From: Spirochaetia bacterium
Lineage (GTDB): Bacteria > Spirochaetota > Spirochaetia > CADAEX01
NCBI GenBank assembly: GCA_045606105.1
Contig: JAZURI010000001.1
Location: forward strand, 64,001-128,000
Reading direction: 5' to 3'
Length of the DNA stretch: 64,000 nucleotides
The translations under genes were made by a program, and so were the position numbers. How positions within the stretch are numbered: position 1 is the first letter of the stretch; the number at the start of each line of letters is the position of its first letter. The notes under the pieces are model-generated. The model saw only the letters and a program-made list of their open reading frames with translations, ran no database searches and was not told the DNA's origin. Shown piece by piece: positions 1 through 64,000 of this stretch.

Positions 1-531
1 GTTTTCGGCTCCACCTTCCTCAGTCTGGGATTCCTGGCATACATATCCGTGATAATTGCCATTCTTACCGGATGGTTCCTTAACAAGACAAGAACCGGAC
101 TTCATCTCCGTGCAGTTGGAGAGAACCCTGCAACAGCAGATGCAGCGGGAATAAATGTAACAAAATATAAGTATCTTTCAAGCCTTATCGGCGGAATGAT
201 TGCCGGATTGGGCGGACTCTACTGGGTAATGGACTACACAGGAGGAACCTGGACCAACAACGGCTTCGGTGACAGGGGATGGCTGGCCATAGCAATCGTT
301 ATCTTTGCTCTGTGGAAAGCCAAGGCAGCAATACTCTGCTCCTTTGTTTTCGGGGGACTCTATATCTGCAGTATCCTGATTCCGGGACTTTCCTCTGCTC
401 AGAAGGAGCTCATAAATATGGCTCCTTACGTGGTTACCATCCTGGTACTTATAATCACCAGCATAAAGAACCACCGGGAGAATCAGCCTCCGGCACATCT
501 GGGACTCAATTATTTCAGGGAAGACAGGTAG
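1..531 (+). CDS. ABC transporter permease (simple sugar/nucleoside type), 5'-truncated by window
   Basis: Frame open from base 1; motif TRTGLHLRAVGENPATADAAGINV and GRGW-like LAIAIVIF typical of BPD_transp_2 permeases. Confidence 0.85.
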   Translation, partial: VFGSTFLSLGFLAYISVIIAILTGWFLNKTRTGLHLRAVGENPATADAAGINVTKYKYLSSLIGGMIAGLGGLYWVMDYTGGTWTNNGFGDRGWLAIAIVIFALWKAKAAILCSFVFGGLYICSILIPGLSSAQKELINMAPYVVTILVLIITSIKNHRENQPPAHLGLNYFREDR

Positions 532-534
532 GAC

Positions 535-762
535 TTATTTTACAGCCTTACCATCCAGAATGAAGAATTTATCCTTGTTTGGTTCAATCTCAGGCTTTAC
601 CACCTTTTCGGTCCAGTCCTGAGGTGCTACCTCTTCAAAGGAAACTGAAATTGCCTCTCTGGGACAACCCCACAGCTCTTCAAAAGCTGCTGTAATCCTG
701 TCAGCAACCTCTTTCTTTATCTTTTCATCCTTTGGATAAGCTTTTACTGCAATGTATGGCAT
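535..762 (-). CDS. 4-oxalocrotonate tautomerase family protein
   Basis: M-P start (catalytic Pro1), 75 aa, AISVSFEEV..DW pattern; RBS GAAGGAG upstream of ATG 762. Confidence 0.8.
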   Translation of the reverse strand: MPYIAVKAYPKDEKIKKEVADRITAAFEELWGCPREAISVSFEEVAPQDWTEKVVKPEIEPNKDKFFILDGKAVK

Positions 763-861
763 AGTTTTACTCCTTCTTTGATTATAGCACGACAGACCTG
801 ACAAAGAAAGGGAAAGTTGGAATTTGTTGCTTTTCTCTTTGTTTTTTCTTATCTTATGAAT

Positions 862-1572
862 ATGGAAAACAAGAAAGCTGTTGTGGCTGGTGCCGTGGTG
901 CTGGCATTGGGAATCCTTTTTGCAGGAATTTCCCTTACATTCGGAATTAAAGCATTGAAGGCAGATCAGAGAACCGTAACTGTACGCGGATTGTCAGAAC
1001 GGGAATTTGCTGCGGATATGGCAGCATGGCCGGTAACCTTTACCGTAAGCGGCAACGAGCTCCCTACTCTCCGTCAGGAAATCGTGACCAAGACCGATAT
1101 CATCATCGATTTTCTCAAGGCTCACGGCATCAAGGATGGGGAATACACCGTGAAGGAGCCTGCTATCACCGATATCACAGCCAATCCTTATATGGATCAG
1201 AACCAGAAGCGGTATAAATATTTTGCAAAGAACGTGATTTTTGTCCGTTCATCCGATATTGCGGCTGTAAACTCTGCCTTGACCGATTCTATCAACCTGA
1301 TGGACAGCGGAATTGCACTGTCCAACGAGTACGGCAGCCAGATTGAGTACCTTTTTACAGCTCTCAATGACATAAAGCCTGAGATGATTGCTGAAGCCAC
1401 CAGAAACGCACGGGAGGCAGCGGAGCAGTTTGCACTGGATTCGGGAAGCCGGGTAGGCAAGATCAAGAAGGCGACCCAGGGGCTTTTTTCCATTGAGGAT
1501 GCAGCACCGGGATTGCCTGAGAAAAAGAGCGTCCGGGTGGTCACCACCGTGGAATATATCCTTACAGACTGA
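862..1572 (+). CDS. SIMPL (DUF541) domain protein
   Basis: N-terminal TM helix; RTVTVRGLSERE, KPEMIAEATRNAREAAEQFA..SGS.VG.IK.A.QG.FSI, K.VRVVTTVEY motifs. Confidence 0.85.
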   Translation: MENKKAVVAGAVVLALGILFAGISLTFGIKALKADQRTVTVRGLSEREFAADMAAWPVTFTVSGNELPTLRQEIVTKTDIIIDFLKAHGIKDGEYTVKEPAITDITANPYMDQNQKRYKYFAKNVIFVRSSDIAAVNSALTDSINLMDSGIALSNEYGSQIEYLFTALNDIKPEMIAEATRNAREAAEQFALDSGSRVGKIKKATQGLFSIEDAAPGLPEKKSVRVVTTVEYILTD

Positions 1573-1630
1573 TGTAAAGAAAAACATTGACAATTGCTTT
1601 ATAAAGATGTATCCCTGATTTACAGGGAGA

Positions 1631-1897
1631 ATGACTATGGCAATGACAATGGTAAATTTCAGGATGGATTCCGATCTGAAACAGGAAATGGAGTCTGTCT
1701 GCAAGGAGATGGGATTATCAATGACTACAGCATTCACTATTTTTGCCAGAAAGGTCAGCCGTGAAAAAAGGATACCTTTTGAAATCGCAGTAGATCCTTT
1801 TTATTCAGAAGTAAACATAAACTACCTGAAAAAGCTTGTTTCAGATATCGATTCAGGAAAAGCAGTTTTTACCGAGCACGATATTATTGAGAACTGA
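1631..1897 (+). CDS. RelB/DinJ family antitoxin (no intact toxin gene follows)
   Basis: VNFRMDSDLK..ME.VC.EMGLSMTTAFTIFARKV.RE.RIPFEI..DPFYSE.N signature. Confidence 0.85.
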   Translation: MTMAMTMVNFRMDSDLKQEMESVCKEMGLSMTTAFTIFARKVSREKRIPFEIAVDPFYSEVNINYLKKLVSDIDSGKAVFTEHDIIEN

Positions 1898-1908
1898 GCA
1901 TGAAGCTG

Positions 1909-2340
1909 TCAGAAGTTGATTTCCTGATTTCCAAATTTTAATTTTTTCGGTGTATAGGTATTATAGTCAAAAGTAAGATAATAAGTGGTTCTGATCATTG
2001 CTCCAAATCCATTCTGTGCATCTACATGTCCTTTTGCCGTTATTGTTCCGTCAGAATTTTTAGATGTGAACTCATATTGGTCAAAAGAGCAGAATTTTGC
2101 TGTTGTAGGTGCTACCAGAAGTTCTTTTATTAATGTTTCACAGTAGTACTTACACATGAATATTTCATCCTTTGTTAAATATGTATGGTCATTTATTTTT
2201 CCGACAAAAGATTTATTTTTATAGATTGGTTCTGTATTAACTAAAACTTCATCTATTTTCTGTTCTACAACCCATACCATAAGGTCATTTTTACTTTCTA
2301 TATTTTTATCTTTAATCAAATAACTTTTGTTGTCATTTAT
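1909..2340 (-). pseudogene. 3' half of a zinc-ribbon membrane protein gene interrupted by the prophage
   Basis: L.APTTAKF...GHVDAQNGFGAMIR domain; joins in frame with 36273-36697 after removing 2341-36272 and one TTTAT copy (...FFDGIN|DNKSYLIKDK...). Confidence 0.9.
2336..2340 (+). repeat. 5-bp target-site duplication TTTAT (left copy)
   Basis: Identical TTTAT at 36273-36277 flanking the TG...CA element. Confidence 0.85.
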
Positions 2341-2343
2341 TGT

Positions 2344-2360
2344 AAAGTTGCATGAAGAAT
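2344..2360 (+). repeat. 17-bp sub-terminal inverted repeat (putative transposase binding site), left
   Basis: AAAGTTGCATGAAGAAT; exact reverse complement at 36105-36121. Confidence 0.7.
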
Positions 2361-2548
2361 AAGAAAACTATTTCTTACTTGTAATTCATTATAAATATCT
2401 ATAAATAAAAGAAATAATTCTATTCATCCTTTATAATTCTCATGAACATTAAAAACTGTTAAAAATGAAGAAAAAAGCCTTTTAAACCCCTGTTTAACCC
2501 CCTTTTTTGACCAATCTTGTTACCTAAACTGTTACCCTAAAATTTTAA

Positions 2549-2576
2549 AGAGAGTACCGGTTTCCCGGCACCCTCT
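2549..2576 (-). terminator. Hairpin/terminator after Dam-family methylase
   Basis: Minus strand AGAGGGTGCCGG-GAAA-CCGGTACTCTCT, 12-bp stem with G-U pairs and GNRA loop; weak U tail. Confidence 0.55.
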
Positions 2577-3358
2577 TAAATCTGATAATTAGCAGTCAAT
2601 ACCTCAATCTTTTCCTTTGGGTTCCCAGACTGAATTGACATAGGCTTTGCCATTCTTATTTCTATCTGATACCAACCATTTTTCTTGGTATATTCTCGAA
2701 GCAGCGGATGTCTAAAGGAACTAAGAAGAAACTTCCCTGAAATAGTTTCCAATAATTGAAGAAGCCGCTCAAAGTCCTCTTTCGAATATCCATCGTAATG
2801 TCCCTGGTCAGTATCCGGATACGGTGGGTCTAAATAAAAGAATGTTTCGGGTCTGTCTCTTGAACTTATTATTTTAAGAGCGTCATAACATTCTATCTGA
2901 ACATTTTGAAGCCTGATAGCCAAATCTTCTGAAAATTGCTCACGCTTGTTTTTAAGCTTTTTAGTTGTAGTTCCGCCCACATCATAACCCCATCCAGCTT
3001 CCCAACTGGCTCCAAAAGAAGCGTTGGCTAAAACCCAAACGGCCCAGGCTCTTTTAATTTTGTCAAACATCTCTGGATTCTCGTTTATTACTCGTGCCTG
3101 GTGATGAAGTCTCCGGCTGTGCAGGCTTATCATAATTTCTTGAGCGAGTAACGAGAAATGATTCTGCAGCACCTCGTAAAAATTGATAAGTTCTCCATTC
3201 GTGTCGTTGATGATTTCCGAAGCGGAAGGTTCCTTCCTGAAAAACACAGCGCCGCCCCCGATAAATGGTTCGCAGTAAATTTCATGTTTTGGCATTAAGC
3301 TGATAATTTTCTGTGCCAGCTGTTGTTTGCCCCCATAGTAAGTAATTGGTGTCTTCAT
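2576..3358 (-). CDS. DNA adenine methyltransferase, D12/Dam class (phage)
   Basis: YYGGK, YCEPFIGGGAVFF, EIINDTN, FFYLDPPY motifs; RBS AAAGGAGG. Confidence 0.9.
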   Translation of the reverse strand: MKTPITYYGGKQQLAQKIISLMPKHEIYCEPFIGGGAVFFRKEPSASEIINDTNGELINFYEVLQNHFSLLAQEIMISLHSRRLHHQARVINENPEMFDKIKRAWAVWVLANASFGASWEAGWGYDVGGTTTKKLKNKREQFSEDLAIRLQNVQIECYDALKIISSRDRPETFFYLDPPYPDTDQGHYDGYSKEDFERLLQLLETISGKFLLSSFRHPLLREYTKKNGWYQIEIRMAKPMSIQSGNPKEKIEVLTANYQI

Positions 3359-3404
3359 TGTTTTCCTCCTTTAGATAATGAAGAACCGCACCGATAAATT
3401 AATT

Positions 3405-3479
3405 ACGGATGATAGCAGTTTTACTGCAGGTGGTGCTACACCTGGCCGGGGGGGGGCGTCCCCTCGACCTGTCATCCGT
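3405..3479 (+). ncRNA. Putative cloverleaf-like structured RNA between the two methylase genes
   Basis: 11-bp closing stem ACGGATGATAG/CTGTCATCCGT enclosing three hairpins; TAGATA-17-TAAATT promoter-like motif ends just upstream. Confidence 0.45.
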
Positions 3480-3496
3480 TTATCTTGCGGTACCAG

Positions 3497-4160
3497 TTAT
3501 TCTTTTTCATTTCCAAATATCCTTTTTTTTGCAATATCGAAGTATTTCTCTTGAATCTCATAACCTATAAACTTGCGATTCAGCACCTTGGCAGCTACAC
3601 CTGTGGTACCACTCCCCATAAAGCAATCCAGGACAACATCGTTTTCTGTTGTACCGTCTTGGATAAGTTTTTTAATAAGGTTGACAGGCTTCTGGGTAGG
3701 ATGGACTTTCTCTCCATCTGTTTTTTTAGCCCCAGAAGAAAACCCAGGAATATCCATAATAACATTACTCCCCCCCCCTCGAAATTTTTGATTTTCCAGT
3801 TGCAAAAATAATAAACTCATGAGCATAGCTATAATAAGAGCCGGGTCCGGCTCCTTTGTCCCAGACTAACAAGTTTTTGATTGTAAGAAACTCATTGATG
3901 ATGGGGTAATAGAACGCATAACCCCGCCAGTCAGTAAAAAAGTAAAAGGAATAATCTGCAGAAAGAACCCTTTTTATTTCTTTCATCAGAGCTTTAAAAA
4001 AATAGGCACTGATATTCAGGTCCGCAAATTCATAGGAACTGCCGTTGTGACTAAGACCTTGGAAGTAAGGAGGGTCTGTAATAATGCAGTTGACGCCGTG
4101 ATCCGGCAGTTTCTTTATTCCTTCGAGGCAATCCGTGTTATAAATTTTTACATTTTCCAT
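3497..4160 (-). pseudogene. Beta-class N6A/N4C DNA methyltransferase, frameshifted at a G9 tract (possibly phase-variable)
   Basis: N-half has IITDPPY, C-half has HPTQKP and VLDCFMGSGTTG; removing one G from the run at 3770-3778 gives a single 220-aa ORF. Confidence 0.85.
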
Positions 4161-4161
4161 A

Positions 4162-4189
4162 TTGACTTCCTTTAAAAATATGTTATTAT
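4162..4189 (+). promoter_or_regulatory. Putative sigma70 promoter facing the MuF 3' end (antisense)
   Basis: TTGACT (4162-4167), 16-nt spacer, extended -10 TGtTATTAT (4181-4189). Confidence 0.55.
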
Positions 4190-4195
4190 TAATTT

Positions 4196-4271
4196 AGAAG
4201 TGGAAACCAAGGAAGCGATGTATTCCCGCCTATGGAATATGGAGCTAAACATTATGGTTTCCATTTTTTTT
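4196..4271 (+). ncRNA. Putative ~75-nt antisense structured RNA overlapping the MuF-nuclease stop codon
   Basis: 5' AGAAGTGGAAACCA pairs with 3' TGGTTTCCATTTTT (G-U only on + strand), inner hairpin TATTCC-7nt-GGAATA, T8 tail, upstream promoter. Confidence 0.45.
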
Positions 4272-5733
4272 GCTTTATCGTTTGCCGTGAAATATTATAA
4301 ATTTTGTTCTGCCAGTCTAAAATTACTTCTTTAACAGGGGTCATAATAACCCCTTTATACAATCCATTAATAATTTCATCGGAAGTTGTTTCTGGCAAGG
4401 CTTTTATATATACAATTCTTGCATGTTGAGCTCGACCAGCCCGCTGAATATCATTAGCAATAGAAGTTGTTTTAGGGTTTTTCATTTCACCAATTTGGTT
4501 GTCAATTAACATGTCTGGATTCTTAACTTTAAAAAGGTTACCAGCAGGCAGCATATAAACCTTGTGTCCATTATCTGCTAATCTCCTTGCATTATCATAT
4601 TCTATTTTTGCATCTGTAGGTTCTTTTGCTTCATCCCAGTTTGTGGCTAGTTTTATATAGCCCCCTGTTTTTGATGTATAGTCCAATTTATACCCTTTAA
4701 GTATTTCTTTCTGATAATTTTTCATGTCAAGGTCATATGCCTCCTGAAGAACATCTTTCCAGATTCCAAAATCCTCTGCTCTTTTAATCATAGACGGAGT
4801 AAGTTGCCACCAACTTTCTTTTTCTACAGGATTACCACCGAATCCCTCCTGTGGTTTAAATTTGCGGAACCGCTTCATAGGAGGTTCCTCAACAATTACA
4901 TCTTTGGCAACCTGGGAACTATAAATTCCACGGAATGTTGTCCTGCAATTAAAATGATAAGGTGGGTATCCATACCGATCCCAGAAAGGATGGTCTGCAG
5001 GGAGAGCCAACCCATTAGTCTCCTGAAAAAGCTCGTGGCAGATATGGCTCTGGCGGTCATCATTGATAAAGAAAAGCTGTATAGCCACCGGTTTTGTATC
5101 TTCAAACTCGGTGAGCTTGCCGGAAGTATATATGGTGTTCATATTTGTCCGGTAAACAGTCTCCCAATAGCCCGGTCTTATCGGATCAATATTATCGGTG
5201 TCTATGAGATTTTTTAAATCGCTCCAGCTCTCTGAAATTCCTTTGCCTTTCTCCACTGCATCTATAAGCTGCTGCTGCACCTGGTATACATAATCTGCCT
5301 TGGTCTGGTTTGCAACGCAAAAAGCTCTAAACCGCAGCTTTGGTTCAAGCTCTTCCCATTCTTCTTGGGTAACAGGAATTTGACCTCTTAAGAAATCAAG
5401 AGATTTATCAAATACGACTTCATCAACATCTGCAGAGTTGATTTTTTTAGCCGCATGATTCATTCCGAGCAAGAACGCTCCGGCAAAGGTTATTTCTGAA
5501 TCTTCTACCAATTTGTTGTCGGATGCGATATCGATAGAATAGGCTTCTTCTATCTTTTCTTTTGCAGGAGCTTTGCCATCTGGTGAAAGATGCTTTAAAT
5601 AGTTTTTTAACTCTTCTGCAACAGCCTTATAAAAACGTTTTTTTGCAGCGGTGACAAAGTTCTCAAACTCCTGGCTTTTTATGACTTCCTCTGCAAAGCT
5701 TGTGTCGCTTAAGAGAAGTTCAGAGCTTTTTTT
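4252..5733 (-). CDS. Mu gpF-like minor head protein with C-terminal CdiA-like PD-(D/E)xK nuclease domain; probably expressed as a portal fusion by frameshift
   Basis: ETVYRTN and WD..YPPYHFNCRT MuF motifs; C-terminal NPDMLIDNQIGEMK...RAGRAQHARIV; frame open from 5733 but first ATG/GTG/TTG only at 5511. Confidence 0.8.
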   Translation of the reverse strand, partial: KKSSELLLSDTSFAEEVIKSQEFENFVTAAKKRFYKAVAEELKNYLKHLSPDGKAPAKEKIEEAYSIDIASDNKLVEDSEITFAGAFLLGMNHAAKKINSADVDEVVFDKSLDFLRGQIPVTQEEWEELEPKLRFRAFCVANQTKADYVYQVQQQLIDAVEKGKGISESWSDLKNLIDTDNIDPIRPGYWETVYRTNMNTIYTSGKLTEFEDTKPVAIQLFFINDDRQSHICHELFQETNGLALPADHPFWDRYGYPPYHFNCRTTFRGIYSSQVAKDVIVEEPPMKRFRKFKPQEGFGGNPVEKESWWQLTPSMIKRAEDFGIWKDVLQEAYDLDMKNYQKEILKGYKLDYTSKTGGYIKLATNWDEAKEPTDAKIEYDNARRLADNGHKVYMLPAGNLFKVKNPDMLIDNQIGEMKNPKTTSIANDIQRAGRAQHARIVYIKALPETTSDEIINGLYKGVIMTPVKEVILDWQNKIYNISRQTIKQKKWKP

Positions 5734-6929
5734 TTACCAGAATCAGAAAGCATAAAACCCTGGGGCTGTGTCTCTTTCTTGAAAGTGTCATCATCATCGG
5801 CAGGCTGTGGCAATCCGTAGTCTGTATAAAGGGCCTGCTTGGACACAGGAACACCTCTGTCTATTGCCTGCATAAGCTGGTCAAAGCTGGCCTTCTTCTC
5901 GACATTGAACTCAAACTTTGGAGCTATGACATCGGGGCCAAAGTTAAGCTCTACAGTCCAGTCAATTACATGCTGGAGGACGTTCTGCAGCTCCAGGGCA
6001 ATTCCCTTGCAGTCCTCATATAAAAGATCTGCCTGGACTTCTCCCAGGGCAAGGCTGCCGCCGTCTGTCTTGCTGGTGGCAATAGCCTGGCCAGTCAGAC
6101 CGTAACAGATTTGTGTGTCGCAGGCGTCGACCAGGGAAGCAAATCCAATAAGATCTCCTGCCATCCCGACTTCCTTGACATCCCGGATATTTGCCACAGC
6201 TGATGCGGAGCCGGACTCCACACCCAGCAGCATGCGGGCTATATCGTCGGCGCGTTTCTGGATTGAATTCTCATCTCCGTCTGCCTCGAACAGAGCGATG
6301 ATTGATTTGACGCTAAACTTCTCGGTGGCCTGGAGCCAGAACTCGTAGCCGGCCTGCTTGAACATCCATGCCCAGTACACGCAGCGGAGGACAGATGTAC
6401 CATAAGGGTTCTCGTCGTCCGGGTCGTGCTGGAAACGGAGCCACTTATAGTCCTCGTCCAGCTTCTTGCGGTCGCCTATGCCGCCCCAGAAAAGTTCCCA
6501 GTCCGCATTGAAGTAAAAGCGGTCAGGTTTCCTGGTGATGATATTCTCCGGTATCCACTTGCCGGAATTTAAAGCCGGATCTGCCCAGACAAGTTCAGAG
6601 ATGGAAAAACCGTAGTCGAGGGCTGCGAGCATTCTTTTCTCTTTTTTGTACATGTTTTGGAACAGGGGGATATTCCTGATAAAATCATATACTTTGTCAG
6701 GGCAATCTTCCGGCTGATTTATAGCGTGTGGGAAATTGAGGGCAGTGGTCTTGAGCTTGTTCAGGAGAGATTTGATCCTACCGTCTGTCCTCATCTTGCG
6801 GTAGGTCTCGTATGACTCGACAGTTCCCGAGACTATGTCATCAGGGTTTGGCATATAGTTGAGGAAAGACCCCAGCTTGTTGTCGTTTATGACCTGGCTG
6901 GTCATTGTTTTTTTGTCCGCTTTTTTCAT
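5709..6929 (-). CDS. Portal protein (Mu gp29/DUF935-like)
   Basis: ALDYGFSISELVW, NPYGTSVLR..YW.W.FK, GGSLALGEVQ motifs; directly after terminase. Confidence 0.9.
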   Translation of the reverse strand: MKKADKKTMTSQVINDNKLGSFLNYMPNPDDIVSGTVESYETYRKMRTDGRIKSLLNKLKTTALNFPHAINQPEDCPDKVYDFIRNIPLFQNMYKKEKRMLAALDYGFSISELVWADPALNSGKWIPENIITRKPDRFYFNADWELFWGGIGDRKKLDEDYKWLRFQHDPDDENPYGTSVLRCVYWAWMFKQAGYEFWLQATEKFSVKSIIALFEADGDENSIQKRADDIARMLLGVESGSASAVANIRDVKEVGMAGDLIGFASLVDACDTQICYGLTGQAIATSKTDGGSLALGEVQADLLYEDCKGIALELQNVLQHVIDWTVELNFGPDVIAPKFEFNVEKKASFDQLMQAIDRGVPVSKQALYTDYGLPQPADDDDTFKKETQPQGFMLSDSGKKKALNFS

Positions 6930-8479
6930 ATTCTCGCTCTCCTGATAATATTCTTTGACTTAGGATGATGGTGGTGCCGGCTTACTGCGACTGTACCGGT
7001 ACCGGCTTTTTCGGCTGCCTTGATTGCCAGCCACAAGCCGTCACACAGGTCATCGTATGCGCCCAGCGGAAATTCTGTAAGCTGGGTCTCTATATTGCTG
7101 GTTCCTTTCTCGGGGAACCGTACAAAGCCGTTCTGTATAAGCATGGAGTAGGACCTGATGCGCATCTCCTTTGATGCGCCGCCGGTACCTACTTTTATAA
7201 TAGGAAGATAAACGCTCCGCTCTATGCCCAGCTTCTGGATATAATTGCCATAGATTCCAGAGAACGCCACATCCTCCCATGCTATTGCGCCGAACCGGTA
7301 AGCCCGGTGCAGCATTATCATCTGATCCACAGTCCTCTGCTCGCTGCAGGCTTCTCCGAAACAAGGCAGCACATAGATGATGCCGGTTTCTTTGTCCCTG
7401 GCAATAGGCACCTCTGCAGTACCGTCGTGCTTGCCTGTCGCAGGGTCGACACCCAGGAAGAACCGCAGGTTCCCTTTGGGTGGCAGGCTGCTGTAACGGT
7501 TGGCATCAATCCATTCCTGTTGGATGATACGCTCCTCATCGGCCAGCGGCTCGTTCATATATTCTGTGCTGAACGCTGCGACACCGATGGTCTTCTTTTT
7601 CTCCTCAAGGGATTCCAGATCCCAGTATTCCGGCCACAGTGGTGTGCCGTCTGGGCGTATACATCCCAGGCGCACGGCAATCCACTTGACCAGGGTACCA
7701 GCCTCCAGCTCACGGCAGAGCCTGGATATAGGGTCGTCGTTGTGGAATATGGTGTTGACCCAGATGATGAATGCTTTCTTGCCCAGATTGAATACAACCC
7801 GTTTAAGCCATCGGTATATCTTGTTCCTCTGGGTAGGTGAGTTTACAGCATCATCCTTCAGAAGGTCGTCTGCTACAATCAGATCAGGGCGGTACTGGCG
7901 GTATCTGGTACCTCGCATGGAGGCACCGGAACCTTTAGACTGCAGGCAGGTGCCGTTTGCAAGCTCAAGCCTCTTGTTGGTCCATACTTTTCCCTGGAGC
8001 TGTCCGAAGTCCTCTGCAAGGCGCTCGTTCTCCTCCAGCTCAAGCTTGATATTGTTAAGGTTCTCGCTGGCAGCGTCACCGCTTGCGCCTATAAGAAGCA
8101 CATATCTTGCGCGGCCGGTCAGGACACACCACAGCACATAAGCAAATGACCAGCGGACTGTCTTACCATGCTCTCTCGGCTCGATGAACATGGCTCCTGA
8201 TATCTTTGTGGTTGCCCGGAGCAGCGGCCAGTATTTCTCCCGGACAAAATATCTCAGGTGCTGGGCGTTAGCTGCAGAGAGGCTGCGGCTGTTGGCCACA
8301 TCATATAGCACCTGCTGGTATTCCGCAGGATCCTCAAAGAAGTAGTCTGATAAATAATACTGGCAGAAAAAGCCGAAGTCCTTGGCCGCTTTCTCTTTGC
8401 GCCGCGCAGCTTCAGAGGCTTTTTCAATATCGTTAAAACTGCCATTTAACAGCTCGGCTAATGCCGATTTATCAGCCAT
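6926..8479 (-). CDS. Terminase large subunit
   Basis: Walker A-like PREHGKT, RPDLIVADD Walker B, FSTEYMNEP, GVDPA and YDDLCDG nuclease motifs. Confidence 0.92.
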   Translation of the reverse strand: MADKSALAELLNGSFNDIEKASEAARRKEKAAKDFGFFCQYYLSDYFFEDPAEYQQVLYDVANSRSLSAANAQHLRYFVREKYWPLLRATTKISGAMFIEPREHGKTVRWSFAYVLWCVLTGRARYVLLIGASGDAASENLNNIKLELEENERLAEDFGQLQGKVWTNKRLELANGTCLQSKGSGASMRGTRYRQYRPDLIVADDLLKDDAVNSPTQRNKIYRWLKRVVFNLGKKAFIIWVNTIFHNDDPISRLCRELEAGTLVKWIAVRLGCIRPDGTPLWPEYWDLESLEEKKKTIGVAAFSTEYMNEPLADEERIIQQEWIDANRYSSLPPKGNLRFFLGVDPATGKHDGTAEVPIARDKETGIIYVLPCFGEACSEQRTVDQMIMLHRAYRFGAIAWEDVAFSGIYGNYIQKLGIERSVYLPIIKVGTGGASKEMRIRSYSMLIQNGFVRFPEKGTSNIETQLTEFPLGAYDDLCDGLWLAIKAAEKAGTGTVAVSRHHHHPKSKNIIRRARI

Positions 8480-9002
8480 TCTCTTCCTTCGCCCTCATGT
8501 TCTTGACAATCTCTAGAATGGTCTTGAGCACGTCAGGATGCTGGTCTTTCAGCTCCTTGTTGAGCTCGGCTATGAAGTCTGCCTTTGCGGACTCATAGCC
8601 CTTGTTATATTTAAGCCGCTCTGCGGCAAGCTTGGTCTGCGATGTGGCAACCGCTGTAACCAGCTTCGAGATATCGCTGACCGATTTGAGTTCTATGCCG
8701 TCGATGTTCTTGATCTCCGACAGGAACTTGGTGGCGATTACGGCATTGATGGCCTCGATGACCTCGGTGCCGGGATTGTTCTTGATAGCTTCGGTAATGG
8801 CCTTGGCCTCTTCGTAGGCCAGGTTGTAATCTTTGGCAGCCTCTGCAGCGGTCTTGACAGTCCTCCGCACCGCCTCCCTGGATATATCTATGCCGTCCTG
8901 TCTGAGGATGGCCTCAATCTGTTTGCATGTGGTTCCTTTCTTGTAGAGCCTGGTTATGCGCTCGACAAGCCCCAGCAGTTCTGCTTTTGACTTTCTACCC
9001 AT
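8472..9002 (-). CDS. Mu gp27/DUF3486-like putative terminase small subunit
   Basis: MGRKSK start, HTH with ISREAVRR, position immediately before large terminase. Confidence 0.75.
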   Translation of the reverse strand: MGRKSKAELLGLVERITRLYKKGTTCKQIEAILRQDGIDISREAVRRTVKTAAEAAKDYNLAYEEAKAITEAIKNNPGTEVIEAINAVIATKFLSEIKNIDGIELKSVSDISKLVTAVATSQTKLAAERLKYNKGYESAKADFIAELNKELKDQHPDVLKTILEIVKNMRAKEENG

Positions 9003-9003
9003 A

Positions 9004-9291
9004 TCACGGCTCCGGTACTATTGTGATGCCTGGATCTTCCTTTGTGCCATCTGTGATGTCAATTCCATCCGGTGTGATCCGGTACAGCACAATCTTCTCG
9101 TGCGGTTTGTACGGATGCGGCCGCTCGATTTTCTCCAGATATTTTCTTCCTGCCAGGTATTCCAGGGCTTTCTCTATGTCCCCAACGTGGTGATATTCGA
9201 AGAAGACCCCGATTACAGTCACCTTCTCCACATCGCGGGGATAAATCTCAGCAAGGAAGCTGAGTATCTTGCCTCTTAAAATATTCTTCAT
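9004..9291 (-). CDS. Mu gp26-like winged-helix protein
   Basis: LRG.IL..L, ALEYL..R.Y, YRITPDGID..DG....PGI pattern; synteny. Confidence 0.65.
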   Translation of the reverse strand: MKNILRGKILSFLAEIYPRDVEKVTVIGVFFEYHHVGDIEKALEYLAGRKYLEKIERPHPYKPHEKIVLYRITPDGIDITDGTKEDPGITIVPEP

Positions 9292-9296
9292 TTATT

Positions 9297-9638
9297 CTAT
9301 CCTTTGTTCATGTATTCCATTATCAGATGACGGATCTCCTTTATCTCCTCGCGCCAGCCACCAAGGTCTTTGTAGTGGTCCTCCTTGGTGACATAGTCGC
9401 GTTCTATTCCGGCGATACGCTCCCTCAGCTCGTCAATCATCTCCTGAAGCTTCTGGTCCCGGCTGTTTGAGGCTTTCTTCACCTCGTCCAGCTCCGACTT
9501 CAGGGCATTGAGCTCGCTCTTCAAGTCCTTGAACTCGCCCTTGATCTCGCGCATGAAAAACCAGATTGCCAGAAGGACTGCCAGGATGGTGGGGACGGCC
9601 CCGAAATCCTTAAAAAGTGTCATGATGAATGTTTCCAT
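9297..9638 (-). CDS. Membrane-anchored coiled-coil phage protein (Mu gp25 position)
   Basis: N-terminal TM, heptad region, YVTKED motif. Confidence 0.6.
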   Translation of the reverse strand: METFIMTLFKDFGAVPTILAVLLAIWFFMREIKGEFKDLKSELNALKSELDEVKKASNSRDQKLQEMIDELRERIAGIERDYVTKEDHYKDLGGWREEIKEIRHLIMEYMNKG

Positions 9639-10009
9639 GCTCTCACTCCTTTATATGTAATACAGCCCAAAAGGCTGATTATGATGCCAGCTCCGACCCC
9701 GGCGGCGAAGAACTTTCCCAGGGGAGCCTTTTCCTGCGGCTCCTTAGCCTCAGCCTTGGTCTTCCAGAACTCCACCTGGGGGGCATATTCCTTGACTCCG
9801 GCCTTGTACCCCTCGGCATAAGCCTCGTCAATGGAAGCCTCAGCCTCTGCGGTCAGGTCATCAACGATCTGATTCACTTCTTCTTCGCTGTATACGTTCT
9901 GCGAGTCTTGCCCTGAAGTCGGCCTTGATACGCTCTCTTGTGCGTATGTGGGCATCAGCATCAGGACTATCAGCAAGCAGCTCATCAGCAGCTTTTTCCT
10001 TGACCTCAA
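9620..10009 (-). CDS. Signal-peptide plus C-terminal TM protein, possible spanin-like lysis component
   Basis: Hydrophobic leader ending TYA-Q, C-terminal TM; overlaps upstream gene by 149 nt in another frame. Confidence 0.5.
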   Translation of the reverse strand: MRSRKKLLMSCLLIVLMLMPTYAQESVSRPTSGQDSQNVYSEEEVNQIVDDLTAEAEASIDEAYAEGYKAGVKEYAPQVEFWKTKAEAKEPQEKAPLGKFFAAGVGAGIIISLLGCITYKGVRAWKHSS

Positions 10010-10172
10010 TTTCCTTCTCCTTCTTCCTGACCTCGGCTTTCTCCTCCACCACCTTGGCCTTTTCTTTCGCCACCTTGGCAGAGACCTGCTTCCTGCGCAG
10101 CAGGCTTCCTACAGCCAGCCCTCCGAGGAATGCCCCGACCAGCCACTTTATCCAGTCAAGAATCTTTCTCAT
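9861..10172 (-). CDS. N-terminal TM coiled-coil protein, i-spanin-like
   Basis: MRKILDWIKWLVGAFLGGLAVGSLLRR then charged helix; in lysis cluster. Confidence 0.5.
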   Translation of the reverse strand: MRKILDWIKWLVGAFLGGLAVGSLLRRKQVSAKVAKEKAKVVEEKAEVRKKEKEIEVKEKAADELLADSPDADAHIRTRERIKADFRARLAERIQRRRSESDR

Positions 10173-10443
10173 GGTGCAGGAACCTCTTTGCAATAAGCTC
10201 ATAGCCGGACACCGCCAGCATGAATATGACCGCATCCCAGAAAAAAACCTGGTCGGCGGGAATGAAGCCTCCGAACGCCAGCAGGGTGGACATAATTCCG
10301 GCCCATAACGCCGGGAACAGGATTTTGTATCCCTTGAACATATCCCTGCGGTCGAGCTTCTTGATCAGCTCCGAGCCCAGAACTGTGCAGACAACTGCAA
10401 TCAGCACCGGAGCCGGAAGGTAAGATGACAGAACAGATTCCAT
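10156..10443 (-). CDS. Putative holin
   Basis: 95 aa, 2-3 TM segments, charged C-terminus, right after putative endolysin; RBS AGGAGG. Confidence 0.6.
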   Translation of the reverse strand: MESVLSSYLPAPVLIAVVCTVLGSELIKKLDRRDMFKGYKILFPALWAGIMSTLLAFGGFIPADQVFFWDAVIFMLAVSGYELIAKRFLHHEKDS

Positions 10444-10451
10444 AATTCCTC

Positions 10452-10979
10452 CTATGCGGTCCTTATGGTGCCGTCAAGGATCTGCCCTTTCTGGACACCT
10501 AGACAAACCAGGGTGTCATTGAAGTCCTCAAGATCCCGGCTTGACAATATGAAGCAGCCGCCTGACCAGGCAAAATTTGTGTCGTTTCCTGTCTTGAAAG
10601 AATAGCGGTCATGTATAAGCCAGCGGCCGTTCTGGAATCCTCCGGCCGTGTTCTGCATGGCATTGTGGTCGACCCACTCGCAGTCCACGTCGAAGGTATT
10701 GATTATGGCATGAATGTGGCCATGGAACAGTCTCGGATCCACGAAACAGCGGACCTGGAATTTCCCGTCGGCTATGGTGTCATGTGTGTCATAGTCTGGA
10801 TGGTTGGCCACGGTCTGGCACTGGTAGGAGCGGATCTTCCGTCCGCCCTTGAGAATAGATATCACATCCAGGGAGTTGTTCTTCCAGTTGTTCGCAAACG
10901 AATTCTTTGTGCTGTCGACCTTATAGAAGAAGGACTCCTTACGTCGCTCAACAAGTATAGATATACTATTATCAATCAT
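10452..10979 (-). CDS. Putative endolysin with L,D-transpeptidase (YkuD/DUF5675-like) catalytic motif
   Basis: WLIH...WSGGCFIL (His...S-x-G-C); first gene of leftward late operon. Confidence 0.55.
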   Translation of the reverse strand: MIDNSISILVERRKESFFYKVDSTKNSFANNWKNNSLDVISILKGGRKIRSYQCQTVANHPDYDTHDTIADGKFQVRCFVDPRLFHGHIHAIINTFDVDCEWVDHNAMQNTAGGFQNGRWLIHDRYSFKTGNDTNFAWSGGCFILSSRDLEDFNDTLVCLGVQKGQILDGTIRTA

Positions 10980-11033
10980 ACCCGCATATTACATCGCCTG
11001 CAGTGAGCTTGTATATTTGAAGTAGTTCAAAAA
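10980..11033 (-). promoter_or_regulatory. Leftward late promoter (putative Mor-binding dyad plus -10)
   Basis: TTTTTGAACTACTTCAA (11017-11033, minus) 37 nt before ATG 10979; -10 TAATAT; identical architecture at 19847-19900. Confidence 0.75.
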
Positions 11034-11039
11034 GTGACG

Positions 11040-11324
11040 TCAATCGTCATCGTCAGCGAACAGCCACAGCACATCCCGGTTGGGGTCCAGGTGCTCAGGC
11101 GCTGTGATCTTTCTGATCTGCCGGGTGGTGAGGTTGTATCTGCGTGACAATTCACGGTAGGAGGCCCCGGCGGCGAACTCCTCCCGGATCTTCTCATACT
11201 TGTGGTACACGAGGGCATTTTTGGGGAAGTAAACATTCTCGCCCGCGAAGAGCTGGCACAGCTTCATGGCGGCATCCTTGCCCACAGCCGCAATTATCTG
11301 TTCAATCTGCTCGAATTCCCTCAC
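11040..11324 (-). CDS. Mor/C family transcription activator
   Basis: VG..AA.KL...F.GE.VYFPK, IREEF..G.S..ELSRRYNLT.RQIR.I signature. Confidence 0.9.
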   Translation of the reverse strand: MREFEQIEQIIAAVGKDAAMKLCQLFAGENVYFPKNALVYHKYEKIREEFAAGASYRELSRRYNLTTRQIRKITAPEHLDPNRDVLWLFADDDD

Positions 11325-11734
11325 GCGGGTTCCTCCTTGTTAATGGACATTTGGCGCAGAGCCTCAATGACTTTGGAGGCTTCCCTGCGGTTCAGTTCCC
11401 CCAGGGTCAGGGCATGGGTGATCCTGTTCACAAAGGCATCAAGCGCCTCGGGTGCAGGATTCCTGGCAGTATTCTCCCACAGCGATCTGATATAGCTTTC
11501 CTGTGCTCTTGTTATGAATGAACGGGCAGTACCACCCCTTGACCGCCTGGGCATGAAACCCAGCTTCTTGAAGGCAGCCATAATGCTGTCCACCTGATCT
11601 TCGCTCTTGAGGTCTGCCGCAGATGTGATCCCTGCGCATGAGATAAGCAGCTCTCTGTACTCGTCGTCGGAGAGTCCGCACTGAACCTTCGCAATATGGA
11701 TGGCAGCAATCTTCTGCTTTCTCTTATATATCAT
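11321..11734 (-). CDS. GemA/gp16 (DUF1018) family protein
   Basis: IAAIHIAK..GLSDDEYRELL....G..S..DL, EASKVIEALR motifs. Confidence 0.85.
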   Translation of the reverse strand: MIYKRKQKIAAIHIAKVQCGLSDDEYRELLISCAGITSAADLKSEDQVDSIMAAFKKLGFMPRRSRGGTARSFITRAQESYIRSLWENTARNPAPEALDAFVNRITHALTLGELNRREASKVIEALRQMSINKEEPA

Positions 11735-11795
11735 TCCCCCTCCCCAAAACATGGGGCTGGTGGGATATCCCACCAGTTCCCCTCCCGTGCTGCAT

Positions 11796-12308
11796 TTAAG
11801 CCGTCTTAGCCTTCAGCAGCTCTGCATTGACCTCTTCCTTTTTTGCTTCGCAGAAGAAGTCGTCCTTCACCCGGCGGGCTGCATCCACATTCCGCAGCTG
11901 CTCGTCGTCAAGCTCCGCCATGAGGTCCTTGTTAGGCTCTTCTTTGATCCTGATGTACTTCTCCATGCCCAGCTTATGGAGCAGCTCCACGCAGGTCTTC
12001 TTGCAGGTGATTGATGTGCTCTTGCGGAATCCGAAGATGCCGGAGCTGAGCTCCACGGTCTTCTTGTCCTTGAACAGCTCATCCCTGTTGTACTGAGCAA
12101 ATGCACCGATCATGCTGGAGAGCTCTGCTATGCGTTTACGTTTCTCCTCGCCATCGGCAGCTGCTTTTGCCCGGATGTCTGCAATTCTCTTGTCAGCTGC
12201 CATGTCAATCTTGGCCAGCTCCTTCTCAAGAGTTCCAATCTCCATGAGTGTGGCATCCACATCCTCAAGGCTGGTGAGCTTCTTAAGCTCTGGTTTGATC
12301 CTTGCCAT
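11796..12308 (-). CDS. gam: Host-nuclease inhibitor Gam family protein
   Basis: KKTVELSSGIFGFRKS, YIRIKEEPNKD motifs. Confidence 0.88.
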   Translation of the reverse strand: MARIKPELKKLTSLEDVDATLMEIGTLEKELAKIDMAADKRIADIRAKAAADGEEKRKRIAELSSMIGAFAQYNRDELFKDKKTVELSSGIFGFRKSTSITCKKTCVELLHKLGMEKYIRIKEEPNKDLMAELDDEQLRNVDAARRVKDDFFCEAKKEEVNAELLKAKTA

Positions 12309-12545
12309 CTATTTCTCCTTTAAAAAAGTGTTATCCTTGATAAAATCCGCAATCTTACGCACCTCTGTCTGAAGATCGCTTATCTGTTTTCGGGTGTTCT
12401 TGTCCACGGAATACATGAAGGCATCTATCAGTTTTTCCCGGACCAGTGTCAGCTGGTTTTGAAGGTAACATATCCCTTCCTCCTCTAGGTTCAAAAATCG
12501 GGCCGCCTCTCCTGTCCGTTTCAACGGGTTGTATGACTCAGGCAT
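12309..12545 (-). CDS. Hypothetical phage protein
   Basis: Translationally coupled between neighbours in early operon. Confidence 0.6.
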   Translation of the reverse strand: MPESYNPLKRTGEAARFLNLEEEGICYLQNQLTLVREKLIDAFMYSVDKNTRKQISDLQTEVRKIADFIKDNTFLKEK

Positions 12546-13203
12546 TATCTTCCTCCTTGTTCTGGTCTTTCTCTACATGGCTGTAGTATTTCTCAATCGC
12601 TTTCTGCATATCCTTGCGCATATTCTCATAGCTGAGCTTGAGAGCAGGGTTCTCTGGAGATGTTATAAAGATATCCACAACCTTGACCGGAACATCTTCG
12701 CCCCGCCGTACAAGCCAGAATGATGACTCGTTGTCATTGATGGACTCAAGCCGGTAGTTGTCAAGCTCCACCTTTGCAAGGGGTGACTTCTTGAACGATT
12801 CTTCCCAGGGAAACGCCACCTGTTCCTCGGCAGCCCCGAGGTTGTAGTGCTTGTGTTCTGTAAGGGCCTGCTGCTCCTTGTTGCATGAAGCGATAGCCTT
12901 GAGAGCTTCGGACACGGTAAGCCCCTGGATTGCCTCCGGATTCGCCCGGAAATGATGGTATATTTTTATGCTGTTGGCGGCATGGCGTTCCGGGATATTG
13001 AGCAGCTGGTAAAAGTCTTTAAGCTTATAACCGTGGGGGGCTTCGTTCCACAGCTCTTCAAGCTTTCTTCCTGCCTCGAAATACAGCTCGACGGCGCTCA
13101 TTATGGCCTCGTGGGCTCTGCCCGTGCATTCCTCCACCTGTGCATACAGGGCAAGGAGCTCCTCCCTGGGGCTTTTTGCCACTTCGTTCTTTCCTTTTTT
13201 CAT
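12538..13203 (-). CDS. Hypothetical early phage protein (DUF3102-like N-terminus)
   Basis: YFEAGRKL......PHG pattern; ATGA overlap with MuB stop. Confidence 0.6.
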   Translation of the reverse strand: MKKGKNEVAKSPREELLALYAQVEECTGRAHEAIMSAVELYFEAGRKLEELWNEAPHGYKLKDFYQLLNIPERHAANSIKIYHHFRANPEAIQGLTVSEALKAIASCNKEQQALTEHKHYNLGAAEEQVAFPWEESFKKSPLAKVELDNYRLESINDNESSFWLVRRGEDVPVKVVDIFITSPENPALKLSYENMRKDMQKAIEKYYSHVEKDQNKEEDNA

Positions 13204-14111
13204 CTGAAGTTCCTCCTTATCACTTTGCTGGCCGCTATCTCGATGATGTCCGGGTCCGGCTCGGTAAGCTTGTTGAGCAGCATTGCGCTCTGGGTCCGCT
13301 CGATTATCCTGGTGAACTGCCGGACATCTGTCCTGGCCACGGAGTAGACCGCATCGAAGCAGTCTTTGTCAAAACTAGGCCATACCGAACGCATGATTGT
13401 CTCGGCATCCTTCTTGGAAAGACCTCCCAGTGGCAGATATACACCTATGCGGCTCTCCAGCTGCCGATGATCTTCCTTCAGATTCTGGATTATATTCTTG
13501 AGTCTGGGCAGGCCTATAAGAACCAGCCCCGACTGCCCCAGGTCATAGACAAGGCGGCGGGTAAACTCAAGCGCATCCGAGCGCAGATAATCTGCCTCGT
13601 CCAGAATGACAACCATGTCCCTGTCATGCAGCGCATCGGCTGTGTTCTTGACCAGAGTCTGGAACTGCACCCTGGCGGTGTCCAAACCAAGCCGGCGGGC
13701 TATCTCCTGAACCATCATCTTCTTGTTCATTCCGGCCACCACCTCGATCAGGATTGTGCTCCGCTCGTTCTCCCTGGCATACCATTTGGCTGCGGTGGAT
13801 TTACCGCTTCCGGCATCGGCCACAATCAAAGCAATATCCTTCTCGGCATGTGCCATTGAAATGGCGTTGACTATGCGGCGCAGGTCGTCAGTCTCCACCA
13901 CGGGGACAGTCTTTCTGGAATGCGCCTGTTCAAGCCTAGCCAGCCATTTGACTATGGCTTCCTCCAGCTTGGTCACATCACCGGCATAGGTGCCGGCCCT
14001 GTAGGAGCTGAGTGCAGCTCCTGAATAGTTCATGTCCTTGGCCGCCCGGTTCTGGCTGATTCTGTACCGGGCCATCGCATCATTAAGCTTTTGCTTTATC
14101 TGCTCGTTCAT
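13200..14111 (-). CDS. MuB-like transposition AAA+ ATPase
   Basis: N-terminal HTH (GTYAGD), Walker A ADAGSGKST, Walker B ILDEAD, LVLIG, QLESRIG. Confidence 0.92.
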   Translation of the reverse strand: MNEQIKQKLNDAMARYRISQNRAAKDMNYSGAALSSYRAGTYAGDVTKLEEAIVKWLARLEQAHSRKTVPVVETDDLRRIVNAISMAHAEKDIALIVADAGSGKSTAAKWYARENERSTILIEVVAGMNKKMMVQEIARRLGLDTARVQFQTLVKNTADALHDRDMVVILDEADYLRSDALEFTRRLVYDLGQSGLVLIGLPRLKNIIQNLKEDHRQLESRIGVYLPLGGLSKKDAETIMRSVWPSFDKDCFDAVYSVARTDVRQFTRIIERTQSAMLLNKLTEPDPDIIEIAASKVIRRNFR

Positions 14112-14247
14112 TTTTACTCTCTCTTTTCGGCACAATTATCTCTGCTATCTTGGCGGCAGTTACATTCAACGCCTTCTTTATATATCTCTTGCTTCTGAGT
14201 TTCTTCCTCAGTTCCTCAATTTCCTGCTCTGTTAAACATTCAGTCAT
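14083..14247 (-). CDS. Small basic hypothetical protein
   Basis: ATG overlaps lipase stop (ATGACTGA); fills gap before MuB. Confidence 0.5.
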   Translation of the reverse strand: MTECLTEQEIEELRKKLRSKRYIKKALNVTAAKIAEIIVPKRESKNERADKAKA

Positions 14248-14851
14248 ACAGTTCTCCCTTGCCATATCCTATGTGGTATTTTTTCACCTTGAAGATCTCA
14301 ATCAGGCTGAAGCGCCTGCCAACCCAGTGGCTGTTCACATGACAGAATCCGGGCAGAGGCGGAGTGTATGGCACAATATCGTTCGGCTGCCGATACTGGA
14401 CAGCACAGCAGCACTGGACTATGTACTCTGCGGTCTTCTTGGAACCACACACCTTAGGAGCTCCGAATGTGAACACATCGGCCTTCCGTCCGGTTCTCCA
14501 GAACAGATCCTCCGCAGCCAGAAGCGCTATTGCGCCGCCCAGGCTCCAGCCCGCAATTATAGGCTTGGCATCAGGATGCTTAAGACATTCCTGGATTATG
14601 TCATGGATCACCTGGTCGTTTCCGGACTTCCACAGCATGCCAAAACCGCCGTGGACAACCATGCAGGAAGTCTGGTTCTTATACAGCTTCCGGGCAAACC
14701 GGAAGTCATTCCAATAGTCCCGCCAGCTCATGCTACCTTGGAAGAGCAGGGCGGGCCGACCCCCGATCTCTGTCACGCAGTAGTCAAGATCAGCTCCAAC
14801 AGTCTTATAATCTGCGTGTTTTATAAGGCTGAAGAGTTCGTTCTGTCTCAT
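14240..14851 (-). CDS. Class 3 lipase (alpha/beta hydrolase)
   Basis: FQGS, VHGGF, nucleophile elbow GWSLGG, FTFGAPKV, NDIVP..PP, terminal His. Confidence 0.85.
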   Translation of the reverse strand: MRQNELFSLIKHADYKTVGADLDYCVTEIGGRPALLFQGSMSWRDYWNDFRFARKLYKNQTSCMVVHGGFGMLWKSGNDQVIHDIIQECLKHPDAKPIIAGWSLGGAIALLAAEDLFWRTGRKADVFTFGAPKVCGSKKTAEYIVQCCCAVQYRQPNDIVPYTPPLPGFCHVNSHWVGRRFSLIEIFKVKKYHIGYGKGELYD

Positions 14852-16776
14852 TGTTCCTCCTTGTCATCATCCTGCAGATTGAGGTAATCGCTATCCCTCC
14901 TGTCGTACAGGTCGATATATTTATTCTTTGTCTTTTTTCTTGCCGGCTTCGGAAGCTGCTCCGATTCCGGCTTCTTATCCAGGAGGCCAAGCTCCTGGTC
15001 AACTTCAATAACATCGCCCTGGTGATAGATTCCGCCCGCCACATCGGCAAGGGTCTGGAATCCCTCCGGTGCGGCCACTTCGGGCAGGCCACGCTCGGCC
15101 ACAGCCACAAGCCCCTGTTGTCTTGCACCGGTAAGCCTCCGGATGCTTTCCTTGAAGTCGCTTCCTTCCAGGAAGAAGTTCCCCCGGGCATTGCATATAT
15201 GCTCGCCCTTGAGAGTGCTTACCGACACCTCGTCGTCGCTAATCAGGCTGGTGTATACACGCACCTCGGTGCCCACATACATCTGCAGGTCAGGGTGCCA
15301 GTAGTTCACGCCGCCAACCTTGACACCGTTCCGGCCGCACTTGCGGATCTCGCCTGTGCATAATGCTGCCGCCAGGGTCTCCTTGCTGACCCTGCGAACC
15401 TGTGAAGGGTCATAGTTCTCCTGGAACACCTGGCTTCTGGTCTTTCCCTCCATGCCCTTGCCCTGGCTCTCGAATCTGTCGTTGATATAGAGGACCATCT
15501 TATTAGCGAACGCTAGGAACTCATCCCAGGAGGGGATATCGTCTCTTTTAGCCTTTCCATCAATGGAGCGGAACATAAGCTGCGCATCCTCCGGCTGGGT
15601 GCGTGTGTCACTTCCCAGGTAGGTACCGAAATCCTTGGCCAGGTATTCGGCCAGGATACGGAAATAGCGCTCCTGCCTGCCTTTTGACTTGCCATTATAT
15701 GTCCGGGTGAAGTGCACCTCGCTTCCTACAATGTTGAAAATGCCTGAGAAGCGCACCTCGGTTTCCTCGCTCATTCCCTCCGGGGTCATAGTCCTGGCGG
15801 TGGTGGTCCAGCCGTTGAGGATCTTCGATCGGTAGTCCTTGCCGTTGTCAAAAAGCAGCTCCCTGGGCACTCCGTACTGCAACACAGCCATGTAGTAGGC
15901 CACAATGATGGAGAGGCTCGACGGCCGGACACTGAAGCACCAGCCTAAAACCTTGCCGCTCCGGTAGTCCTGCATGGTGGTGATCCACGGCCGCACCAGC
16001 TTGCCGTGGTACATGCACACGCAGTCCAGGACATGGTGATCGGAAACCACCCGGTCCATCGACTTGTAGGCCTCCACGTTCTGTTCCATATAGGGCAGGT
16101 ATCTGTTCTCGAACTGGCTGTCGCCCAGCCGGTACTTGTCCCTTATAGCGGGCGGTATCGACTTGAGGAACCGCGCAGCCGTGGAATATGTGCACCGGCT
16201 GTAGGGCACGTTGGCCTTCATAAGCCTGAGCGCATGGCTCATGGTGGGCTGAGAGGTCTGCAGCCAGAATTTGGCCAGCAGATTCTTCTCGGTCTCCGTC
16301 AGCTGCTCTCCTGCGCCGCCCCGGCTTATGCCGTAGCGCGGTGTCACGCCGCTGGCCCCGTTTGCGGTCCAGTCGCGCAGCCATCTGTAGAAAGTGGCCA
16401 GCGACACCTCGCCCAGCTTGCTGTAGATCACTTTTTCTATCTGCTGGCTGTTGTAGGCTTCCACAAAGTCCTGCTTCCTCATGCCGCTGTGGCGGAATGA
16501 TAGCAGCAGGGCGCTCCGCCATGTGGCGGTCTCCCTGGACTTGTCGCTCGCAGCCATGTAAGCCTGTCCGGCCAGGACAGCGCCGCCCTCGCGCTCCTTG
16601 TTCTGCCTTGCGGCGAGCATGAAGCGGATGTCCATGGGCAGCCGGTTCTCCACAAACTGGAGCCCGCCGGATCTCTCGACGCAGGGCCAGCCCTCTTTCC
16701 GCGCCCTCTCAAGCACAGACTTGCGGGTTATGCCCAGCACGTCGGCCAGCTCTCTGGTTCTGACATAATCACTCAT
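14848..16776 (-). CDS. MuA-like DDE transposase
   Basis: N-terminal Mu DNA-binding HTH (ERARKEGW), catalytic SDHH / FDNGKDY / SKGRQERYF, C-terminal Mu-transpos_C-like region. Confidence 0.95.
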   Translation of the reverse strand: MSDYVRTRELADVLGITRKSVLERARKEGWPCVERSGGLQFVENRLPMDIRFMLAARQNKEREGGAVLAGQAYMAASDKSRETATWRSALLLSFRHSGMRKQDFVEAYNSQQIEKVIYSKLGEVSLATFYRWLRDWTANGASGVTPRYGISRGGAGEQLTETEKNLLAKFWLQTSQPTMSHALRLMKANVPYSRCTYSTAARFLKSIPPAIRDKYRLGDSQFENRYLPYMEQNVEAYKSMDRVVSDHHVLDCVCMYHGKLVRPWITTMQDYRSGKVLGWCFSVRPSSLSIIVAYYMAVLQYGVPRELLFDNGKDYRSKILNGWTTTARTMTPEGMSEETEVRFSGIFNIVGSEVHFTRTYNGKSKGRQERYFRILAEYLAKDFGTYLGSDTRTQPEDAQLMFRSIDGKAKRDDIPSWDEFLAFANKMVLYINDRFESQGKGMEGKTRSQVFQENYDPSQVRRVSKETLAAALCTGEIRKCGRNGVKVGGVNYWHPDLQMYVGTEVRVYTSLISDDEVSVSTLKGEHICNARGNFFLEGSDFKESIRRLTGARQQGLVAVAERGLPEVAAPEGFQTLADVAGGIYHQGDVIEVDQELGLLDKKPESEQLPKPARKKTKNKYIDLYDRRDSDYLNLQDDDKEEQ

Positions 16777-16798
16777 ACAATCCCCCTGATGATTAGCC

Positions 16799-17083
16799 TC
16801 ATGCCATCCTGAGCTTGGCCTCTGCCTCCATGTGGAGCAGGTCGCCGTTGGTCCGCACCGGGAAAAGATATTCCACCGGCAGCCTGAAGAACGCGGCTAT
16901 GCGGCTCTCCAGCTTGCGAGCCCGGTCTCGGCCGGAAATAATCTGGCTGACATAGGCTTGCGATACGCCAACTCTTTCTGCCAGCTCGGTTATTGTCATC
17001 CCATGCTTGGCCAGCTCCACCTTGCACCTGGTAAGCCGTTCCCGGTCCACCGCGTATGGTCTCTTTGCTTTCTGCAACAGCAT
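16799..17083 (-). CDS. Ner/Cro-like XRE HTH regulator
   Basis: GMTITELAERVGVSQAYVSQIISG; RBS AAGGAGG; Ner position upstream of transposase. Confidence 0.8.
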   Translation of the reverse strand: MLLQKAKRPYAVDRERLTRCKVELAKHGMTITELAERVGVSQAYVSQIISGRDRARKLESRIAAFFRLPVEYLFPVRTNGDLLHMEAEAKLRMA

Positions 17084-17258
17084 CGTTGTCCTCCTTATAT
17101 AGTTATGGCAGGCTTGCAGGGCTGCCATATCTCCGGGCCTGCCTGACAGGCCGCCCGGTCTTATTAATTTTTTCCTTTATAAAAAGCTCCACCCCGTGGT
17201 AAGATAGGAGAGAGTAATACCACAAACCACGAGGAGAGCAAAAATGACAAAGAAATAA

Positions 17259-17573
17259 ATGACAAAAGAAAGAATGCTGCATATCGCAAGCGTGCGGCTG
17301 TATCACCATTGGCAGAAACTTTATCCTGGCAAGTTCAAGCAGAAGAAACCCGCAAAAAAGTTTGTGGAGGATCAGCATGCTGCTCATACCAAGCTTACGT
17401 ACTATATTCTTACCGGTGCGAAAGCCGGAGAGAGGCTGGAGGCTTTTCTGATTGCTTGTGATACGCAGGAAATCCATCTGTTAGTCTCCAAGGACGCGAC
17501 CGTTCCCACAATGATGGATGAAATTGATCTGCTTATTGAGAAGAGCAAGAAACTTGTGGCACAGATTCCCTGA
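17259..17573 (+). CDS. Hypothetical protein (accessory, opposite to early operon)
   Basis: 104-aa ORF in immunity region. Confidence 0.5.
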   Translation: MTKERMLHIASVRLYHHWQKLYPGKFKQKKPAKKFVEDQHAAHTKLTYYILTGAKAGERLEAFLIACDTQEIHLLVSKDATVPTMMDEIDLLIEKSKKLVAQIP

Positions 17574-17830
17574 AGGCTTTGTCTTCTTATATAGAAGATT
17601 GTTGCAATTATCAGTCCCGACATAGGTTTCGGCGGCAGTCTTTGCCATTGCCTTGAGCTTGTTTTTCTTCATTATCAGTATCCCCCTGTTAAAGTTTTGG
17701 CCCGGCCTGCCGAAAATGTAATTAGGCTTGCAGAGCTTGCTACTGTATTTTTTGCTGATGAAACGTTAGCTTATAATTCATAAGAAAAAATCCAATTAGG
17801 ATGTAAAAACTGCTTATGTTTTATAAGCAA

Positions 17831-17879
17831 AAAATAAACGATAAATCGACACAAGTCAATAGATTTTGTCGAAAAATCT
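17831..17879 (-). promoter_or_regulatory. Putative early promoter and operator region divergent from repressor
   Basis: Minus strand TTGACT-17-TATTTT (17859-17831); ATCGACACAA repeated at 17845 and 17918; dyad AGATTTT-GTCGA-AAAATCT at 17861-17879. Confidence 0.5.
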
Positions 17880-17899
17880 TAATTTTGAGGTTATTTTTT

Positions 17900-18844
17900 A
17901 TGGATTGGATAAGAATTATCGACACAATTGAAAGTAAATTCCCAGATAAATCTATTTCAAAGCTGTGTAATGTTCGCTCACAATATATTTCTGATTTGAA
18001 GTCTGGAAAATCAAAAAATCCGGGTTCGGAGTTTACTCTTAAGCTTATTAAGAATTATAACTTAAACCCGAGCTGGCTTTTGAATGAAAAATTACCCATG
18101 TTTTTAGCTGGAACATTTGATGACCAGTTTAGTGCAGAAGAATCAGCAAGCGGTAATGCAGCTGAGCAACTAAAAACTATTAGGCTAATGAAAAACCTTT
18201 CTCAAAGAAAGCTTGCTGAGCTTTTAGAGATTAGCCCAAGTACTATCGCTACGATTGAATCAGCACAGGGCCAGAATCGGCGGGATATTCCCAAAGCTGC
18301 AATGCGTGCTCTGGTTGAAAAAATGAATGTGAATGCCCATTGGCTGCTTACAGGCCAAGGTCCCATGTTTATAGAACAGGACGATGAACATTCCATAACC
18401 GGCTACCGCATTCCTGTACTCAAGCAGAAGGCGTCAGCCGGCCCGGGCCAGGACTGGCAGGGCGAGGAGAATATAGAGCGGTACCTGGACTCTGTCCTGG
18501 ACCTCTCGGCCAGCTTCAGGAAGATCAAGCCCTACGCCTTCGAGGTGCGGGGCGGCAGTATGGCAGGCGCAGGGATCCACTCGGGCGACATAGTGATATT
18601 CGACCCGCATCCGGCGGAGCTGCCGGATGACATCTATGTATATGCACTGGACGGCAGTGTGTTCGTCAAATACATTGTATTCGACGATGCGGACAAGACC
18701 ATAACAACATACAGCTGCATGCCGGACGGTGTGCATAAGCAGGTGGCGGTTATCCACCCGGACGACCCGGCCGATGCCGAGCGGTTCCACCTGTTCGGCA
18801 GGGTCATAGCGTGGCTGCATGAGAACCATCTCATGCGCCGCTGA
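17900..18844 (+). CDS. Prophage repressor: two tandem XRE HTH domains plus S24 peptidase
   Basis: Two HTH units ending NPSWLL..PMF and NAHWLLTGQGPMF; ASAG cleavage-site-like motif, VRGGSM (Ser), VFVK (Lys). Confidence 0.88.
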   Translation: MDWIRIIDTIESKFPDKSISKLCNVRSQYISDLKSGKSKNPGSEFTLKLIKNYNLNPSWLLNEKLPMFLAGTFDDQFSAEESASGNAAEQLKTIRLMKNLSQRKLAELLEISPSTIATIESAQGQNRRDIPKAAMRALVEKMNVNAHWLLTGQGPMFIEQDDEHSITGYRIPVLKQKASAGPGQDWQGEENIERYLDSVLDLSASFRKIKPYAFEVRGGSMAGAGIHSGDIVIFDPHPAELPDDIYVYALDGSVFVKYIVFDDADKTITTYSCMPDGVHKQVAVIHPDDPADAERFHLFGRVIAWLHENHLMRR

Positions 18845-18847
18845 CAG

Positions 18848-18870
18848 AAAAGCCCCTCTCCGGGGCTTTT
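18848..18870 (+). terminator. Rho-independent terminator after repressor (bidirectional)
   Basis: AAAAGCCCC-TCTCC-GGGGCTTTT. Confidence 0.75.
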
Positions 18871-19027
18871 ATTATATAAGGGTGGGAAAAGTATCGACTT
18901 TGGCCGGAAAACGCCTCTAAGGTATTAAAAAACCGTTAAAAAACTCGATGCCGGATAAAACCCGGTCTGCCAACTTGACAGCCGGGCGGTTTAAGAGATA
19001 AATTTTATATACAGGAGAAACATAAAA

Positions 19028-19279
19028 ATGTATGAAGGTTTGAAGCAGGATTATCAGTATTTTTCTGATAACTTCAAGGATCTGTACAAGCAGTATCCGG
19101 GCAAGTATCTTGTGATCAAAGACTGCCGGGTTTTAAATGCGTACGATGACTTTGATACCGCATACAAGAAGACACTTGAGACAGAGGAGCTGGGCACATT
19201 CATCATCCAGGAATGCAAGGAGAATGACGAGAACCAGTTCATGTATCACCATAACAATGTAGCTTTTGCCGCCATCTGA
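19028..19279 (+). CDS. Small DUF5678-like protein
   Basis: YF..N...L...[11 protein letters not shown]...YD....AY......GTFIIQ pattern; upstream TTGACA at 18975 and RBS AGGAG. Confidence 0.7.
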
Positions 19280-19281
19280 CC

Positions 19282-19803
19282 ATGGATTCATTCACATCTT
19301 CCTATGACAAACTGTCAAATGTACTTAAGAATAAAATAGAAATAGCTCAGGTAGGAAGCTCTTTTTCGGCCCAGGAATGGGTTGCTCTGTGGGATACAGG
19401 GGCTACAAACTCTGTCATAACACAGAAAGTGGTCGATGCCCTCGGCCTGCAGCCGGTCGGTCAGGTACCCTGCAGCACTCCCCAGGGGAGCTATAATGCT
19501 TGGGTCTATTATATCGATGTGAAGCTGCCGAGCTCTGTGATCATCCCCAAGCTGCAGGTGACTTTAGGACAGCCTTTTGGATGCGATATCCTTGTCGGCA
19601 TGGATATAATAGGAAGAGGCGATTTTGCTGTGTCTAACTTTGAGGGCAGGACTGTATTTACTTTCCGCACCCCTTCTCTGATGACTTTCGACTTTGTCAA
19701 TAAATCATATCTTGAGCCCATCGTAAAGCCACCCACACCGGGGCGCAACTCACCATGCCCATGCGGCAGCGGCAAAAAATACAAGCAGTGCTGCGGTCGA
19801 TAA
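19282..19803 (+). CDS. Retropepsin-like aspartyl protease with C-terminal SEC-C motif
   Basis: [16 protein letters not shown]; [20 protein letters not shown]. Confidence 0.88.
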
Positions 19804-19846
19804 TTCTTTAAAAAAACTCGAAAAAATAAAACAATCTCCTTTGCAT

Positions 19847-19900
19847 TTTTTGAACTACTTCAACTACAGATGTTCGCGCCATCCATATTAAGCTGAGGCA
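19847..19900 (+). promoter_or_regulatory. Rightward late promoter (putative Mor-binding dyad plus -10)
   Basis: TTTTTGAACTACTTCAA 19847-19863, 37 nt before ATG 19901; -10 TAAGCT at same offset as left copy. Confidence 0.75.
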
Positions 19901-20788
19901 ATGAAAACAAGAAAACGTGAAATTGCTAAGGCGGGGATCTTCGGTTCTGTCGAGAACCCTGTCATCGTCCTGGAGAGCGACCTCAAGGAGATCGCCGAGA
20001 CTTTCCCGGAGATAGGCAAGGCACCCATCCAGCTGGGACACTGGCCGGATGCGGAGCAGCCGAGGCTGGGCAATGTCGTGGGCGTGACCTATGACGAGGC
20101 CACCAAGACTCTCTATGGCGAGATCGAGGAGGAGGATGCGCTGGCGCAGGCTGTCGAGGACGGCTACTACCCTGACGTCTCCATCGGCGCCAAGTCAAGG
20201 GCCACCGACGGCAAGATGTACCTGCACCACCTTGCATACCTGGGAGAGGAGGCTCCGGCAATCAAGGATCTCAAGGACGAGATCAAGACAAGCCTGGGCA
20301 TCGCGGCCTGTGACAAGACCGGCGTGCGTATGCTTCCTGGAACAATGGAGAAAAGGCTCTATCTTTCTGACGAGCCTAAAAAAACTGATCCCCCGGGAGA
20401 GGGCGGAAAGGAGAATAACGTGGACGACAAGCAGAAGGTCGCAGAGCTCGAGGCTGAGAACCAGAAGCTCAAGGAACAGAACCAGGCCCAGGAGAAGATG
20501 CTCTCCGACGCCATGAAGGTTCGGAAGGAAGAGGAGAAGGCTGCGCTCAAAAAGGCAGTCGAGGGCAAGCTCACAGAAGCTCAGACACAGAAGCTCATGG
20601 CACTGGCTGACAGCTGCGAGGGCGGCAGAACCATCGAGCTCGCGGACGGCGAGTCCAAGAGACAGGTTGGCCCTATCAGCATTCTTGCGGAGGTTTTCGA
20701 GGACATCCCCCTCAAGGTGAAACCTGGCAAGCTGGACCTTTCAGACGGCGAACAGCAGCCGGCTGAAATCAATTTCAACGCTATTTAA
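19901..20788 (+). CDS. Prohead protease/scaffold (Mu gpI-like), with probable nested scaffold start GTG 20420
   Basis: APIQLGH, GYYPDVSI, YLHHLAYLGE.APAIKDL motifs; internal AAGGAG-6nt-GTG in frame. Confidence 0.8.
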   Translation: MKTRKREIAKAGIFGSVENPVIVLESDLKEIAETFPEIGKAPIQLGHWPDAEQPRLGNVVGVTYDEATKTLYGEIEEEDALAQAVEDGYYPDVSIGAKSRATDGKMYLHHLAYLGEEAPAIKDLKDEIKTSLGIAACDKTGVRMLPGTMEKRLYLSDEPKKTDPPGEGGKENNVDDKQKVAELEAENQKLKEQNQAQEKMLSDAMKVRKEEEKAALKKAVEGKLTEAQTQKLMALADSCEGGRTIELADGESKRQVGPISILAEVFEDIPLKVKPGKLDLSDGEQQPAEINFNAI

Positions 20789-20800
20789 AAGGAGATTAAA

Positions 20801-21394
20801 ATGGTAATCAACGGAATGATCGGAGAGGTTGATCTGATTGGTAAGCATGCCGCAGACGGCCGGCATGGTCCTGTCATCAAGACAGTGGAATTCAAGGAAA
20901 GTATCGGTGCTCTCGGTGCCGGCGAGCTGCTCTTCAAGGGAAGCGGCGGCGCTGCATCCGCAAAGGATGCCACCCAGGTCCAGGGACAGGTTACCCAGGC
21001 TGCGGACGGAGTCCTGACAGACTTCGACATCGACCTCGGCAAGGCAATCCTGCCGGGCTCTGTGACTGTCAAAACAAACGACAGCACTGCTAAAGAGCTG
21101 GCTGACCAGGGCGACGGAACTCTGGACGGAGATGACGGCGACGGTACTGTGGACTACGCTTCCGGCAAGGTTCACATCGAGTTCGACGCCGCACCTGCTT
21201 ACTCAAAGACTGTGACTGTCAAGGCTGTCCCAGCTGACGGCTTTGTCGGCGTGCTGGATGATGACATCATCGCAGGCGAGGCAGTGGCCAATGCTGTTGT
21301 TCATGGCACCATCTACGAGGGCGTGGCCAAGCTTGACGGCGTGGCAGCAACCCCTGAGCAGCTTGAGTTCCTGAAAGACAAAGGAATCTACTGA
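20801..21394 (+). CDS. Head decoration protein (lambda D-like position)
   Basis: Between protease and capsid; VGVL, VVHG, L..KGIY C-terminus. Confidence 0.6.
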   Translation: MVINGMIGEVDLIGKHAADGRHGPVIKTVEFKESIGALGAGELLFKGSGGAASAKDATQVQGQVTQAADGVLTDFDIDLGKAILPGSVTVKTNDSTAKELADQGDGTLDGDDGDGTVDYASGKVHIEFDAAPAYSKTVTVKAVPADGFVGVLDDDIIAGEAVANAVVHGTIYEGVAKLDGVAATPEQLEFLKDKGIY

Positions 21395-21405
21395 GGAGGA
21401 GAAAT

Positions 21406-22389
21406 ATGCCAGATTTCAATTTCAAGAATTATCTGAACCCGCAGGCACTGACAGGCACTCTTAACAAGATGCCCCCACTGCACACAGTTATCATGGACCT
21501 GATCTATCCAGAGTCCGCCCAGGTCAATCATCCGTTTGACACAATCGGATACGAGGATCTGGCTGCCACCATCAAGAACATCCCTCTGGTGACCAGGGGC
21601 GGACAGTCCTATGCACTGTCTCTTGATGACAACAAGCTGAAGTATATCGACCCGGCCAACCTGAACCCGAGCTACTTCGTGAAGTCTGCTGACCTCAACA
21701 GACTCAGAAATATGCCGGCCCAGTCTGTCCAGGCATATATCAATGCACGGATCGACCGGCTCCGCAGAGCCATCAGAAAATCCAAGGAAGCTATGGCAGC
21801 ACAGTCCCTGACCGGTAAGATCTCCTACGACCTTGAGACCGCCAACGGCGGAATCGTCAAGTATGAGGTGAACTTCGGATCCATCCTGACCCAGACTATC
21901 TCAACCAAGTGGGACGCACAGGCTGCGACACCTGGCAAGATGGTTGCAGACATCGGCAAGATGCTGGGTAAGATCGGCGAGAAGTCCGACGCCACAAAGT
22001 TCGTGGCAATCTGTGACTTCGCCACATTCGGCGTGATCACAGACCTCTGCGGACAGGCAAAGAGCACTCTGCCTATTACTGTCGGCCTTGACAAGATCAA
22101 GATCGGTCAGCTGGAGATTGTGCCTGTTGCCGGTTCTTACTATGACTACTCCTCAGGAGCCAACGTTCCTGTAGTTGAAGCCAAGAAGTTCAAGATCATC
22201 GGTGTTGACGGAGGCTTCCGCTTCTTCAACTGCGCGCTCGACTCCGAGGACGCAAGCTTCGCAGGTATCCCATTCGGTATCCGCGAGGTCAAGAAGGATG
22301 ATCCTGAGGGAAGAAAGCTCATCGCAATGTCACGGCCAATGCCTGTACCAGATGTCAACGCCATCTGCGAGGCAACCGTACTCAGCTGA
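21406..22389 (+). CDS. Major capsid protein (lambda E-like)
   Basis: 327 aa; E.MAAQ.L.GKI, DDPEG..LIAMSRPMPVP C-terminal motif. Confidence 0.85.
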   Translation: MPDFNFKNYLNPQALTGTLNKMPPLHTVIMDLIYPESAQVNHPFDTIGYEDLAATIKNIPLVTRGGQSYALSLDDNKLKYIDPANLNPSYFVKSADLNRLRNMPAQSVQAYINARIDRLRRAIRKSKEAMAAQSLTGKISYDLETANGGIVKYEVNFGSILTQTISTKWDAQAATPGKMVADIGKMLGKIGEKSDATKFVAICDFATFGVITDLCGQAKSTLPITVGLDKIKIGQLEIVPVAGSYYDYSSGANVPVVEAKKFKIIGVDGGFRFFNCALDSEDASFAGIPFGIREVKKDDPEGRKLIAMSRPMPVPDVNAICEATVLS

Positions 22390-22401
22390 TAGAGGTGGAA
22401 T

Positions 22402-22869
22402 ATGAGAGAGCACTCCATCGATGATATCCAGGTCATGAATACCCAGCCTGTCTCTGTCTCTGTTTTTGGCACCGCCATAACACAGCAGGAGGTGGAGAAG
22501 CGCCTCTCCAGGAATCTGTTCAAGCAGCTCTCTGACAGCTCGGAGAGCTCTGTTCCAGATGCGATAAACCGCGCACAGATATATGTAGGTACCATCCTCA
22601 AAGGGTTTGGTGTTCGGCTCAACCTTGACGACGACGTGATCCGGGAAGTCGTGCTGCTCAATTCTATCTACGAGCTGCACATGGCCCTCGGCCATGCTGA
22701 GGCCGGCAAGGAGTACCGTGACCGTGCCAAGGATCTGATCCTTGTCACATGGGGAGAGTACCGGGATGCTGACCGCCCGGAGGCGGGGAAAGTCTCCGGG
22801 GGTAGTGTCTTCGGGACAAAGCATTCCGGCAAGTACCGCAGGGCGCTTGAACTCGGGGGGACCCGATGA
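22402..22869 (+). CDS. Head-tail connector (Mu gp36/DUF1320-like)
   Basis: Position after capsid; AI.RA...V, IYEL pattern. Confidence 0.6.
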   Translation: MREHSIDDIQVMNTQPVSVSVFGTAITQQEVEKRLSRNLFKQLSDSSESSVPDAINRAQIYVGTILKGFGVRLNLDDDVIREVVLLNSIYELHMALGHAEAGKEYRDRAKDLILVTWGEYRDADRPEAGKVSGGSVFGTKHSGKYRRALELGGTR

Positions 22870-23453
22870 GCAAGGATGGGATCACTCCTGTTCTTGAGAC
22901 CGTGCTCAAGGGGCTCAAGTCGCCGCACAAGGCGCACGTGGCCGGTGATATGGCCGTGGGCTTCATCCAGAAGCATATCGCAGAGGGCCAGGGTTTCGCG
23001 CCGCTGGCTCCGGCGACTGCTGCGTACAGGGGCAACGGTCAGCCGCTCAGGGACACCGGGCATCTGCTCATGTCGATCAAGTCGGCCAAGCTGGGCGACG
23101 ATGCGGCGTCGGTATTCACCGAGCTTAAATATGCTGCCCTGCAGAACAACGGCGGCGTGATCACAGCCAAGAGGGACTGGCTTTTCATTCCCGCGGCCGG
23201 GACGCGCAGGCTTGAGCGGCGGTACGGCTACAGCCCCAAAGAGGTGCTGGCCGGGCTGCGTGCGGCAGGGTTCTGGGTATTCAGGGTCGGCAGGACGGTA
23301 TGCTACCGGCAGAAAGGCAAGAAGCGGCTGCACGTCGCCTACTACCTTAAGAAGTCGGTCACCGTTCCAGCCCGGAAATTCTTCTATATATCTAATGGAG
23401 AGCTGGAGATGATCAGTCAGGAGGTCGGAGATGTTATCGTATCGGGCGCTTGA
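22866..23453 (+). CDS. Virion morphogenesis protein (Mu gpG-like)
   Basis: FAPLAPAT, PLRDTGHL..SI, YAALQN.GG, VPARKF motifs. Confidence 0.85.
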   Translation: MSKDGITPVLETVLKGLKSPHKAHVAGDMAVGFIQKHIAEGQGFAPLAPATAAYRGNGQPLRDTGHLLMSIKSAKLGDDAASVFTELKYAALQNNGGVITAKRDWLFIPAAGTRRLERRYGYSPKEVLAGLRAAGFWVFRVGRTVCYRQKGKKRLHVAYYLKKSVTVPARKFFYISNGELEMISQEVGDVIVSGA

Positions 23454-23928
23454 GCTTTTCCATAAGCAGCTGGAGCGGCACATATCCTCCGACAGCTTCG
23501 CCACCAAGGTGGTGATGCTTCCGTCATCTGTGGATGAGAAGGGACTGACCATCCAGCTCGCGGCGCAGAAGGTGCGCCGGCAGGCCGTGCCGGCAGGCGT
23601 GAGGACCAGCCGCTTCCTGAAGGTCCGGGTCTCCGTCAAGGGGACCGCAGAGAGCCTTACAGGGCTTGCGCAGGCGATCGGCTGCATAGATGCTCTTGAC
23701 GACTACCTCGGCATGGGAGACCTGCATCTTGAGGACGAGAGCGGCAGCCAGATACCAAACACCAGGGTCGTTCAGCGTGTATCCGACGAGGACTCGTTCC
23801 TGGACAGCCCGGACTCCACAGACGTTCAGGATGTGGAGGACGTGAGGATGGTGGAGATAACTTTCCCGGTGTCATACCAGGAGACTGCGCAGGCGCAGGT
23901 ACCGGCCCAGGACGGCCAGAATAATTAG
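23431..23928 (+). CDS. Putative tail completion/terminator protein
   Basis: Synteny between gpG and major tail protein. Confidence 0.5.
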   Translation: MLSYRALELFHKQLERHISSDSFATKVVMLPSSVDEKGLTIQLAAQKVRRQAVPAGVRTSRFLKVRVSVKGTAESLTGLAQAIGCIDALDDYLGMGDLHLEDESGSQIPNTRVVQRVSDEDSFLDSPDSTDVQDVEDVRMVEITFPVSYQETAQAQVPAQDGQNN

Positions 23929-23936
23929 GAGGCAAT

Positions 23937-24062
23937 ATGGCACAGTACGTGACCGAATATGTCAAAGACAGGGACGGCAAGATCAGAAAGAAAGAGCCCA
24001 AGAAACCTGCCGAGCCCAAACCAGAAAAAAAGGAAGCCAAGAAGGAGGAAAACCATGGCTGA
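23937..24062 (+). CDS. Small Lys/Glu/Pro-rich protein (41 aa, below ORF-track cutoff)
   Basis: RBS AGGAGG then MAQYVTEYVKDRDGKIRKKEPKKPAEPKPEKKEAKKEENHG; overlaps next start. Confidence 0.55.
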   Translation: MAQYVTEYVKDRDGKIRKKEPKKPAEPKPEKKEAKKEENHG

Positions 24063-24753
24063 AGAATTTAGCTTAATTGGAGATGATTGCAAGCTGTTCA
24101 CCGGAGCACCGGGAACAGAGAAGAGCGGAGACGGCTCTAAGACTTTCAACGAGCTTGCCGGGGGTGCGGCTGCATCCGGTGACGGAAAAGGCTACTGGCT
24201 GATCACAGCCATCGCTGCAAGCTCAAGCATCTTCCCAGCAGGGGCAAAGGTCGGCATGGTCTTCCCTGCGGCTGGAAGCGAGGTGCCGGCCACCGGAGAC
24301 AAGGCGATGATGCTCACACTGCAGCACATCGCAGATGCGAGCGGCTGGAGCATGGCCGTGTCCAGGGCAGAAGTCGAGGTCACCAAGCTGCATGATGAAT
24401 ACAGACATTACCGCTTCGGAAAGCGCGATGCCCAGATCACCATCAACAGCATCCTGACCCTCGGTGTGACCGACAAGGCCGGCGGCATGGTTGAGAAGAC
24501 CATGACTACCTTCAGAAAGGCAGCTGCCGGAACAACCACAATCACCGAGATTGACAACAAGCCTATCTACTTCCTGGGCTTTGTCCGCCAGACCGCTGTG
24601 GCCGGCGAGACACAGGCATTCGTCTTCGCAAAAGTGGCGCTCTCTGGAATGACACTTGGTGCGCAGATTGGCAGTGCGCAGAGCTACGACACTGCAGCAC
24701 GTCTTCAGAACGACCCTGTGTTCTACACTGAGGAGATTGCTGCAGCATCATGA
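24055..24753 (+). CDS. Major tail tube protein
   Basis: RBS AGGAGG; EVEVTKLHD..R.YR.G..D motif; precedes chaperones and tape measure. Confidence 0.75.
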   Translation: MAEEFSLIGDDCKLFTGAPGTEKSGDGSKTFNELAGGAAASGDGKGYWLITAIAASSSIFPAGAKVGMVFPAAGSEVPATGDKAMMLTLQHIADASGWSMAVSRAEVEVTKLHDEYRHYRFGKRDAQITINSILTLGVTDKAGGMVEKTMTTFRKAAAGTTTITEIDNKPIYFLGFVRQTAVAGETQAFVFAKVALSGMTLGAQIGSAQSYDTAARLQNDPVFYTEEIAAAS

Positions 24754-25148
24754 TCATCGAGATAACCAAAGTGAAGACATTTATCCCGGAGTTCCACGGC
24801 AACAAGAAGCTGAGCTCCGGCGACCAGATCAAGGTGACCTACCGCGCAGCCACCATCGACATCAAGGAGCGTCTGTCGGCCCTGTTCGACAAGCGCTCCA
24901 AGTTTGACAAGGACGGCAAGTTCGTGGGCGTCGAGATACTGGAGAAGGACATCACCCCGTCAGTTTTCAACGAGCTTTTAACAGGAATTGAAAACTGCTC
25001 CTACAAGGACTCGAACACCGGCGAGGAGACAGCAATCAAGACCGCGCAGGATCTGCTTGCTGCACCTGTCGAGTTTGACGCCCTTAAGAAGGAGATTGCC
25101 GATGTCCTGCAGAAGGAAGTGTACCGGAAGGTAGAAGAAAAAAACTGA
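24750..25148 (+). CDS. Tail assembly chaperone (G-like)
   Basis: Ends at slippery A AAA AAC just before stop. Confidence 0.75.
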   Translation: MIIEITKVKTFIPEFHGNKKLSSGDQIKVTYRAATIDIKERLSALFDKRSKFDKDGKFVGVEILEKDITPSVFNELLTGIENCSYKDSNTGEETAIKTAQDLLAAPVEFDALKKEIADVLQKEVYRKVEEKN

Positions 25149-25483
25149 GAATCGGGCTCCGGGTTTACCTGTCCGGTAAACACGAGGCCCGGATGATGAA
25201 AGGCAGGGAGAACCTGCTGTGGCCGACCGGGGTGAAGGACGAGAATGGCAAGATGATTGCCATCCCAACGTCGGCGGCCAAAGATTATGTGAACGAGGAT
25301 TTCAGGACTGCGTACAGGATGTACCTGACCACCGAGACCCTCGGATGCCTCCCCTTCGGGGGCGGCTGGGCGGAGCAGCCCGATTGGGTTGTAACCGCGC
25401 TCACAGCTTTCAAGACCGAGATGGCCCTGTGGCGCGAGGAAGAGAGCGTTAGAAAAGAGAGATACCGGAAGATGAGGCGGTAA
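25145..25483 (+). CDS. Tail assembly chaperone -1 frameshift extension (T-like)
   Basis: -1 frame open from slip site into ORF 25193-25483; LPFGGGWAEQP motif; downstream hairpin. Confidence 0.75.
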   Translation: MRIGLRVYLSGKHEARMMKGRENLLWPTGVKDENGKMIAIPTSAAKDYVNEDFRTAYRMYLTTETLGCLPFGGGWAEQPDWVVTALTAFKTEMALWREEESVRKERYRKMRR

Positions 25484-28134
25484 TGGCAGACAAGACACTA
25501 CAGCTTATAATACAGATGCAGGCCCAGGATGCCATAAGGCAGCTGTCCACGATGTCCGACGAGATCAAGACTCTCTCTGACGCCCTGGGCGACAACTCGG
25601 GCGTCTCAAAGGAGCTCGAGGGAACATTCTCCGCCCTGGAGGACGGTGCAAGCCGGCTCCGGGCAGAGCTCCAGCTTTTCGGACGCGCCGATGAGGGTGT
25701 GGCCCGCCAGCAGCAGCTGACACGGGAGGCCATGATTGACTTGGTGTCCAAGGGCGTGGACCCCCAGAGCGAGGCAGTCCAAAAACTTAAAGCACAGTAT
25801 GATCAGCTGGGCACCTCCACGAAGAAGACCGAGGGCTTCATGTCAAGCATGGCCGGACAGTTCATGACTGGCCAGTTTGCCTATACGATGGCTATAAAAG
25901 CCCTCAAAGGCTTCATCAGCCTGGTCAAGGAGTCAGCTGAACTTTACCGGCAGCAGGAGAAAGTGGAGAAAGAGCTTTCCGCTGCCGTGTCAATGAACCC
26001 GATGTACCAGCCCGGCACAGCTGCGCGGCTCAAGGCGTTCGCCGGAGCGCTGCAGGATGTGACTGTCCACGGCGACGAGACCACCATGTCCCTGATGAAG
26101 ACTCTGGTGGCAACAGGGCGTACAGAAGAAGAAGTAAAGAAGATAATCCAGACCGCCGCGAACTTGGACGCTGCCGGCATAATGAGCTATGACTCAGCTG
26201 TTCAGGCGCTGAACATGAGCTACTCCGGCATGACCCTTACCCTGGGCCGGCAGTTCAGCGAGCTCAAGAAGCTGAGCAAGGAGGAGCTGGAGGCTGGAAA
26301 GGCTGTCGACATTCTCGCCGAGAAGGTCAAGGGGTACTCCGAGATGGCAGCCTCAACCGGCGAGGGTTCCATCAAGCAGCTCAAGAATGCCATGGGCGAC
26401 CTCAAGGAGGAGATCGGCTACGGATGGGAAGCTGTATGGGCACCGCACCGGAACGAGTTAACCAAGACTATCAAAAAGTGGACCGACCTTCTGAAGGAGG
26501 CCCGCGAATATACCAAATATAAGAAGCTCAATATCTCCGAGGAGACTCAGACTCTTGAGTCCCTGCAGGGGCAGCGCAACCAGGAGCTTGTGATACTGCA
26601 GCGCTACCGCGATGCTTATGGCAACGGCAACGACCCGGTCGGCAAGCAGCTCATTGCGGACCAGGAGAAGAAGATTTCCGAGCTCAATGCCCTGGTCAAT
26701 AAAGTCCTTTATGCGGAGGACTACGAGTACCAGACAAGGCTGGCAGAGCAGGCTGCAGCAGACAGGGCGCAGACCGAAGCCGACCAGGCTGCGAAGGAAG
26801 CCAAGCAGGCCGAGGATCTGGCAAAGAAGGCCGAGGAAGAGCACCAGGAATGGATTGAGTCAACTTATTCCAGGACAGCCCAGGGACAGCTTGAGGCCAA
26901 GGAGGCCGAGTTCCGGCGTGCCCTTGAGGATCTCGACAAGGCTGCCCCCGGCACCGAGGCTTACAAGAAGGCCATGGCCAACAAGAACCTGCTGGCCGAA
27001 GAGCTCATGGAGCTGCGCGAGATGGGCGGCTCTGCCCTGCAGACTGTGGACACAGTCTCCGGCTATACCTTCGAGCAGATAAACGAGCAGATCCAGAAAG
27101 AACGGGACCAGATCAAGAAGGATCAGGAAGACTATGACAACTGGTTCGCCGAATTATATTCAAGAACAGCACGGGGGCGGCTGGAGGCCAAGGAAGCCGA
27201 GTTCCAGAAAGTGCTGACCGCCCTGGATGCCACCGAGTTTGGCACCGAGGAATACAACCGGTGGCTGGCCATCAAGAACATGATGGCAGAAGACATAATG
27301 GAGCTGCGCGAGAAGGTCGGAGCCGACGCCGGCCCGACTTATGCGCGCACATACAAGCAGGTTATGGATGAAATGACAAGCTACAGCGAGGTATTCAACC
27401 AGATGCTGTACGAGAGCCTGCGCAATATCACCGACATGAGCGAGGAGACCGCTGCTGTGGTCACCAACATGCTCGGCAACATTGCAGACGAAGGATTCAA
27501 CCGGGTCATCGAGGCTTCCAAGGCATTCGGTGCTGCAATGGAGGACGGCAAACTGTCGGCCTCCGAGTTCCAGGAGATTCTGGCAAGACAGGCCGAGGCA
27601 ATTCTGGACATGCTGCCTACCCTGTTCCTTCAGGCCGGTCTCCAGCTCATAGCCAACGGCCAGTGGCCGCTTGGTCTCGGGTTCATGGCAGCGGCCGGGT
27701 CGACGGCCATAATATCCGGCTATGTTTCTTCCAGACGGGGCGAGACAAGATCCGCACGCGGCAATGTGTTCGAGGACGGCCAGCTTGTACGGTTCGCACG
27801 TGGCGGGGTGGCTACTACTCCGCAACATTTCATGCTTGGCGACGGCAGGACTGCAGAATGGGCAGAAGCCGGCCCCGAGGCGATCATGCCTCTGAAGCGG
27901 CTTTCAGACGGCACCTTGGGTGTCCATGCTGAAGGCGGCAGCGAGACTAAAGTTAATATCGTGATCAACAACCTCACCGGCGAAGTGGTAGAGACCAAGG
28001 AGACCACCGGTGCAGACGGCAGCCGTGAGCTTGAGATTACCATAGGAAAGTTCCTGAAGCAGGCCGCTTCCGACGGCACTCTGGACAGCCCTCTAAGCAG
28101 CCGTTACGGCATCAGACCTAAAGGAGTGAGATGA
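25483..28134 (+). CDS. Tail tape measure protein
   Basis: 883 aa helical; C-terminal ARGNVF..FARGG..EAGPEAIMPL lambda-type motif. Confidence 0.92.
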   Translation: MADKTLQLIIQMQAQDAIRQLSTMSDEIKTLSDALGDNSGVSKELEGTFSALEDGASRLRAELQLFGRADEGVARQQQLTREAMIDLVSKGVDPQSEAVQKLKAQYDQLGTSTKKTEGFMSSMAGQFMTGQFAYTMAIKALKGFISLVKESAELYRQQEKVEKELSAAVSMNPMYQPGTAARLKAFAGALQDVTVHGDETTMSLMKTLVATGRTEEEVKKIIQTAANLDAAGIMSYDSAVQALNMSYSGMTLTLGRQFSELKKLSKEELEAGKAVDILAEKVKGYSEMAASTGEGSIKQLKNAMGDLKEEIGYGWEAVWAPHRNELTKTIKKWTDLLKEAREYTKYKKLNISEETQTLESLQGQRNQELVILQRYRDAYGNGNDPVGKQLIADQEKKISELNALVNKVLYAEDYEYQTRLAEQAAADRAQTEADQAAKEAKQAEDLAKKAEEEHQEWIESTYSRTAQGQLEAKEAEFRRALEDLDKAAPGTEAYKKAMANKNLLAEELMELREMGGSALQTVDTVSGYTFEQINEQIQKERDQIKKDQEDYDNWFAELYSRTARGRLEAKEAEFQKVLTALDATEFGTEEYNRWLAIKNMMAEDIMELREKVGADAGPTYARTYKQVMDEMTSYSEVFNQMLYESLRNITDMSEETAAVVTNMLGNIADEGFNRVIEASKAFGAAMEDGKLSASEFQEILARQAEAILDMLPTLFLQAGLQLIANGQWPLGLGFMAAAGSTAIISGYVSSRRGETRSARGNVFEDGQLVRFARGGVATTPQHFMLGDGRTAEWAEAGPEAIMPLKRLSDGTLGVHAEGGSETKVNIVINNLTGEVVETKETTGADGSRELEITIGKFLKQAASDGTLDSPLSSRYGIRPKGVR

Positions 28135-28484
28135 TGGCAGACATATATTACCCTTCCAACCTGCCGGAGATTATAGCTCCGGGATATAACTCAAAGGATC
28201 AGGACGGCGTGATCCGCACTGATATGGATGCCGGCCCGCAGAAAACCAGGCTGCGCTACACCGCATGCAGCGAATACATAAACTGCCAGGTTGTCTGTGA
28301 CGACACAGAGCTGGCCAACTTCATGACATTCTACCGCACCACTACAGCACGCGGCGCGCTGCGCTTTGTGATGAAGCACCCTGTGACCGGCGTGAACAGG
28401 TACTTCAGGCTCATGGAGCCACCAGACCCCGCAGAGACCGGCGGGCTCTGGACGATAAGCCTTAAGCTGGAGGCACTGCCATGA
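28131..28484 (+). CDS. Distal tail protein (lambda M-like)
   Basis: IRTDMDAGP.K.R.R, F..FY......G...F motif. Confidence 0.7.
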   Translation: MMADIYYPSNLPEIIAPGYNSKDQDGVIRTDMDAGPQKTRLRYTACSEYINCQVVCDDTELANFMTFYRTTTARGALRFVMKHPVTGVNRYFRLMEPPDPAETGGLWTISLKLEALP

Positions 28485-28948
28485 GCATGTCTTCCAACGC
28501 TGTGGCTGCTGTACTAGCCCAGGAAACATCAGAGGTATTCCTCACTCTGGCCGAGATAACCCACGATACGCTGCAGGAGCCGCTCCGGTTCGTGGACAAT
28601 ACGCAGAACGTGACCCACAACGGCGCGACCTACCAGGCCGTGGCATTCAGGTTCACTCCCCCGACCAGCACCGGGGAAAACGACACACCGGCCAAGCTGG
28701 CAATAGACAATGTGGACCGGGTGATAATGGAGCAGATCATTCCTATAAGCACTCCTCTCAAGATCAGCTTCAAGATTGTCCTGGCATCTTCTCTTAATAC
28801 AGTTGAATGGGAGTCGGGGGAGCTCATACTCCGGGATGTCTCGGCCAACGTGCAGCAGATTTCAGGCTCTCTTTATGACGTATATATCGCAGACCGGGTT
28901 CTTCCTGGCCTATACTTCACACCTTACGATTTCCCGGGGCTTTTCTGA
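28481..28948 (+). CDS. DUF1833-like tail tip protein
   Basis: EITH, RFVDN, Y.A..F...P, LAIDNV, TP.DFPGLF motifs. Confidence 0.75.
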   Translation: MSMSSNAVAAVLAQETSEVFLTLAEITHDTLQEPLRFVDNTQNVTHNGATYQAVAFRFTPPTSTGENDTPAKLAIDNVDRVIMEQIIPISTPLKISFKIVLASSLNTVEWESGELILRDVSANVQQISGSLYDVYIADRVLPGLYFTPYDFPGLF

Positions 28949-29361
28949 TGAGAGACACACTTCCTTGCTGGGCCGGTGACTACATAGGGATTCCGTTTGT
29001 ATCTGGCGGCAGAGACCCGGACACAGGGCTTGACTGCTACGGCCTTTTTCGGCTCGTGATGAACGACCGCTACGGGAAGAAGCTCCCGGCACTAGATGCG
29101 GGGTACAAGGATGCCTGCAATCCTTCTGAGACCAACAAGATCTACGCAAAGAACAAGCCGCTCATTGCAGGGAGCAGGATTGCGCAGCCCGTGCCTGGCT
29201 GCGGAGTCGTGCTTAAATACTCGGGGCTTCCCACACATGTGGGAGTCTATGTAGGCGGCGGCTATATACTGCATACAACAGCACAGACCGGCGCGGTGCT
29301 TGAGTCTGTGGACAGCCCGCAGATCCGCTGCAGGATAGAAGGATACTATAATGTCAATTAA
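28948..29361 (+). CDS. NlpC/P60 tail-associated peptidase (lambda K-like)
   Basis: YIGIPF..GGRD...GLDCYGL, HVGVY.GGG.ILH. Confidence 0.85.
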   Translation: MRDTLPCWAGDYIGIPFVSGGRDPDTGLDCYGLFRLVMNDRYGKKLPALDAGYKDACNPSETNKIYAKNKPLIAGSRIAQPVPGCGVVLKYSGLPTHVGVYVGGGYILHTTAQTGAVLESVDSPQIRCRIEGYYNVN

Positions 29362-32300
29362 GATAGTCGCCCAGCTGCATCCGTTCAAGACAGATCTCAC
29401 CATAATCCAAAGAAACGCAGCTCCGCTTGCGGAGCTTTATGCCTCCCTTGGGGTTCCGACTGACATAAAGATTGCCAGGATGATGATTGACGACCGCATC
29501 GCGACAGACTTCTCCGAGGTTCCCAAGGATGGCAGCACTGTATATATAAAGGTTGTGCCGGAAGGAAACAACAAAAACGCAGGAAAAGGTATGGGCTGGG
29601 TCGGTGCCATTATGATCGTGGCGGGCGCCTCCATGGTATGGTTCGGACCAACCAGCGGACTCGGTGTGATGCTGATCGGCTCCGGTATAGGCCTGCTGTC
29701 AGGCGGTGTCGCCCTGTACAACATGCAGATCCCGGGGATCGGGGGCAATTCCGACGACATTGGCATAGAACAGGCACCATCTATCCGTGGTGCCAGGAAC
29801 CAGGCCAATCAGTGGGGGCCGGTGCCTATCCTGCTCGGCAAGCATCTTTTATACCCGAGCATAGCGGCGACACCATACACATCTGTGGCCGGTGACATGG
29901 CCGGAAACCTGGCCGGTGACGCTGTGGACAACAGCCAGTATCTGACAATGCTCTACTGTGCCGGATACAAGAACATGAGCATAGACTACTCCACCGTAAA
30001 GATCGGCGATTCCAAGATAACTGATCTTTCCTATACAAAGAACATCACATCCATCAGGAACGGCAGCGACCCATGGATATGGCTTGAGGTCATCCAGAAC
30101 GGCGCTGCCAGCGCAATCTTCCCCAAGGTCTGCAAGGATACCCAGCTCAACCTCGTGATTGAACATGACCAGCCTGTAGTGCGGACCACTGTGGACAAGA
30201 CCACTAAGATCATCGTTGATCTCAGGCTTCCTTCAGGCCTCGGGAAATATAACAAGAAAGGGAAACTGGAGAGCACCACTCTGCAGTATAAGGTGGAATA
30301 TAAGCCTACCGGGCATCCTGATTCCGAGTACAGTTATATATCAATGACGGACCCTTTCACGCCCGGGCCTACGACCATAGGGGATCAGCGGCTGCAGACC
30401 ATACAGTGGCGGTTAGAGAAGACGGTGACATCGGGCCAGTATGAAGTAAGGGTGACCAGAGTTACTGCAGATGCCACTGACACAAGGACCATTGACCAGT
30501 TCCAGTGGGTTTCTCTCAAAAGTGTATTGGATGACAGGCCTGTACGCGCGGAGCGGGCTGCACAGCTCACAATAATTGCGCTCAGAGTCAAGGCAACCAA
30601 TCTAGTCAAGGGATATGTTGACCAGCTCAACTTCGTGGCGCAGAGCGTGCTGCCTGTCTATTCCGGTTCCGGGAGCGGCGCTTCGTCCTGGGCCGGCACC
30701 GCTGCGACATCGAATCCTGCGGCCTGCTTCAAATATGCACTGCAGGGAGCCATCAACACCGTACCTCTGGCAAACAGTCTTATAGACTGGGCAAGCCTTG
30801 AGCCATGGTACCAGTGGTGTGATGTCCACAACTATACATGCAATGCTTATATTGCAGATGAGATCACCCTGCGGCAGCTGCTTTACCAGATAGCCAGCAC
30901 CGCCAGGGCAGAATTTACAAAGGTCAACAACAAGATCGGCGTTGTCCAGGATATAGCAAGAACATCGCATGTCCAGCTGTTCACCCCAAGAAACACATGG
31001 GACTTCGAGGCCACCAAGATGTTCACCGACATACCGGAGGCGCTGGAGATGCAGTTCATCAGCGCACCGGCCGGATATGTTGATGACCAGCGCACTGTCT
31101 ATGATGTCACAGGCGGTTATGGTGATGGCACAGGCGGCACTACCGAGGCCAAGAAGAAGCAGACGGTAAAGCTCTGGGGCGTGACAGATCCGGCCCAGGC
31201 TTACCGTATTGGCAAATACATGTACGCTGTGACCCGCCTCCGCCCATGGATCTACAGCTTCAATGTTGATATAGAATACCTGCTGGCGGGGCGTGGTTCC
31301 CTGGTAAGGCTTGCCCATGATGTGGCTATGCGGGGCCAGGTACAGGGCAGGATTAACGGACGCATCATGGAAGGCTCTGATGTCGCAGGCTTTGTGCTGG
31401 ATGAGCTCGTCACCATGGAGAGCGGCAACTCCTATGTCATCAGGATCAGGAAAAAAGACAACTCGTCAGTCCTGCTGCCTGTAACGACCAGGGCCGGCTC
31501 CTCCAGGGAAGTGTACCTGCAGTCAGCCATCCTGACATCGACAGCTCCTGACACGGAAGATCTCTTTGCCTTCGGTATTTCAGGGCAGGAAACCGACGAT
31601 GTGATTATAACAAAAGTTGAGCCTCTGGATGAGAAGTCGGCCAAAATCACAGCAGTAGATTACAGCCCCGAGATATTCGGCGTTGATGACCCTGCTTATG
31701 TTATTCCCACTTATGATCCAAAGGTTACAGTGGGCGGCATCATGGACAAGGGCACGTCTGATTTTAATCCCTCCCCAGTTTCCGCCACAATCGAGGACCT
31801 TAACAATGTCCTTAACTTGCTGTATGATGGCGTGCCGGAATATATGCCTGCAGATCTGGCCTCTCTGACCGTGACAGCCGTGGAGAACGGGCTGTCCCTG
31901 GAACCTGTGATTGTACAGGAAGGAGCGGTGTCAGGCATCAAATGCCATTACCAGATCAAGCGCGGCAACGCTGACTGGGTGGACATCCCCGCCTACAACA
32001 GTTTCTACACCTTCATCCGCAGCGTAGACGGGTACCCGGAGAAAGCCACCCTTGACACTTGGTTTATAAGAGCCAAGGCGGTGAACCAGTACGGCAACGA
32101 GTCGCCCTCCTGGCGTACATCAGCCATTGACACAACCGGCTATGGCACCTGGCTTGTCCAGCCTCCGGTGATCACCGAGCGCACGAACAAACGCTCGCTG
32201 CACATTCACCTTGAGCAGCCGACCGGACAGCGTGAGATATACGGCAACGTGCGGTACCAGATACAGATAAGCAGATATGATGATATGGATGGGGCAACCC

Positions 32301-34735
32301 GGCTCTGGTATAAGCCCAACCTGTCCTCTGCCGCCGACCCGTATGGAGCGGAGACCAACTACAAGGTGGACACAGACCCGGCTCCGGATCCGGCATACGT
32401 GGTCGCAACCGCCGACTTCTCCCAGACAGTGCCTCTGCAGGGTCAGTCTGCCACCCCTGCAGCTCCGGGCGACACCGTGTACTATTACCGGGTGCTTGCC
32501 TTCAACGAGGCCGGATGCGCTATGCACGAGGTCGAGGGCGTATCTGTGCCTTACTATGCCGAGACCAACCAGATGACCGCAAGGGCAACCGGGGCGAGGG
32601 ATGTGGTTCTTGCCCGATTGGGAGACGGCAGTCAGCACCCGGACGCACTCACCGCCAAGAATATCTACGCAGAGAACCTCACAGCGATTGCGGGTACATT
32701 CGCGCAGGTGCAGGGCGATGCCGAGACCTCCGACAGCTACTGGAAGGGCATGGACACTGACAACCCGGAGTTCCGTGTCGGCAACGACCACAATCTGGAG
32801 GAGCAGGACAGCGAGGAAGCTGAATACATCCACTACAAGGACGGCAGCCTTGCGATGCGGCTAAAGAACTTCATCGTCACAGTAAGAGAGACTACAATAA
32901 AAGGCACTCTTACCCTGTATAATGCGGCTAAGGACTTCAGAAACCTTGTATCGTCTGCCGGAATGACATTCCAGAAGAAGGTGACCGACTGGCTTAATCC
33001 TGTAGATGTGGCACAGATAAGTGCCGACGAGAAAAGCAACCTTGTAATCACAAATAACCCGTCGGCTCTGTCTGTGGAACAGATAGCACCGCCCAGCAGC
33101 ACAATCAAGATACACCACCTTGACTCAAGCCTTAACGATACCGACGGCAACAACACCGAGAGCCTTGTCGCAGCAAGCGGCGGATGCGGTGCCACAGCTG
33201 AACCAGTGCTGGCAAGGCTAAAGGCGTACTTTGACGGCAAACTGACAAAGGCAGGGGTGGTTGCAAAGAGTACACCTGCATATAATGCAGCAGCTTATTC
33301 TGGGCTAACTGTTCTGGGAGTATGTAACGGAACAGTTGCAGGTTATACCGTAAACGGTAACATATATACGTTCAAGACTGTCAATATCAAGACAGGTGAT
33401 GTCCTTACCAGTTTTGACTGGACGTTGCCAGCCAGTGATTCTGTCGTAACACACACATTCCATAAAGCAGAAGCGTTCTGGACTGGAACAGCCTTCATCT
33501 TCGGAATATCCAGATATTCAGCCAGCACTACAATTGGGAGCAGATATTATTTCCAATTTTATTCAGAAGATGGTACAGGAATTTTTTATGGTACAACAGG
33601 AATGCAGATGGGATATGCCTATGGAACGTGTTTCGGTGTGTCTTATTCTGGTTTGTCAATAGAAGTGCAGAGCTTCAATCCGACAACCAACGCAATGAAT
33701 AACTATACATTCACTATAACCGGCAACCCATACGCAACCCAGATTGAGGCAATGCTTGTGAGTGGATGGATGATAATGCTCAAATGCAACAATACAAATT
33801 TCTCAACCCATCCTTACCTGTATGCTGTCAGTTATACCTGTTCAGGGGCATTGGTAACAAATATTTATCCCGGTCTTGCTTTTATTGACTCATGGACTGA
33901 TTACGGGGCAGAGACAGGTTATCTGCACGCAATAGGTAACGGTGTCAGATACCTTTTCAAGAACACTGATTTAATGAACCCCGTTCAGATTGATACCGCA
34001 TATTATCCAATAAGAAACGGTGCAGACGATAATACGTTATATCTATATAAACCGGGTGACAACGGAATCTATACCCTTGTAGATGGTGTATACACAAAGC
34101 TCGGTACCGCTGCTGCATCCAACTTATATCTGCGTAGACTGGACAACGACAGGCTTTATTGCCAGGGTGACAATACGGTATACTTCTTCCCAGCCTACAA
34201 CCAGTCCCTTGTGGCCGAGAAGCACTATGCCTTCTGGTTCAAGGGCGGTCGCATACGATTCGGCAAGGTCACTATACCCTGCGATGCCAACAACTGGCTA
34301 TATTGCCGCCTTACTGCAAGCGGTACGACTGTAAGCTGGTATATAGTCAAGAATGAGCTTATCAATGATGAGCTGGATGTATTCGCAAGCGGCTCTTCCA
34401 ACCTTGCAAATTACGGGTTGGAAGAAGATAACGAGTACCTTGACTTTGTGCTTGAAGGTGCGGTTGAGGAGTTCACTTCTGACACTGCGGACATCTCCAC
34501 AGCCGTGATGAAGAAGATGGTGGAGTACAAGTTGCCGTACGGTGCACCCGGGACATCTGAGAACCTGCCGGGAACTGACAAGTTCACACTGCTGGCTAAA
34601 GACCCGGAGAAGGTCATCAGCAATGCGTTCTGGTGCAAAAAGGCAGAGGAACAGATTGTATTATCCGGCACTTATGATGATAACAACCAATCTTTCTCTT
34701 TCACTATAGCAGGGGTGGCAAACAATGGCAGCTGA
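29351..34735 (+). CDS. Central tail tip / host-specificity protein (lambda I+J-like fusion)
   Basis: 1794 aa; GARNQAN.WGPVP..LG, GQYEVRV.R, SNPA, GV....QA.R.G, FN3-like repeats. Confidence 0.85.
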   Translation: MSIKIVAQLHPFKTDLTIIQRNAAPLAELYASLGVPTDIKIARMMIDDRIATDFSEVPKDGSTVYIKVVPEGNNKNAGKGMGWVGAIMIVAGASMVWFGPTSGLGVMLIGSGIGLLSGGVALYNMQIPGIGGNSDDIGIEQAPSIRGARNQANQWGPVPILLGKHLLYPSIAATPYTSVAGDMAGNLAGDAVDNSQYLTMLYCAGYKNMSIDYSTVKIGDSKITDLSYTKNITSIRNGSDPWIWLEVIQNGAASAIFPKVCKDTQLNLVIEHDQPVVRTTVDKTTKIIVDLRLPSGLGKYNKKGKLESTTLQYKVEYKPTGHPDSEYSYISMTDPFTPGPTTIGDQRLQTIQWRLEKTVTSGQYEVRVTRVTADATDTRTIDQFQWVSLKSVLDDRPVRAERAAQLTIIALRVKATNLVKGYVDQLNFVAQSVLPVYSGSGSGASSWAGTAATSNPAACFKYALQGAINTVPLANSLIDWASLEPWYQWCDVHNYTCNAYIADEITLRQLLYQIASTARAEFTKVNNKIGVVQDIARTSHVQLFTPRNTWDFEATKMFTDIPEALEMQFISAPAGYVDDQRTVYDVTGGYGDGTGGTTEAKKKQTVKLWGVTDPAQAYRIGKYMYAVTRLRPWIYSFNVDIEYLLAGRGSLVRLAHDVAMRGQVQGRINGRIMEGSDVAGFVLDELVTMESGNSYVIRIRKKDNSSVLLPVTTRAGSSREVYLQSAILTSTAPDTEDLFAFGISGQETDDVIITKVEPLDEKSAKITAVDYSPEIFGVDDPAYVIPTYDPKVTVGGIMDKGTSDFNPSPVSATIEDLNNVLNLLYDGVPEYMPADLASLTVTAVENGLSLEPVIVQEGAVSGIKCHYQIKRGNADWVDIPAYNSFYTFIRSVDGYPEKATLDTWFIRAKAVNQYGNESPSWRTSAIDTTGYGTWLVQPPVITERTNKRSLHIHLEQPTGQREIYGNVRYQIQISRYDDMDGATRLWYKPNLSSAADPYGAETNYKVDTDPAPDPAYVVATADFSQTVPLQGQSATPAAPGDTVYYYRVLAFNEAGCAMHEVEGVSVPYYAETNQMTARATGARDVVLARLGDGSQHPDALTAKNIYAENLTAIAGTFAQVQGDAETSDSYWKGMDTDNPEFRVGNDHNLEEQDSEEAEYIHYKDGSLAMRLKNFIVTVRETTIKGTLTLYNAAKDFRNLVSSAGMTFQKKVTDWLNPVDVAQISADEKSNLVITNNPSALSVEQIAPPSSTIKIHHLDSSLNDTDGNNTESLVAASGGCGATAEPVLARLKAYFDGKLTKAGVVAKSTPAYNAAAYSGLTVLGVCNGTVAGYTVNGNIYTFKTVNIKTGDVLTSFDWTLPASDSVVTHTFHKAEAFWTGTAFIFGISRYSASTTIGSRYYFQFYSEDGTGIFYGTTGMQMGYAYGTCFGVSYSGLSIEVQSFNPTTNAMNNYTFTITGNPYATQIEAMLVSGWMIMLKCNNTNFSTHPYLYAVSYTCSGALVTNIYPGLAFIDSWTDYGAETGYLHAIGNGVRYLFKNTDLMNPVQIDTAYYPIRNGADDNTLYLYKPGDNGIYTLVDGVYTKLGTAAASNLYLRRLDNDRLYCQGDNTVYFFPAYNQSLVAEKHYAFWFKGGRIRFGKVTIPCDANNWLYCRLTASGTTVSWYIVKNELINDELDVFASGSSNLANYGLEEDNEYLDFVLEGAVEEFTSDTADISTAVMKKMVEYKLPYGAPGTSENLPGTDKFTLLAKDPEKVISNAFWCKKAEEQIVLSGTYDDNNQSFSFTIAGVANNGS

Positions 34736-35954
34736 TTTCTCCAATGTAAAAACACTGTTCCTCAACGGCAGACCTGTCAAAGATTTATATATCAACGGCC
34801 GGAAGGTGTGGCCACGCAAGGTGATGGTGACATTTGACACCAATATTACATACAGCGGAAGTCTTTATTATCTGTCTGAACAGATCTTCCCGAACGGAAA
34901 TCCGGCTACCCCTGCCGCAAGGGAGGTGTCTGCAGGATCTGCGGTAGGGGCTCTGCCTACCATAGGCGACACCACTTACAGCCTGTCAGGAGTCTCCTAC
35001 ACAATCAAAGTCTCCGGCTGGTACACAGACAGAGCCTGCACTCAGGAAGTGTCTGCAACATGGGTTCCCATTGCAGACACAACGTTGTATACCAAGTGGG
35101 TGCTGAACGCCAATACGCAACTGACACGTTCTGCAGCGGGAGCAGTATCTTATGTACTCCCTAAATTCGTCAAGAAGATAGTAAGAGCATACGTACGGGG
35201 CGGGGGTGGTGCCAGCGGTGCCAATACAAACATTTCCGCAGAAAGCGGTGAAATCTGTGAGGTCGGACTCGCAGGTAGCGGCGGCTGGGGTGCTGTTGTT
35301 GACAATACCGCTCTTAACAAAGCAATTTCCGGCGGGAACACCATTACTCTTTATGCCGGGGCTGGTGGTACTAATAAAGGCGCAGGTGGTACAAGCTATA
35401 TCAATCTTGATAATCAACGTCTTTCATATAAGAATGCACAGGGCGTAACTGTTGAGTTCACTGGCAATGGCGGTGCAGGAGGAGCGACAACAGAAAACCG
35501 ATACAACCTATTAGACACCTCGCCAGAGAAGAATATTTGTGACTATAACTCAACACCATGTGTGGGCTGGCAGATTTATGGCAAAGGTGCGACAAAAATA
35601 GTCAGCGGTCATTCTAAGGTGGGAGACATCAGCTTCCAATTTTATGGTAATAAAGGTGTATGGGAAAACCCGACTCCTATCCATATCAGATTCTATCTTG
35701 ATGGCAGCTCCACCGTTTGGACATCCAGAGCCAATGTAGGATATTATTATTTCTATACTTCTGGAGGAGATAATGAACGCGAATATTATACTGTGAGAAA
35801 ATACAATAGCCATAATGCAGTAGTACGGCGTGCAACACAGAGCGGTGCAGGGTGTCCTGGATATGGGGGATATGCTATCTCAACAGGAAACACACAGAAT
35901 CTGACATCGCAGGCAGGACTTGCAGGCCAGGCTTTTGTGATTTTGAGCAGCTGA
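34725..35954 (+). CDS. Putative tail fibre/receptor-binding protein with InlB B-repeat-like and glycine-rich domains
   Basis: SGWYTD..CT......DTTLYTKW; GGGGASG, GAGG repeats; last gene of tail operon. Confidence 0.6.
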   Translation: MAADFSNVKTLFLNGRPVKDLYINGRKVWPRKVMVTFDTNITYSGSLYYLSEQIFPNGNPATPAAREVSAGSAVGALPTIGDTTYSLSGVSYTIKVSGWYTDRACTQEVSATWVPIADTTLYTKWVLNANTQLTRSAAGAVSYVLPKFVKKIVRAYVRGGGGASGANTNISAESGEICEVGLAGSGGWGAVVDNTALNKAISGGNTITLYAGAGGTNKGAGGTSYINLDNQRLSYKNAQGVTVEFTGNGGAGGATTENRYNLLDTSPEKNICDYNSTPCVGWQIYGKGATKIVSGHSKVGDISFQFYGNKGVWENPTPIHIRFYLDGSSTVWTSRANVGYYYFYTSGGDNEREYYTVRKYNSHNAVVRRATQSGAGCPGYGGYAISTGNTQNLTSQAGLAGQAFVILSS

Positions 35955-35975
35955 TTTTATTCTCCCAGTACCAGA

Positions 35976-36113
35976 TCAAGCATTGAGTGCCGCAATCTCT
36001 TCTGGCTGGCCACTGATGGAGATTGAGACACGCTTGATTCCAGTTGCAGGCCTGCCCTGCCTGGGACGTACGCCGCCCCAGCTCGGGTTATACTGTTTGT
36101 CTGGATTCTTCAT
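35976..36113 (-). CDS. Short RHH/CopG-like regulator, possibly truncated
   Basis: WGGVRPRQGRP..G.KRVSISIS...EE; RBS AAGGA. Confidence 0.4.
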   Translation of the reverse strand: MKNPDKQYNPSWGGVRPRQGRPATGIKRVSISISGQPEEIAALNA

Positions 36114-36121
36114 GCAACTTT
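36105..36121 (-). repeat. 17-bp sub-terminal inverted repeat, right
   Basis: ATTCTTCATGCAACTTT equals reverse complement of 2344-2360. Confidence 0.7.
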
Positions 36122-36272
36122 CCTTATGATGATGTATGTGTTGGCTTAAATGGAGATTAAAAGGGTATAAAAAATAAGTTGAAAACACAGTAAAACACAA
36201 AAAAACACTCAAAAGCATGATATTTTTCTCAAATTAAATGCTTTTTTTTTGCAAAAAGCTCGATGCGTTACA

Positions 36273-36697
36273 TTTATACCATCAAAAAATTTAACATCTG
36301 TTATTTCTGTGATGCCGCATTTTTCCAATATTAATTTTGCAGCAGGCCAGTTTTCTTCTGAAATCCCTAATTTATGCCAAACTTGGTTTTGATTTGTACT
36401 TGCAGAGTCAGTAGTATGCTCTGATGATTCATCGGACATACCAGTTGAAACAGCACCCACAATAGCACACAAAAACATAAAAATTAAATACCCAATGGCA
36501 AAATTTTTTAATTTTTTTAATTTTCTTTTTTTAGTGTAGAAGTTTGACTCAGATGTATCCCACTCAGTTGAGTTTACCGGTTTAATTCGTGTTGCAAAAA
36601 TACAATCCCACTCCGAAATACGAGCACCGCAATGCGGACAACTTTTTGCCTTTGTAGAAACAGGATTATTACAATCTTTGCATAGTATTAGAGCCAT
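36273..36697 (-). pseudogene. 5' half of zinc-ribbon membrane protein gene interrupted by prophage
   Basis: MALI.CKDC...VS.KA.SCPHCG, TM helix; rejoins 2335-1909 to give 283 aa. Confidence 0.9.
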
Positions 36698-36798
36698 AGT
36701 AACCTCCTAAAATTAAATATACAAATATTTTATATCATTTCCTCTTATATAAGCAATAGCTTATAATGTTTTTGCTTATAATTCTCTATTCTTTTAAT

Positions 36799-37026
36799 AT
36801 GGAAATGAATATGGCAATTGCACAGGTCATAAAAGAATTAAGAAAAGAGAAAAGCATTTCTCAGGAAAAACTTGCAGATGCCATAGATTCACATCAGGTT
36901 TATATCTCGGAAATAGAAATGGGAAAGAAGATTCCATCAATAACAATACTTCATAATATAGCCATTTGCTTTGACATGAGTCTTACAAAACTTATTGAAA
37001 GAATAGAAAGCAAACTTGATACCTGA
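36799..37026 (+). CDS. XRE-family HTH regulator (C-protein-like); start uncertain
   Basis: IKELRKEK.ISQEKLA......YISEIE.GKK.PSI. Confidence 0.85.
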   Translation: MEMNMAIAQVIKELRKEKSISQEKLADAIDSHQVYISEIEMGKKIPSITILHNIAICFDMSLTKLIERIESKLDT

Positions 37027-37035
37027 CCTCCCCCC

Positions 37036-37563
37036 TCATTCATCATTTTCGCTGAGACTTCTGTATTTGGCGATTCCCAGGGTTTCATAGACCTCGTCGG
37101 CATCGAATTCTCCGCAGCATGACTCACTGGCCAGGAACACGGCCAGGGTTCTCCAGTCTGTTCCCATGTCAACCACATCGAAATCGTCATAGATGATTAC
37201 ATTGTCCTCAGGAACAATGCTTCCCTCTTCCGGATCTTCAAGGTTTTCCCAGGCGCATTTGTTGGAATAAGTTCCGGAGCAGATATGCCAGGCGGTGTTA
37301 TATGCTCCAAAACATGCTTCCCTGTCTTCAAGTACACAGAAAAAGTCTGATTTCAATTCGGTGATGTTTACCGCTTCCTCGTCCATTTCACCATCAATCC
37401 ATGGCCCCACCAGAACCTGTGCATCCTTGAACTTTTCGTCTGCTGCATATTCTTCGGCAACCTGAATTGCTTTGATAAAGGCCTCCTGGAAGTTGTCAAA
37501 AGGGTAACCTTTCCTGTGTCCTTTATTTATTCTGAGCACCAGATATTCGCTGTCATCGTATAT
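37036..37563 (-). CDS. Acidic hypothetical protein (ATA at 37563 behind strong RBS, or GTG 37539)
   Basis: ORF 167-175 aa coupled to upstream gene. Confidence 0.6.
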   Translation of the reverse strand: MYDDSEYLVLRINKGHRKGYPFDNFQEAFIKAIQVAEEYAADEKFKDAQVLVGPWIDGEMDEEAVNITELKSDFFCVLEDREACFGAYNTAWHICSGTYSNKCAWENLEDPEEGSIVPEDNVIIYDDFDVVDMGTDWRTLAVFLASESCCGEFDADEVYETLGIAKYRSLSENDE

Positions 37564-37565
37564 TT

Positions 37566-38252
37566 TTATTCCTCCTTATTCTTTTTTTCAGCATCTTTTC
37601 CTTCTTCTTCTCTGTAAAGGCTTTCCAGTATAGAAGCAGCTGCGCCAAAGAAGTCTTCATAAAGTTGTTTTCTGAGCTCTGGGTCTTTTTCTGCAACTTT
37701 GTCAAAGAGTTCAATAATTCTTCTTGTTTCATCGTCAAAAGTTTCCAGATCGGAGTCTGTAGTCGGAATTTTCTTTCCGTCGCCGGAAAAACCGAAATTT
37801 TCCAGGAACCGGCTGTATGAAATATATTCTTCCTCCGGCCATATGAAAACCTTGTCTGCATTGATTGTGATGTCGGATATATCAAAGGAAAAATGATCCG
37901 GGCATACAAAGTTTGCCATAAACTTGAAAAACGGTATAAAATCCTCATCCCCATTGTTCACTTCAAAGGGATCTTTATAGTTATCTATACATAAGGTTAT
38001 GCTTTTTTCCATCCTATCCCAGAACAGATAGTCATCAATCTGTCTGACCTGAGGTAAAAAGGTGCTTTCTTCGGTTTTATGTCCGTAAACGAATCCGTCC
38101 ACATTGGTTAAACTTAGATAAATTTCGTTTCCTTTGTTATCCGATACTTTGAGTTCACATATTGGTGGTCCGGGATGCCATCCGGAGCAGGACATTCCTC
38201 CGTCTGCCATTCCGTAGCTGATGGATACAACTTTGTATTTTTCAGAAGCCAT
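37566..38252 (-). CDS. Hypothetical protein
   Basis: 228-aa ORF with RBS AGGAG. Confidence 0.65.
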   Translation of the reverse strand: MASEKYKVVSISYGMADGGMSCSGWHPGPPICELKVSDNKGNEIYLSLTNVDGFVYGHKTEESTFLPQVRQIDDYLFWDRMEKSITLCIDNYKDPFEVNNGDEDFIPFFKFMANFVCPDHFSFDISDITINADKVFIWPEEEYISYSRFLENFGFSGDGKKIPTTDSDLETFDDETRRIIELFDKVAEKDPELRKQLYEDFFGAAASILESLYREEEGKDAEKKNKEE

Positions 38253-38400
38253 GATTCTCTCCTTTGACTACATTGTAACATCAGGGCTGTGTCATAGAGT
38301 GATACAGGGTGAAAAATATTTGGGTGATTTTTTAATTGTAATTTTAGATTGCCCTTGCTCGGTGCTCTGCGGGTTTCAAGTCCTTTCATCGTATGGGCAT

Positions 38401-38431
38401 AAAAACAGCCGACATGAAGTCGGCTGTTTTT
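38401..38431 (-). terminator. Terminator after tRNA-Leu
   Basis: AAAAACAGCCGAC-ATGAA-GTCGGCTGTTTTT. Confidence 0.85.
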
Positions 38432-38433
38432 TC

Positions 38434-38517
38434 TGCCCGGAAGAGGACTTGAACCTCCATGACCGTGAAGTCACTAGAACCTGAATCTAGCGTGTCTACC
38501 AATTTCACCATCCGGGC
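38434..38517 (-). tRNA. tRNA-Leu (CAG)
   Basis: GCCCGGA acceptor, D-loop TGGTAGAC, anticodon arm CTAGA-TTCAGGT-TCTAG, long variable arm, GGTTCAAGTCC T-arm; CCA not encoded. Confidence 0.95.
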
Positions 38518-38621
38518 TTATTTGTAAGCATGATAATCATAAACAAGGATGCCCCCATTTGTCAATAAATTAACTTGTTTATTTCGGTATAAAATGATAT
38601 TTTAGAGCAAAGGAAGATATT

Positions 38622-39440
38622 TTGGGGCTTAAAGTTTTATTCATCGGAGAAATTGTAGGCAAGTCGGGTGTGTTCTGCATCAAGAAGCTTCTTAACGAGG
38701 TAAAGCAGGAACACGGCGTGGATTTTGTCATTGCTGCCAGCGAAGGTACTACCGGCGGTTTCGGTATAGGCAGGGCTCATTCCGTATATCTGAGAAAGCT
38801 TGGTATCGATGTCCTTACTTCAGGAGAAAAGATTTTCTTCAAGAAGGATATAGTGGAGCATCTTCCCAAGGCTCCGTGGCATCTCAGACCTGTGAACTTT
38901 CCTTACGGATGTCCGGGGCGCGGGTGGAGAATCTACACTGTCGGCGATACAAAGATTGCTGTCATCAATATTCTCGGCAATTCCGGCTTCAACAGGACCC
39001 ATCTCAATAACCCATTTATCATCCTTCCCGAAATAGTGGCCAAGGCCAAGGAGGAGACTCCGGTGGTCATAGTGGATTTCCATGCTTCCACCACAGCCGA
39101 GAAAAAGACTATGTTCTTCCATATGGACGGCAAGGTAAGTGCGGTGATCGGTACCCATACCAAGGCTCTTTCCGCAGACGAGAAGGTACTTCCGGGGGGA
39201 ACTGCCGTTATCTGCGATTCGGGGCGTACGGGCAGTCTCAATTCCGTAGGGGGACTGGATCCGGAAATTGAAATCAGGAAATACATTACACAGCTGCCTG
39301 AAAGATCCCGTGAATGCTGGGAAAATCTTGAGCTGCAGGGTGTGATTATCGATATTGACAAATCTACCGGCAAGGCCCTTTCCATAGAGCGTATCAGGAA
39401 GAGCTGCAGGCAGGAAGAAGGAGAGTCCATAGATGTATGA
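38622..39440 (+). CDS. TIGR00282/YmdB family metallophosphoesterase
   Basis: FIGEIVGK.G, VDFHA.TT.EK, GTHT, D.G.TG motifs. Confidence 0.88.
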   Translation: MGLKVLFIGEIVGKSGVFCIKKLLNEVKQEHGVDFVIAASEGTTGGFGIGRAHSVYLRKLGIDVLTSGEKIFFKKDIVEHLPKAPWHLRPVNFPYGCPGRGWRIYTVGDTKIAVINILGNSGFNRTHLNNPFIILPEIVAKAKEETPVVIVDFHASTTAEKKTMFFHMDGKVSAVIGTHTKALSADEKVLPGGTAVICDSGRTGSLNSVGGLDPEIEIRKYITQLPERSRECWENLELQGVIIDIDKSTGKALSIERIRKSCRQEEGESIDV

Positions 39441-39834
39441 AAGCGGTGTAGTTCAGAGTGTATCAGGTAAGGTTGTCCAGGTGAAATGCGGAACTCCAAG
39501 TTCCTGTCATTCATGCAAGTCCCCTCTGTGCAGCAGAAAGGACCGCATCATTCCGGCCAGAAATGCCAATGATTTTCCTCTTGAGCCGGGCGACGAGGTT
39601 GAATTCTATATTGCTCCCGGAAAGACTATTTTCGAGAGCTTCATAGTTCTTATGCTTCCCCTGTTCCTTTTTATTCTTTTCTTTGTTGCGGGAGAATTCG
39701 TTTTCCATCTTGATACCGAATTCAAGAAGGTACTGTGCGGTATTATCGGTATAGGAAACGGTTTTATCATTGCCCTTTTCTACAGCCGCATGAGAAAGAA
39801 CAAGGATATTCCGGTTATTACAAAGAAGTGGTAA
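39433..39834 (+). CDS. RseC/MucC family protein
   Basis: C...SSC.SC...C cluster, two TMs, P.I tail. Confidence 0.8.
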   Translation: MYESGVVQSVSGKVVQVKCGTPSSCHSCKSPLCSRKDRIIPARNANDFPLEPGDEVEFYIAPGKTIFESFIVLMLPLFLFILFFVAGEFVFHLDTEFKKVLCGIIGIGNGFIIALFYSRMRKNKDIPVITKKW

Positions 39835-40564
39835 GGGTTTCCCTTATAATTGTCTTTACGGCGGCGGTGGCATAGATAGCTGCAGTTTCGGCCCTCAGTA
39901 TGTTTGATCCCAGATAGATGCTTCTGAAGCCTTTGGCTCTGAGGATTTCTATATCCTTGTCCGAAAGTCCCCCTTCAGGCCCTATGAATATGAATATTTT
40001 TTTCAGTCCCGGTACCAGCTGTCGGTGCATGGTATTTTCAGCCAGCTTTTCCTGATGGAAGAAAAGCCCGGCTTCCCCCTCTCCGATCTGAGGAATGGCA
40101 TCAATCTTTATCATTTCCGAGGTTTCGGTATGAATCCGGCTGTTGCTCTGCTGCATGGCTTCCTTGATTATCCTGTCCCACCGTTCAGGCTTCTCGTTCT
40201 TGAAATCCTTCAGGTGAATCTGTGAAAATTCGGTATCCACGGGTATTACGGCCCTGATTCCCGCTTCGGTGGCCTGTCTGATTATCAGGTCCATGTTCCT
40301 GCTCTTGATAAGGGACTGGTAAAGGTATACCTCCGGTTCTCCGCTCTCTGTATCAGGATTCTCCTCCACAGGCTCCAGCTCCAGTATCACATCCTTTTCC
40401 TCGATTTTCACGGTTCCCTGCCAGTTCCTGCCGGCTGAATCGGTGCATCTGAGCTCCCTGCCGCTTCTGATACGCAGCACGTTCCTGAGGTAGTGGGAGT
40501 CCTTCTCTTCCAGAAGAAGCCGGCTTTCTCCCTTGAAATATCCCGGCAGCATGAATTGCTTCAT
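39818..40564 (-). CDS. rsmE: 16S rRNA m3U1498 methyltransferase
   Basis: HYLRNVLR, ATE.G, EA.QQS, IGPEGG, LG.NILRAETA. Confidence 0.92.
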   Translation of the reverse strand: MKQFMLPGYFKGESRLLLEEKDSHYLRNVLRIRSGRELRCTDSAGRNWQGTVKIEEKDVILELEPVEENPDTESGEPEVYLYQSLIKSRNMDLIIRQATEAGIRAVIPVDTEFSQIHLKDFKNEKPERWDRIIKEAMQQSNSRIHTETSEMIKIDAIPQIGEGEAGLFFHQEKLAENTMHRQLVPGLKKIFIFIGPEGGLSDKDIEILRAKGFRSIYLGSNILRAETAAIYATAAVKTIIRETLTTSL

Positions 40565-41943
40565 TTTACCTTTATTTCCCCGTTTTCAAGCATTTTTACC
40601 GCCTCCTGAAGAACAATGTCATATTCCATGTCAAATACAGGAGGATTGTTCAGCTTCAGGTTAAGCTCGTTGCGGATCATTTTTCTGATTACCCTTTCCT
40701 CCAGGACTATATTATCCTTTCTGAGCTTCTTTATGAAATTGTTGATTTCTCTTTCAGACGGCTTCGGATTATCCTTCACGAAATTGCTGATTGTGAATTC
40801 CTCCACCAGCTTCTTGTAGGATTCCATCTCCTCATCGGTAAATTCCTTTTCCTTCACCTCTTTCAGCGGAGGGATTCCCACCTTGTCTATGTTCTTGTCC
40901 TCCGGTGTGTAATACTTTGACATGGTAAGCTTGAAGCCGCTGAGACCGATGGAGTGTACCTGCTGTACCGAGCCCTTTCCGTAGGTGGTTTCTCCGATAA
41001 GTACTCCTCTTCCGTTGTCGCTGAGTGCGGCGGCCAGGATTTCAGATGCAGATGCCGACCCCTTGTCAATAAGGAGTGCTATAGGAACCGATTTGTCCAG
41101 AAGCATTTTCTTGTCAGCCTTGTAGACATGGTTTTCGGACGGAAGCTTGGATTTTGTGCTGACTATGATTCCCGAATCCAGGAAGTAGTCTGCTATCTCG
41201 CATACGGCGTTCAGAACACCGCCCGGATTGCTTCTCAGGTCGATTACCAGATATTTTATATCCTTTTTATTGAAAGCCTTCAGAGCCTCCTTCACCTTTT
41301 CCGGTGTGTTTGGGGTGAACTGGATTATCCTGAGATAGGCTGTTTCCTTGTCGATATAGTCAAACTTGACTGACGGAACCTGAATAACGGCTCTGGTTAT
41401 CTTGTGGGTAAAGGTTATGTTCTCTCCTCTGAGGAAGGTAATGTTCACATCGGTGCCAGGTTCTCCCCTGAGTTGGTCGGTAACCTCGTCCAGGGCCATT
41501 CCTTCAGTATCCATATCCTCGATTTTAATTATCAGGTCTCCCGCATTGATTCCCAGCTTGTAGGCCGGTGTATCCTCGATAGGGGCAACTACGCGCACAT
41601 ACCTGTCATCCGGCATCTTGCTGATATAAAGTCCCACACCGCCGAATTCTCCCGTGGTGGTATCGGCCAGGGCTTCCATGTCATCTTCCGTAAGATATAC
41701 CGAATACGGATCGTTGAGGCTTTCGAACATCCCCTTCATGGCCCCCTCGAAAAGGGTCTTTTCATCCACTTCATCCACGTAGTGACCCTGTATGAACCTC
41801 ATGAGCTCACTGAATATCCTGGAATAATGGCTGTTCAGGCTTCCGCTCTGTGCCAGAAGCGCTACCGGTGAAAATGCTGCCAGAAGAATGACAAAAACAA
41901 AGAAAGATGTCATTCCTGTCCATATATGTCTTTCGTTTTTCAT
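40561..41943 (-). CDS. C-terminal processing protease (S41A, PDZ)
   Basis: LNDPYSVY, FGGVG, DLRSNPGG, SASASEI, TYGKGSVQ. Confidence 0.92.
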   Translation of the reverse strand: MKNERHIWTGMTSFFVFVILLAAFSPVALLAQSGSLNSHYSRIFSELMRFIQGHYVDEVDEKTLFEGAMKGMFESLNDPYSVYLTEDDMEALADTTTGEFGGVGLYISKMPDDRYVRVVAPIEDTPAYKLGINAGDLIIKIEDMDTEGMALDEVTDQLRGEPGTDVNITFLRGENITFTHKITRAVIQVPSVKFDYIDKETAYLRIIQFTPNTPEKVKEALKAFNKKDIKYLVIDLRSNPGGVLNAVCEIADYFLDSGIIVSTKSKLPSENHVYKADKKMLLDKSVPIALLIDKGSASASEILAAALSDNGRGVLIGETTYGKGSVQQVHSIGLSGFKLTMSKYYTPEDKNIDKVGIPPLKEVKEKEFTDEEMESYKKLVEEFTISNFVKDNPKPSEREINNFIKKLRKDNIVLEERVIRKMIRNELNLKLNNPPVFDMEYDIVLQEAVKMLENGEIKVK

Positions 41944-42043
41944 AAATGCCTCGTTTATCAAATATTCACCTTATAAAAGTTATTTGTCAAGCAAGTTAAT
42001 TAAATTTGACTTGACCTCCTGAGAAGAGAATCTTAAACTGTAC

Positions 42044-42409
42044 TTGATGAAGAAACTCATTTTTACAGGCTTCCTGTGGGAAGTCATAAGATTCTTTTAT
42101 GTTTATTTCTTCGCATCTGCCACAAACAACTTCGATCTGTTTCTCTGGATAAATTCCCAGCAGATCATTACGGTTTTTGCTATATATTTCCTGTATCGGG
42201 ATCCGGTCCGCTTCTTTCAGTTTTCAAAGCTTGTGCTGGTGGCCAAGATTTTCGCCGTGGTAACAGGACTTCTGTTTATCTTCAAGCTGCTCAACACCCC
42301 GGGCCTTATTACGCTGCCGGTAATTGCTGTTCCCGGCTTTGTTGTATTTGCGGATCTGCTGATGCTGATTCTTTTTGCCTGCATGGTCAGAAAGGGGGAT
42401 AATGCCTGA
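42044..42409 (+). CDS. Hypothetical membrane protein
   Basis: Multiple TM segments; coupled to lgt. Confidence 0.65.
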   Translation: MMKKLIFTGFLWEVIRFFYVYFFASATNNFDLFLWINSQQIITVFAIYFLYRDPVRFFQFSKLVLVAKIFAVVTGLLFIFKLLNTPGLITLPVIAVPGFVVFADLLMLILFACMVRKGDNA

Positions 42410-43341
42410 TGCTGTATATCGATTTTCCGTCCTGGCTCCATCCGGAAATCATTCCGGGATTTCCCGTACGCTGGTACGGACTCATGTATCTGTTTGCCTT
42501 TGTTATTGCATATATTCTATTCCGTGTTCAGATCAGGGAAAAGCAGCTGGACTGGAACAAGGATGAGGTTTCTTCCCTTTTTACCTGGGGAATCCTGGGG
42601 CTTCTTCTGGGTGCCCGTCTCTTTGCCACACTGGTTTATGACAGAACCGGACGGTATCTGGAAAATCCGCTTCTCATTTTCTGGCCTTTTGATGAGAGCT
42701 TCAGCTTCGTGGGCTTCCAGGGAATGTCCTATCACGGGGGACTCATAGGTGTTGTTATCGGAATAATTCTTTTTTGTAAAAGAAAAAATAAAAGCATACT
42801 CCAGACCACGGATCTTCTTGTGGCAGCCATTCCTTTCGGTTATTTCTTCGGAAGGATGGGAAACTTCATAAACGGAGAGCTTTACGGTCGTGTTACTGCC
42901 GGCAGCTTCGGAATGATCTTTCCTTTTGCCGAAAGATTTCCGGTAAAGGAGAGCTGGGTTGCCGAAATAATGGAAAAGACCGGTGCCAATGTGGTGGCCG
43001 GCGGACTTGTGAACCTGCCGAGACATCCGAGTCAGCTTTACGAGGCAGCCTTTGAGGGAATAGTCCTGGGACTGGTACTCTGGTTTGTTTTCCGCCGTCT
43101 CAGGCTCAGGACCGGTGTCATGACAGGTCTCTATCTGCTCGGATACGGCCTTATCCGCTTTGTCATCGAATACTTCCGCGAGCCGGATGCTGAACTGGGC
43201 TTTATCCTTTCCCTTTCGGGTGAGAACAATCCTATCTGGCTGTGCAGCTCCGTTCTCGATTTTTCCATGGGGCAGGCCCTCTGCATGCTGATGATGCTTT
43301 CGGGAACAATTTTAATCGGTATTATTCTGAAGCGTAAATAA
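42409..43341 (+). CDS. lgt: Prolipoprotein diacylglyceryl transferase
   Basis: RWYGLMY, GMSYHGG, GR.GNFINGELYGR, RHPSQLYE, E.FREPD. Confidence 0.95.
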   Translation: MLYIDFPSWLHPEIIPGFPVRWYGLMYLFAFVIAYILFRVQIREKQLDWNKDEVSSLFTWGILGLLLGARLFATLVYDRTGRYLENPLLIFWPFDESFSFVGFQGMSYHGGLIGVVIGIILFCKRKNKSILQTTDLLVAAIPFGYFFGRMGNFINGELYGRVTAGSFGMIFPFAERFPVKESWVAEIMEKTGANVVAGGLVNLPRHPSQLYEAAFEGIVLGLVLWFVFRRLRLRTGVMTGLYLLGYGLIRFVIEYFREPDAELGFILSLSGENNPIWLCSSVLDFSMGQALCMLMMLSGTILIGIILKRK

Positions 43342-43373
43342 AGCTTTAACCCGTTTTATAAGCAGGAGCTTAA

Positions 43374-46300
43374 ATGAAAAAGGCACTGCTTATATTTCTT
43401 CTTTACAGTTTTACGGTCTCTGTCTCTGCATACGACAAGGAGTATTTCACCAGGATTCTCAGCGAAACCGGTTCCATAGGGCTGAGTACCCTTCTTCACC
43501 GTTATCCGGGAAATGAACATGAAATAAGGAACGAATATGCCCGTCTTCAATGGGAGGAGATAAAAAGGGAGCTGGATTGTCCCGACAGTGAAAGACTTGC
43601 AGCCCTTCTGAAGGAGCTTTCTGACGGAATGGAACGAAAGGATGCTTCGGAGCTGGATAGGGAGCTGGCCTTGTGGAAGGAGGCCGGAAGCAGGGAACTG
43701 GAACGGGTTTACGGGGAATGGGAGGAGAATGCCTCTGTCAGATATGATGAGCTTACATCGGTCATGGACAGCGAAATAAGACTTTTTACCGATATTTCCT
43801 TCGAAGATTACAGGAAAAGCATCCGTAGGGAAATGGAGATAATGCTGGAGGCCCGTCAGAGGGAATTTCTGAATTCCAGAATTGCAGAAAAGGATTCAGC
43901 CGGAGGTGAAAGGGAGGATAAGACCGGATACAGCCTGGTTTCGGAGCTGCTGGAGAATGTACCCGAAATCTATACCGAGCCTGTAACCGAGGCCCTTGAA
44001 GGATGGTACGAAAGCGGTCTCCGGCTGGCGGAAGCCAGGGCTCATTGGGAAAAGGGGGTTGCTGAGGGATTTGCCGAGGCAGAGAAAAAATGGGATCAGG
44101 CTCTTCTTGTGTACGAAACTGAAAAAGAGGTATGGCTGGGAGAAATCGAGGCTGCCTTACGGGAAGGGGAAAAGATCTTTGCGGAAAGACTTTCCGATTT
44201 TGAGGAGCTGTCTGCCCTGCGGTTCACGGAAATAAGCACCATGCTTGAAAAACAGGCCCGGACTGTTTCTCAGAAGATAGAAGGATATCTTTCCGGCTAC
44301 GAAGCGGTGAATGTTATGCTCCGGGAGGCTGAATACAATGCCCTTCTTGCCGAAACCGAAATTCTCAGGCTTGAAGCAGCCAAGGCTTCTCCGGCCGCCT
44401 CCCTTGCCGATTACCGGGCTCTTCTTGCAGATACACGGAACAAGGCCCGGGAAGCAGAGCAGAGAAGGGAGAGTCTTATCCATGAAATGAACAATTATGA
44501 TAATGATGCCACCCATTTTCAGTTTACGAAGGAAAATTTTCCGGGAAGGATAAAGGAGGCAGAGGAGGAAAGGGACAGTTATCTTGCCTTGATACCGGCA
44601 CTTCAGAAGCAGGTGGCGGAATTTGAATCCCTGGTTTCGGAAACAGACAGGGAGATTGAAGAATACCGGAGCCAGGAAATCTTCTGGAAAAAAGCAGTGA
44701 AGCGGTATGTAGAAACAGAGGAAAAGCTGCGGACCGGACTTGCCTCCCTTGAAGCGGAAATAAAGGATTCATCCGGACTGGAGGCTGATTCCAGGGAAAT
44801 GATTCTTGAGGATATGAACAGAAGGCTCAGGATGTACAGGGAGCTGTACGATTTTGCCGTGGAGAGCGGCTCCGGCGGAAAAACAGCCTTTGATACAAGG
44901 GAAAATCTCGAAAAGGCCGGGGAGCTGCTGGCAGAGGCGGAGCTGGCCTACGGTGCCGCAGTGGAAAACATGGGCGGCTACGGAGAAAGAACGGAGCAGC
45001 TTCTGTCGGAGATACAGCTTCTTTCCGAAGAATTGGATAAGACCTGCCGGGATCTGGCAGAGGTCCAGTCTGAATATAATCTTTATTATGAGCTTTTCAT
45101 GAATGACGGAGCCGGAATGCTGAAAACAGCCCTGGAGGAGGAAGAGCAGCTTCTGTCAGAATACAGAGCTTCCCGACAGGAGGCCTGGATTGATTATTTC
45201 ATGAAATGCCAGGCTGCGGAACGGGGTATGATGCTTCCTTTTAATGAACTGAGGGAGGCGGTTACGGTTTCCGTACAGAGCTGCCTGCAGCTTCTGGAGG
45301 AGGATATAAGCGAGGAGGAAAGACTTCTCCTTGAGGATGAGCTTGAAAGCCTGCTGGCAGCCGAAAAGCTGTTTGCCGGTATGGAAACAGTGCCGGAGCC
45401 CGGTACCGTGGAATCCGTATATCTCCGCAGATGCCTTGAATGGGAGCAATGGAACCGGGACCGGGGAGCTGCCCTTATTGCCGGCTTGTTCGGTTTTGAC
45501 GGTACGGAGACACAGGAGGAGGCTGAAAGCTTTCTAATGGAATTGTCTGAATCCGGTTTTCTTCCCGGTTATCTTCTTTATTGTGCCGCCGGATACCTTA
45601 AGCAGTTTCACGATTTCTCAGGTAACGATGAGCTTGCACTTCTTTATGAAGGGGCAGTCGGATATGACAGCGGACTTTTCGGAAAGGCCCTTTCAATATA
45701 TATGTCCGGGAATCCGGCTCCTGCTTCCGCAGATGATGCAGAGGTGGCCCGTACAGCTGCACTTGGGACAGAGAACATGATATCTATCACCGAGGCAGGT
45801 CTGAATGAAAAGAGACGGCTTCTGGAGGCTCTGGAAAGGGACAGGCATACCTTCTGCACTCTTTATGTGGAGCCTTATTCGAAAAAGCTGAGTGTATTGC
45901 AGAAAAATGAGGAGAGGCAAAGGGAGGCGTATAACCGGGCTCTGGATGAAATTGACAGTCTGCTGGCCGGGTACGATGAACGGAAAAAAGAGGCCCGGGA
46001 GAAGTATTCCCTCTGGCAGGAGGCTCTTTACAGTGCAGAACTGACAGAAAAAATCCATCTTTATGCCGCTTCTCCCTATTCCTCTCCTGAGGATATTCTT
46101 GCAGAAATCGAAAAACAGGAGGCTCTTATTGCCGATTACAGTCAGTTTTCCGCTGTCAGGGATCATATCTCCTCTTCCGATATGGTTTCCGCAGAAAATT
46201 TCTACAGGGCTGTGGATACGGAGCTTTATCTGAACAGCGTTGCCGGCAGGGTAGAGGAAAAGGAACGGAGCTGGCAGAGCAGAATCAGTTCTTCATTGAG

Positions 46301-49300
46301 GAATGTTGAGGATATTGTTACAGGACAGCTGTTCAGGTTTGATGCTGCTCCCGATGTTTCCGGTATTTATTCCTCTACAGGGGAGATTACCGATATGAGG
46401 GGCGGACTTCCCGATTCCTATTTCGATGACGGGAAAAAGTATTACGAGGATGTTCTTGCCTGGCTTGGGAATCTGGATGCCGGAATGCTGCATGATTTCG
46501 GGATTGCCTACTATTGGAGAACCGGCTGCAGCATCGATGTCCCCATTTACCGGGATCAGAATTTCCATAAGCTGAGAAGCTACGGTTATGCCTTTTCCTA
46601 TCCTGTGGAATACACCGACAATACTGCATCCCGGGCTGTTTATGACCGGCTGGTTTCTGACAGCAGGACTCATATTCTCTATTCCTTTTTTGAGGAAATG
46701 ATGAAAAACGACCGGATTCTTTTCGACACCTCGTTTATAGGCAAGGATGTAAGTAAAATCGCCCATGATTATCTCTGGAATGTCTCAAAGGAGAAGGAAT
46801 CCCATTACAGGAATTCCCATCGTATTCTGAATGCCCTTACCAGAAAGGCCTCCAAGATGAAAAGCATGAGAAAGGCCATGGCTGATGTAAACGGAACAAA
46901 GGAACGGAACAGGATAATGGAGCAGATAGGTTCGGTTCTGAAAAGCGTTGAGTTCTGCAGAAACGAATCGGCAGAGGCCGAGAAGCAGTACATGAGAGAG
47001 CTTTTCAGTGATGCCGGAAGCTTTCTTTCCTTCTGTGAGGAACTCTCCGGTGTGAAAATAAAGGATGGCTCCCTGGCAGAGAGTTTTTTTGCAGAATCGG
47101 AAGGGGAGAAAAGCTTTGTTGCCGTTGTTGCCGGGCTCAGGGAGCTTTGTAAGGAGACAAAGGCTGAAAACAGCGTTTCACTTTCTCCGGAGACAGCCAT
47201 CTCCTTCGTAAACGGCCTGGAATGCTACGGTCACGGAGGGAATATTGCTTCGGTTATGGAGCTTACCGGCTCCCTGCTTATCTCTCTTCACGGTCAGAAA
47301 GGGGAGGAATATCTGGATTCGGAGGCTGACAAGGCTGAATGGGCTGCTCTTCTTCTTTCGGAGGACTGCCGTTACTGGACAGAAAACATGCTGAAGCTCA
47401 GACAGACGGGGCTTGAGGACTGGGATGCCAACTATCACAGGCTTGTCCGTGAAAGAACGGTATGGGAGGAAAAGCTTGCTTCGGAAATAGCGGAAAAAGA
47501 GAAGATATGGGATCTGAAAGGGGAGCTTATGGAGGAGAAGATGAGAGAATGGCTTACGGAGGCAGCTCTTCTGGAGGCAGAAAAGGAGAATGCCGAAACA
47601 GCAAGGGAGCTGGGACTGAATGCCTTTGCACTGAGAACCTCGGCAGACGAACTGATTGTTCCTATGATTGATTTCTCTCCGGAAATCGTAACGGAGGGGG
47701 ACTCACTTGACAGGCTTCTTTCCCTGGCACTGGAATACAACAGGGCTGCCGTGAACAGAGGGGAAATAACGGAAATTTATCCGCTGCTGCCCGCAGTTTT
47801 CAGAACCGCAGAGATTGATATGGCTGATACCGGGGAATTTTTCGAGGAGGTAAAGAGACAGAGTACATATCTTGCAGTTCTGCAGATGAAGGGTGAGATT
47901 TCTGAAATGTACCGTCAGATCATCCTGAATGTGGAAGAGAACAATATGGAAGCTGACAAGGCAATAACCGATGTTCTTGAAGGGCGGGGATACCGGCTTG
48001 ACGGCAATGTTTTCTCCAGAAAAATCATGATAGACGAGACAATTCTCGGCGGAATCGAGTATGAGGTTCAGGAAATCGAAAGGTACAGATGGTTTTCTGC
48101 AGAAAGCTTTGACATTGAAAAGGAGCTTTCTTCTGTTTTTCTTCATGATGAAAGCACACTGATGCTGAGGCATATTCTTGAAAAGGTCCGGAAGGAGCTG
48201 GATTCCTATGCATCCGAAACCATGGAGGCCTTCAGCATGCATATCGGATATGTACCGGTCATGTCAGAGAAAGACCCTGAAAAGGTAAGTGTAAAGGGGG
48301 CCGGTGAATACGGCCGTATTTTCGAGCTTTTCTATGTAAACGAAGGGCGGCTTGCCCGCGGTCTTGCTGCCATTGATGTTCCGTTCTATCTGCAGCGGCT
48401 GTACGATGATGACAGGGACAATGACGGAAAAAGCGACGGTCTTGTCGGTGCTCCTACAATCAGAGGCGCCACAAGGCTTCTTACCACGCTGCTGGGAAGC
48501 GTGAATCCTGTGCTGGGAATTGCAGCTTCTGTCCTGGACAGCATTACCTATGCCGCCCTGGATATGGGCTTTGCCGGAAAGGATCTGGCAGAAGCAGCCG
48601 CCGATGTGGGATACAGTATCGGTAACACAGCCGCCGCCATGGGTATAGGGGCTGCACTCGGCTCGGTGACTGCCATTGCGGAGAATGCGCTGCTGGGTAC
48701 GGTTTCCGACCTTTATGTGACCAATGTGGCAGCGGCGGCCATCTGCTCCGCAGATGTGGAGGATTTCATCGGTAACTATATGGAGCAGGCTTCCCTTGTC
48801 AGAAACTATAACAGCTATATCAGTGCAGGTATAGGAAGCCTGACCGGCGGGATCGGGGCCCTTGGCTATGAACTGCTTTCCGATGGTGAGACCAGGATAA
48901 ATATCATGAATATCATTGAGCTGAATGTGGGCGGCAGGGGCCCTCTGCTGGAATTCGGGTCAGGGGGACAGCAGCTTGCAGGTATGGTTGACTATGTGGG
49001 CAGCTTTTTTGAGAAGCCTGACATTGACCTGTATTCAACCTATTATGAAATGGTTAAGCTTATGGAGGATGAATCCTATGCTGCCATGTATCTCGACCGG
49101 CCTGAATCGGACTTTGAGGAGGTCCTTGAGGATTCTGTAATGGAATATCTTGAGGAGCAGCTGCCGGAAAAGATTTCGGATATAACCGGAAATCCTGAAA
49201 TCTGCTATACTGAAATATATGATTCCGTAATCAATGACTCTGATAAATATGATTTTACGGATTATGATCCCGCAGATTATGATTTTCCTGTGGAGGGGGA

Positions 49301-49973
49301 TATCGGACGCGGATATTCTTTCCTTGAGGGGACAATCGGGGAATACAGGGCGGTGGAAAAGGAGTTTTCTGCCGCTGTAAAGGAGGAATTTGCATCCAAG
49401 CCTGCAGCTGAGCAGATGAAGGATCTCATGGAATGCTATACCAGGGTACGGTCAGGAAATTATTCCGATACGGACAGAGGCAATATGGCCGCGGCTCTCA
49501 GGGATCTTGTAAAATATATGGATGTGGAGGCGCTTATGGAGGAGAATGAGGACTTCATGAACATTACCCTGAGAAATTTCCTGAATCTGAAGGAGGACGG
49601 AACCATGGATTACACCCTGGATGAAATCAGGAACGAAACCGGCATGTGGACAGAGATGATGAGCTGGGGTTCGGCCTATCATCAGACCAATGTGGAGGGG
49701 GAGCTTCTCAATGCCAAGTTTGTAAGCAGGGACGGAAGGGAGGTGGTCTTTGATTCAGATGAAAATGTTGTATTGGATATACTGGACAAGGGTACCTTCA
49801 ACTACGGCCGACAGACGCTGGCAAGCACACTTTTCGGTCTTCACAGGAGTGCCGATGTGGAGCCGTACAACCGGCATATGAAAAATATCGGAGCCAGGGT
49901 AAAGCACCGGTTCGATCTTCTTCTGGGTATGTTGGGCAATTCCAGAATCTGGGAACTGAGGGGGAAAAGATGA
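43374..49973 (+). CDS. Giant secreted coiled-coil protein with Gly/Ala hydrophobic region and toxin-like C-terminal domain
   Basis: 2199 aa, signal peptide (VSA-Y), long heptad-rich body, C-terminal NAKFVS.DG.E.VFD...KGTFNYG...H..DVEPY. Confidence 0.7.
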   Translation: MKKALLIFLLYSFTVSVSAYDKEYFTRILSETGSIGLSTLLHRYPGNEHEIRNEYARLQWEEIKRELDCPDSERLAALLKELSDGMERKDASELDRELALWKEAGSRELERVYGEWEENASVRYDELTSVMDSEIRLFTDISFEDYRKSIRREMEIMLEARQREFLNSRIAEKDSAGGEREDKTGYSLVSELLENVPEIYTEPVTEALEGWYESGLRLAEARAHWEKGVAEGFAEAEKKWDQALLVYETEKEVWLGEIEAALREGEKIFAERLSDFEELSALRFTEISTMLEKQARTVSQKIEGYLSGYEAVNVMLREAEYNALLAETEILRLEAAKASPAASLADYRALLADTRNKAREAEQRRESLIHEMNNYDNDATHFQFTKENFPGRIKEAEEERDSYLALIPALQKQVAEFESLVSETDREIEEYRSQEIFWKKAVKRYVETEEKLRTGLASLEAEIKDSSGLEADSREMILEDMNRRLRMYRELYDFAVESGSGGKTAFDTRENLEKAGELLAEAELAYGAAVENMGGYGERTEQLLSEIQLLSEELDKTCRDLAEVQSEYNLYYELFMNDGAGMLKTALEEEEQLLSEYRASRQEAWIDYFMKCQAAERGMMLPFNELREAVTVSVQSCLQLLEEDISEEERLLLEDELESLLAAEKLFAGMETVPEPGTVESVYLRRCLEWEQWNRDRGAALIAGLFGFDGTETQEEAESFLMELSESGFLPGYLLYCAAGYLKQFHDFSGNDELALLYEGAVGYDSGLFGKALSIYMSGNPAPASADDAEVARTAALGTENMISITEAGLNEKRRLLEALERDRHTFCTLYVEPYSKKLSVLQKNEERQREAYNRALDEIDSLLAGYDERKKEAREKYSLWQEALYSAELTEKIHLYAASPYSSPEDILAEIEKQEALIADYSQFSAVRDHISSSDMVSAENFYRAVDTELYLNSVAGRVEEKERSWQSRISSSLRNVEDIVTGQLFRFDAAPDVSGIYSSTGEITDMRGGLPDSYFDDGKKYYEDVLAWLGNLDAGMLHDFGIAYYWRTGCSIDVPIYRDQNFHKLRSYGYAFSYPVEYTDNTASRAVYDRLVSDSRTHILYSFFEEMMKNDRILFDTSFIGKDVSKIAHDYLWNVSKEKESHYRNSHRILNALTRKASKMKSMRKAMADVNGTKERNRIMEQIGSVLKSVEFCRNESAEAEKQYMRELFSDAGSFLSFCEELSGVKIKDGSLAESFFAESEGEKSFVAVVAGLRELCKETKAENSVSLSPETAISFVNGLECYGHGGNIASVMELTGSLLISLHGQKGEEYLDSEADKAEWAALLLSEDCRYWTENMLKLRQTGLEDWDANYHRLVRERTVWEEKLASEIAEKEKIWDLKGELMEEKMREWLTEAALLEAEKENAETARELGLNAFALRTSADELIVPMIDFSPEIVTEGDSLDRLLSLALEYNRAAVNRGEITEIYPLLPAVFRTAEIDMADTGEFFEEVKRQSTYLAVLQMKGEISEMYRQIILNVEENNMEADKAITDVLEGRGYRLDGNVFSRKIMIDETILGGIEYEVQEIERYRWFSAESFDIEKELSSVFLHDESTLMLRHILEKVRKELDSYASETMEAFSMHIGYVPVMSEKDPEKVSVKGAGEYGRIFELFYVNEGRLARGLAAIDVPFYLQRLYDDDRDNDGKSDGLVGAPTIRGATRLLTTLLGSVNPVLGIAASVLDSITYAALDMGFAGKDLAEAAADVGYSIGNTAAAMGIGAALGSVTAIAENALLGTVSDLYVTNVAAAAICSADVEDFIGNYMEQASLVRNYNSYISAGIGSLTGGIGALGYELLSDGETRINIMNIIELNVGGRGPLLEFGSGGQQLAGMVDYVGSFFEKPDIDLYSTYYEMVKLMEDESYAAMYLDRPESDFEEVLEDSVMEYLEEQLPEKISDITGNPEICYTEIYDSVINDSDKYDFTDYDPADYDFPVEGDIGRGYSFLEGTIGEYRAVEKEFSAAVKEEFASKPAAEQMKDLMECYTRVRSGNYSDTDRGNMAAALRDLVKYMDVEALMEENEDFMNITLRNFLNLKEDGTMDYTLDEIRNETGMWTEMMSWGSAYHQTNVEGELLNAKFVSRDGREVVFDSDENVVLDILDKGTFNYGRQTLASTLFGLHRSADVEPYNRHMKNIGARVKHRFDLLLGMLGNSRIWELRGKR

Positions 49974-50515
49974 AAAAGAATAAAAGGATTTCATGTATCA
50001 TAATGTCGGTAATCATTGTATCTGCAGTGCTGTTCCTGACCACGGAATACTGGGGCCGGGGAATCATTTATCCACGCTTTACCTACAGCCTTCAGCCGGC
50101 AGACAGGACTCAGGAGACGGAGCTGACATTGTGGACCTCCCGCGGAATCAATCCCTTTGAAAGCGAATTCAATTTTACCATTCTTGCATGGTCGGTTCCC
50201 GAAAAAATCAGAATCAGCTCACTTGCCTTCAGCCATGACGGGAAGAGCCGGGAAATTGCCGGAAACAGAGAGCTGGAAATCAGGGAATCGGGCTGGAAGA
50301 GAACCGGAAACGGAATGTACCTGAATACCAATGCCGTTACTGACCGGCCGAAGATCTGCTGGAGCCGTTATTTCAAGGGTAAGAAAACAGGAGATACCTT
50401 TCCTCTGCGGCTGACCCTGGTCTACAGCCTGGATAACGGGCCGGAGAGGAGGGCTGTCCTTGATTACACCGTGACAGTGACAGATTATTTCTATGTCCAT
50501 CCCCTTGTTTTCTGA
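49970..50515 (+). CDS. Membrane-anchored hypothetical protein, candidate immunity protein
   Basis: ATGA overlap with giant gene; N-terminal TM. Confidence 0.55.
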   Translation: MKKNKRISCIIMSVIIVSAVLFLTTEYWGRGIIYPRFTYSLQPADRTQETELTLWTSRGINPFESEFNFTILAWSVPEKIRISSLAFSHDGKSREIAGNRELEIRESGWKRTGNGMYLNTNAVTDRPKICWSRYFKGKKTGDTFPLRLTLVYSLDNGPERRAVLDYTVTVTDYFYVHPLVF

Positions 50516-50537
50516 AACCCTGATGGTATAATCAGAT

Positions 50538-51221
50538 ATGGTTGAAAACATTACGGCCCGTCTTTATGAGCTGAAGGATGAGGGCTACAGGGATTTTCAG
50601 TGCAGACTCATGCCGACTGTGGACAGAAGCAGGGTAATCGGTGTCAGAACTCCGGGGCTCAGGCAACTGGCAAGGGAGATCGGAGGCACGGAAGCAGCAG
50701 ACCGGTTTATTAAGACCCTTCCGCACCGTTATTACGAGGAGAACAGTCTCCATGCCATTCTCATAAGCCGGATAAAGGACTACGGCAGCTGTATTGAGGC
50801 TACGGAGTTTTTTCTTCCCCATGTCGACAACTGGGCCACCTGCGATATCTTTACCCCTGCCGCCTTCGGGAAAAATATCCGGGATCTGGAAAAAAGATGC
50901 CTCCGCTGGCTGTCTTCGGAGCATACCTATACAATACGCTTCGGAATGAGGATGCTCATGAGCTTTTTCCTGGACCGGAACTACCGGCCTGAGCTTCCGG
51001 CGGCGGTGGCTGCGGTGGAAACCGACGAATACTATGTAATGATGATGCAGGCCTGGTATTTTGCCACCGCCCTGGCAAAGCGGTACGAGGATATTCTCCC
51101 TTTTATTGCCGGAAAAAGGCTTGAAAAACAGACCCATAACAAAGCAATACAGAAGGCGGTGGAAAGCTTCCGTATCCCGCCGGAGCACAAGCTTTTTCTC
51201 CGTACCCTGCGGCGGAAATAA
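50538..51221 (+). CDS. DNA alkylation repair protein (AlkD-like)
   Basis: IGVRTP.LR, VDNWATCD, YYV.M..AW..A motifs. Confidence 0.85.
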   Translation: MVENITARLYELKDEGYRDFQCRLMPTVDRSRVIGVRTPGLRQLAREIGGTEAADRFIKTLPHRYYEENSLHAILISRIKDYGSCIEATEFFLPHVDNWATCDIFTPAAFGKNIRDLEKRCLRWLSSEHTYTIRFGMRMLMSFFLDRNYRPELPAAVAAVETDEYYVMMMQAWYFATALAKRYEDILPFIAGKRLEKQTHNKAIQKAVESFRIPPEHKLFLRTLRRK

Positions 51222-51243
51222 AAAAGCCTCCCGGCGGGAGGCT
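51221..51243. terminator. Terminator between convergent genes
   Basis: AAAAAGCCTCCC-GGC-GGGAGGCT. Confidence 0.7.
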
Positions 51244-51266
51244 CTGAATACATGTCTGCGGAAAAA

Positions 51267-52262
51267 TTACTGGTTGATTGTTCCGAGAGCTGTGTAAACG
51301 ATATCTGTTGTGCTGCATCCTCTTGAAAGGTCGCTGACAGGTTTTGCAAATCCCATGAAGAAAGGTCCGTAAGCTTCGAAATCTCCGAATCTCTGCATGA
51401 GCTTGTATCCGATGTTTCCTGCGTTGATGTTAGGGAAGATAAGTGTGTTAGGGCACTTTCCTGCAACTTCTGAACCAGGAGCCTTTCTGAGTCCTACTTC
51501 AGGAATGATAGCTGCATCAAGCTGGAGTTCTCCGTCAACCTTGAGTTCAGGAGCCTTTTCCTTAACGATTGCGAGAGCCTGTGTAACCTTGTCTACTGTC
51601 TCGTGTGAAGCTGATCCCTTTGAAGAGAAGGAGAGCATTGCAATCTTTGGTTCTGTAAGGAGGAATGCTTCGCAGGATTTTGCTGCTGCAAGTGTGATGT
51701 CAGCAAGCTGGTTTGCATCCGGTTCGATGATTACTGCGCAGTCTGCCAGGATGTATGATCCTTCGTGACCCCAGTCTGTTCCCTGCTTTTCCATAAGGAA
51801 GCATGAAGAAGCTGTCTTGATTCCAGGAGCTGTCTTGATAACCTTGAGAGCTGCGGAAGCAACTGCACCTGTTGTGTTTACTGCACCTGCAACCATTGCA
51901 TCACAGTCACCCTTTCTAACCATCATTGCGCCCCAGTAAAGTGGGTTGAGCATCTCTTTTCTTGCCTGCTCTTCTGTCATTCCCTTAGCTTTTCTGAGTT
52001 CATAGTATTCGTTTGCATATTCATCCATCTTAGGTGATTTTGCCGGATCTGCAATTTTGATTCTTCCGTCAAGTACAACACCTTCAGCCTGTGCTGCTGC
52101 CTGGATTTCTGCCTCGTCACCAACAAGCCATACTTCTGCGATAAGACCCTTGTCAGAAAGAATCTTTGCTGCGTTGATAACTCTTTTATCTGTTCCTTCA
52201 GGAAGAACAAGCTTTTTCTGGTTTTTGAGAGCCTGTTCTGTCATTCTATCAATAAATCCCAT
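51267..52262 (-). CDS. pta: Phosphate acetyltransferase
   Basis: LPEG.D.R, ADCAV, AMLSFS.KGS, DGELQLDAAI, GNIGYK, KPVSDLSRG. Confidence 0.93.
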   Translation of the reverse strand: MGFIDRMTEQALKNQKKLVLPEGTDKRVINAAKILSDKGLIAEVWLVGDEAEIQAAAQAEGVVLDGRIKIADPAKSPKMDEYANEYYELRKAKGMTEEQARKEMLNPLYWGAMMVRKGDCDAMVAGAVNTTGAVASAALKVIKTAPGIKTASSCFLMEKQGTDWGHEGSYILADCAVIIEPDANQLADITLAAAKSCEAFLLTEPKIAMLSFSSKGSASHETVDKVTQALAIVKEKAPELKVDGELQLDAAIIPEVGLRKAPGSEVAGKCPNTLIFPNINAGNIGYKLMQRFGDFEAYGPFFMGFAKPVSDLSRGCSTTDIVYTALGTINQ

Positions 52263-52391
52263 TTTTTTGCTCCTTAAGAAGATTTTTTTCAATATTATAT
52301 GATAAAACCGATTTAATTCAACCGTTTATATAGGCCAAATCAAAAATTTTTACATCTTGCACATATTTCACCTGTATATTAAAATATAACC

Positions 52392-52742
52392 ATGGTTGAT
52401 GTACGTTTGAAAAATGTTGAAGAATCCGATGTGGATACATTGCTTTCCGAGGATGTGGAATTTTCAGGAACAGCCAAGCTGGTAAAGCCTGCCATGATCC
52501 GCGGTAAGATTGATGGGGAAATTATCTCCTCCGGCAATGTCTATATTGAAAAGACCTCTGAAGTAAAGGCTGTCATAAAGACTGCAAATCTCTCTGTGAA
52601 GGGAAAGGTTGAGGGTAATATCGAAACCTCTGCGGTGCTGGAGCTTCATTCAACTTCTTCCGTGAAGGGAGATATCAAGGCAGGAACAGTTGCCATGGAA
52701 GGGGGCTGCAGATTCAGCGGCCGGATGGATGTGGCTGAGTGA
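52392..52742 (+). CDS. Bactofilin (polymer-forming cytoskeletal, CcmA)
   Basis: I.G...G.I, V.G.VEGNI, V.GDI, G..F.G pattern. Confidence 0.85.
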   Translation: MVDVRLKNVEESDVDTLLSEDVEFSGTAKLVKPAMIRGKIDGEIISSGNVYIEKTSEVKAVIKTANLSVKGKVEGNIETSAVLELHSTSSVKGDIKAGTVAMEGGCRFSGRMDVAE

Positions 52743-53341
52743 AAAAGCTTTTTATCCTGCTTCTTCTTACAGTTTCGGTTTCTCTTTATGCCCGGGATGT
52801 CTCTGATGCAATGGCTGAATACAGAGCCGGAAATTATGATGAGGCAATTTCTGTCTGCAATGAAATACTGGAAAAATCGCAGAATGATACCGATGCGCTT
52901 ATAATTACGGGCTGGAGCCTGATGAAGCAGAAAAAGTATCAGGAGGCTCACGTTGTCTCCCTGAAGGTGCTGGAGAAGACCGAGGATTCCCGTGCCCTGG
53001 AAACAGCCGGAAAGGCATGCTTCTTTCTGTGGAAGAACAGGAGTGCACTGGAATATTTCAACCGTTATGTAAAGGCAGATCCTGAAGGAAAATATATTGA
53101 TGATGTCTTTTCCCTTATGGGAGATGTATATATGAGGCTCAAGGAGTACAACAATGCCGACATTGCATACTCTGCGGCCGTACACTATTATGCTTCAAGT
53201 CCCAGATGGTGGTACAAGCTCGGATATGCCAGGGAACTGGCCGGATCCAGGGGTGCCGCAGTCAAGGCCTATGACAGGGCTCTTGCTCTGAATCCGTCTT
53301 ATAAGGATGCTCTTGAAGGAAAGGCCAGAACCGGGAATTGA
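52739..53341 (+). CDS. TPR protein with signal peptide
   Basis: Tandem TPR helices, WWYKLGYA.E...A..AY..AL.LNP. Confidence 0.8.
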   Translation: MKKLFILLLLTVSVSLYARDVSDAMAEYRAGNYDEAISVCNEILEKSQNDTDALIITGWSLMKQKKYQEAHVVSLKVLEKTEDSRALETAGKACFFLWKNRSALEYFNRYVKADPEGKYIDDVFSLMGDVYMRLKEYNNADIAYSAAVHYYASSPRWWYKLGYARELAGSRGAAVKAYDRALALNPSYKDALEGKARTGN

Positions 53342-54714
53342 ACAGAAAGCTTTCCTTTGCCGTATACACATTAGGCTGTCGTCTCAATCAGGTTGAAAGC
53401 GAGGCTGTCTCCGGAGCTTTTCTCAGGGCCGGATTTGTCATCTGGGAAAAATCCATGGAGCATGGTCCCCATATCTTTGTAATCAATACCTGTACCGTTA
53501 CCTCAAAAAGCGAACAGAAGGCCAGGCGTATCATCAGGAAGGCTGCGATTGAAAATCCGGAATCCCTGGTTTTTGTCACAGGCTGCTATGCCCAGCTTAA
53601 CGGCGGCGATATAGAGGCCCTTGCTCCGAATGTCATAGTAGTAAGCCAGGAACGGAAAAGCCAGCTTCTGGTGCTTCCGGCATTTCTTGCAGAATCGGTC
53701 CGGGATTCAGGAACAAAGCTTCTTTCCCTGAAGCAGGCGGTAACTGCCCGTCTCTCCGTGCCGGTTCCTTCCCTGACAAAGTTCGATTTTCTGCCTCAGA
53801 CCTTCAGCTTCCATACCAGGGCTTCCCTGAAGATTCAGGACGGATGCAACAATTTCTGTGCCTACTGCCGTATTCCCTATGCCAGGGGAAGGAGCGAAAG
53901 CATGGATTTCGACAAGGCGGTGGAGACTGCGGTGGGTATCGAGAAAAACGGTTACCGTGAGCTGGTGCTGACCGGTGTGAATGTCACTGCCTACGAAAAT
54001 AACGGCCGGGGACTCAGGGAGCTGCTGGGTGCCGTTCTTGCCGGAACCTCCCGTATCAGGATCAGGCTTTCATCCCTGGGCCCTTATGACAATCTTGAGA
54101 ATTTTGAATATTTTGTTTCAGAGGAAAGAATCTGTCCCCATTTTCACCTTTCGGTACAGTCGGGCTCTGACAGCATACTGGCAGCCATGGGGCGTAAATA
54201 CAGGGCTGAAAGAATTGCGGCCATTACGGATATACTGAAAAAAAGCGGCCGGGATCCTTTTATTTCCGGCGATATCATAACCGGCTTTCCCGGGGAGACA
54301 GATGAGGATTTTGAGGCCTCTTACAGGCTTATAAGCAGCTGCGGTTTCTCAGACTGTCATGTTTTCCCTTATTCTCCGAGACCTGAAACCAGGGCCTTCA
54401 GTATGAAGAACCGTGTTCCGGAGCGTGTTTCCGGAAATCGTGCCGAGCGGCTTTCGGCATTGGCCGGTTCCCTTTATCTTGAATATGCGGAAAGACAGAA
54501 AGGTCGGATTGAAGATATTATCATCGAGGAAAAATGTACTGTTGACGGCAAGGAATATCTTGCCGGCCTCTCATCCAATTATCTCAAGGTCCATCTGGAG
54601 CCGGAAAAAACGGGAGATGTAAAAATCGGAGACATGCTCAGGGTCAGGCTTGACAATGTCAGCGGAATGCTCTTCGGTCAGCCTCTTCCACCATCCGGTG
54701 CTGCCAGTTTATAA
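53338..54714 (+). CDS. mtaB: tRNA methylthiotransferase MtaB (radical SAM)
   Basis: TLGCRLNQ.ES, INTCTVT, KIQDGCNNFCAYC, HVFPYS.R. Confidence 0.88.
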   Translation: MNRKLSFAVYTLGCRLNQVESEAVSGAFLRAGFVIWEKSMEHGPHIFVINTCTVTSKSEQKARRIIRKAAIENPESLVFVTGCYAQLNGGDIEALAPNVIVVSQERKSQLLVLPAFLAESVRDSGTKLLSLKQAVTARLSVPVPSLTKFDFLPQTFSFHTRASLKIQDGCNNFCAYCRIPYARGRSESMDFDKAVETAVGIEKNGYRELVLTGVNVTAYENNGRGLRELLGAVLAGTSRIRIRLSSLGPYDNLENFEYFVSEERICPHFHLSVQSGSDSILAAMGRKYRAERIAAITDILKKSGRDPFISGDIITGFPGETDEDFEASYRLISSCGFSDCHVFPYSPRPETRAFSMKNRVPERVSGNRAERLSALAGSLYLEYAERQKGRIEDIIIEEKCTVDGKEYLAGLSSNYLKVHLEPEKTGDVKIGDMLRVRLDNVSGMLFGQPLPPSGAASL

Positions 54715-56407
54715 GCCACCGTTCCTTTTCCCTGTCGGCTCCTTCCGAATCGGCAAGTATCCTGAATACAGGTTCTGTTCCTGAGCCTCTCATCCATACA
54801 AAGCCCCTGTCATTTCCTTCTGCATCGGAAAAGATAATCTTGAGACCGCCCTTGATTCCGGTTTTCCTTGTTTCAGGTCCGGTTCCCTCAAAACTTCCGG
54901 TACCGATATAGTTCACCTCTCTCCAGGCTGCAAATCCGAATCTTTCTTTAAGGAATTCCCTGTTTGCCTCCCATTCCTCTGCGAAAACCTCTTCATAGCT
55001 GTTCTTGAGTATACCGTGGTCGGTACAGCTTATTTTCATCTTTGCCAGGGTATCGTCTGTGGCGGTTGTGCTGAATTCCGGCAGGGTTCCGAGTATTTCG
55101 TCCCAGGATGGATTTTCCCTGAACGGTACACCCGCTTTTTCACACCAGATTCTGTAGAGCTCAGGCATGGCCCTGAACTTGATTATGCTCATGATGGTGT
55201 TCAGCGGATCCCTTACTGTGGCAGGATAGGTGATGTTCCCTCCGTTTGAACCCTCTCCCAGAAATCTTACGCACCAGCCCTCAGCCCTTTTTTCAGCAGC
55301 CAGGTTCACCACGTTGGCTTCTCCTACCTCGCTTCTGAAAACCTTTACTCCGTAAAGAGATGCAATTTTTTCAACTCTCAGTGAGGTGGGACAGTTCACC
55401 GCTATGGCTGTTTTTCCCTCTGAGGTCATGCCGGAATATTCCATGAATGAGAGTTCTGCGGCACAGGCCAGTGCAAATATGGTCTGGGCATCAGGAATCA
55501 GCACCTCTCCCTTTTCCGACATGAAGACAAGGTTTCCCCGGTCTCCGTCATTGTCCGGCATATAGCCTATGGTGAAGCTGCTGTCTTCCGCATGCATTTT
55601 TTTCAGATAATCGGCGGCAAAGGACAGGTTTTTTCCCTCCGGAAGGATTCCGTGGGCTATGTTTCCGGCCTGGTCATTGATGAAGGAGCAGGTGATTCCC
55701 AGCCTGTCAAAGAAGCTTCTGTCTATGGAAAGGCATCTGGCGCTTCCGTTCATGTCTGCTATGATTGAAGGCTTTTCGCCACTGATGAATTCCTCCATAA
55801 GCCTTTTTTCAGGAAATGCGGTTTTAAGATTGAATTCCAGGTATGTATCCAGGGCCTCCTTCTTGTATCTTTCTCCGGAGCCGGTATCCATTTCTTCGCT
55901 GTCCGACTTGTTCAATAGCTGAACAAGTATATCTGATACATTTTCCTTTCCCATGAACTCCCTGAACATGGAGATTATTTCCGCAGCATCCTTTCCTCCG
56001 GCCACGCTTCCGTCACCGAAACCGAATTTTACGCCGTTGTGTCCCCTTGGGTTATGGCTTGCCGATACATAGAGAAAACAGTCTGCATCCGGATTTTCCT
56101 TGGTAAAGGCCATTATTTCAGGGGCACTGCAGATGGCAAGATCCCTTACTTCCAGCCCTTTCATGGTCATGATCCTGTTAAGGACGGAGCATATGGCCTT
56201 TCCTGTCGGTCTGGCATCCCGGCCTGAGATTACGGTTCTGCATCCCCTGGAGAGAACCCATTCCGAGAAAATGTGTCCTATACCTGCTGTCAGCAGCCTG
56301 TCGTTGCCGGAAATTTCAGAGGTGGGGCTGTGCTCGTCGCCGTCTGCCGCAAATACCTTTCTCCATCCGGAGGCGGAAATTATCATGTTTTCAATCAGAT
56401 TGGTCAT
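54659..56407 (-). CDS. Phosphohexomutase (PGM/PMM family)
   Basis: SASHNP, PDNDGDR, GEGSNGG, MRGSGTEP. Confidence 0.88.
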   Translation of the reverse strand: MTNLIENMIISASGWRKVFAADGDEHSPTSEISGNDRLLTAGIGHIFSEWVLSRGCRTVISGRDARPTGKAICSVLNRIMTMKGLEVRDLAICSAPEIMAFTKENPDADCFLYVSASHNPRGHNGVKFGFGDGSVAGGKDAAEIISMFREFMGKENVSDILVQLLNKSDSEEMDTGSGERYKKEALDTYLEFNLKTAFPEKRLMEEFISGEKPSIIADMNGSARCLSIDRSFFDRLGITCSFINDQAGNIAHGILPEGKNLSFAADYLKKMHAEDSSFTIGYMPDNDGDRGNLVFMSEKGEVLIPDAQTIFALACAAELSFMEYSGMTSEGKTAIAVNCPTSLRVEKIASLYGVKVFRSEVGEANVVNLAAEKRAEGWCVRFLGEGSNGGNITYPATVRDPLNTIMSIIKFRAMPELYRIWCEKAGVPFRENPSWDEILGTLPEFSTTATDDTLAKMKISCTDHGILKNSYEEVFAEEWEANREFLKERFGFAAWREVNYIGTGSFEGTGPETRKTGIKGGLKIIFSDAEGNDRGFVWMRGSGTEPVFRILADSEGADREKERWLINWQHRMVEEADRRAFR

Positions 56408-56422
56408 AAATCAGTCCTTTGT

Positions 56423-57010
56423 TCAGAATATCAGGAAAATTCCCCAGGAAAACAGAAGCACGAAGCCCATGAAGGCAAAGCCCCTGCCGGTGGTTCTTGT
56501 TTCGGATTTCTTTCCGGAGAAACCCTCCGAGCCGTATATTTCCATGAATCTCCGGTCTATGGATTCTATAATCTTTCCCGGAGTAAATTTTATCCTTTCA
56601 GCAGTTATCATGTCGAAAAAGGAGAGCATCTCCCCTACAAGCCTTCCTGCAGAGCCGGGTACGGAAAGCCCCCTGCTGACTGCAAATTTTGAAATCATCA
56701 CCATTCCTGTCAGGACAAGTCCTTTCCTGAGGCCGATAAGAAGGGCTGTTTCGGTTACCGGAAAACCGCCGGCTCTGAACAGGACCTTTCCCATAGGCTC
56801 CAGAACAGAAAAAAATGTGATGAAAACTATTATCAGTACCGAAGGAAGAAGCTTTACCTTTCCGGTTTTCATGTAATTCAGAGCTGTGAAAAAAAGGACC
56901 GTAACTGCTGCCGCTGCCGCATTGTCCTGAAAAACCAGGGCCGGAAGGGTGAGCATGGTGAAAATGAAAAGGACGGAGGGGGAAATTTCACTGCGGATAA
57001 ACCTATTCAT
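56423..57010 (-). CDS. Membrane protein, EcfT-like
   Basis: Multi-TM, P.GKVLF, G..KG motif; downstream of Gx transporter. Confidence 0.6.
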   Translation of the reverse strand: MNRFIRSEISPSVLFIFTMLTLPALVFQDNAAAAAVTVLFFTALNYMKTGKVKLLPSVLIIVFITFFSVLEPMGKVLFRAGGFPVTETALLIGLRKGLVLTGMVMISKFAVSRGLSVPGSAGRLVGEMLSFFDMITAERIKFTPGKIIESIDRRFMEIYGSEGFSGKKSETRTTGRGFAFMGFVLLFSWGIFLIF

Positions 57011-57515
57011 GAAGCCTCCTGAACCATACCGATTTTTTCATGAAGTTTTCTGTAAAGATTCCCAGAAGGACAGCTGAAACCGCCCCTGAAATCAGCAGCA
57101 CCGGGGCAATGTACCTGGTTGCATTTCCGAATATGACGAAATAGGCAATAAGAAGCTGTGCAACGTTATTGGCAGCCGCCCCGGCAAGACTGAGCCCCAC
57201 TGCGGAAACATGCTTTCCGAAAACCCTGAAAACCAGCATCATGGCCAGAGCCGAAGCCAGGGTTCCTCCTGTGGAAAAAAGAAAGATGTAGGAGAAAAGG
57301 GTTCCCGTAACCAGTCCCTGACCCACCACCTTCAGAAGTACCAGAATCATTATTTTTCTGTACGGAAGGAGAAAAAGGGAGAGAATGACAGGCAGGTTGG
57401 CCAGCCCCAGACGCATGAAGGGAAGGGGTTTGGGTACTGCATATTCCACCGCTGCCAGAAAAAGGCACAGGGCGGCCAGGAAAGGGAGCAGCTTCTTATC
57501 GGTCCGTGATTCCAG
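57003..57515 (-). CDS. Gx transporter family (heptaprenyl diphosphate synthase component I-like); probable CTG start
   Basis: E..VPKPLPF.RLGLAN, S.GG..AS, GA..NN.AQ; frame extends to CTG 57515 behind GAAGGGGG. Confidence 0.8.
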   Translation of the reverse strand: MESRTDKKLLPFLAALCLFLAAVEYAVPKPLPFMRLGLANLPVILSLFLLPYRKIMILVLLKVVGQGLVTGTLFSYIFLFSTGGTLASALAMMLVFRVFGKHVSAVGLSLAGAAANNVAQLLIAYFVIFGNATRYIAPVLLISGAVSAVLLGIFTENFMKKSVWFRRLHE

Positions 57516-57858
57516 CTTCGCCCCCTTCCACCGTTACAATGATACGGTTCGGCAGACAGGCCAGAAAGTCTCCGTCGGAGGCCGCCTTCCCCATATGTAT
57601 GCATATCTTGTCCCTGCACGGTGAATTGTTGAATTCTATGTAATTGTCCTTTATTGTCAGATGAGCTTCTCCCAGCATGCCGGTAAGAACGATTTCACGC
57701 TCCTTGTCAAGAGGATAGATGTATTCGGAATCCTTTACCTTTATGACAGCCTTTGCTTCCGTACCGCCCCTGTCGGAAAGCATCAGGAGGGAAGCTGCTA
57801 TGAGAATTACGGAAACAGCGCCGAAAAGAATGTCTGCAGGTTTCAGGAAAAGCTTCAC
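57496..57858 (-). CDS. NusG domain II-containing protein
   Basis: SPCRDKIC.HMG......ACLPNR. Confidence 0.85.
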   Translation of the reverse strand: MKLFLKPADILFGAVSVILIAASLLMLSDRGGTEAKAVIKVKDSEYIYPLDKEREIVLTGMLGEAHLTIKDNYIEFNNSPCRDKICIHMGKAASDGDFLACLPNRIIVTVEGGEAGITDR

Positions 57859-57961
57859 AGGATAATTATATCATATCATCTAAGAGAAATAATAGTCTTG
57901 TATTAAAAGATATTTTATTATATTTTGATATAAATCAATTAATTAGAGAGGTTTACCTGTT

Positions 57962-60250
57962 ATGAAGAGAAGATTGATCACATCAGCACTTCCTTATGTA
58001 AACAATATCCCACATCTGGGAAATCTTATACAGATGCTTTCGGGCGATGTATTTGCCCGTTTCTGCCGCAGCCGCGGATACGATACGCTCTATATCTGCG
58101 GAACCGATGAATACGGAACAGCCACCGAAACCAAGGCCCTGGAGGAAAAGAAGACTCCGAGAGAACTCTGCGACTACTATTTCAAGGAACACACACAGAT
58201 CTATGACTGGTTCAAGATAACATTTGACAAGTTCGGACGCACATCCAACGAGGAATGTACCGAAATCACTCAGATGCTCTACAAGGATCTGGAGAAAAAC
58301 GGACTTATCCAGGAGCACACAAACAAGCAGCTTTTCTGCCCTCAGTGCAACATGTTCCTTTCAGACCGCTATGTAAGGGGAATCTGTCCTAAGTGCGGCG
58401 CAGACGATGCCAGAGGAGACCAGTGCGACGGATGCGGTTCCCTTCTCGACCCTACAGACCTGAAGGAGCCAAGATGCTCAACCTGCGGTGCCACACCTGA
58501 AATCAGGGAGACAAAGCACCTGTATATCAATCTCCCTGAACTCAGCGGAAAGCTGGAAAGCTGGATGGAGACAGTCAGCAAGGAAGGAAAATGGTCAGAT
58601 AATGCCATCAACATCACCAAGGCGTGGATCCGCGACGGTCTTAACGAGAGAGCCATCACCAGAGACCTGAAATGGGGAATTCCCGTTCCTCGTCCGGGCT
58701 ATGAAGACAAGGTTTTCTACGTATGGTTCAATGCTCCTATCGGATATATCTCCATTACAAAGCAGCTTGCCAACGAGCTTGCGGCCCAGGGCAAGGAAAG
58801 CTTCGACTGGAAAAGCTGGTGGATTCCCGAAGAGAGCGAAGAGGCAAAAGGCAAGGAAAAGGTTGAGCTTTTCCAGTTTATCGGCAAGGACAACATCCCT
58901 TTCCACACAGTTATTTTCCCATGTACACTTCTGGGCTCCGACCATAACTGGACCAAGCTCCATCACATGAGCTCCTCCGAATATCTCAACTACGAGGACG
59001 GCAAGTTCAGCAAATCAAGAGGTATCGGAGTTTTCGGAACAGATGCCATTTCCACAGGCATTCCGGCCGATGCATGGAGATTCTATATTTTCTACAACAG
59101 ACCTGAAAAATCAGACTTCCAGTTCACATGGAAGGATTTCCAGGAAAAGATGAACAGCGAGCTTATCGGAAATCTGGGCAACCTGGTTAACCGTACACTC
59201 CTTTTTGTAAACCGCTACTACGAGGGTAAGATTCCTCAGGCTCCTGTGGATGAAGAACTCTGGAGCGAGATCAGGAAAAAGGAAGCAAGAATCACAGAAC
59301 TTCTGGAATGGGCAGAGCTCAAGGAAGCATTTCACGAGATGTTCTCCATTTCCGACATCGCCAACAAGGCATTCCAGGCAGCAGAGCCATGGAAGACACG
59401 CAATACAGATCCTGAGCTGGCAGCAAAGCTTATCTACAACCTCAGCTATGTTATCCGCGACCTTATGATCATGATGAATCCATATCTTCCTCAGTACACT
59501 GAAAAGGTTCTTTCATATTTCGGCAAGGAAAGCTTCTCCTGGGATGAAATCGGAAAGCTCGAAGGGCTCGATACAGTGGGACCTACAGAAGTTTTCTTCA
59601 CCCCTATGGACAAGAAGACAATGGAAGCCTTCAGAGACAAGTTCTCCGGAAGCCAGAAGGAGAGAAAAGAGGAAAAGCAGCCTGAGCAGAAGAAGTCCAA
59701 GAAAAAGGAAAAGCCTCCTGTTGAGGACGAGGTTCTCCCATTTGACCAGCAGGCCCCTTTCTTTACCAAAAATATCCGCCTGAAGGTGGCAAAGATCGTA
59801 AGCGTGGAACGCAATCCTGAAAGCGACAAGCTCTACATCGAGCATCTCGATGACGGCAGCGGAGAGGACAGGGTAATCCAGAGCGGTCTGGTTCCTTATC
59901 TTACACCGGAAGAACTCATGGGCAAGCACATCATCCTGGCCGACAACCTTAAGCCTAGAAAGATGAGAGGTGTGGAAAGCCGCGGTATGCTTCTTGCTGC
60001 AGACTACAAGGATGCAGACGGCAAGGAATGTGTTGAGGTCCTCACAGCACCTTGGGCAGCACCGGGAACACAGGTTGTTCTTGAAGGCGACGACCCTGCA
60101 GGAATCAAGCCGGACAATATCGATGCAGGCCTTTTCTTCAGTATCGAGGTAAATGTTGTGAACAAGAACGTTGAAATCGGCGGAAAGAAGCTGGTGGCAG
60201 ACGGCAAGATCCTTACAACAGAAAAAACAGAAAACGGCGGAGTTCATTAA
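57962..60250 (+). CDS. metG: Methionine-tRNA ligase
   Basis: ALPYVNN.PHLGN, GTDEYG, zinc knuckles, KFSKS, C-terminal tRNA-binding domain. Confidence 0.97.
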   Translation: MKRRLITSALPYVNNIPHLGNLIQMLSGDVFARFCRSRGYDTLYICGTDEYGTATETKALEEKKTPRELCDYYFKEHTQIYDWFKITFDKFGRTSNEECTEITQMLYKDLEKNGLIQEHTNKQLFCPQCNMFLSDRYVRGICPKCGADDARGDQCDGCGSLLDPTDLKEPRCSTCGATPEIRETKHLYINLPELSGKLESWMETVSKEGKWSDNAINITKAWIRDGLNERAITRDLKWGIPVPRPGYEDKVFYVWFNAPIGYISITKQLANELAAQGKESFDWKSWWIPEESEEAKGKEKVELFQFIGKDNIPFHTVIFPCTLLGSDHNWTKLHHMSSSEYLNYEDGKFSKSRGIGVFGTDAISTGIPADAWRFYIFYNRPEKSDFQFTWKDFQEKMNSELIGNLGNLVNRTLLFVNRYYEGKIPQAPVDEELWSEIRKKEARITELLEWAELKEAFHEMFSISDIANKAFQAAEPWKTRNTDPELAAKLIYNLSYVIRDLMIMMNPYLPQYTEKVLSYFGKESFSWDEIGKLEGLDTVGPTEVFFTPMDKKTMEAFRDKFSGSQKERKEEKQPEQKKSKKKEKPPVEDEVLPFDQQAPFFTKNIRLKVAKIVSVERNPESDKLYIEHLDDGSGEDRVIQSGLVPYLTPEELMGKHIILADNLKPRKMRGVESRGMLLAADYKDADGKECVEVLTAPWAAPGTQVVLEGDDPAGIKPDNIDAGLFFSIEVNVVNKNVEIGGKKLVADGKILTTEKTENGGVH

Positions 60251-61209
60251 TGGAAAAATCCTTCCTCCAGAGCAGCTTATGGGCCTCTTTCAAATCTGCT
60301 TTCGGCTGGAAGGGTTATACCTTTGAATTCGGCGGAGAAAAGATAAACGTACTGTTAAGGCGTTTCGGAAAGATTTTCTCTCTGGCCTATATACCCTATG
60401 CCCCTGCCGACGACAGCAGGATCGGGGAGCTTTCCCGCTACCTGAAAAAGCAGCTTCCGGCAGGGTGTATTTTTATCAGATACGATTTTCCGTGGTTTAC
60501 AGAGCAGGAAGGCTCCTGGAAAAGCAGCCCGGCCGTAAAAAAGGGCTTTTTCAAGGCATCCCTGGACATACAGCCCCCATCCTCCGTACAGCTTGACCTG
60601 ACCTTATCCGAAGCAGAGCTTCTCAAGGGAATGAAGGACAGAGCCAGACGCAACATCAGGACCGCCGAAAAACGGGGCGTCAAGGTAGAAGTCTGCGGTG
60701 TGGACAAGCTCCCTCTGTGGTACGACCTTTATAAAGAGACTGCGGAAAGGGACCGTATCTCCATTCACGGATTCAATTATTATCAGAAGCTGTTCCTGCT
60801 GGCGGCAGAGCAGAAGGATATCGAAGCAAGGCTTTATCTTGCCTCTGTTGAGGGGGATGTCATAGCCGGAATCATAACTATATTCAACGGCAGGGAAGGA
60901 ATATACCTGTACGGTGCCTCCTGCGGAAGAAAACGGGAAACCATGCCGGCGTATGCACTTCAGTGGCAGGCCATAAGAGATGCTAAGGCATCAGGCTGCA
61001 CTTCCTACGATTTTTTCGGAATACCGCCGGCCCCGGACGAAAATCATCCGATGTACGGTTTATATTGCTTCAAGACAGGATTCGGAGGGCGTATTATTCA
61101 CCGTCCGGGTTGCTGGGACTATCCTTGCAGGCCTTTACTGTACCGTATGTATCGCCTGGCAGAGGCTGCGCGCCGGTACTACTACAAGACCTTCAGAAAA
61201 AAACACTGA
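60250..61209 (+). CDS. FemABX-family peptidoglycan peptidyltransferase
   Basis: FLQS..W..FK...GW, R.NIR.A.K.GV, YLYGAS, YDF.G, FK.GFGG. Confidence 0.88.
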   Translation: MEKSFLQSSLWASFKSAFGWKGYTFEFGGEKINVLLRRFGKIFSLAYIPYAPADDSRIGELSRYLKKQLPAGCIFIRYDFPWFTEQEGSWKSSPAVKKGFFKASLDIQPPSSVQLDLTLSEAELLKGMKDRARRNIRTAEKRGVKVEVCGVDKLPLWYDLYKETAERDRISIHGFNYYQKLFLLAAEQKDIEARLYLASVEGDVIAGIITIFNGREGIYLYGASCGRKRETMPAYALQWQAIRDAKASGCTSYDFFGIPPAPDENHPMYGLYCFKTGFGGRIIHRPGCWDYPCRPLLYRMYRLAEAARRYYYKTFRKKH

Positions 61210-61215
61210 TTTCAG

Positions 61216-62187
61216 TTATTTGATGATGGTATATTCTTCTTTTATTTTTTTCTCAAGAGACATATATACACGATCGTGGGCTCCTTCAAGAGTCATAAAA
61301 CCAGTCTGTCCTTCAATATGATAGGTATCCGGAACTGAACCTGTTTCATTATCCTTCATTGTTATTTCCATAAAATATCTGACCATTTGATTAGGATTGC
61401 CTTGAAGCTTGAAGGGTTCAATATTTACTTCACATGAAATTTCGAATCTTGCCGGATTGTATACTGCTATGCAGCCCATTTCCTGTACTTTTTCTGACAG
61501 GGCTTTCTTGAGTCTGCCGTGTCTGTCTCCCGGATTTCCGGTTACCGAAACAAAAACAGGTGCTTCCTGCATAAGGAGGGAAAGTTCCTTCTCTATTTCC
61601 TCAGGAGAAAAAACCATATCCTTGGCCAGTTCTGCCGTATTAAAACTAAGGACTGAAAGGATTGTTATATAATCATTCTGTTTCCCGGCCAGTTCTGCAC
61701 CCTTTTTATAATTGTAACAGTTAATAAGAGGATTTTCATCTTTTCTGAGAAGAGCTGAAATATCCCTGAAAAGCTGTTCAGTTTTCCTGTAATAGATTCC
61801 CGCGGTTTTTTCCTTGTCAAGAACGGCCAAAGCGTAGCACTTGCCGTCAGAAGAAGTCCATGCCTGTTTTATTTCTGCACCGGAAAGAAATTCCATATTG
61901 GTGCTGAGTGAAACGTTATGATTTATGCTTGTTTTATGTTCTCCTGAATCTGCCATGTACCTGGAGGCCTCTGTACGGGAATCTACGCTCTGACCAAAAA
62001 CAGAAGCAAGTGCCTTTATGGCATCTGCTTCCGCTGTTTTCCTGTCTCTGCCGATTCCGGTTGCTGTAAGATATCTTTCATCATACAGTCCGGATGGATT
62101 ATTAATCCATTCCGGAGGTACCTCTCCGAATGCAGTTGAGCATCCAAACCATAAAATAAGAATCAGAGAAGAGAGGTATTTTTTCAT
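61216..62187 (-). CDS. LPP20-like exported protein
   Basis: P.WI....., A.G.G....A...A...LA motif after signal peptide. Confidence 0.65.
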   Translation of the reverse strand: MKKYLSSLILILWFGCSTAFGEVPPEWINNPSGLYDERYLTATGIGRDRKTAEADAIKALASVFGQSVDSRTEASRYMADSGEHKTSINHNVSLSTNMEFLSGAEIKQAWTSSDGKCYALAVLDKEKTAGIYYRKTEQLFRDISALLRKDENPLINCYNYKKGAELAGKQNDYITILSVLSFNTAELAKDMVFSPEEIEKELSLLMQEAPVFVSVTGNPGDRHGRLKKALSEKVQEMGCIAVYNPARFEISCEVNIEPFKLQGNPNQMVRYFMEITMKDNETGSVPDTYHIEGQTGFMTLEGAHDRVYMSLEKKIKEEYTIIK

Positions 62188-62189
62188 GC

Positions 62190-63770
62190 TTATTCCTGGC
62201 ACTGTACTGTCAGAAGGTTAAGCTTTCCTGCTTCTATCTTAACAGATTTTGTTACAGGTTTAATTGATGTACCTGGGAAGCTGATAGTTACATTATATGG
62301 TCCGGGTGCGATTTCCAATGCTCCTGCATGTACTTCCGCAGGGAAGAAGTGAGTTCCTCTGATATCAGCCTTGTCATTTTCATCGATTTTTTTGAGTGTT
62401 GTATCAAGAACCTTTCCGGCTGCCATTGATGCTCCGGCTTTGGCAATCGCATTCATGTCTTTTGCTTTATACATTGCCCCTACGTAAGTAGCTGCTGCCG
62501 CGATATACCTTGTTGTGCTTCTGAATTTGCTTCTCTTTTTATCAAATTCAATATTTTTTTCCATACATGCGCTTGAGATGTCGTTTACATTTTCGATAAG
62601 GTCAAGTGTAACTACCTTGTCCCCGATCTTGATTTCGCATGTTTTTGCTTTATAGTCGCGTGGTTCAAGAACTGTGTAGTCATACTGCATGTTTCTTTTT
62701 GAAAGACCACCTGTAAGAATGCTTGTAATTTCACCCGATGCAACAGCAAGCTGCTTGACTGCAGGAACTGATGAGAGTCCTTCTACTATTGCATTGATCG
62801 GTGTAGTCATTTCTTCTGAAACTCCCTTTTTTTCAGCCATAAGTCCCATAAGAGCCACTACATTGAGGCGAGCCATTCCATTAGGAACATCTTTTGTTTC
62901 TTCTTTTACGGCATCAAGAGTTGCTGCATATTTGGTTTCACCTTTGTAACTTTCCTGTTCATATGCTTCTTTCATTTTTTTGTAGAAATAGTCTCTGTTT
63001 TCTCCCTCTCTGTGATCATTGTATTTGTTGTAGATGAGTGCAAGGTAGTTTGCCAATGCTGAATTGCTGAAAACAACTCCTGCTGCTTCTGGAGCTTTAC
63101 TGTCGCTTGGGGAGGCTTCGTCAATTTTTTCTAAAAGTTTATTTTTGTACTCATCCATTTTACGAAGCATGTGTCTGATATTCTTGAGATCCACGAATGC
63201 ATCATCTGCGGTTTCAGAGTTATCCATTTTGGCAAGGGCATTAAAAATTACCGCATACATATCCTCATAGTCGTATGTTACATAATCTGTGGAATAAGGA
63301 TCAAGAAGCAGTGTTGAAAGTTCAACCTTGTCTGCATTGTTATATTTTTCTTGAAGCTTATGCATATCAGCAGCAACATCGTTGAAATGATTGACAGCTT
63401 CAGCCTTGTTTCCGGCATACAGCTTGATCATACCTGCATCTATGTTGTAGATGTCATCAGAACCGAGAGAATTTCTGTTTGTTTCTTCGGAAAGAAGGCT
63501 ATAAGCTTCTTCGTAGTTTCCGGCATTCATTGCCTCATTTATAGCTGCCAGGTAATCACCTGATTTTGCCTTCTTTGATTTGGCAGTTTTTTTCTTATTT
63601 TTTTCCTTTGCTTTTTCTCCCTTTTTCTGTTCCTTTTCACTCTTCTTGTCCGCTTTTACGGTTTTTTCATTTTTTACTGTATCATTCTGTACAGCACCCT
63701 TTGTTGTTCCGCATGATGCAAGAAATGTTGCACATAACAGAATCAGAAGTCCTCTTTTGATAAACTTCAT
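62190..63770 (-). CDS. TPR-like lipoprotein (COG3014-like)
   Basis: Lipobox LASC; Y...YE, ADIR....P motifs. Confidence 0.65.
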   Translation of the reverse strand: MKFIKRGLLILLCATFLASCGTTKGAVQNDTVKNEKTVKADKKSEKEQKKGEKAKEKNKKKTAKSKKAKSGDYLAAINEAMNAGNYEEAYSLLSEETNRNSLGSDDIYNIDAGMIKLYAGNKAEAVNHFNDVAADMHKLQEKYNNADKVELSTLLLDPYSTDYVTYDYEDMYAVIFNALAKMDNSETADDAFVDLKNIRHMLRKMDEYKNKLLEKIDEASPSDSKAPEAAGVVFSNSALANYLALIYNKYNDHREGENRDYFYKKMKEAYEQESYKGETKYAATLDAVKEETKDVPNGMARLNVVALMGLMAEKKGVSEEMTTPINAIVEGLSSVPAVKQLAVASGEITSILTGGLSKRNMQYDYTVLEPRDYKAKTCEIKIGDKVVTLDLIENVNDISSACMEKNIEFDKKRSKFRSTTRYIAAAATYVGAMYKAKDMNAIAKAGASMAAGKVLDTTLKKIDENDKADIRGTHFFPAEVHAGALEIAPGPYNVTISFPGTSIKPVTKSVKIEAGKLNLLTVQCQE

Positions 63771-63773
63771 TTT

Positions 63774-64000
63774 TTAATCTCCTCTATTTTTTGATTTTTT
63801 GATTTTTTTCTTTACTTTCTTTTCAGAACCGATAACTTTCTTGATGTCCTTGTTTTCACCTTTCCAGATAAGTTCTCCGGTTTCAATGTCCACCATTTCA
63901 GCAAATACAAAATAGGTCTTGACAGCAATATTGATATCTGTATCCACAATAGTTTTTACAGAGCCGGTGAGGATAAGGTCGGGAATAAGCTCGTTTGCTG
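63774..64000 (-). CDS. LpoB/CsgG-like lipoprotein C-terminus (5'-truncated by window)
   Basis: DLILTGSVKTIVD......YFV.AEMVDIETGELIW.GE..IKK. Confidence 0.7.
   Translation of the reverse strand, partial: ANELIPDLILTGSVKTIVDTDINIAVKTYFVFAEMVDIETGELIWKGENKDIKKVIGSEKKVKKKIKKSKNRGD

Follow-up and report, generated by a model that had tools for sequence, protein, structure and literature searches.

In the window, the whole stretch of 64,000 nt from a Spirochaetia bacterium that was analysed, we found a predicted small RNA gene with its own promoter that converges on the 3' end of a prophage MuF gene and takes the site of the small coupled ORF seen in other MuF cassettes. The layout was conserved in dozens of related loci and was inherited together with nuclease-like C-terminal domains of MuF proteins; copies of the RNA gene also persisted where such a domain had been lost. 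Judged from sequence, the RNA may act in trans as an antidote or immunity partner of the MuF nuclease domain, a reading which we favour tentatively and rate at somewhat below an even chance. The protein-coding features of the locus were as follows:

4252..5511, minus strand: MuF gene of a Mu-like prophage, stop codon TAA at 4252-4254, product of 419 aa (TTG start) or 403 aa (ATG at 5463).
4255..4674, minus strand: MuF C-terminal domain (aa 280-419), CdiA-CT(Bp1026b)-like and of PD-(D/E)xK nuclease type according to profile, alignment and structure model.
3497..4160, minus strand: N6/N4 DNA methylase, the next gene downstream of MuF, split into the overlapping ORFs 3765-4160 and 3497-3826.

The MuF product contained the Phage_Mu_F domain PF04233 (aa 77-193, E 5.6e-11), and its gene lay in a prophage morphogenesis context, with portal and terminase genes upstream and a Mu-type transposase and B protein. 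The MuF C-terminus matched the Pfam family CdiA_C (PF18451) with 22.3 bits (E 1.5e-4), under the gathering cut-off of 26.6, and PF18451 was listed in the precomputed domain table for the relative P0002. In a profile search, only the CdiA-CT of Bp1026b (E 1.7e-4) passed the default E cut-off of 0.001. The AF2 model of the 140-aa C-terminal domain had a pLDDT of 90.5, and at E <= 0.001 Foldseek matched it to 4g6v_A alone (E 5e-5, TM 0.60/0.63, probability 1.00), aligned over 123 columns at 21% identity with the PD motif common to both. An alignment of 13 domain sequences revealed that P53, D54 and K65 were invariant and that E/D63 was conserved; these residues would be the catalytic ones. Thus the domain models as a toxin-type, CdiA-CT(Bp1026b)-like nuclease that is presumably toxic, and the CdiA-type toxin domain which the first-pass annotation had placed on MuF was borne out by the fold, with the Pfam score below its threshold. 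The CdiA-CT of Bp1026b has been called a tRNA nuclease (Jamet 2017, PMC5576092).

Downstream of MuF, only 91 nt (4161-4251) separated the stop codon from the methylase. This gap had no ORF of at least 40 aa on the gene strand and no room for a CdiI-type immunity protein gene, and the absence of an immunity ORF reported earlier was therefore confirmed. The CdiA-CT of Burkholderia pseudomallei 1026b (4g6v), in contrast, uses a type V system for delivery and is neutralised by the protein CdiI, whereas no protein gene stands at that place here. In related contigs, the methylase carried 1-2 nt insertions at 3769-3773. Megablast of 2500-9000 gave no match among phage GenBank records; the C-terminal domain, used as a single-protein query against viral contigs, gave none, and alignment-based searches gave relatives.

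The gap and the adjoining end of MuF held the following elements of a gene on the opposite strand:

4162..4167, plus strand: TTGACT, the -35 element of the promoter assigned to the small RNA; the start codon of the methylase, on the opposite strand, is 2 nt away.
4181..4189, plus strand: extended -10 element TG-n-TATTAT, with the -10 hexamer at 4184-4189 and a 16-nt spacer from TTGACT.
4196..4271, plus strand: predicted small non-coding RNA of about 70-76 nt, its start deduced from the promoter position and its 3' end from that of the T8 run.
4200..4209, plus strand: 5' arm of the closing stem (GTGGAAACCA), placed from the fold and the alignment of relatives.
4219..4241, plus strand: inner hairpin predicted by folding, with an 8-bp stem (4219-4226/4234-4241) and the 7-nt loop CGCCUAU (4227-4233).
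4255..4271, plus strand: 3' arm of the closing stem with the T8 tail, overlapping the MuF stop and last six codons (K-K-W-K-P region).

The promoter, hairpin and T8 tail that the first-pass annotation had described at 4162-4271 on the plus strand were all present there. The promoter (4162-4189) matched 10 of 12 consensus positions and was the joint best, with one minus-strand site, of the promoter-like sites in 2000-7000; a minus-strand site of this kind also occurred at 4321-4294. Every gene from 2576 to about 17500 lay on the minus strand, so the promoter opposed the late operon and nothing on the plus strand upstream was transcribed towards the hairpin. The homologous promoters in two loci of the same genus (L112 and L116) were TGGTATATT and TGCTATAGT, respectively.

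Folded as plus-strand RNA, 4196-4271 reached -25.4 kcal/mol (z -4.3), which was equalled by none of 200 shuffles, compared with -18.9 kcal/mol (z -3.05) for the minus strand. The outer stem (4197-4209 with 4255-4267) had 13 pairs on the plus strand and only 9 on the minus strand; the terminal pairing of 14 bp proposed earlier, with wobbles favouring the plus strand, was thus recovered with one pair fewer, and the proposed inner stem with a 7-nt loop was found as well. The T8 run (4264-4271) was the complement of the K-K-(Q) codons just ahead of W-K-P-stop, as had been noted for the last codons of the toxin domain. Stem and T8 run stood on the plus strand and would probably terminate the small RNA; with its interior of 45 nt, which includes the inner hairpin, the structure was not listed by a simple terminator scan. 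The stretch 4255..4271 was identical in the window and L112. One pair of the closing stem was C-G in the window and U.G in L112 and L116, which is a wobble on the plus strand only and would be an A.C mismatch on the MuF strand.

We searched for known identities and targets of the element. Rfam gave no family for the element, either in the window with E <= 10 or, at gathering score, for the RNA of 20 related loci, where the sole match was TD-1, elsewhere in L016; ARAGORN placed no tRNA-like gene at the element. Complementarity of at least 11 nt to the RNA was absent from the 64-kb window outside its own locus. The element was present as a single copy in its own genome at E <= 0.001, and two further short, weak matches at E <= 0.1 (E 0.03-0.055) were taken for chance. 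A coding reading of the plus-strand ORF 4200-4334 (44 aa, partly hydrophobic) was rejected, as its homologues in L112 and L116 ran into stops after 3-5 codons. Mimicry of a tRNA anticodon loop was likewise rejected as a general feature: the second position of the window loop is G, and the apical loops of 52 related RNAs ranged from 3 to 8 nt. The hairpin of the window alone could have been a chance structure; in our sequence comparison, the recurrence of the entire layout across dozens of related loci rules this out.

To evaluate this conservation, we compared loci with CdiA_C-like MuF domains. Of 37 non-redundant loci, 31 had an antisense promoter at a distance of 45-135 nt from the stop codon of MuF, compared with 9 of 75 in the sense-strand control for the same search, and five of the six misses had near-miss promoters by eye. 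Among further metagenome loci, the layout was seen by eye in 10 of 10, with a TTGA -35 in 8. Promoter sequence and distance were kept across more than 40 loci; TTGAC was found in 31 of 40 distinct promoters, and C preceded TTG in 34 of 40. Compensatory changes affected 9 of 13 pairs in an alignment of 13 sequences (A4), with 23 wobble cells versus 3 A.C cells, and 10 of 21 pairs in an alignment of 5 sequences (A5), with 8 wobble cells versus 2 A.C cells. Because of these compensatory changes and the G-U bias, the fold was assigned to the strand opposite MuF, which was the better folder in 30 of 41 distinct RNAs. A convergent promoter and a covarying stem, which one would look for in domain-bearing MuF genes on the strength of the first-pass annotation, were therefore both present.

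The same layout also occurred behind MuF genes with a second C-terminal domain, LPD3 (PF18798), whereas loci with other or no C-terminal domains had it in 1 of 38 cases, a chance-like level. For LPD3, the best VIA matches were 7m5f_C, a chain of a CDI system (Z 5.4), and the CdiA-CT-containing 6cp9 (Z 5.0), followed by RelE, BrnT and ParE toxins (Z 4.9-4.0), all of them under the safe level of the tool; Foldseek gave nothing at E <= 0.001. In these models, both RNA-linked domains look like RNases, LPD3 weakly so. In a tree of 71 MuF N-terminal sequences, 40 rows combined a nuclease-type C-terminus with the RNA, 30 had another or no C-terminus and no RNA, one (L045) had a nuclease-type C-terminus without the RNA and none had the RNA beside another C-terminus, where the nuclease-type class took in LPD3 only after its RNA had been seen. 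Independent pairs on this tree pointed in the same direction in 5 of 5 cases (sign test, p = 0.0625). These comparisons support the view that the RNA module is tied to the nuclease-type domain and not to the phage backbone.

The domain and the RNA appeared to travel as one exchangeable block, which was delimited by comparison with related contigs:

4190..4805, no strand assigned: swappable cassette made of the MuF C-terminal part and the transcribed part of the RNA gene.

A 12.8-kb contig of the sequencing run X3 matched the window at 5600-4806 and again at 4189-4098, with 97% identity over 4098-4189, and had 580 unlike letters in place of the 616 between. A search of sequencing runs for the locus gave no RNA run; contigs of four DNA runs were compared in all, with a coverage that excluded 4214-4287 and was hence uninformative on the RNA body. 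Analogous boundaries were found among L037, L041 and L001. The N-terminal DNA of L037 and L041 was 93% identical, and the two loci differed by precisely a block comprising the C-terminal domain, the RNA and the promoter; between L037 and L001, and between the window and the X3 contig, linker and promoter were kept, and C-terminal domain and RNA body were exchanged jointly.

Previous work has reported that a small ORF follows 89.4% of 191 MuF toxin genes (Jamet 2017, PMC5576092). In the present study, 16 of 30 loci with other C-termini had a diverse small ORF of 52-85 aa, with a start at -25 to +4 relative to the stop codon of MuF. Tblastn with these small ORFs found none downstream of RNA-type loci, and relatives with the CdiA_C-like domain had no consistent coupled ORF. 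The RNA module thus occupied the site of the small coupled ORF of other MuF cassettes, in line with the earlier remark on a protein immunity gene at this place.

RNA genes with their promoters also persisted where the domain was cut to 5-36 codons or was absent (L112, L116, L131 and L135). At L136/L137 and the syntenic L129, two different RNA genes stood in tandem beside host genes; tandem copies were otherwise seen only in L068. Such orphans speak for the antidote reading, and the RNA model used in the search was built without the promoter; those found with this model are, however, ascertained by the RNA itself, which limits their weight. In L116, a second RNA gene of the same kind faced a 121-aa ORF of no known family, which indicated that the module is not confined to MuF.

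Taken as an antidote, the system might work as follows. The RNA gene shares one exchangeable cassette with the nuclease-like C-terminal part of MuF, and its own sigma-70-type promoter, directed against the late operon, would allow the RNA to be made during silence of the late genes, for instance in a lysogen. The product would be a long irregular hairpin with closing 5' and 3' ends and a U-tail, most likely the cognate neutraliser of the domain and thus the RNA equivalent of a small immunity protein encoded at this site in other MuF effector cassettes. It could act in trans on the protein, either as a bound inhibitor or as an uncleavable substrate decoy, as type III antitoxin RNAs do. Of the RNA antitoxin or decoy suggested by the first-pass annotation, the conserved, nuclease-linked structured RNA in the immunity place stood, and the classical type III layout was not found. 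Some observations speak against an antidote. L045 has the domain and no RNA; the minimum free energy of the LPD3-group RNAs was lower on the sense strand; and the RNA sequences were very diverse, with no one structure or motif common to all. The RNA gene adjoins the domain, and exchange between conserved flanks moves both, so that linkage could suffice for their co-inheritance. Moreover, MuF-fused enzymes may be injected anti-host effectors for which immunity is unneeded (Iyer 2017).

Linkage is also what an independent prophage small RNA or insulator would invoke, and we consider this the case with perhaps a one-in-four chance: promoter and bidirectional-type terminator would serve to regulate host or phage genes in trans or simply stop convergent and read-through transcription, and the link with the domain would be positional only. 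The A-run before and the T-run after the hairpin in L008 and L010 have the look of a bidirectional terminator, the module opposite a non-MuF gene in L116 and the orphans in host intergenic regions fit such a role, and co-transfer would need no other cause. It agrees poorly with the sharp sorting (RNA to no RNA, 40:1 for nuclease-type and 0:30 for the rest, LPD3 being classed as above) and the 5 of 5 independent switches, with the replacement of the small coupled ORF at exactly this site, with an RNA body that diversifies with the domain under a constant promoter, and with the lack of complementary targets of at least 11 nt elsewhere in the 64-kb window. Regulation of the methylase through its 5' UTR was rejected as a general explanation, as downstream genes and distances vary among relatives. 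A plain intrinsic terminator beside a chance promoter-like sequence in AT-rich DNA is the least credible of the explanations. Promoter-like sites in 2000-7000 were as common as in shuffled sequence (12 versus a mean of 10.2), and stem and T8 resemble a terminator; but no plus-strand transcription arrives from upstream genes, the simple scan passed over the structure with its 45-nt interior, and a promoter conserved in sequence and distance in more than 40 loci contradicts the idea.

A cis-antisense regulator similar to lambda OOP or to a 3'-overlapping type I antitoxin would bind the late MuF transcript by base pairing, at its 3' end or in its intergenic part, and lead to cleavage or decay, which would limit leaky expression of the nuclease in lysogens or uncouple MuF from downstream genes. 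The RNA shows full complementarity to the 3' UTR of MuF, extending in the window into the last six codons, and a variable body under a conserved promoter is what cis-antisense pairing needs. U-turn recognition loops have 7 nt and begin with C-U, and many apical loops of the family have this form, including 13 of 17 predicted 7-nt loops. On the other hand, coding overlap was nil in most relatives, where the A-run comes after the stop; orphan RNA genes kept strong promoters where a MuF transcript is impossible; conserved internal motifs and compensatory changes imply constraint beyond complementarity; and antisense pairing would give no protection from a nuclease injected by a related phage. We regard this explanation as unlikely, with about one chance in five. 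The antisense option of the first-pass annotation was accordingly correct as to complementarity, and pure antisense action fitted less well with the small overlap and the orphans. Very improbable is a role of the RNA as a cofactor, guide or packaged partner that directs or activates the nuclease after injection. It would explain the co-inheritance of RNA and domain and nothing further: the promoter opposes the late operon, so co-expression would not be by design, orphan RNAs without a nuclease are hard to account for, and we know of no precedent for an RNA cofactor or guide of a CdiA-CT-like nuclease fold.

The antidote reading can be compared with known systems. Convergent antisense RNAs at gene 3' ends include lambda OOP and, in B. 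subtilis prophages, txpA/RatA and bsrG/SR4. These likewise combine a strong promoter directed at the end of a phage or prophage gene, a highly structured RNA of about 70-100 nt and an intrinsic terminator that overlaps the target end; here, however, coding overlap is minimal or nil and orphan copies lack a target, and in place of the small hydrophobic membrane peptide of type I pairs there is a 419-aa virion protein with a 140-aa nuclease-like domain. Type III systems (ToxIN) and the prophage AbiF/RCd22 of C. difficile (bioRxiv 10.1101/2025.04.15.648962) resemble our proposal in that a small structured RNA neutralises an RNase-type protein by direct binding, the two being encoded side by side on a phage or prophage. 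Type III RNAs are tandem repeats upstream of the toxin and co-transcribed with it, whereas the unit described here is single, lies beyond the MuF stop on the other strand and has a promoter and terminator of its own; the type III toxin is a free protein of ToxN/Abi-like fold, and here it is a PD-(D/E)xK/CdiA-CT-like domain of a virion protein. MuF polymorphic toxins (Jamet 2017, PMC5576092; Zhang 2012, PMC3482391) likewise have a variable enzymatic C-terminus on a conserved N-terminal part in a prophage, and they also swap the C-terminal domain and its neighbour as a cassette and leave displaced orphan modules; their neighbour is a small co-directional ORF, in contrast to the convergent small RNA gene found here. 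In the orphan immunity arrays of CDI, Rhs and T6SS (Kirchberger 2017, PMC5361080), single or tandem antidote copies similarly outlast the toxin, with short remnants of the toxin 3' end alongside (here L112, L116, L131, L135 and L136/L137); the units kept in our loci are RNA genes.

In the article texts searched, we found no description of an RNA gene beside a MuF nuclease; supplements of the MuF papers may list individual MuF genes that lack a downstream ORF. The searched text of PMC3482391 contains "small RNA" once and has no occurrence of "antisense RNA", "no immunity" or "lack immunity", and that of PMC5576092 has none of "no immunity". What defines polymorphic toxin cassettes (CDI, Rhs, T6SS and MuF) is a toxin domain with an immunity protein gene behind it, and toxin domains without a recognisable immunity gene usually go unexplained. 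In the present study, a whole clade of MuF cassettes with two different RNase-like domains had a conserved RNA gene with its own promoter in the place of the immunity gene. Even if it were only an antisense regulator, this would be a widespread, unnamed RNA family of spirochaete-associated Mu-like phages with clear covariation. More broadly, and with slightly less confidence than for the single locus, a small-RNA family may provide the immunity to polymorphic nuclease toxins that phages deliver, each RNase-type domain of MuF having its own cognate RNA and bacteria collecting orphan RNA genes, singly or in arrays, against the injected nucleases of related phages. If true, polymorphic toxin systems would have their first case of RNA immunity, and protein-RNA toxin-antitoxin pairs a new, convergently transcribed architecture; the range of RNA antitoxins would also widen beyond type III abortive-infection modules to effectors that phages inject. 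Cases of missing immunity would then be explained, with a new class of small RNAs to seek beside nuclease toxins, and the orphan RNA genes and arrays would represent an unseen level of resistance in the interplay of phages and lysogens.

The gap between the prophage MuF gene and the methylase gene beside it covered 91 nt (4161-4251) and contained no ORF on the gene strand. On the opposite strand, a promoter with 10 of 12 consensus positions, joint-first among the promoter-like sites in 2000-7000, preceded a predicted small RNA gene convergent with the 3' end of MuF. The features of the region are as follows:

2576-3358 (-), D12 Dam methylase, 3' of MuF
3765-4160 and 3497-3826 (-), overlapping ORFs of a split N6/N4 DNA methylase, 3' of MuF
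4162-4167 (+), -35 hexamer TTGACT, 16-nt spacer to the -10
ending at 4189 (+), extended -10 element TG-n-TATTAT
4196-4271 (+), predicted RNA gene
4252-5511 (-), MuF gene, Phage_Mu_F domain at aa 77-193
5709-6929 (-), Mu-type portal
upstream of MuF among the minus-strand genes (-), small and large terminase
13203-14135 (-), B protein
14851-16776 (-), Mu-type transposase
17816-18841, CI/S24-type repressor of the Mu-like prophage (region 2000-36000)
19901 (+), head protease
21406 (+), major head protein
25483 (+), tape measure protein
29351-34735 (+), 1794-aa ORF

The folding energy of 4196-4271 was -25.4 kcal/mol (z -4.3) on the + strand versus -18.9 kcal/mol (z -3.05) on the opposite strand. 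A 13-pair closing stem enclosed an inner 8-pair hairpin with a 7-nt loop and was followed by T8; the 3' arm and T-run lay antisense to the last MuF codons (K-K-W-K-P-stop). The first-pass annotation had described this gap, promoter and fold, with T8 over the last MuF codons, and its description was accurate. A second promoter-like site, TTTAGA-16-TATAAT (10/12 matches), was located on the gene strand at 4294-4321 (-), within the final 70 nt of MuF; transcription from this site would give a methylase mRNA whose 5' leader contains the complement of the RNA.

The prophage had two divergent arms. The minus strand carried every gene from about 17500 down to 2576, including the transposition, packaging and MuF genes. 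In L005 and other related loci (L-numbers), the head genes were located 3' of MuF on the same strand, suggesting that the arms reflect an inversion, a chimeric assembly or a different layout. G+C was 0.37-0.40 in 2001-6000 and 0.51-0.58 in the adjoining phage genes. The low-G+C stretch took in the MuF gene, the RNA gene and the two methylases, left out the portal gene except for its first 489 nt, and would fit recently exchanged cargo. The two overlapping methylase ORFs indicated a frameshift near 3765-3826; contigs of sequencing runs X2 and X3 covering the methylase carried insertions of 1-2 nt at 3769-3773, which makes an intact gene probable in relatives.

Relatives of the C-terminal domain were gathered from viral contigs, GTDB genomes and metagenomes, together with MuFs of the same subfamily whatever their C-terminus. 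All named records among the GTDB-genome relatives were Treponema or Treponemataceae MAGs. Directly 3' of the MuF stop, the relatives carried an A-run together with a G+C-rich stem whose structured interior measured 30-45 nt; a second small hairpin was often present. The opposite strand carried a -10 plus a C-TTGAC -35. In a uniform scan of 75 non-redundant loci (at least 8/12 matches, 45-135 nt from the MuF stop), this antisense promoter was detected in 31 of 37 loci with the CdiA_C-like domain versus 5 of 38 without it, and the sense-strand control was positive in 9/75. By eye, five of the six misses were near-misses (L038, L039, L040, L044 and L063), and L045 had no promoter. The layout was also recognized by eye in 10/10 metagenome loci, with a TTGA -35 in eight and TTTACT in two. 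Among 40 distinct promoters, 31 contained TTGAC and 34 had a C before TTG, a position not selected by the scan. The spacer often read TTTT-(A/C)CCG-AAAA or similar (e.g., L008, L014, L015, L010 and L017), a partly palindromic motif that could be an operator. Several IMG/VR contigs (L004, L009, L010, L015 and others) stopped 0-735 nt past the MuF stop, which suggests assembly breaks from variable cargo 3' of the RNA gene. L016 carried a TD-1 RNA motif (RF03155, 72.2 bits, above the gathering score) at 3879-4002 (+), about 460 nt 3' of the MuF stop.

The promoter and RNA were also found at five MuFs without the CdiA_C-like domain (L049, L051, L057, L059 and L061), which carried Pfam LPD3 (PF18798) instead (E 1e-11 to 9e-15). 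The RNA was absent with an HExxH-motif C-terminus (judged by eye; no Pfam match), with a glutamine-deamidase domain, and with other MuF extensions or none. An IQ-TREE phylogeny of the N-terminal MuF region contained 71 rows, after exclusion of five that lacked the linker motif or had too short an N-terminus. Its RNA labels came from a separate scan (within 135 nt), which missed L068 because two tandem RNAs there put the promoter beyond its range; L068 was relabelled RNA-positive by eye. With a CdiA_C-like or LPD3 C-terminus, 40 loci had the RNA and one (L045) lacked it; with another or no C-terminal domain, the counts were 0 and 30. The C-terminal class changed at least seven times on the tree, and independent pairs on well-supported branches agreed in direction in 5/5 cases (sign test p = 0.0625, the floor for five pairs). 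LPD3 entered the RNA-linked class only after its RNA was seen; for the CdiA_C-like class alone, four to five of five pairs agreed. These sequence comparisons indicated that the predicted RNA tracks the C-terminal domain, not the phage.

Three comparisons located the breakpoints of exchange. L037 and L041 shared 93% DNA identity up to MuF codon 323 and 84% again from just past the -35; between these flanks, L037 had 645 nt with the nuclease domain, RNA and promoter, whereas in L041 this space was filled by 1177 unrelated nt encoding another domain and a small ORF. Between L037 and L001, both RNA-type, only the 57-nt promoter region was common after the linker (95% identity). A 12.8-kb contig of run X3 matched the window at about 87% over 5600-4806 and 97% over 4189-4098, with 580 unlike letters replacing 4805-4190; the break coincided with the final base of the -10 hexamer. 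These breakpoints indicated that the domain and the predicted transcribed RNA body swap together, as a single unit bounded by two conserved elements, the GFGGNP...ESWW linker and the promoter.

The position of the RNA was occupied differently in other cassettes. At 16 of the 30 loci with another C-terminus, a same-strand ORF of 52-85 aa started -25 to +4 nt from the MuF stop. These ORFs were mutually unrelated, bar one family of four, had no significant Pfam family, and were not found by tblastn 3' of RNA-type loci. They match the pattern in the available text of Jamet et al. (PMC5576092), where small ORFs after MuF toxin genes were taken as immunity genes (89.4% of 191). Only 3/40 RNA-type loci had a 50-90-aa ORF at this position, each running through the RNA. 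The predicted RNA gene occupies the place of the small ORF.

To compare the strands, 41 distinct RNAs were folded from predicted start to T-run. The antisense strand folded better in 30 (mean difference -4.1 kcal/mol; Wilcoxon p = 7e-4, which is overstated, as the loci are kin). In an alignment of 13 RNAs from two related groups, 9/13 consensus pairs had compensatory changes, with 23 G.U versus 3 A.C cells. In the five LPD3-group RNAs, 10/21 pairs were compensatory (8 G.U versus 2 A.C cells), although minimum free energy favored the sense strand. Their apical loop AUUGGUU complements AGCC(A/G)AU of the 3' internal loop, making a pseudoknot possible. At L068 3694-3880 (-), the two tandem RNA genes 3' of one MuF had near-identical middles and flanking stems differing by compensatory changes (CCCCAC/GUGGGG versus GUGGCAC/GUGCCAU). 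The nearest homologues of the window's RNA, L112 and L116, came from two genomes of the same genus and kept the promoter, start region, 3' arm and T-run, with a different interior. A closing-stem C-G pair of the window was U.G in both, a wobble on the RNA strand only. The window's 44-aa + strand ORF was closed in both, which ruled out a coding reading and argues that the RNA is non-coding. No Rfam family matched the window's RNA at E ≤ 10 or the RNAs of 20 related loci at the gathering score. The strand comparisons indicated that the predicted RNA is encoded opposite MuF.

The first-pass annotation had also proposed a CdiA-type nuclease domain, which the fold supported and the sequence left borderline: the CdiA_C match (MuF aa 330-383) scored 22.3 bits, below the Pfam cut-off of 26.6. 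The last 140 residues formed a rare domain, with 32 matching clusters at E ≤ 0.001 among 1.84 billion representatives. P53-D54, an acidic residue at 63 and K65, a PD...(E/D)xK pattern, were kept in 13 aligned members. An AF2 model built from this alignment (pLDDT 90.5) had one Foldseek match in the PDB at E ≤ 0.001, 4g6v_A, the CdiA-CT of B. pseudomallei 1026b (E 5e-5, probability 1.00, TM 0.60/0.63, 21% identity), with Holliday-junction resolvases far behind. A sequence-profile search again returned only 4g6v_A (E 1.7e-4). This CdiA-CT is cited as a tRNA nuclease in the available text of Jamet et al. (PMC5576092), and we infer nuclease activity for the MuF domain. The AF2 model of LPD3 (pLDDT 85.0) had no Foldseek match at E ≤ 0.001. 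Against 48,161 representative chains, its top matches were the CDI toxins 7m5f_C (Z 5.4) and 6cp9_A (Z 5.0), followed by RelE, BrnT, ParE and YoeB toxins, with colicin D and EndoU lower, all at Z below the tool's own safe level. These matches only hint that both RNA-linked domains may be RNases.

RNA genes were also found apart from an intact domain. In the window's own family, a protein search of 20 genomes turned up a 36-codon tail of the domain in genome G004 (L112). This locus was a prophage remnant, about 400 nt long, flanked by host genes; its RNA gene, promoter and terminator were intact, and two deletions cut the methylases. In G006 (L116), the last five domain codons adjoined an intact RNA gene, and another such RNA gene faced a 121-aa ORF of no known family. 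L116 968-2467, from the window's genus, held six copies of a 44-nt repeat, CTTTTATAAGCTT...GGCAGGT.GTCAAAC, spaced 166-413 nt apart, downstream of an ORF with a polyvalent-protein InPase domain (PF18823, E 1e-44). Several copies lay directly upstream of small minus-strand ORFs; the six copies may represent repeated promoters or the borders of cassettes.

A covariance model built on the 3' hairpin alone was run against 151 genomes from the family to which a Treponema MAG belongs. It gave 13 matches in 10 genomes; such an RNA-based search detects only remnants that retain the RNA. Two matches were training sites (L124 and L125), three were plain terminators by eye (L132, L133 and L134), three adjoined an intact MuF nuclease domain (L127, L128 and L130; HMM E 1e-54 to 1e-62), one adjoined only a 32-residue domain tail (L131), and four had no domain within 1.5 kb (L129, L135, L136 and L137). 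L135 was a solitary RNA gene between host genes. At L136/L137 (G074) and the syntenic L129 (G117), RNA genes of two different types stood in a tandem array, with a possible third unit and a separate promoter for each; the neighbors of the array were host genes named by eye, a putative MATE-type transporter and a TetR-type regulator, and no phage gene was nearby. The promoter, which lies outside the search model, was clearly intact by eye at three of four distinct orphan sites (TTGACA-17-GATAGT, TTGACT-17-TATACT and TTGACA-17-TATAAT). Displaced second RNA copies were found 3' of intact MuF at L068 and perhaps L021. The arrays resemble those of orphan immunity genes at other polymorphic toxin loci in the available text of PMC5361080.

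The best fit to these observations, held tentatively, is a candidate RNA that would act in trans as the cognate neutralizer of the nuclease domain. This reading draws on the independent, outward-facing strong promoter, the stable closed hairpin with its U-tail, structure under selection, co-diversification and co-transfer with an RNase-like domain, the substitution for a small coupled ORF, and orphans persisting with promoters. Cis-antisense action against the 3' end of MuF would account for the orientation and the variable RNA body, but it leaves the orphans and the conserved internal motifs unexplained, and we consider it improbable. Co-transfer would also follow from adjacency alone if the element were a linked but unrelated small RNA or insulator, and in L116 the module stood beside a non-MuF gene; this explanation is unlikely, though a shade less so. 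Moreover, MuF fusions are read as injected effectors against host defenses in the available text of Iyer et al. (PMC5512222); such an effector would require no immunity, which would leave the RNA with a different role.

As for the trans-acting neutralizer, no RNA partner of MuF or another polymorphic toxin was found in the available full-text literature, including PMC5576092 and PMC3482391. Its nearest functional precedents are type III systems and, from the available text on it, the prophage AbiF/RCd22 pair, both of which differ in layout from the MuF RNA module. The RNA family is apparently unnamed so far, and the finding represents a variant on two known themes, polymorphic toxin cassettes and RNA antitoxins.

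Follow-up and report, generated by a model that had tools for sequence, protein, structure and literature searches.

A conserved homopolymer tract as a probable programmed slippage site joining the portal and MuF genes of Mu-like prophages

The DNA analysed here is a 64,000-nt window of a Spirochaetia bacterium genome (GCA_045606105.1, contig JAZURI010000001.1, positions 64,001-128,000), and all coordinates are those of this window. It carries head genes of a Mu-like prophage, among them a Mu gp27-like gene (9002..8472) and a portal gene of the Mu gp29 type. A 517-aa ORF between these two has no Pfam match, so it can be labelled large terminase by position only. The portal protein matches Portal_Mu (PF06074) over the entire profile (positions 1-336 of 336; E 3.4e-56; 191.5 bits against a cut-off of 23.9). 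The gene directly after it encodes a MuF protein, which reaches 43.3 bits against PF04233 (cut-off 29.6), belongs to PHROG 220, 'minor head protein and DNA pilot', and has 205 homologues at E<=0.001. In a set of 41 genomes related to the host, MuF turned up in two: the host itself, and one that has a 36-residue fragment.

The MuF protein ends in a separate domain that scores 21.9 bits against Pfam CdiA_C, under the cut-off of 26.6, and for which a sequence search against solved structures gave no match. An AlphaFold2 model of the domain (pLDDT 89.2) has the CdiA-CT structure 4g6v_A as its top Foldseek match (E 4e-5; TM 0.52/0.61), and this resemblance makes plausible the 'nuclease' label that the preliminary description of this DNA had attached to MuF; we use the label as a putative one. 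The region appears to be exchanged among relatives: three homologues that are 57-62% identical overall (P0004-P0006) diverge from the window protein after about residue 330. No cognate immunity gene was seen beside the toxin end, and between 4252 and 4160 there is no small ORF left unassigned. The next ORFs downstream of MuF are two pieces of an N6_N4 DNA methylase and a D12 methylase.

Table 1. Features at and around the portal-MuF junction in the window
Feature	Position	Strand	Remarks
Portal gene of the Mu gp29 type; standard decoding gives 406 aa	5709..6929	(-)	PF06074, PHROG 113 portal
A9 slippery run, candidate slip site; portal-frame AAA AAA AAA = Lys399-401	5727..5735	(-)	
Portal stop TAA, 15 nt past the A9 run	5709..5711	(-)	
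TAA in the MuF (-1) frame, formed by the T of GGT and the first two A's of the run	5734..5736	(-)	
Hairpin claimed in the preliminary description	5684..5719	(-)	present in the minimum-energy fold, -11.3 kcal/mol
Complete MuF frame, 493 codons + stop	4252..5733	(-)	-1 relative to portal
Start-less N-terminal extension of MuF, 74 codons, predicted to be reached via slippage only	5512..5733	(-)	
First canonical start (TTG) in the MuF frame	5509..5511	(-)	
Phage_Mu_F domain, residues 151-267 of P0002	4933..5283	(-)	PF04233
C-terminal domain, CdiA-CT-like PD-(D/E)XK fold, putative nuclease/toxin	4255..4740	(-)	

The portal gene and the MuF frame meet in an unusual way (Table 1). The portal 3' end reads GGT AAA AAA AAA GCT CTG AAC TTC TCT TAA, and within GGT AAA AAA AAA GCT the heptamer A AAA AAA stands in register with the portal frame. 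Re-reading the sequence bears out three points of the preliminary description, namely that the MuF frame stays open for 74 codons before TTG 5511 with no ribosome binding site, that it opens (from 5733) inside the A9 run in the last portal codons, and that a fusion protein of about 892 aa could be produced. There is no ATG, GTG or TTG in the first 74 codons of the MuF frame, and no Shine-Dalgarno-like sequence was seen ahead of the TTG. Because the MuF-frame TAA overlaps the start of the run, this frame can be entered only within the A9 run; the same overlap, with the run starting 2 nt before the first open codon, occurs in 40 of the 70 relatives that carry A9. A -1 shift, or one added A, would join 401 portal residues to 491 residues of MuF (401 + 491 = 892 aa), with the junction reading ...SGKKKSSELLLSDTSF. 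The window holds no single uninterrupted portal-MuF ORF: there are two frames, each with its own stop. In principle a rare start could lie at an ATA codon (5682..5680), which has GAGGAA 3 nt (GTC) ahead of it. A run of nine A's is not rare as such, with two in the window against 1.67 +/- 1.81 in shuffled sequences, so the count alone is unremarkable and the signal lies in the position of the run and in its conservation. The other A9 run of the window (36242-36250) is probably incidental.

Homopolymers invite doubt about assembly, and the preliminary description had itself named a true A10, that is, a plain fusion gene mis-assembled, as a result that would overturn its reading. Logan contigs argue otherwise. 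Three of them, from three studies (X1, X2, X3), span the run, while X5 lies outside it, and all three keep A9 with 0 gaps despite 27, 28 and 6 substitutions; two (X1 and X2) have TGA instead of TAA as the portal stop. No RNA run is listed among the sequencing runs that contain this stretch. The junction is independent of assembly error, as A9 is present in three of three independent contigs, at contig level. Tract length is nevertheless not fixed everywhere. Among near-identical records resembling Treponema phagedenis, one has A10 (L088) and another A11 and is fused (L089), while a protein record (P0021) implies A9; these differences indicate that DNA-level variation or sequencing error does occur at the tract.

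The conservation of the junction among spirochaete relatives is extensive. We collected 125 unique portal-MuF junctions out of 146 loci with both genes, bearing in mind that related loci are non-independent samples. A MuF frame at -1, overlapping the portal end, was found by script in 118 of the 125, and two further loci (L041, L058) have the same junction with the MuF frame broken further on, which brings the total to 120/125. The five off-pattern junctions comprise three that are fused and two in the +1 frame. A run stands at the homologous place in 124 of the 125 by script and in the last one by eye. Its composition is A9 in 70, A10 in 19, A11 in one, T9 in 15, T7 in 13, T10 in three and T8 in two; it reaches at least 9 nt in 108/125 by script, or 110 when L041 (A9) and L058 (T9) are added by eye. 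The -1 layout is common to all 70 A9 loci and is retained while portal identity to the window drops to 28.6%. Across the 121 rows of a portal tree, at least 5 switches of the run base between A and T are counted. A search for longer proteins brought up only two relatives fused in frame (879 aa). Finding these loci took an alignment query, since a single-protein scan of viral contigs gave nothing; among cultured phages there is no close relative at the DNA level, and the portal matches are all below 30% identity.

The start-less character of the MuF frame is conserved along with the run. At the 118 junctions the first ATG, GTG or TTG of the MuF frame comes a median 152 nt past the run, against an expected median wait of about 15 codons, and at 86 of them it is at least 100 nt away. 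A start codon lies within 30 nt of the run end in only five of the 118, and upstream of the run in three. Thus the homologues with an independent MuF start and no slippery run that were to refute the earlier reading did not prevail; run and start-less overlap are conserved at 120/125 spirochaete junctions and, as described below, at 49/74 in a second clade.

If the stretch between the run and the first start is translated, it should bear the marks of a coding sequence. Mismatches in this stretch, counted over 17 non-overlapping locus pairs, fall at codon positions 1, 2 and 3 in the numbers 29, 19 and 98 (98/146 at position 3; chi-square p 3e-17). In 102 of 117 loci a tblastn match begins no later than query residue 30, and in 86 of the 117 it covers at least 20 codons ahead of the first start; the N-termini of the long homologues align through the 74-codon extension. 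A peptide motif just past the run occurs in the -1 frame of 21/118 loci and in neither of the other two frames (0/118 each). As a query on its own, the 74-residue extension found only 14/117 loci at E<1e-3; it is too short and too diverged, and full-length matches and codon-position counts were used for this reason. Judged by these substitution and alignment patterns, the start-less part of MuF is evolving as coding sequence.

A second group of phages has the same arrangement. RcapMu (NC_016165), whose portal is about 26% identical to that of the window, shows A8 where the portal gene ends; its MuF frame is at -1 and open for 90 codons upstream of the annotated GTG. The deposit note for its genes 36 and 37 remarks that in the portal gene a 'possible +1 frameshift would allow readthrough' and that the MuF start is poor. 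The architecture is that of the window, and the readthrough there is an annotation note only. We assembled 74 unique alphaproteobacterial junctions of this RcapMu-like kind, in DNA of about 65% GC. Forty-nine of them are at -1 with a run. Another eleven, in-frame fusions of 925-1015 aa, retain A9 and have a stop in the -1 frame 5-29 nt behind the run, and 12/74 have no run and an own MuF start at the portal stop. Run lengths among the 61 run-bearing junctions are A9 in 58, A8 in two and A10 in one. Fused portal-MuF forms number 3/125 in spirochaetes and 12/74 here, and the distinct junctions with the tract come to about 180 in total (120/125 + 49/74 + 11/74). The BcepMu-like phages serve as a control clade: a run of at least 7 is present in 0/58 of their junctions, and an ATG stands 20 nt before the portal end in 57/58. 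Mushu, PhiKM and a Helicobacter pullorum prophage have no such run either.

These observations support the central claim of the preliminary description, a programmed recoding site fusing portal to MuF, on the strength of a conserved run, a conserved -1 relation and a start-less N-terminus that is coding. At the run-bearing -1 junctions of both clades MuF as a rule lacks a start of its own and the frame relation is conserved, and in spirochaetes protein conservation begins at the shift site, as expected of a recoded gene pair. We therefore consider it highly probable that the tract, in the head module of Mu-like prophages, serves as a site of programmed slippage and is conserved as such. That slippage occurs, and at what level, we infer from this pattern.

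Other explanations fit parts of the evidence. The MuF gene might have an independent start, at TTG 5511, at the 'MNHAA' ATG of P0003, at the rare ATA with its GAGGAA, or by re-initiation past the portal stop, with the run and the open frame ahead of the start incidental. Database homologues are indeed mostly called from an internal Met, and 12/74 RcapMu-like junctions together with the whole BcepMu-like clade do have an own start at the portal stop. The stretch ahead of any start is, however, conserved as protein, with a third-position bias, and the long homologues align through it; moreover, an own start goes with the lack of a run, and a run goes as a rule with the lack of a nearby start. 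We find an independent start improbable. Phase variation, in which slipped-strand mispairing of the DNA would switch a lineage between portal-only and portal-MuF states, seems to us hardly more probable. It has in its favour the two Treponema-like records that are otherwise the same sequence (L088 with A10, L089 with A11 and in frame), the A9 implied by P0021, the 3/125 spirochaete junctions fused through longer runs and the two in the +1 frame, and, in the same prophage, a DNA methylase split by a G9 tract. Against it stand the -1 state in 120/125 and 49/74 junctions, common to all 70 A9 loci, and the A9 of all three spanning contigs. A portal-only genome would yield no full-length MuF, and the alphaproteobacterial in-frame fusions still have A9, differing outside the run and not by run length. 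Least probable of all, and very nearly negligible, is a plain fusion gene whose true A10 was misread through a sequencing or assembly error, or a frameshift mutation in a prophage undergoing decay. Errors are common in homopolymers, and in-frame versions exist among a few related records; but A9 recurs in three contigs, each assembled independently and each from a different study, and the -1 state prevails in both phyla, whereas errors would scatter both ways around a fused majority, the reverse of the observed pattern. Both frames, moreover, are intact and under coding constraint.

The slip itself could be made by the ribosome or by RNA polymerase, and the two would yield an identical junction peptide. 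Ribosomal -1 programmed frameshifting on A AAA AAA is the more serious competitor, although we regard it as rather unlikely. The heptamer is in register in the window, the direction of the shift is consistently -1, and a phase-0 run must be 9 nt to hold an in-register heptamer, with 40 of the 70 A9 loci in phase 0. All 13 T7 loci read GAT TTT TTT C.., which matches the X XXY YYZ register exactly, and seven T's are few for RNA polymerase to slip on efficiently. Yet the other 30 A9 loci, in phase 2, hold two A's beyond what a heptamer needs, and run-bearing sites in both phyla are all pure A or pure T with a modal length of 9, with a mixed X XXY YYZ heptamer in none of them. The preliminary description added a hairpin 7 nt downstream as a stimulator. 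This part did not hold up: an equally good or better fold arises in 81 of 200 dinucleotide-shuffled sequences (z -0.17), and across 118 junctions no structure is enriched, the mean z being -0.14 in the 55 nt downstream, -0.21 in the 55 nt upstream and -0.05 in a control segment. We reject the hairpin as a stimulator, its fold being at chance level and not conserved. Neither was a consistent Shine-Dalgarno-like stimulator seen by eye upstream across the spirochaete junction listing. A stimulator is not obligatory at every known frameshift site. Because the tracts are pure A/T homopolymers of modal length 9 nt with no stimulator, we lean, with some reserve, towards RNA polymerase adding one A on A9/T9 over ribosomal tandem slippage on A AAA AAA.

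Programmed slippage at the tract would operate as follows. Standard decoding would give the 406-aa portal, stopping 15 nt past the run. For a fraction of expression events a -1 move on the run would let the product continue into MuF, and the outcome would be the 892-aa portal-MuF-(CdiA-CT-like) fusion. As MuF has no initiation site of its own, the slip rate would set the ratio of MuF to portal. MuF would be tied covalently to the C-terminal end of the portal, an end that lies inside the capsid in established portal structures. It is reasonable to suppose, as the preliminary description did, that the fusion forms a minority of portal subunits and that its stoichiometry and packaging follow from this arrangement. 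We speculate that MuF may be released by head-maturation proteolysis. More tentatively still, at somewhat short of even confidence, we suggest that the tract is an ancient device of Spirochaetota and Alphaproteobacteria: polymerase slippage would produce two mRNAs, the initiator of head assembly would be a portal ring containing a set minority of chimeric portal-MuF subunits, these would be the only way for MuF and its nuclease or toxin cargo to be made and to enter the capsid, and lineages would have flipped between 'slip to extend' and 'slip to truncate' with the tract kept, much as in dnaX.

Recoding of this kind has parallels. Xu, Hendrix and Duda reportedly described in 2004 a conserved -1 frameshift, gpG/gpGT, in the genes for tail assembly chaperones of dsDNA phages. 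Like the junction described here, it is a -1 shift near the end of a morphogenesis gene that yields, in a fixed proportion, a minor product lengthened at its C-terminus, and its downstream ORF likewise has no own start; it concerns tail genes, however, rather than portal and MuF. At the gpG/gpGT sites the ribosome reads varied heptamers of the X XXY YYZ type, whereas the run-bearing sites here are all pure A or T runs, modally of 9 nt. The dnaX gene of E. coli uses a ribosomal -1 shift at A AAA AAG, while Thermus and other bacteria rely on transcriptional slippage on A9/A10. As proposed for portal-MuF, dnaX gives two products with a common N-terminus from one homopolymer tract, and its extension and truncation layouts, which differ by lineage, resemble what we find at the -1 loci and in the in-frame fusions that keep A9. 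It differs in being a cellular replication gene, not a virion gene, and in having a mechanism shown experimentally. Shigella mxiE and other type III secretion genes use transcriptional slippage on T9/A10. There too overlapping ORFs are fused via a 9-10 nt A/T run with no RNA stimulator, but these are regulatory or secretion genes with no role in phage assembly. The gpG/gpGT shift is mentioned in PMC7302621, and the tau/gamma slippage of dnaX is treated in PMC3711429, which also cites work on the type III secretion genes.

Portal and MuF are also known to be linked in other ways. Microbacterium phages of clusters EA3/EA5/EA8 and EB have in-frame portal-MuF fusion genes (PMC7302621), and a single portal-MuF polypeptide in these phages indicates that fusion is compatible with virion assembly. 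In the passages on them they are plain single ORFs with no recoding reported, whereas the fusion proposed here would be conditional on a slip. SPP1 has the gene for gp7, a minor head protein of the MuF type, immediately after its portal gene gp6; gp7 attaches to the portal, with 1-2 copies in each capsid (PMC5576092), the sort of ratio that slippage of roughly 10-20% would yield. The SPP1 genes are separate, the binding is non-covalent, and gp7 has no toxin domain. The word 'frameshift' does not occur in PMC5576092, nor 'portal' in the first 300,000 characters of PMC5009743 or in the main text of PMC3711429. We found no paper describing a portal-MuF frameshift in the full-text literature, a scope that ends short of Fogg et al. 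2011 (Virology) and of the supplement to PMC3711429 with its 146 candidate clusters.

Few programmed slippage sites are listed for phage structural genes, and the junctions described here would extend that list by a large family, whose two mirror layouts make a function of the tract hard to dismiss. A covalent portal-MuF subunit, as predicted, would be a simple means of setting how many copies of a minor head or pilot protein are present, and it would guarantee the packaging of a toxin-like cargo. Since gene callers begin most MuF database homologues at internal Met codons, their N-termini and the predicted fusion product are missing from protein databases. RcapMu resides in Rhodobacter capsulatus, where it is culturable and inducible, and it allows the prediction to be tested directly.

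A Mu-type head module lies on the minus strand of the window, and its portal gene ends GGT AAA AAA AAA GCT CTG AAC TTC TCT TAA. Upstream of the portal, the 517-aa ORF has no Pfam match at E ≤ 0.01 and is taken as the large terminase by position only. The MuF frame follows the portal directly, at -1 relative to the portal frame. It is open from an upstream TAA that itself includes the first two A's of the run down to 4252 (493 codons), and its earliest ATG, GTG or TTG is the TTG at 5511, 74 codons in. No Shine-Dalgarno-like sequence was seen upstream of this TTG, and the database gene caller places the MuF start even further in, at 'MNHAA' (protein P0003 of the homologue set). A -1 slip, or one A added in the RNA, would give 401 + 491 = 892 residues with the junction SGKKKSSELLLSDTSF. 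The core of the preliminary description (an A9 run, a -1 MuF frame, a late TTG and a product of about 892 aa) is thus correct at the level of the sequence. The A9 run alone is not rare in the A+T-rich DNA of the window, which holds two such runs against 1.67 +/- 1.81 in shuffles. A 162-aa zinc-ribbon ORF (36697..36209) holds the other one (36242-36250, minus strand) about 30 nt short of its stop, and is followed at -1 by an ORF (36218..35976) with an ATG of its own; this run is probably incidental.

Head-module genes and elements of the portal–MuF junction in the window
Feature	Position	Strand	Remarks
Mu gp27-like gene	9002..8472	-	
517-aa ORF	8479..6926	-	between Mu gp27-like gene and portal
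Portal	6929..5709	-	Portal_Mu, E 3.4e-56, full profile
A9 run	5735..5727	-	at portal 3' end
TAA closing MuF frame upstream	5736..5734	-	T of GGT and first two A's of the run

Spirochaete relatives widely share the arrangement. At E ≤ 0.001 a search with the MuF frame finds 205 homologues, most of them in Treponemataceae; the nearest are annotated from internal Met codons, and in a 23-homologue alignment the long forms, such as P0021 (504 aa) and P0023, P0024 and P0026 (about 494 aa), align through the start-less extension of the window. The MuF alignment, used as query, brought in 80 species-genome and 79 viral-contig loci; in 146 loci, window included, the portal match is followed by the MuF match on the same strand, and these gave 125 unique junctions. 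MuF lies at -1 and overlaps the portal end in 118 of them, and in two more, L041 (A9) and L058 (T9), the same -1 junction is followed by a break further on in the MuF frame. The conservation of run and start-less overlap that the preliminary description had called for in homologous pairs is therefore seen, as a run with MuF at -1, in 120 of 125 junctions. In three, a longer run joins the two genes in frame (L024 and L099, A10; L089, A11), and in two MuF is in the +1 frame (L035, A10; L064, T10). Run lengths tallied by script were A9 70, A10 19, A11 1, T9 15, T7 13, T10 3 and T8 2. The two rows outside this tally are L041 and L058, for which the script examined the wrong position. The layout is -1 at all 70 A9 loci. 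Run and -1 arrangement are kept as portal identity to the window drops from 68% to 29%, and a FastTree of 121 near-full-length portals (87 A-run, 34 T-run; four junctions with a short or interrupted portal match omitted) contains at least five changes of run base. The base before the run is T in 70/70 A9 junctions, across several codons and both phases (the position of the run relative to the portal codons), and the base after it is G in 45, C in 25 and never T. At A10 loci the preceding base is T, C or G, a pattern that interconversion of T-A9 and A10 by substitution would give.

The start-less part of MuF has the marks of coding sequence. From the run to the first ATG, GTG or TTG in the MuF frame the median distance is 152 nt, and it is at least 100 nt in 86 of 118 loci; such a codon occurs within 30 nt of the run in five and upstream of it in three. 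With start-type codons at 4.5% of the MuF body, one would be expected after a median of about 15 codons. When the MuF frame of the window was used in tblastn, the match began at query residue 30 or earlier in 102/117 loci and took in 20 or more codons ahead of the first start in 86 (none in 15). Beyond the portal stop, mismatches in the start-less segment, counted over 17 locus pairs of 80-99% identity with each locus used once, fall 29/19/98 at MuF codon positions 1/2/3 (chi-square p 3e-17). Immediately behind the run, 21/118 loci encode a short motif in the -1 frame ('..LLSD..' in the window, '..FLAD..' in L003), and 0/118 do so in either of the other two frames; elsewhere the first residues past the run vary, as in a linker. 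Taken together, these patterns indicate that the segment is coding and that MuF has no start of its own.

Portal relatives in cultured phages are only distant. In RcapMu (L163) the portal ends ..CTA CAA AAA AAA GCC TGA, and the MuF frame, again -1, stays open for 90 codons ahead of the annotated GTG. The depositors noted of the portal that a 'possible +1 frameshift would allow readthrough' and of the MuF start that it 'lacks a good ribosome-binding site'. The same record has a misc_feature 'potential -1 frameshift' (position 2042, gene 35) in a small gene just upstream of the portal. Eighty RcapMu-like viral contigs, taken with RcapMu itself, yielded both genes in 78/81 loci and 74 unique junctions, of which 49 have the -1 layout with a run. 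Eleven others are in-frame fusions of 925-1015 aa that keep A9 (L201, L204-L206, L209, L210, L212, L213, L221, L226, L233). These alphaproteobacterial fusions are the mirror image of the window: a stop closes the -1 frame 5-29 nt past the run, and a slip would therefore yield the portal alone. The tract is thus retained in both the extending and the truncating layout. One further junction is a fusion lacking a run, one has a run with MuF in another frame, and 12 have no run and an ATG or GTG of their own at the portal stop. Run lengths are A9 58, A8 2 and A10 1, and the preceding base is often C. At a G+C content of about 65%, the figure for the RcE phages (PMC8601537) that we take for RcapMu-like genomes, nine consecutive A's are conspicuous. 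The BcepMu-like control set (80 loci less 22 that were duplicates or too short past the portal stop) has a run in 0/58 unique junctions and an ATG 20 nt before the portal end in 57; A/T runs of at least 7 are absent from the junctions of Mushu, the BcepMu-like PhiKM and a Helicobacter pullorum prophage, in each of which a MuF ATG overlaps the portal end. Comparison of the RcapMu-like and BcepMu-like junctions shows that presence of the tract is associated with lack of a separate MuF start.

A mis-assembled plain fusion with A10, the alternative raised by the preliminary description, was checked at contig level. Part of the window is contained in 20 sequencing runs from 11 studies, all DNA contigs and mostly labelled as ruminant or other animal gut metagenomes. 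Contigs from four runs of four studies were compared with it; one (X5) stops short of the A9 run, and the other three (X1, X2, X3) cross 5727-5735 with no gaps despite 27, 28 and 6 substitutions, all keeping A9. The portal stop in X1 and X2 is TGA, not TAA. The frame break is not an assembly artefact. A protein database search limited to longer proteins returned only two fused relatives, both 879 aa with KKK at the joint. Tract length also varies between records: of two near-identical Treponema phagedenis-like viral contigs that differ only there, L088 (A10) is -1 and L089 (A11) an in-frame fusion, and the protein P0021, from another assembly, points to A9 and a TTG start in the third frame. 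These differences are either real instability or homopolymer sequencing error. The match to the window runs through the portal end into the MuF extension and breaks off at about 5571 in X1 and X2 and at about 5546 in X3, where unrelated sequence takes over, a pattern suggestive of a mosaic recombination joint in the N-terminal region of MuF.

A conserved homopolymer thus sits exactly where the frame must change, the downstream gene is unable to start itself, and coding constraint applies from the tract onward. We infer that some fraction of expression events shift -1 on the tract: standard decoding would give the portal, and a slip would continue into MuF. By its conservation, the junction appears to be a real recoding site, and the main idea of the preliminary description stands, without the downstream hairpin proposed as stimulator. 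That stem (5719..5684) is present in the minimum-energy fold (-11.3 kcal/mol), and a fold at least as stable is reached by 81 of 200 dinucleotide shuffles (z -0.17). Over 118 homologous junctions, mean z is -0.14 for the 55 nt downstream of the run, -0.21 for the 55 nt upstream and -0.05 for a control segment 300 nt further on (paired tests not significant), and the stimulator was dropped on both counts.

RNA-polymerase slippage and a ribosomal -1 shift would produce the same peptide. Slippage by the polymerase is, on balance, somewhat the more likely: every run-bearing site is pure A or T, with no mixed X XXY YYZ heptamer in either clade; the modal run length is 9 in both phyla, the length reported for the RNA-DNA hybrid and used by known slippage sites (PMC3711429); 30 phase-2 A9 loci carry two A's beyond the need of a heptamer; and stimulatory structure is absent over the 118 junctions. 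Ribosomal frameshifting, a serious possibility that we hold at somewhat below even, accords with the consistently -1 direction and with the exact heptamer register of 13/13 T7 loci, which are essentially one clade plus L044. A phase-0 run, beginning at a codon start, must also have nine A's for an in-register heptamer, and 40/70 A9 loci are phase 0. The small remaining probability goes to both processes together or to DNA-level variation.

MuF genes adjoin portal genes, and the SPP1 protein gp7 is described as portal-binding and present at 1-2 copies per capsid (PMC5576092). If MuF is made only by slippage, the slip rate would fix the MuF:portal ratio, and fusion would place MuF at the C-terminal end of the portal. 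Established portal structures locate this end inside the capsid. A fused protein is tolerated, as in-frame portal-MuF genes are reported in Microbacterium phages (PMC7302621) and found in 12/74 RcapMu-like junctions. That a head protease later releases MuF is speculation. Maturation of Mu includes processing of the portal, and the portal associates with F in an early complex.

The last 162 residues of MuF, modelled from a 70-row alignment (pLDDT 89.2), best match 4g6v_A, the CdiA-CT of Burkholderia pseudomallei (E 4e-5, probability 1.00, TM 0.52/0.61), followed by weak matches to Hjc resolvases. On these modelled-fold matches a putative PD-(D/E)XK-type nuclease or toxin fold is plausible, the motif reading being our own; the Pfam CdiA_C match is below cut-off, and sequence comparison with solved chains gave no match. 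The C-terminal region is swapped in the nearest homologues (P0004-P0006) of the 23-homologue alignment, as in polymorphic toxins. No immunity-like gene follows the domain, the next ORFs being DNA methylases.

C-terminally extended minor products of programmed slippage are of a known kind, as in tail chaperone G/GT, dnaX and mxiE. The proposed slippage at the portal-MuF junction, in two phyla and two mirror layouts, is not described in the literature covered by our full-text search (the RcapMu paper and the GeneTack survey supplement lay outside it); the nearest prior hint is the RcapMu GenBank note. In the same prophage, two overlapping ORFs (4160..3765 and 3826..3497) jointly encode a single N6_N4 DNA methylase, matching Pfam profile positions 1-109 and 145-221 respectively; the second is in the +1 frame, and a G9 tract (3770-3778, minus strand) closely precedes the stop of the first. 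This methylase looks phase-variable or slippage-dependent.
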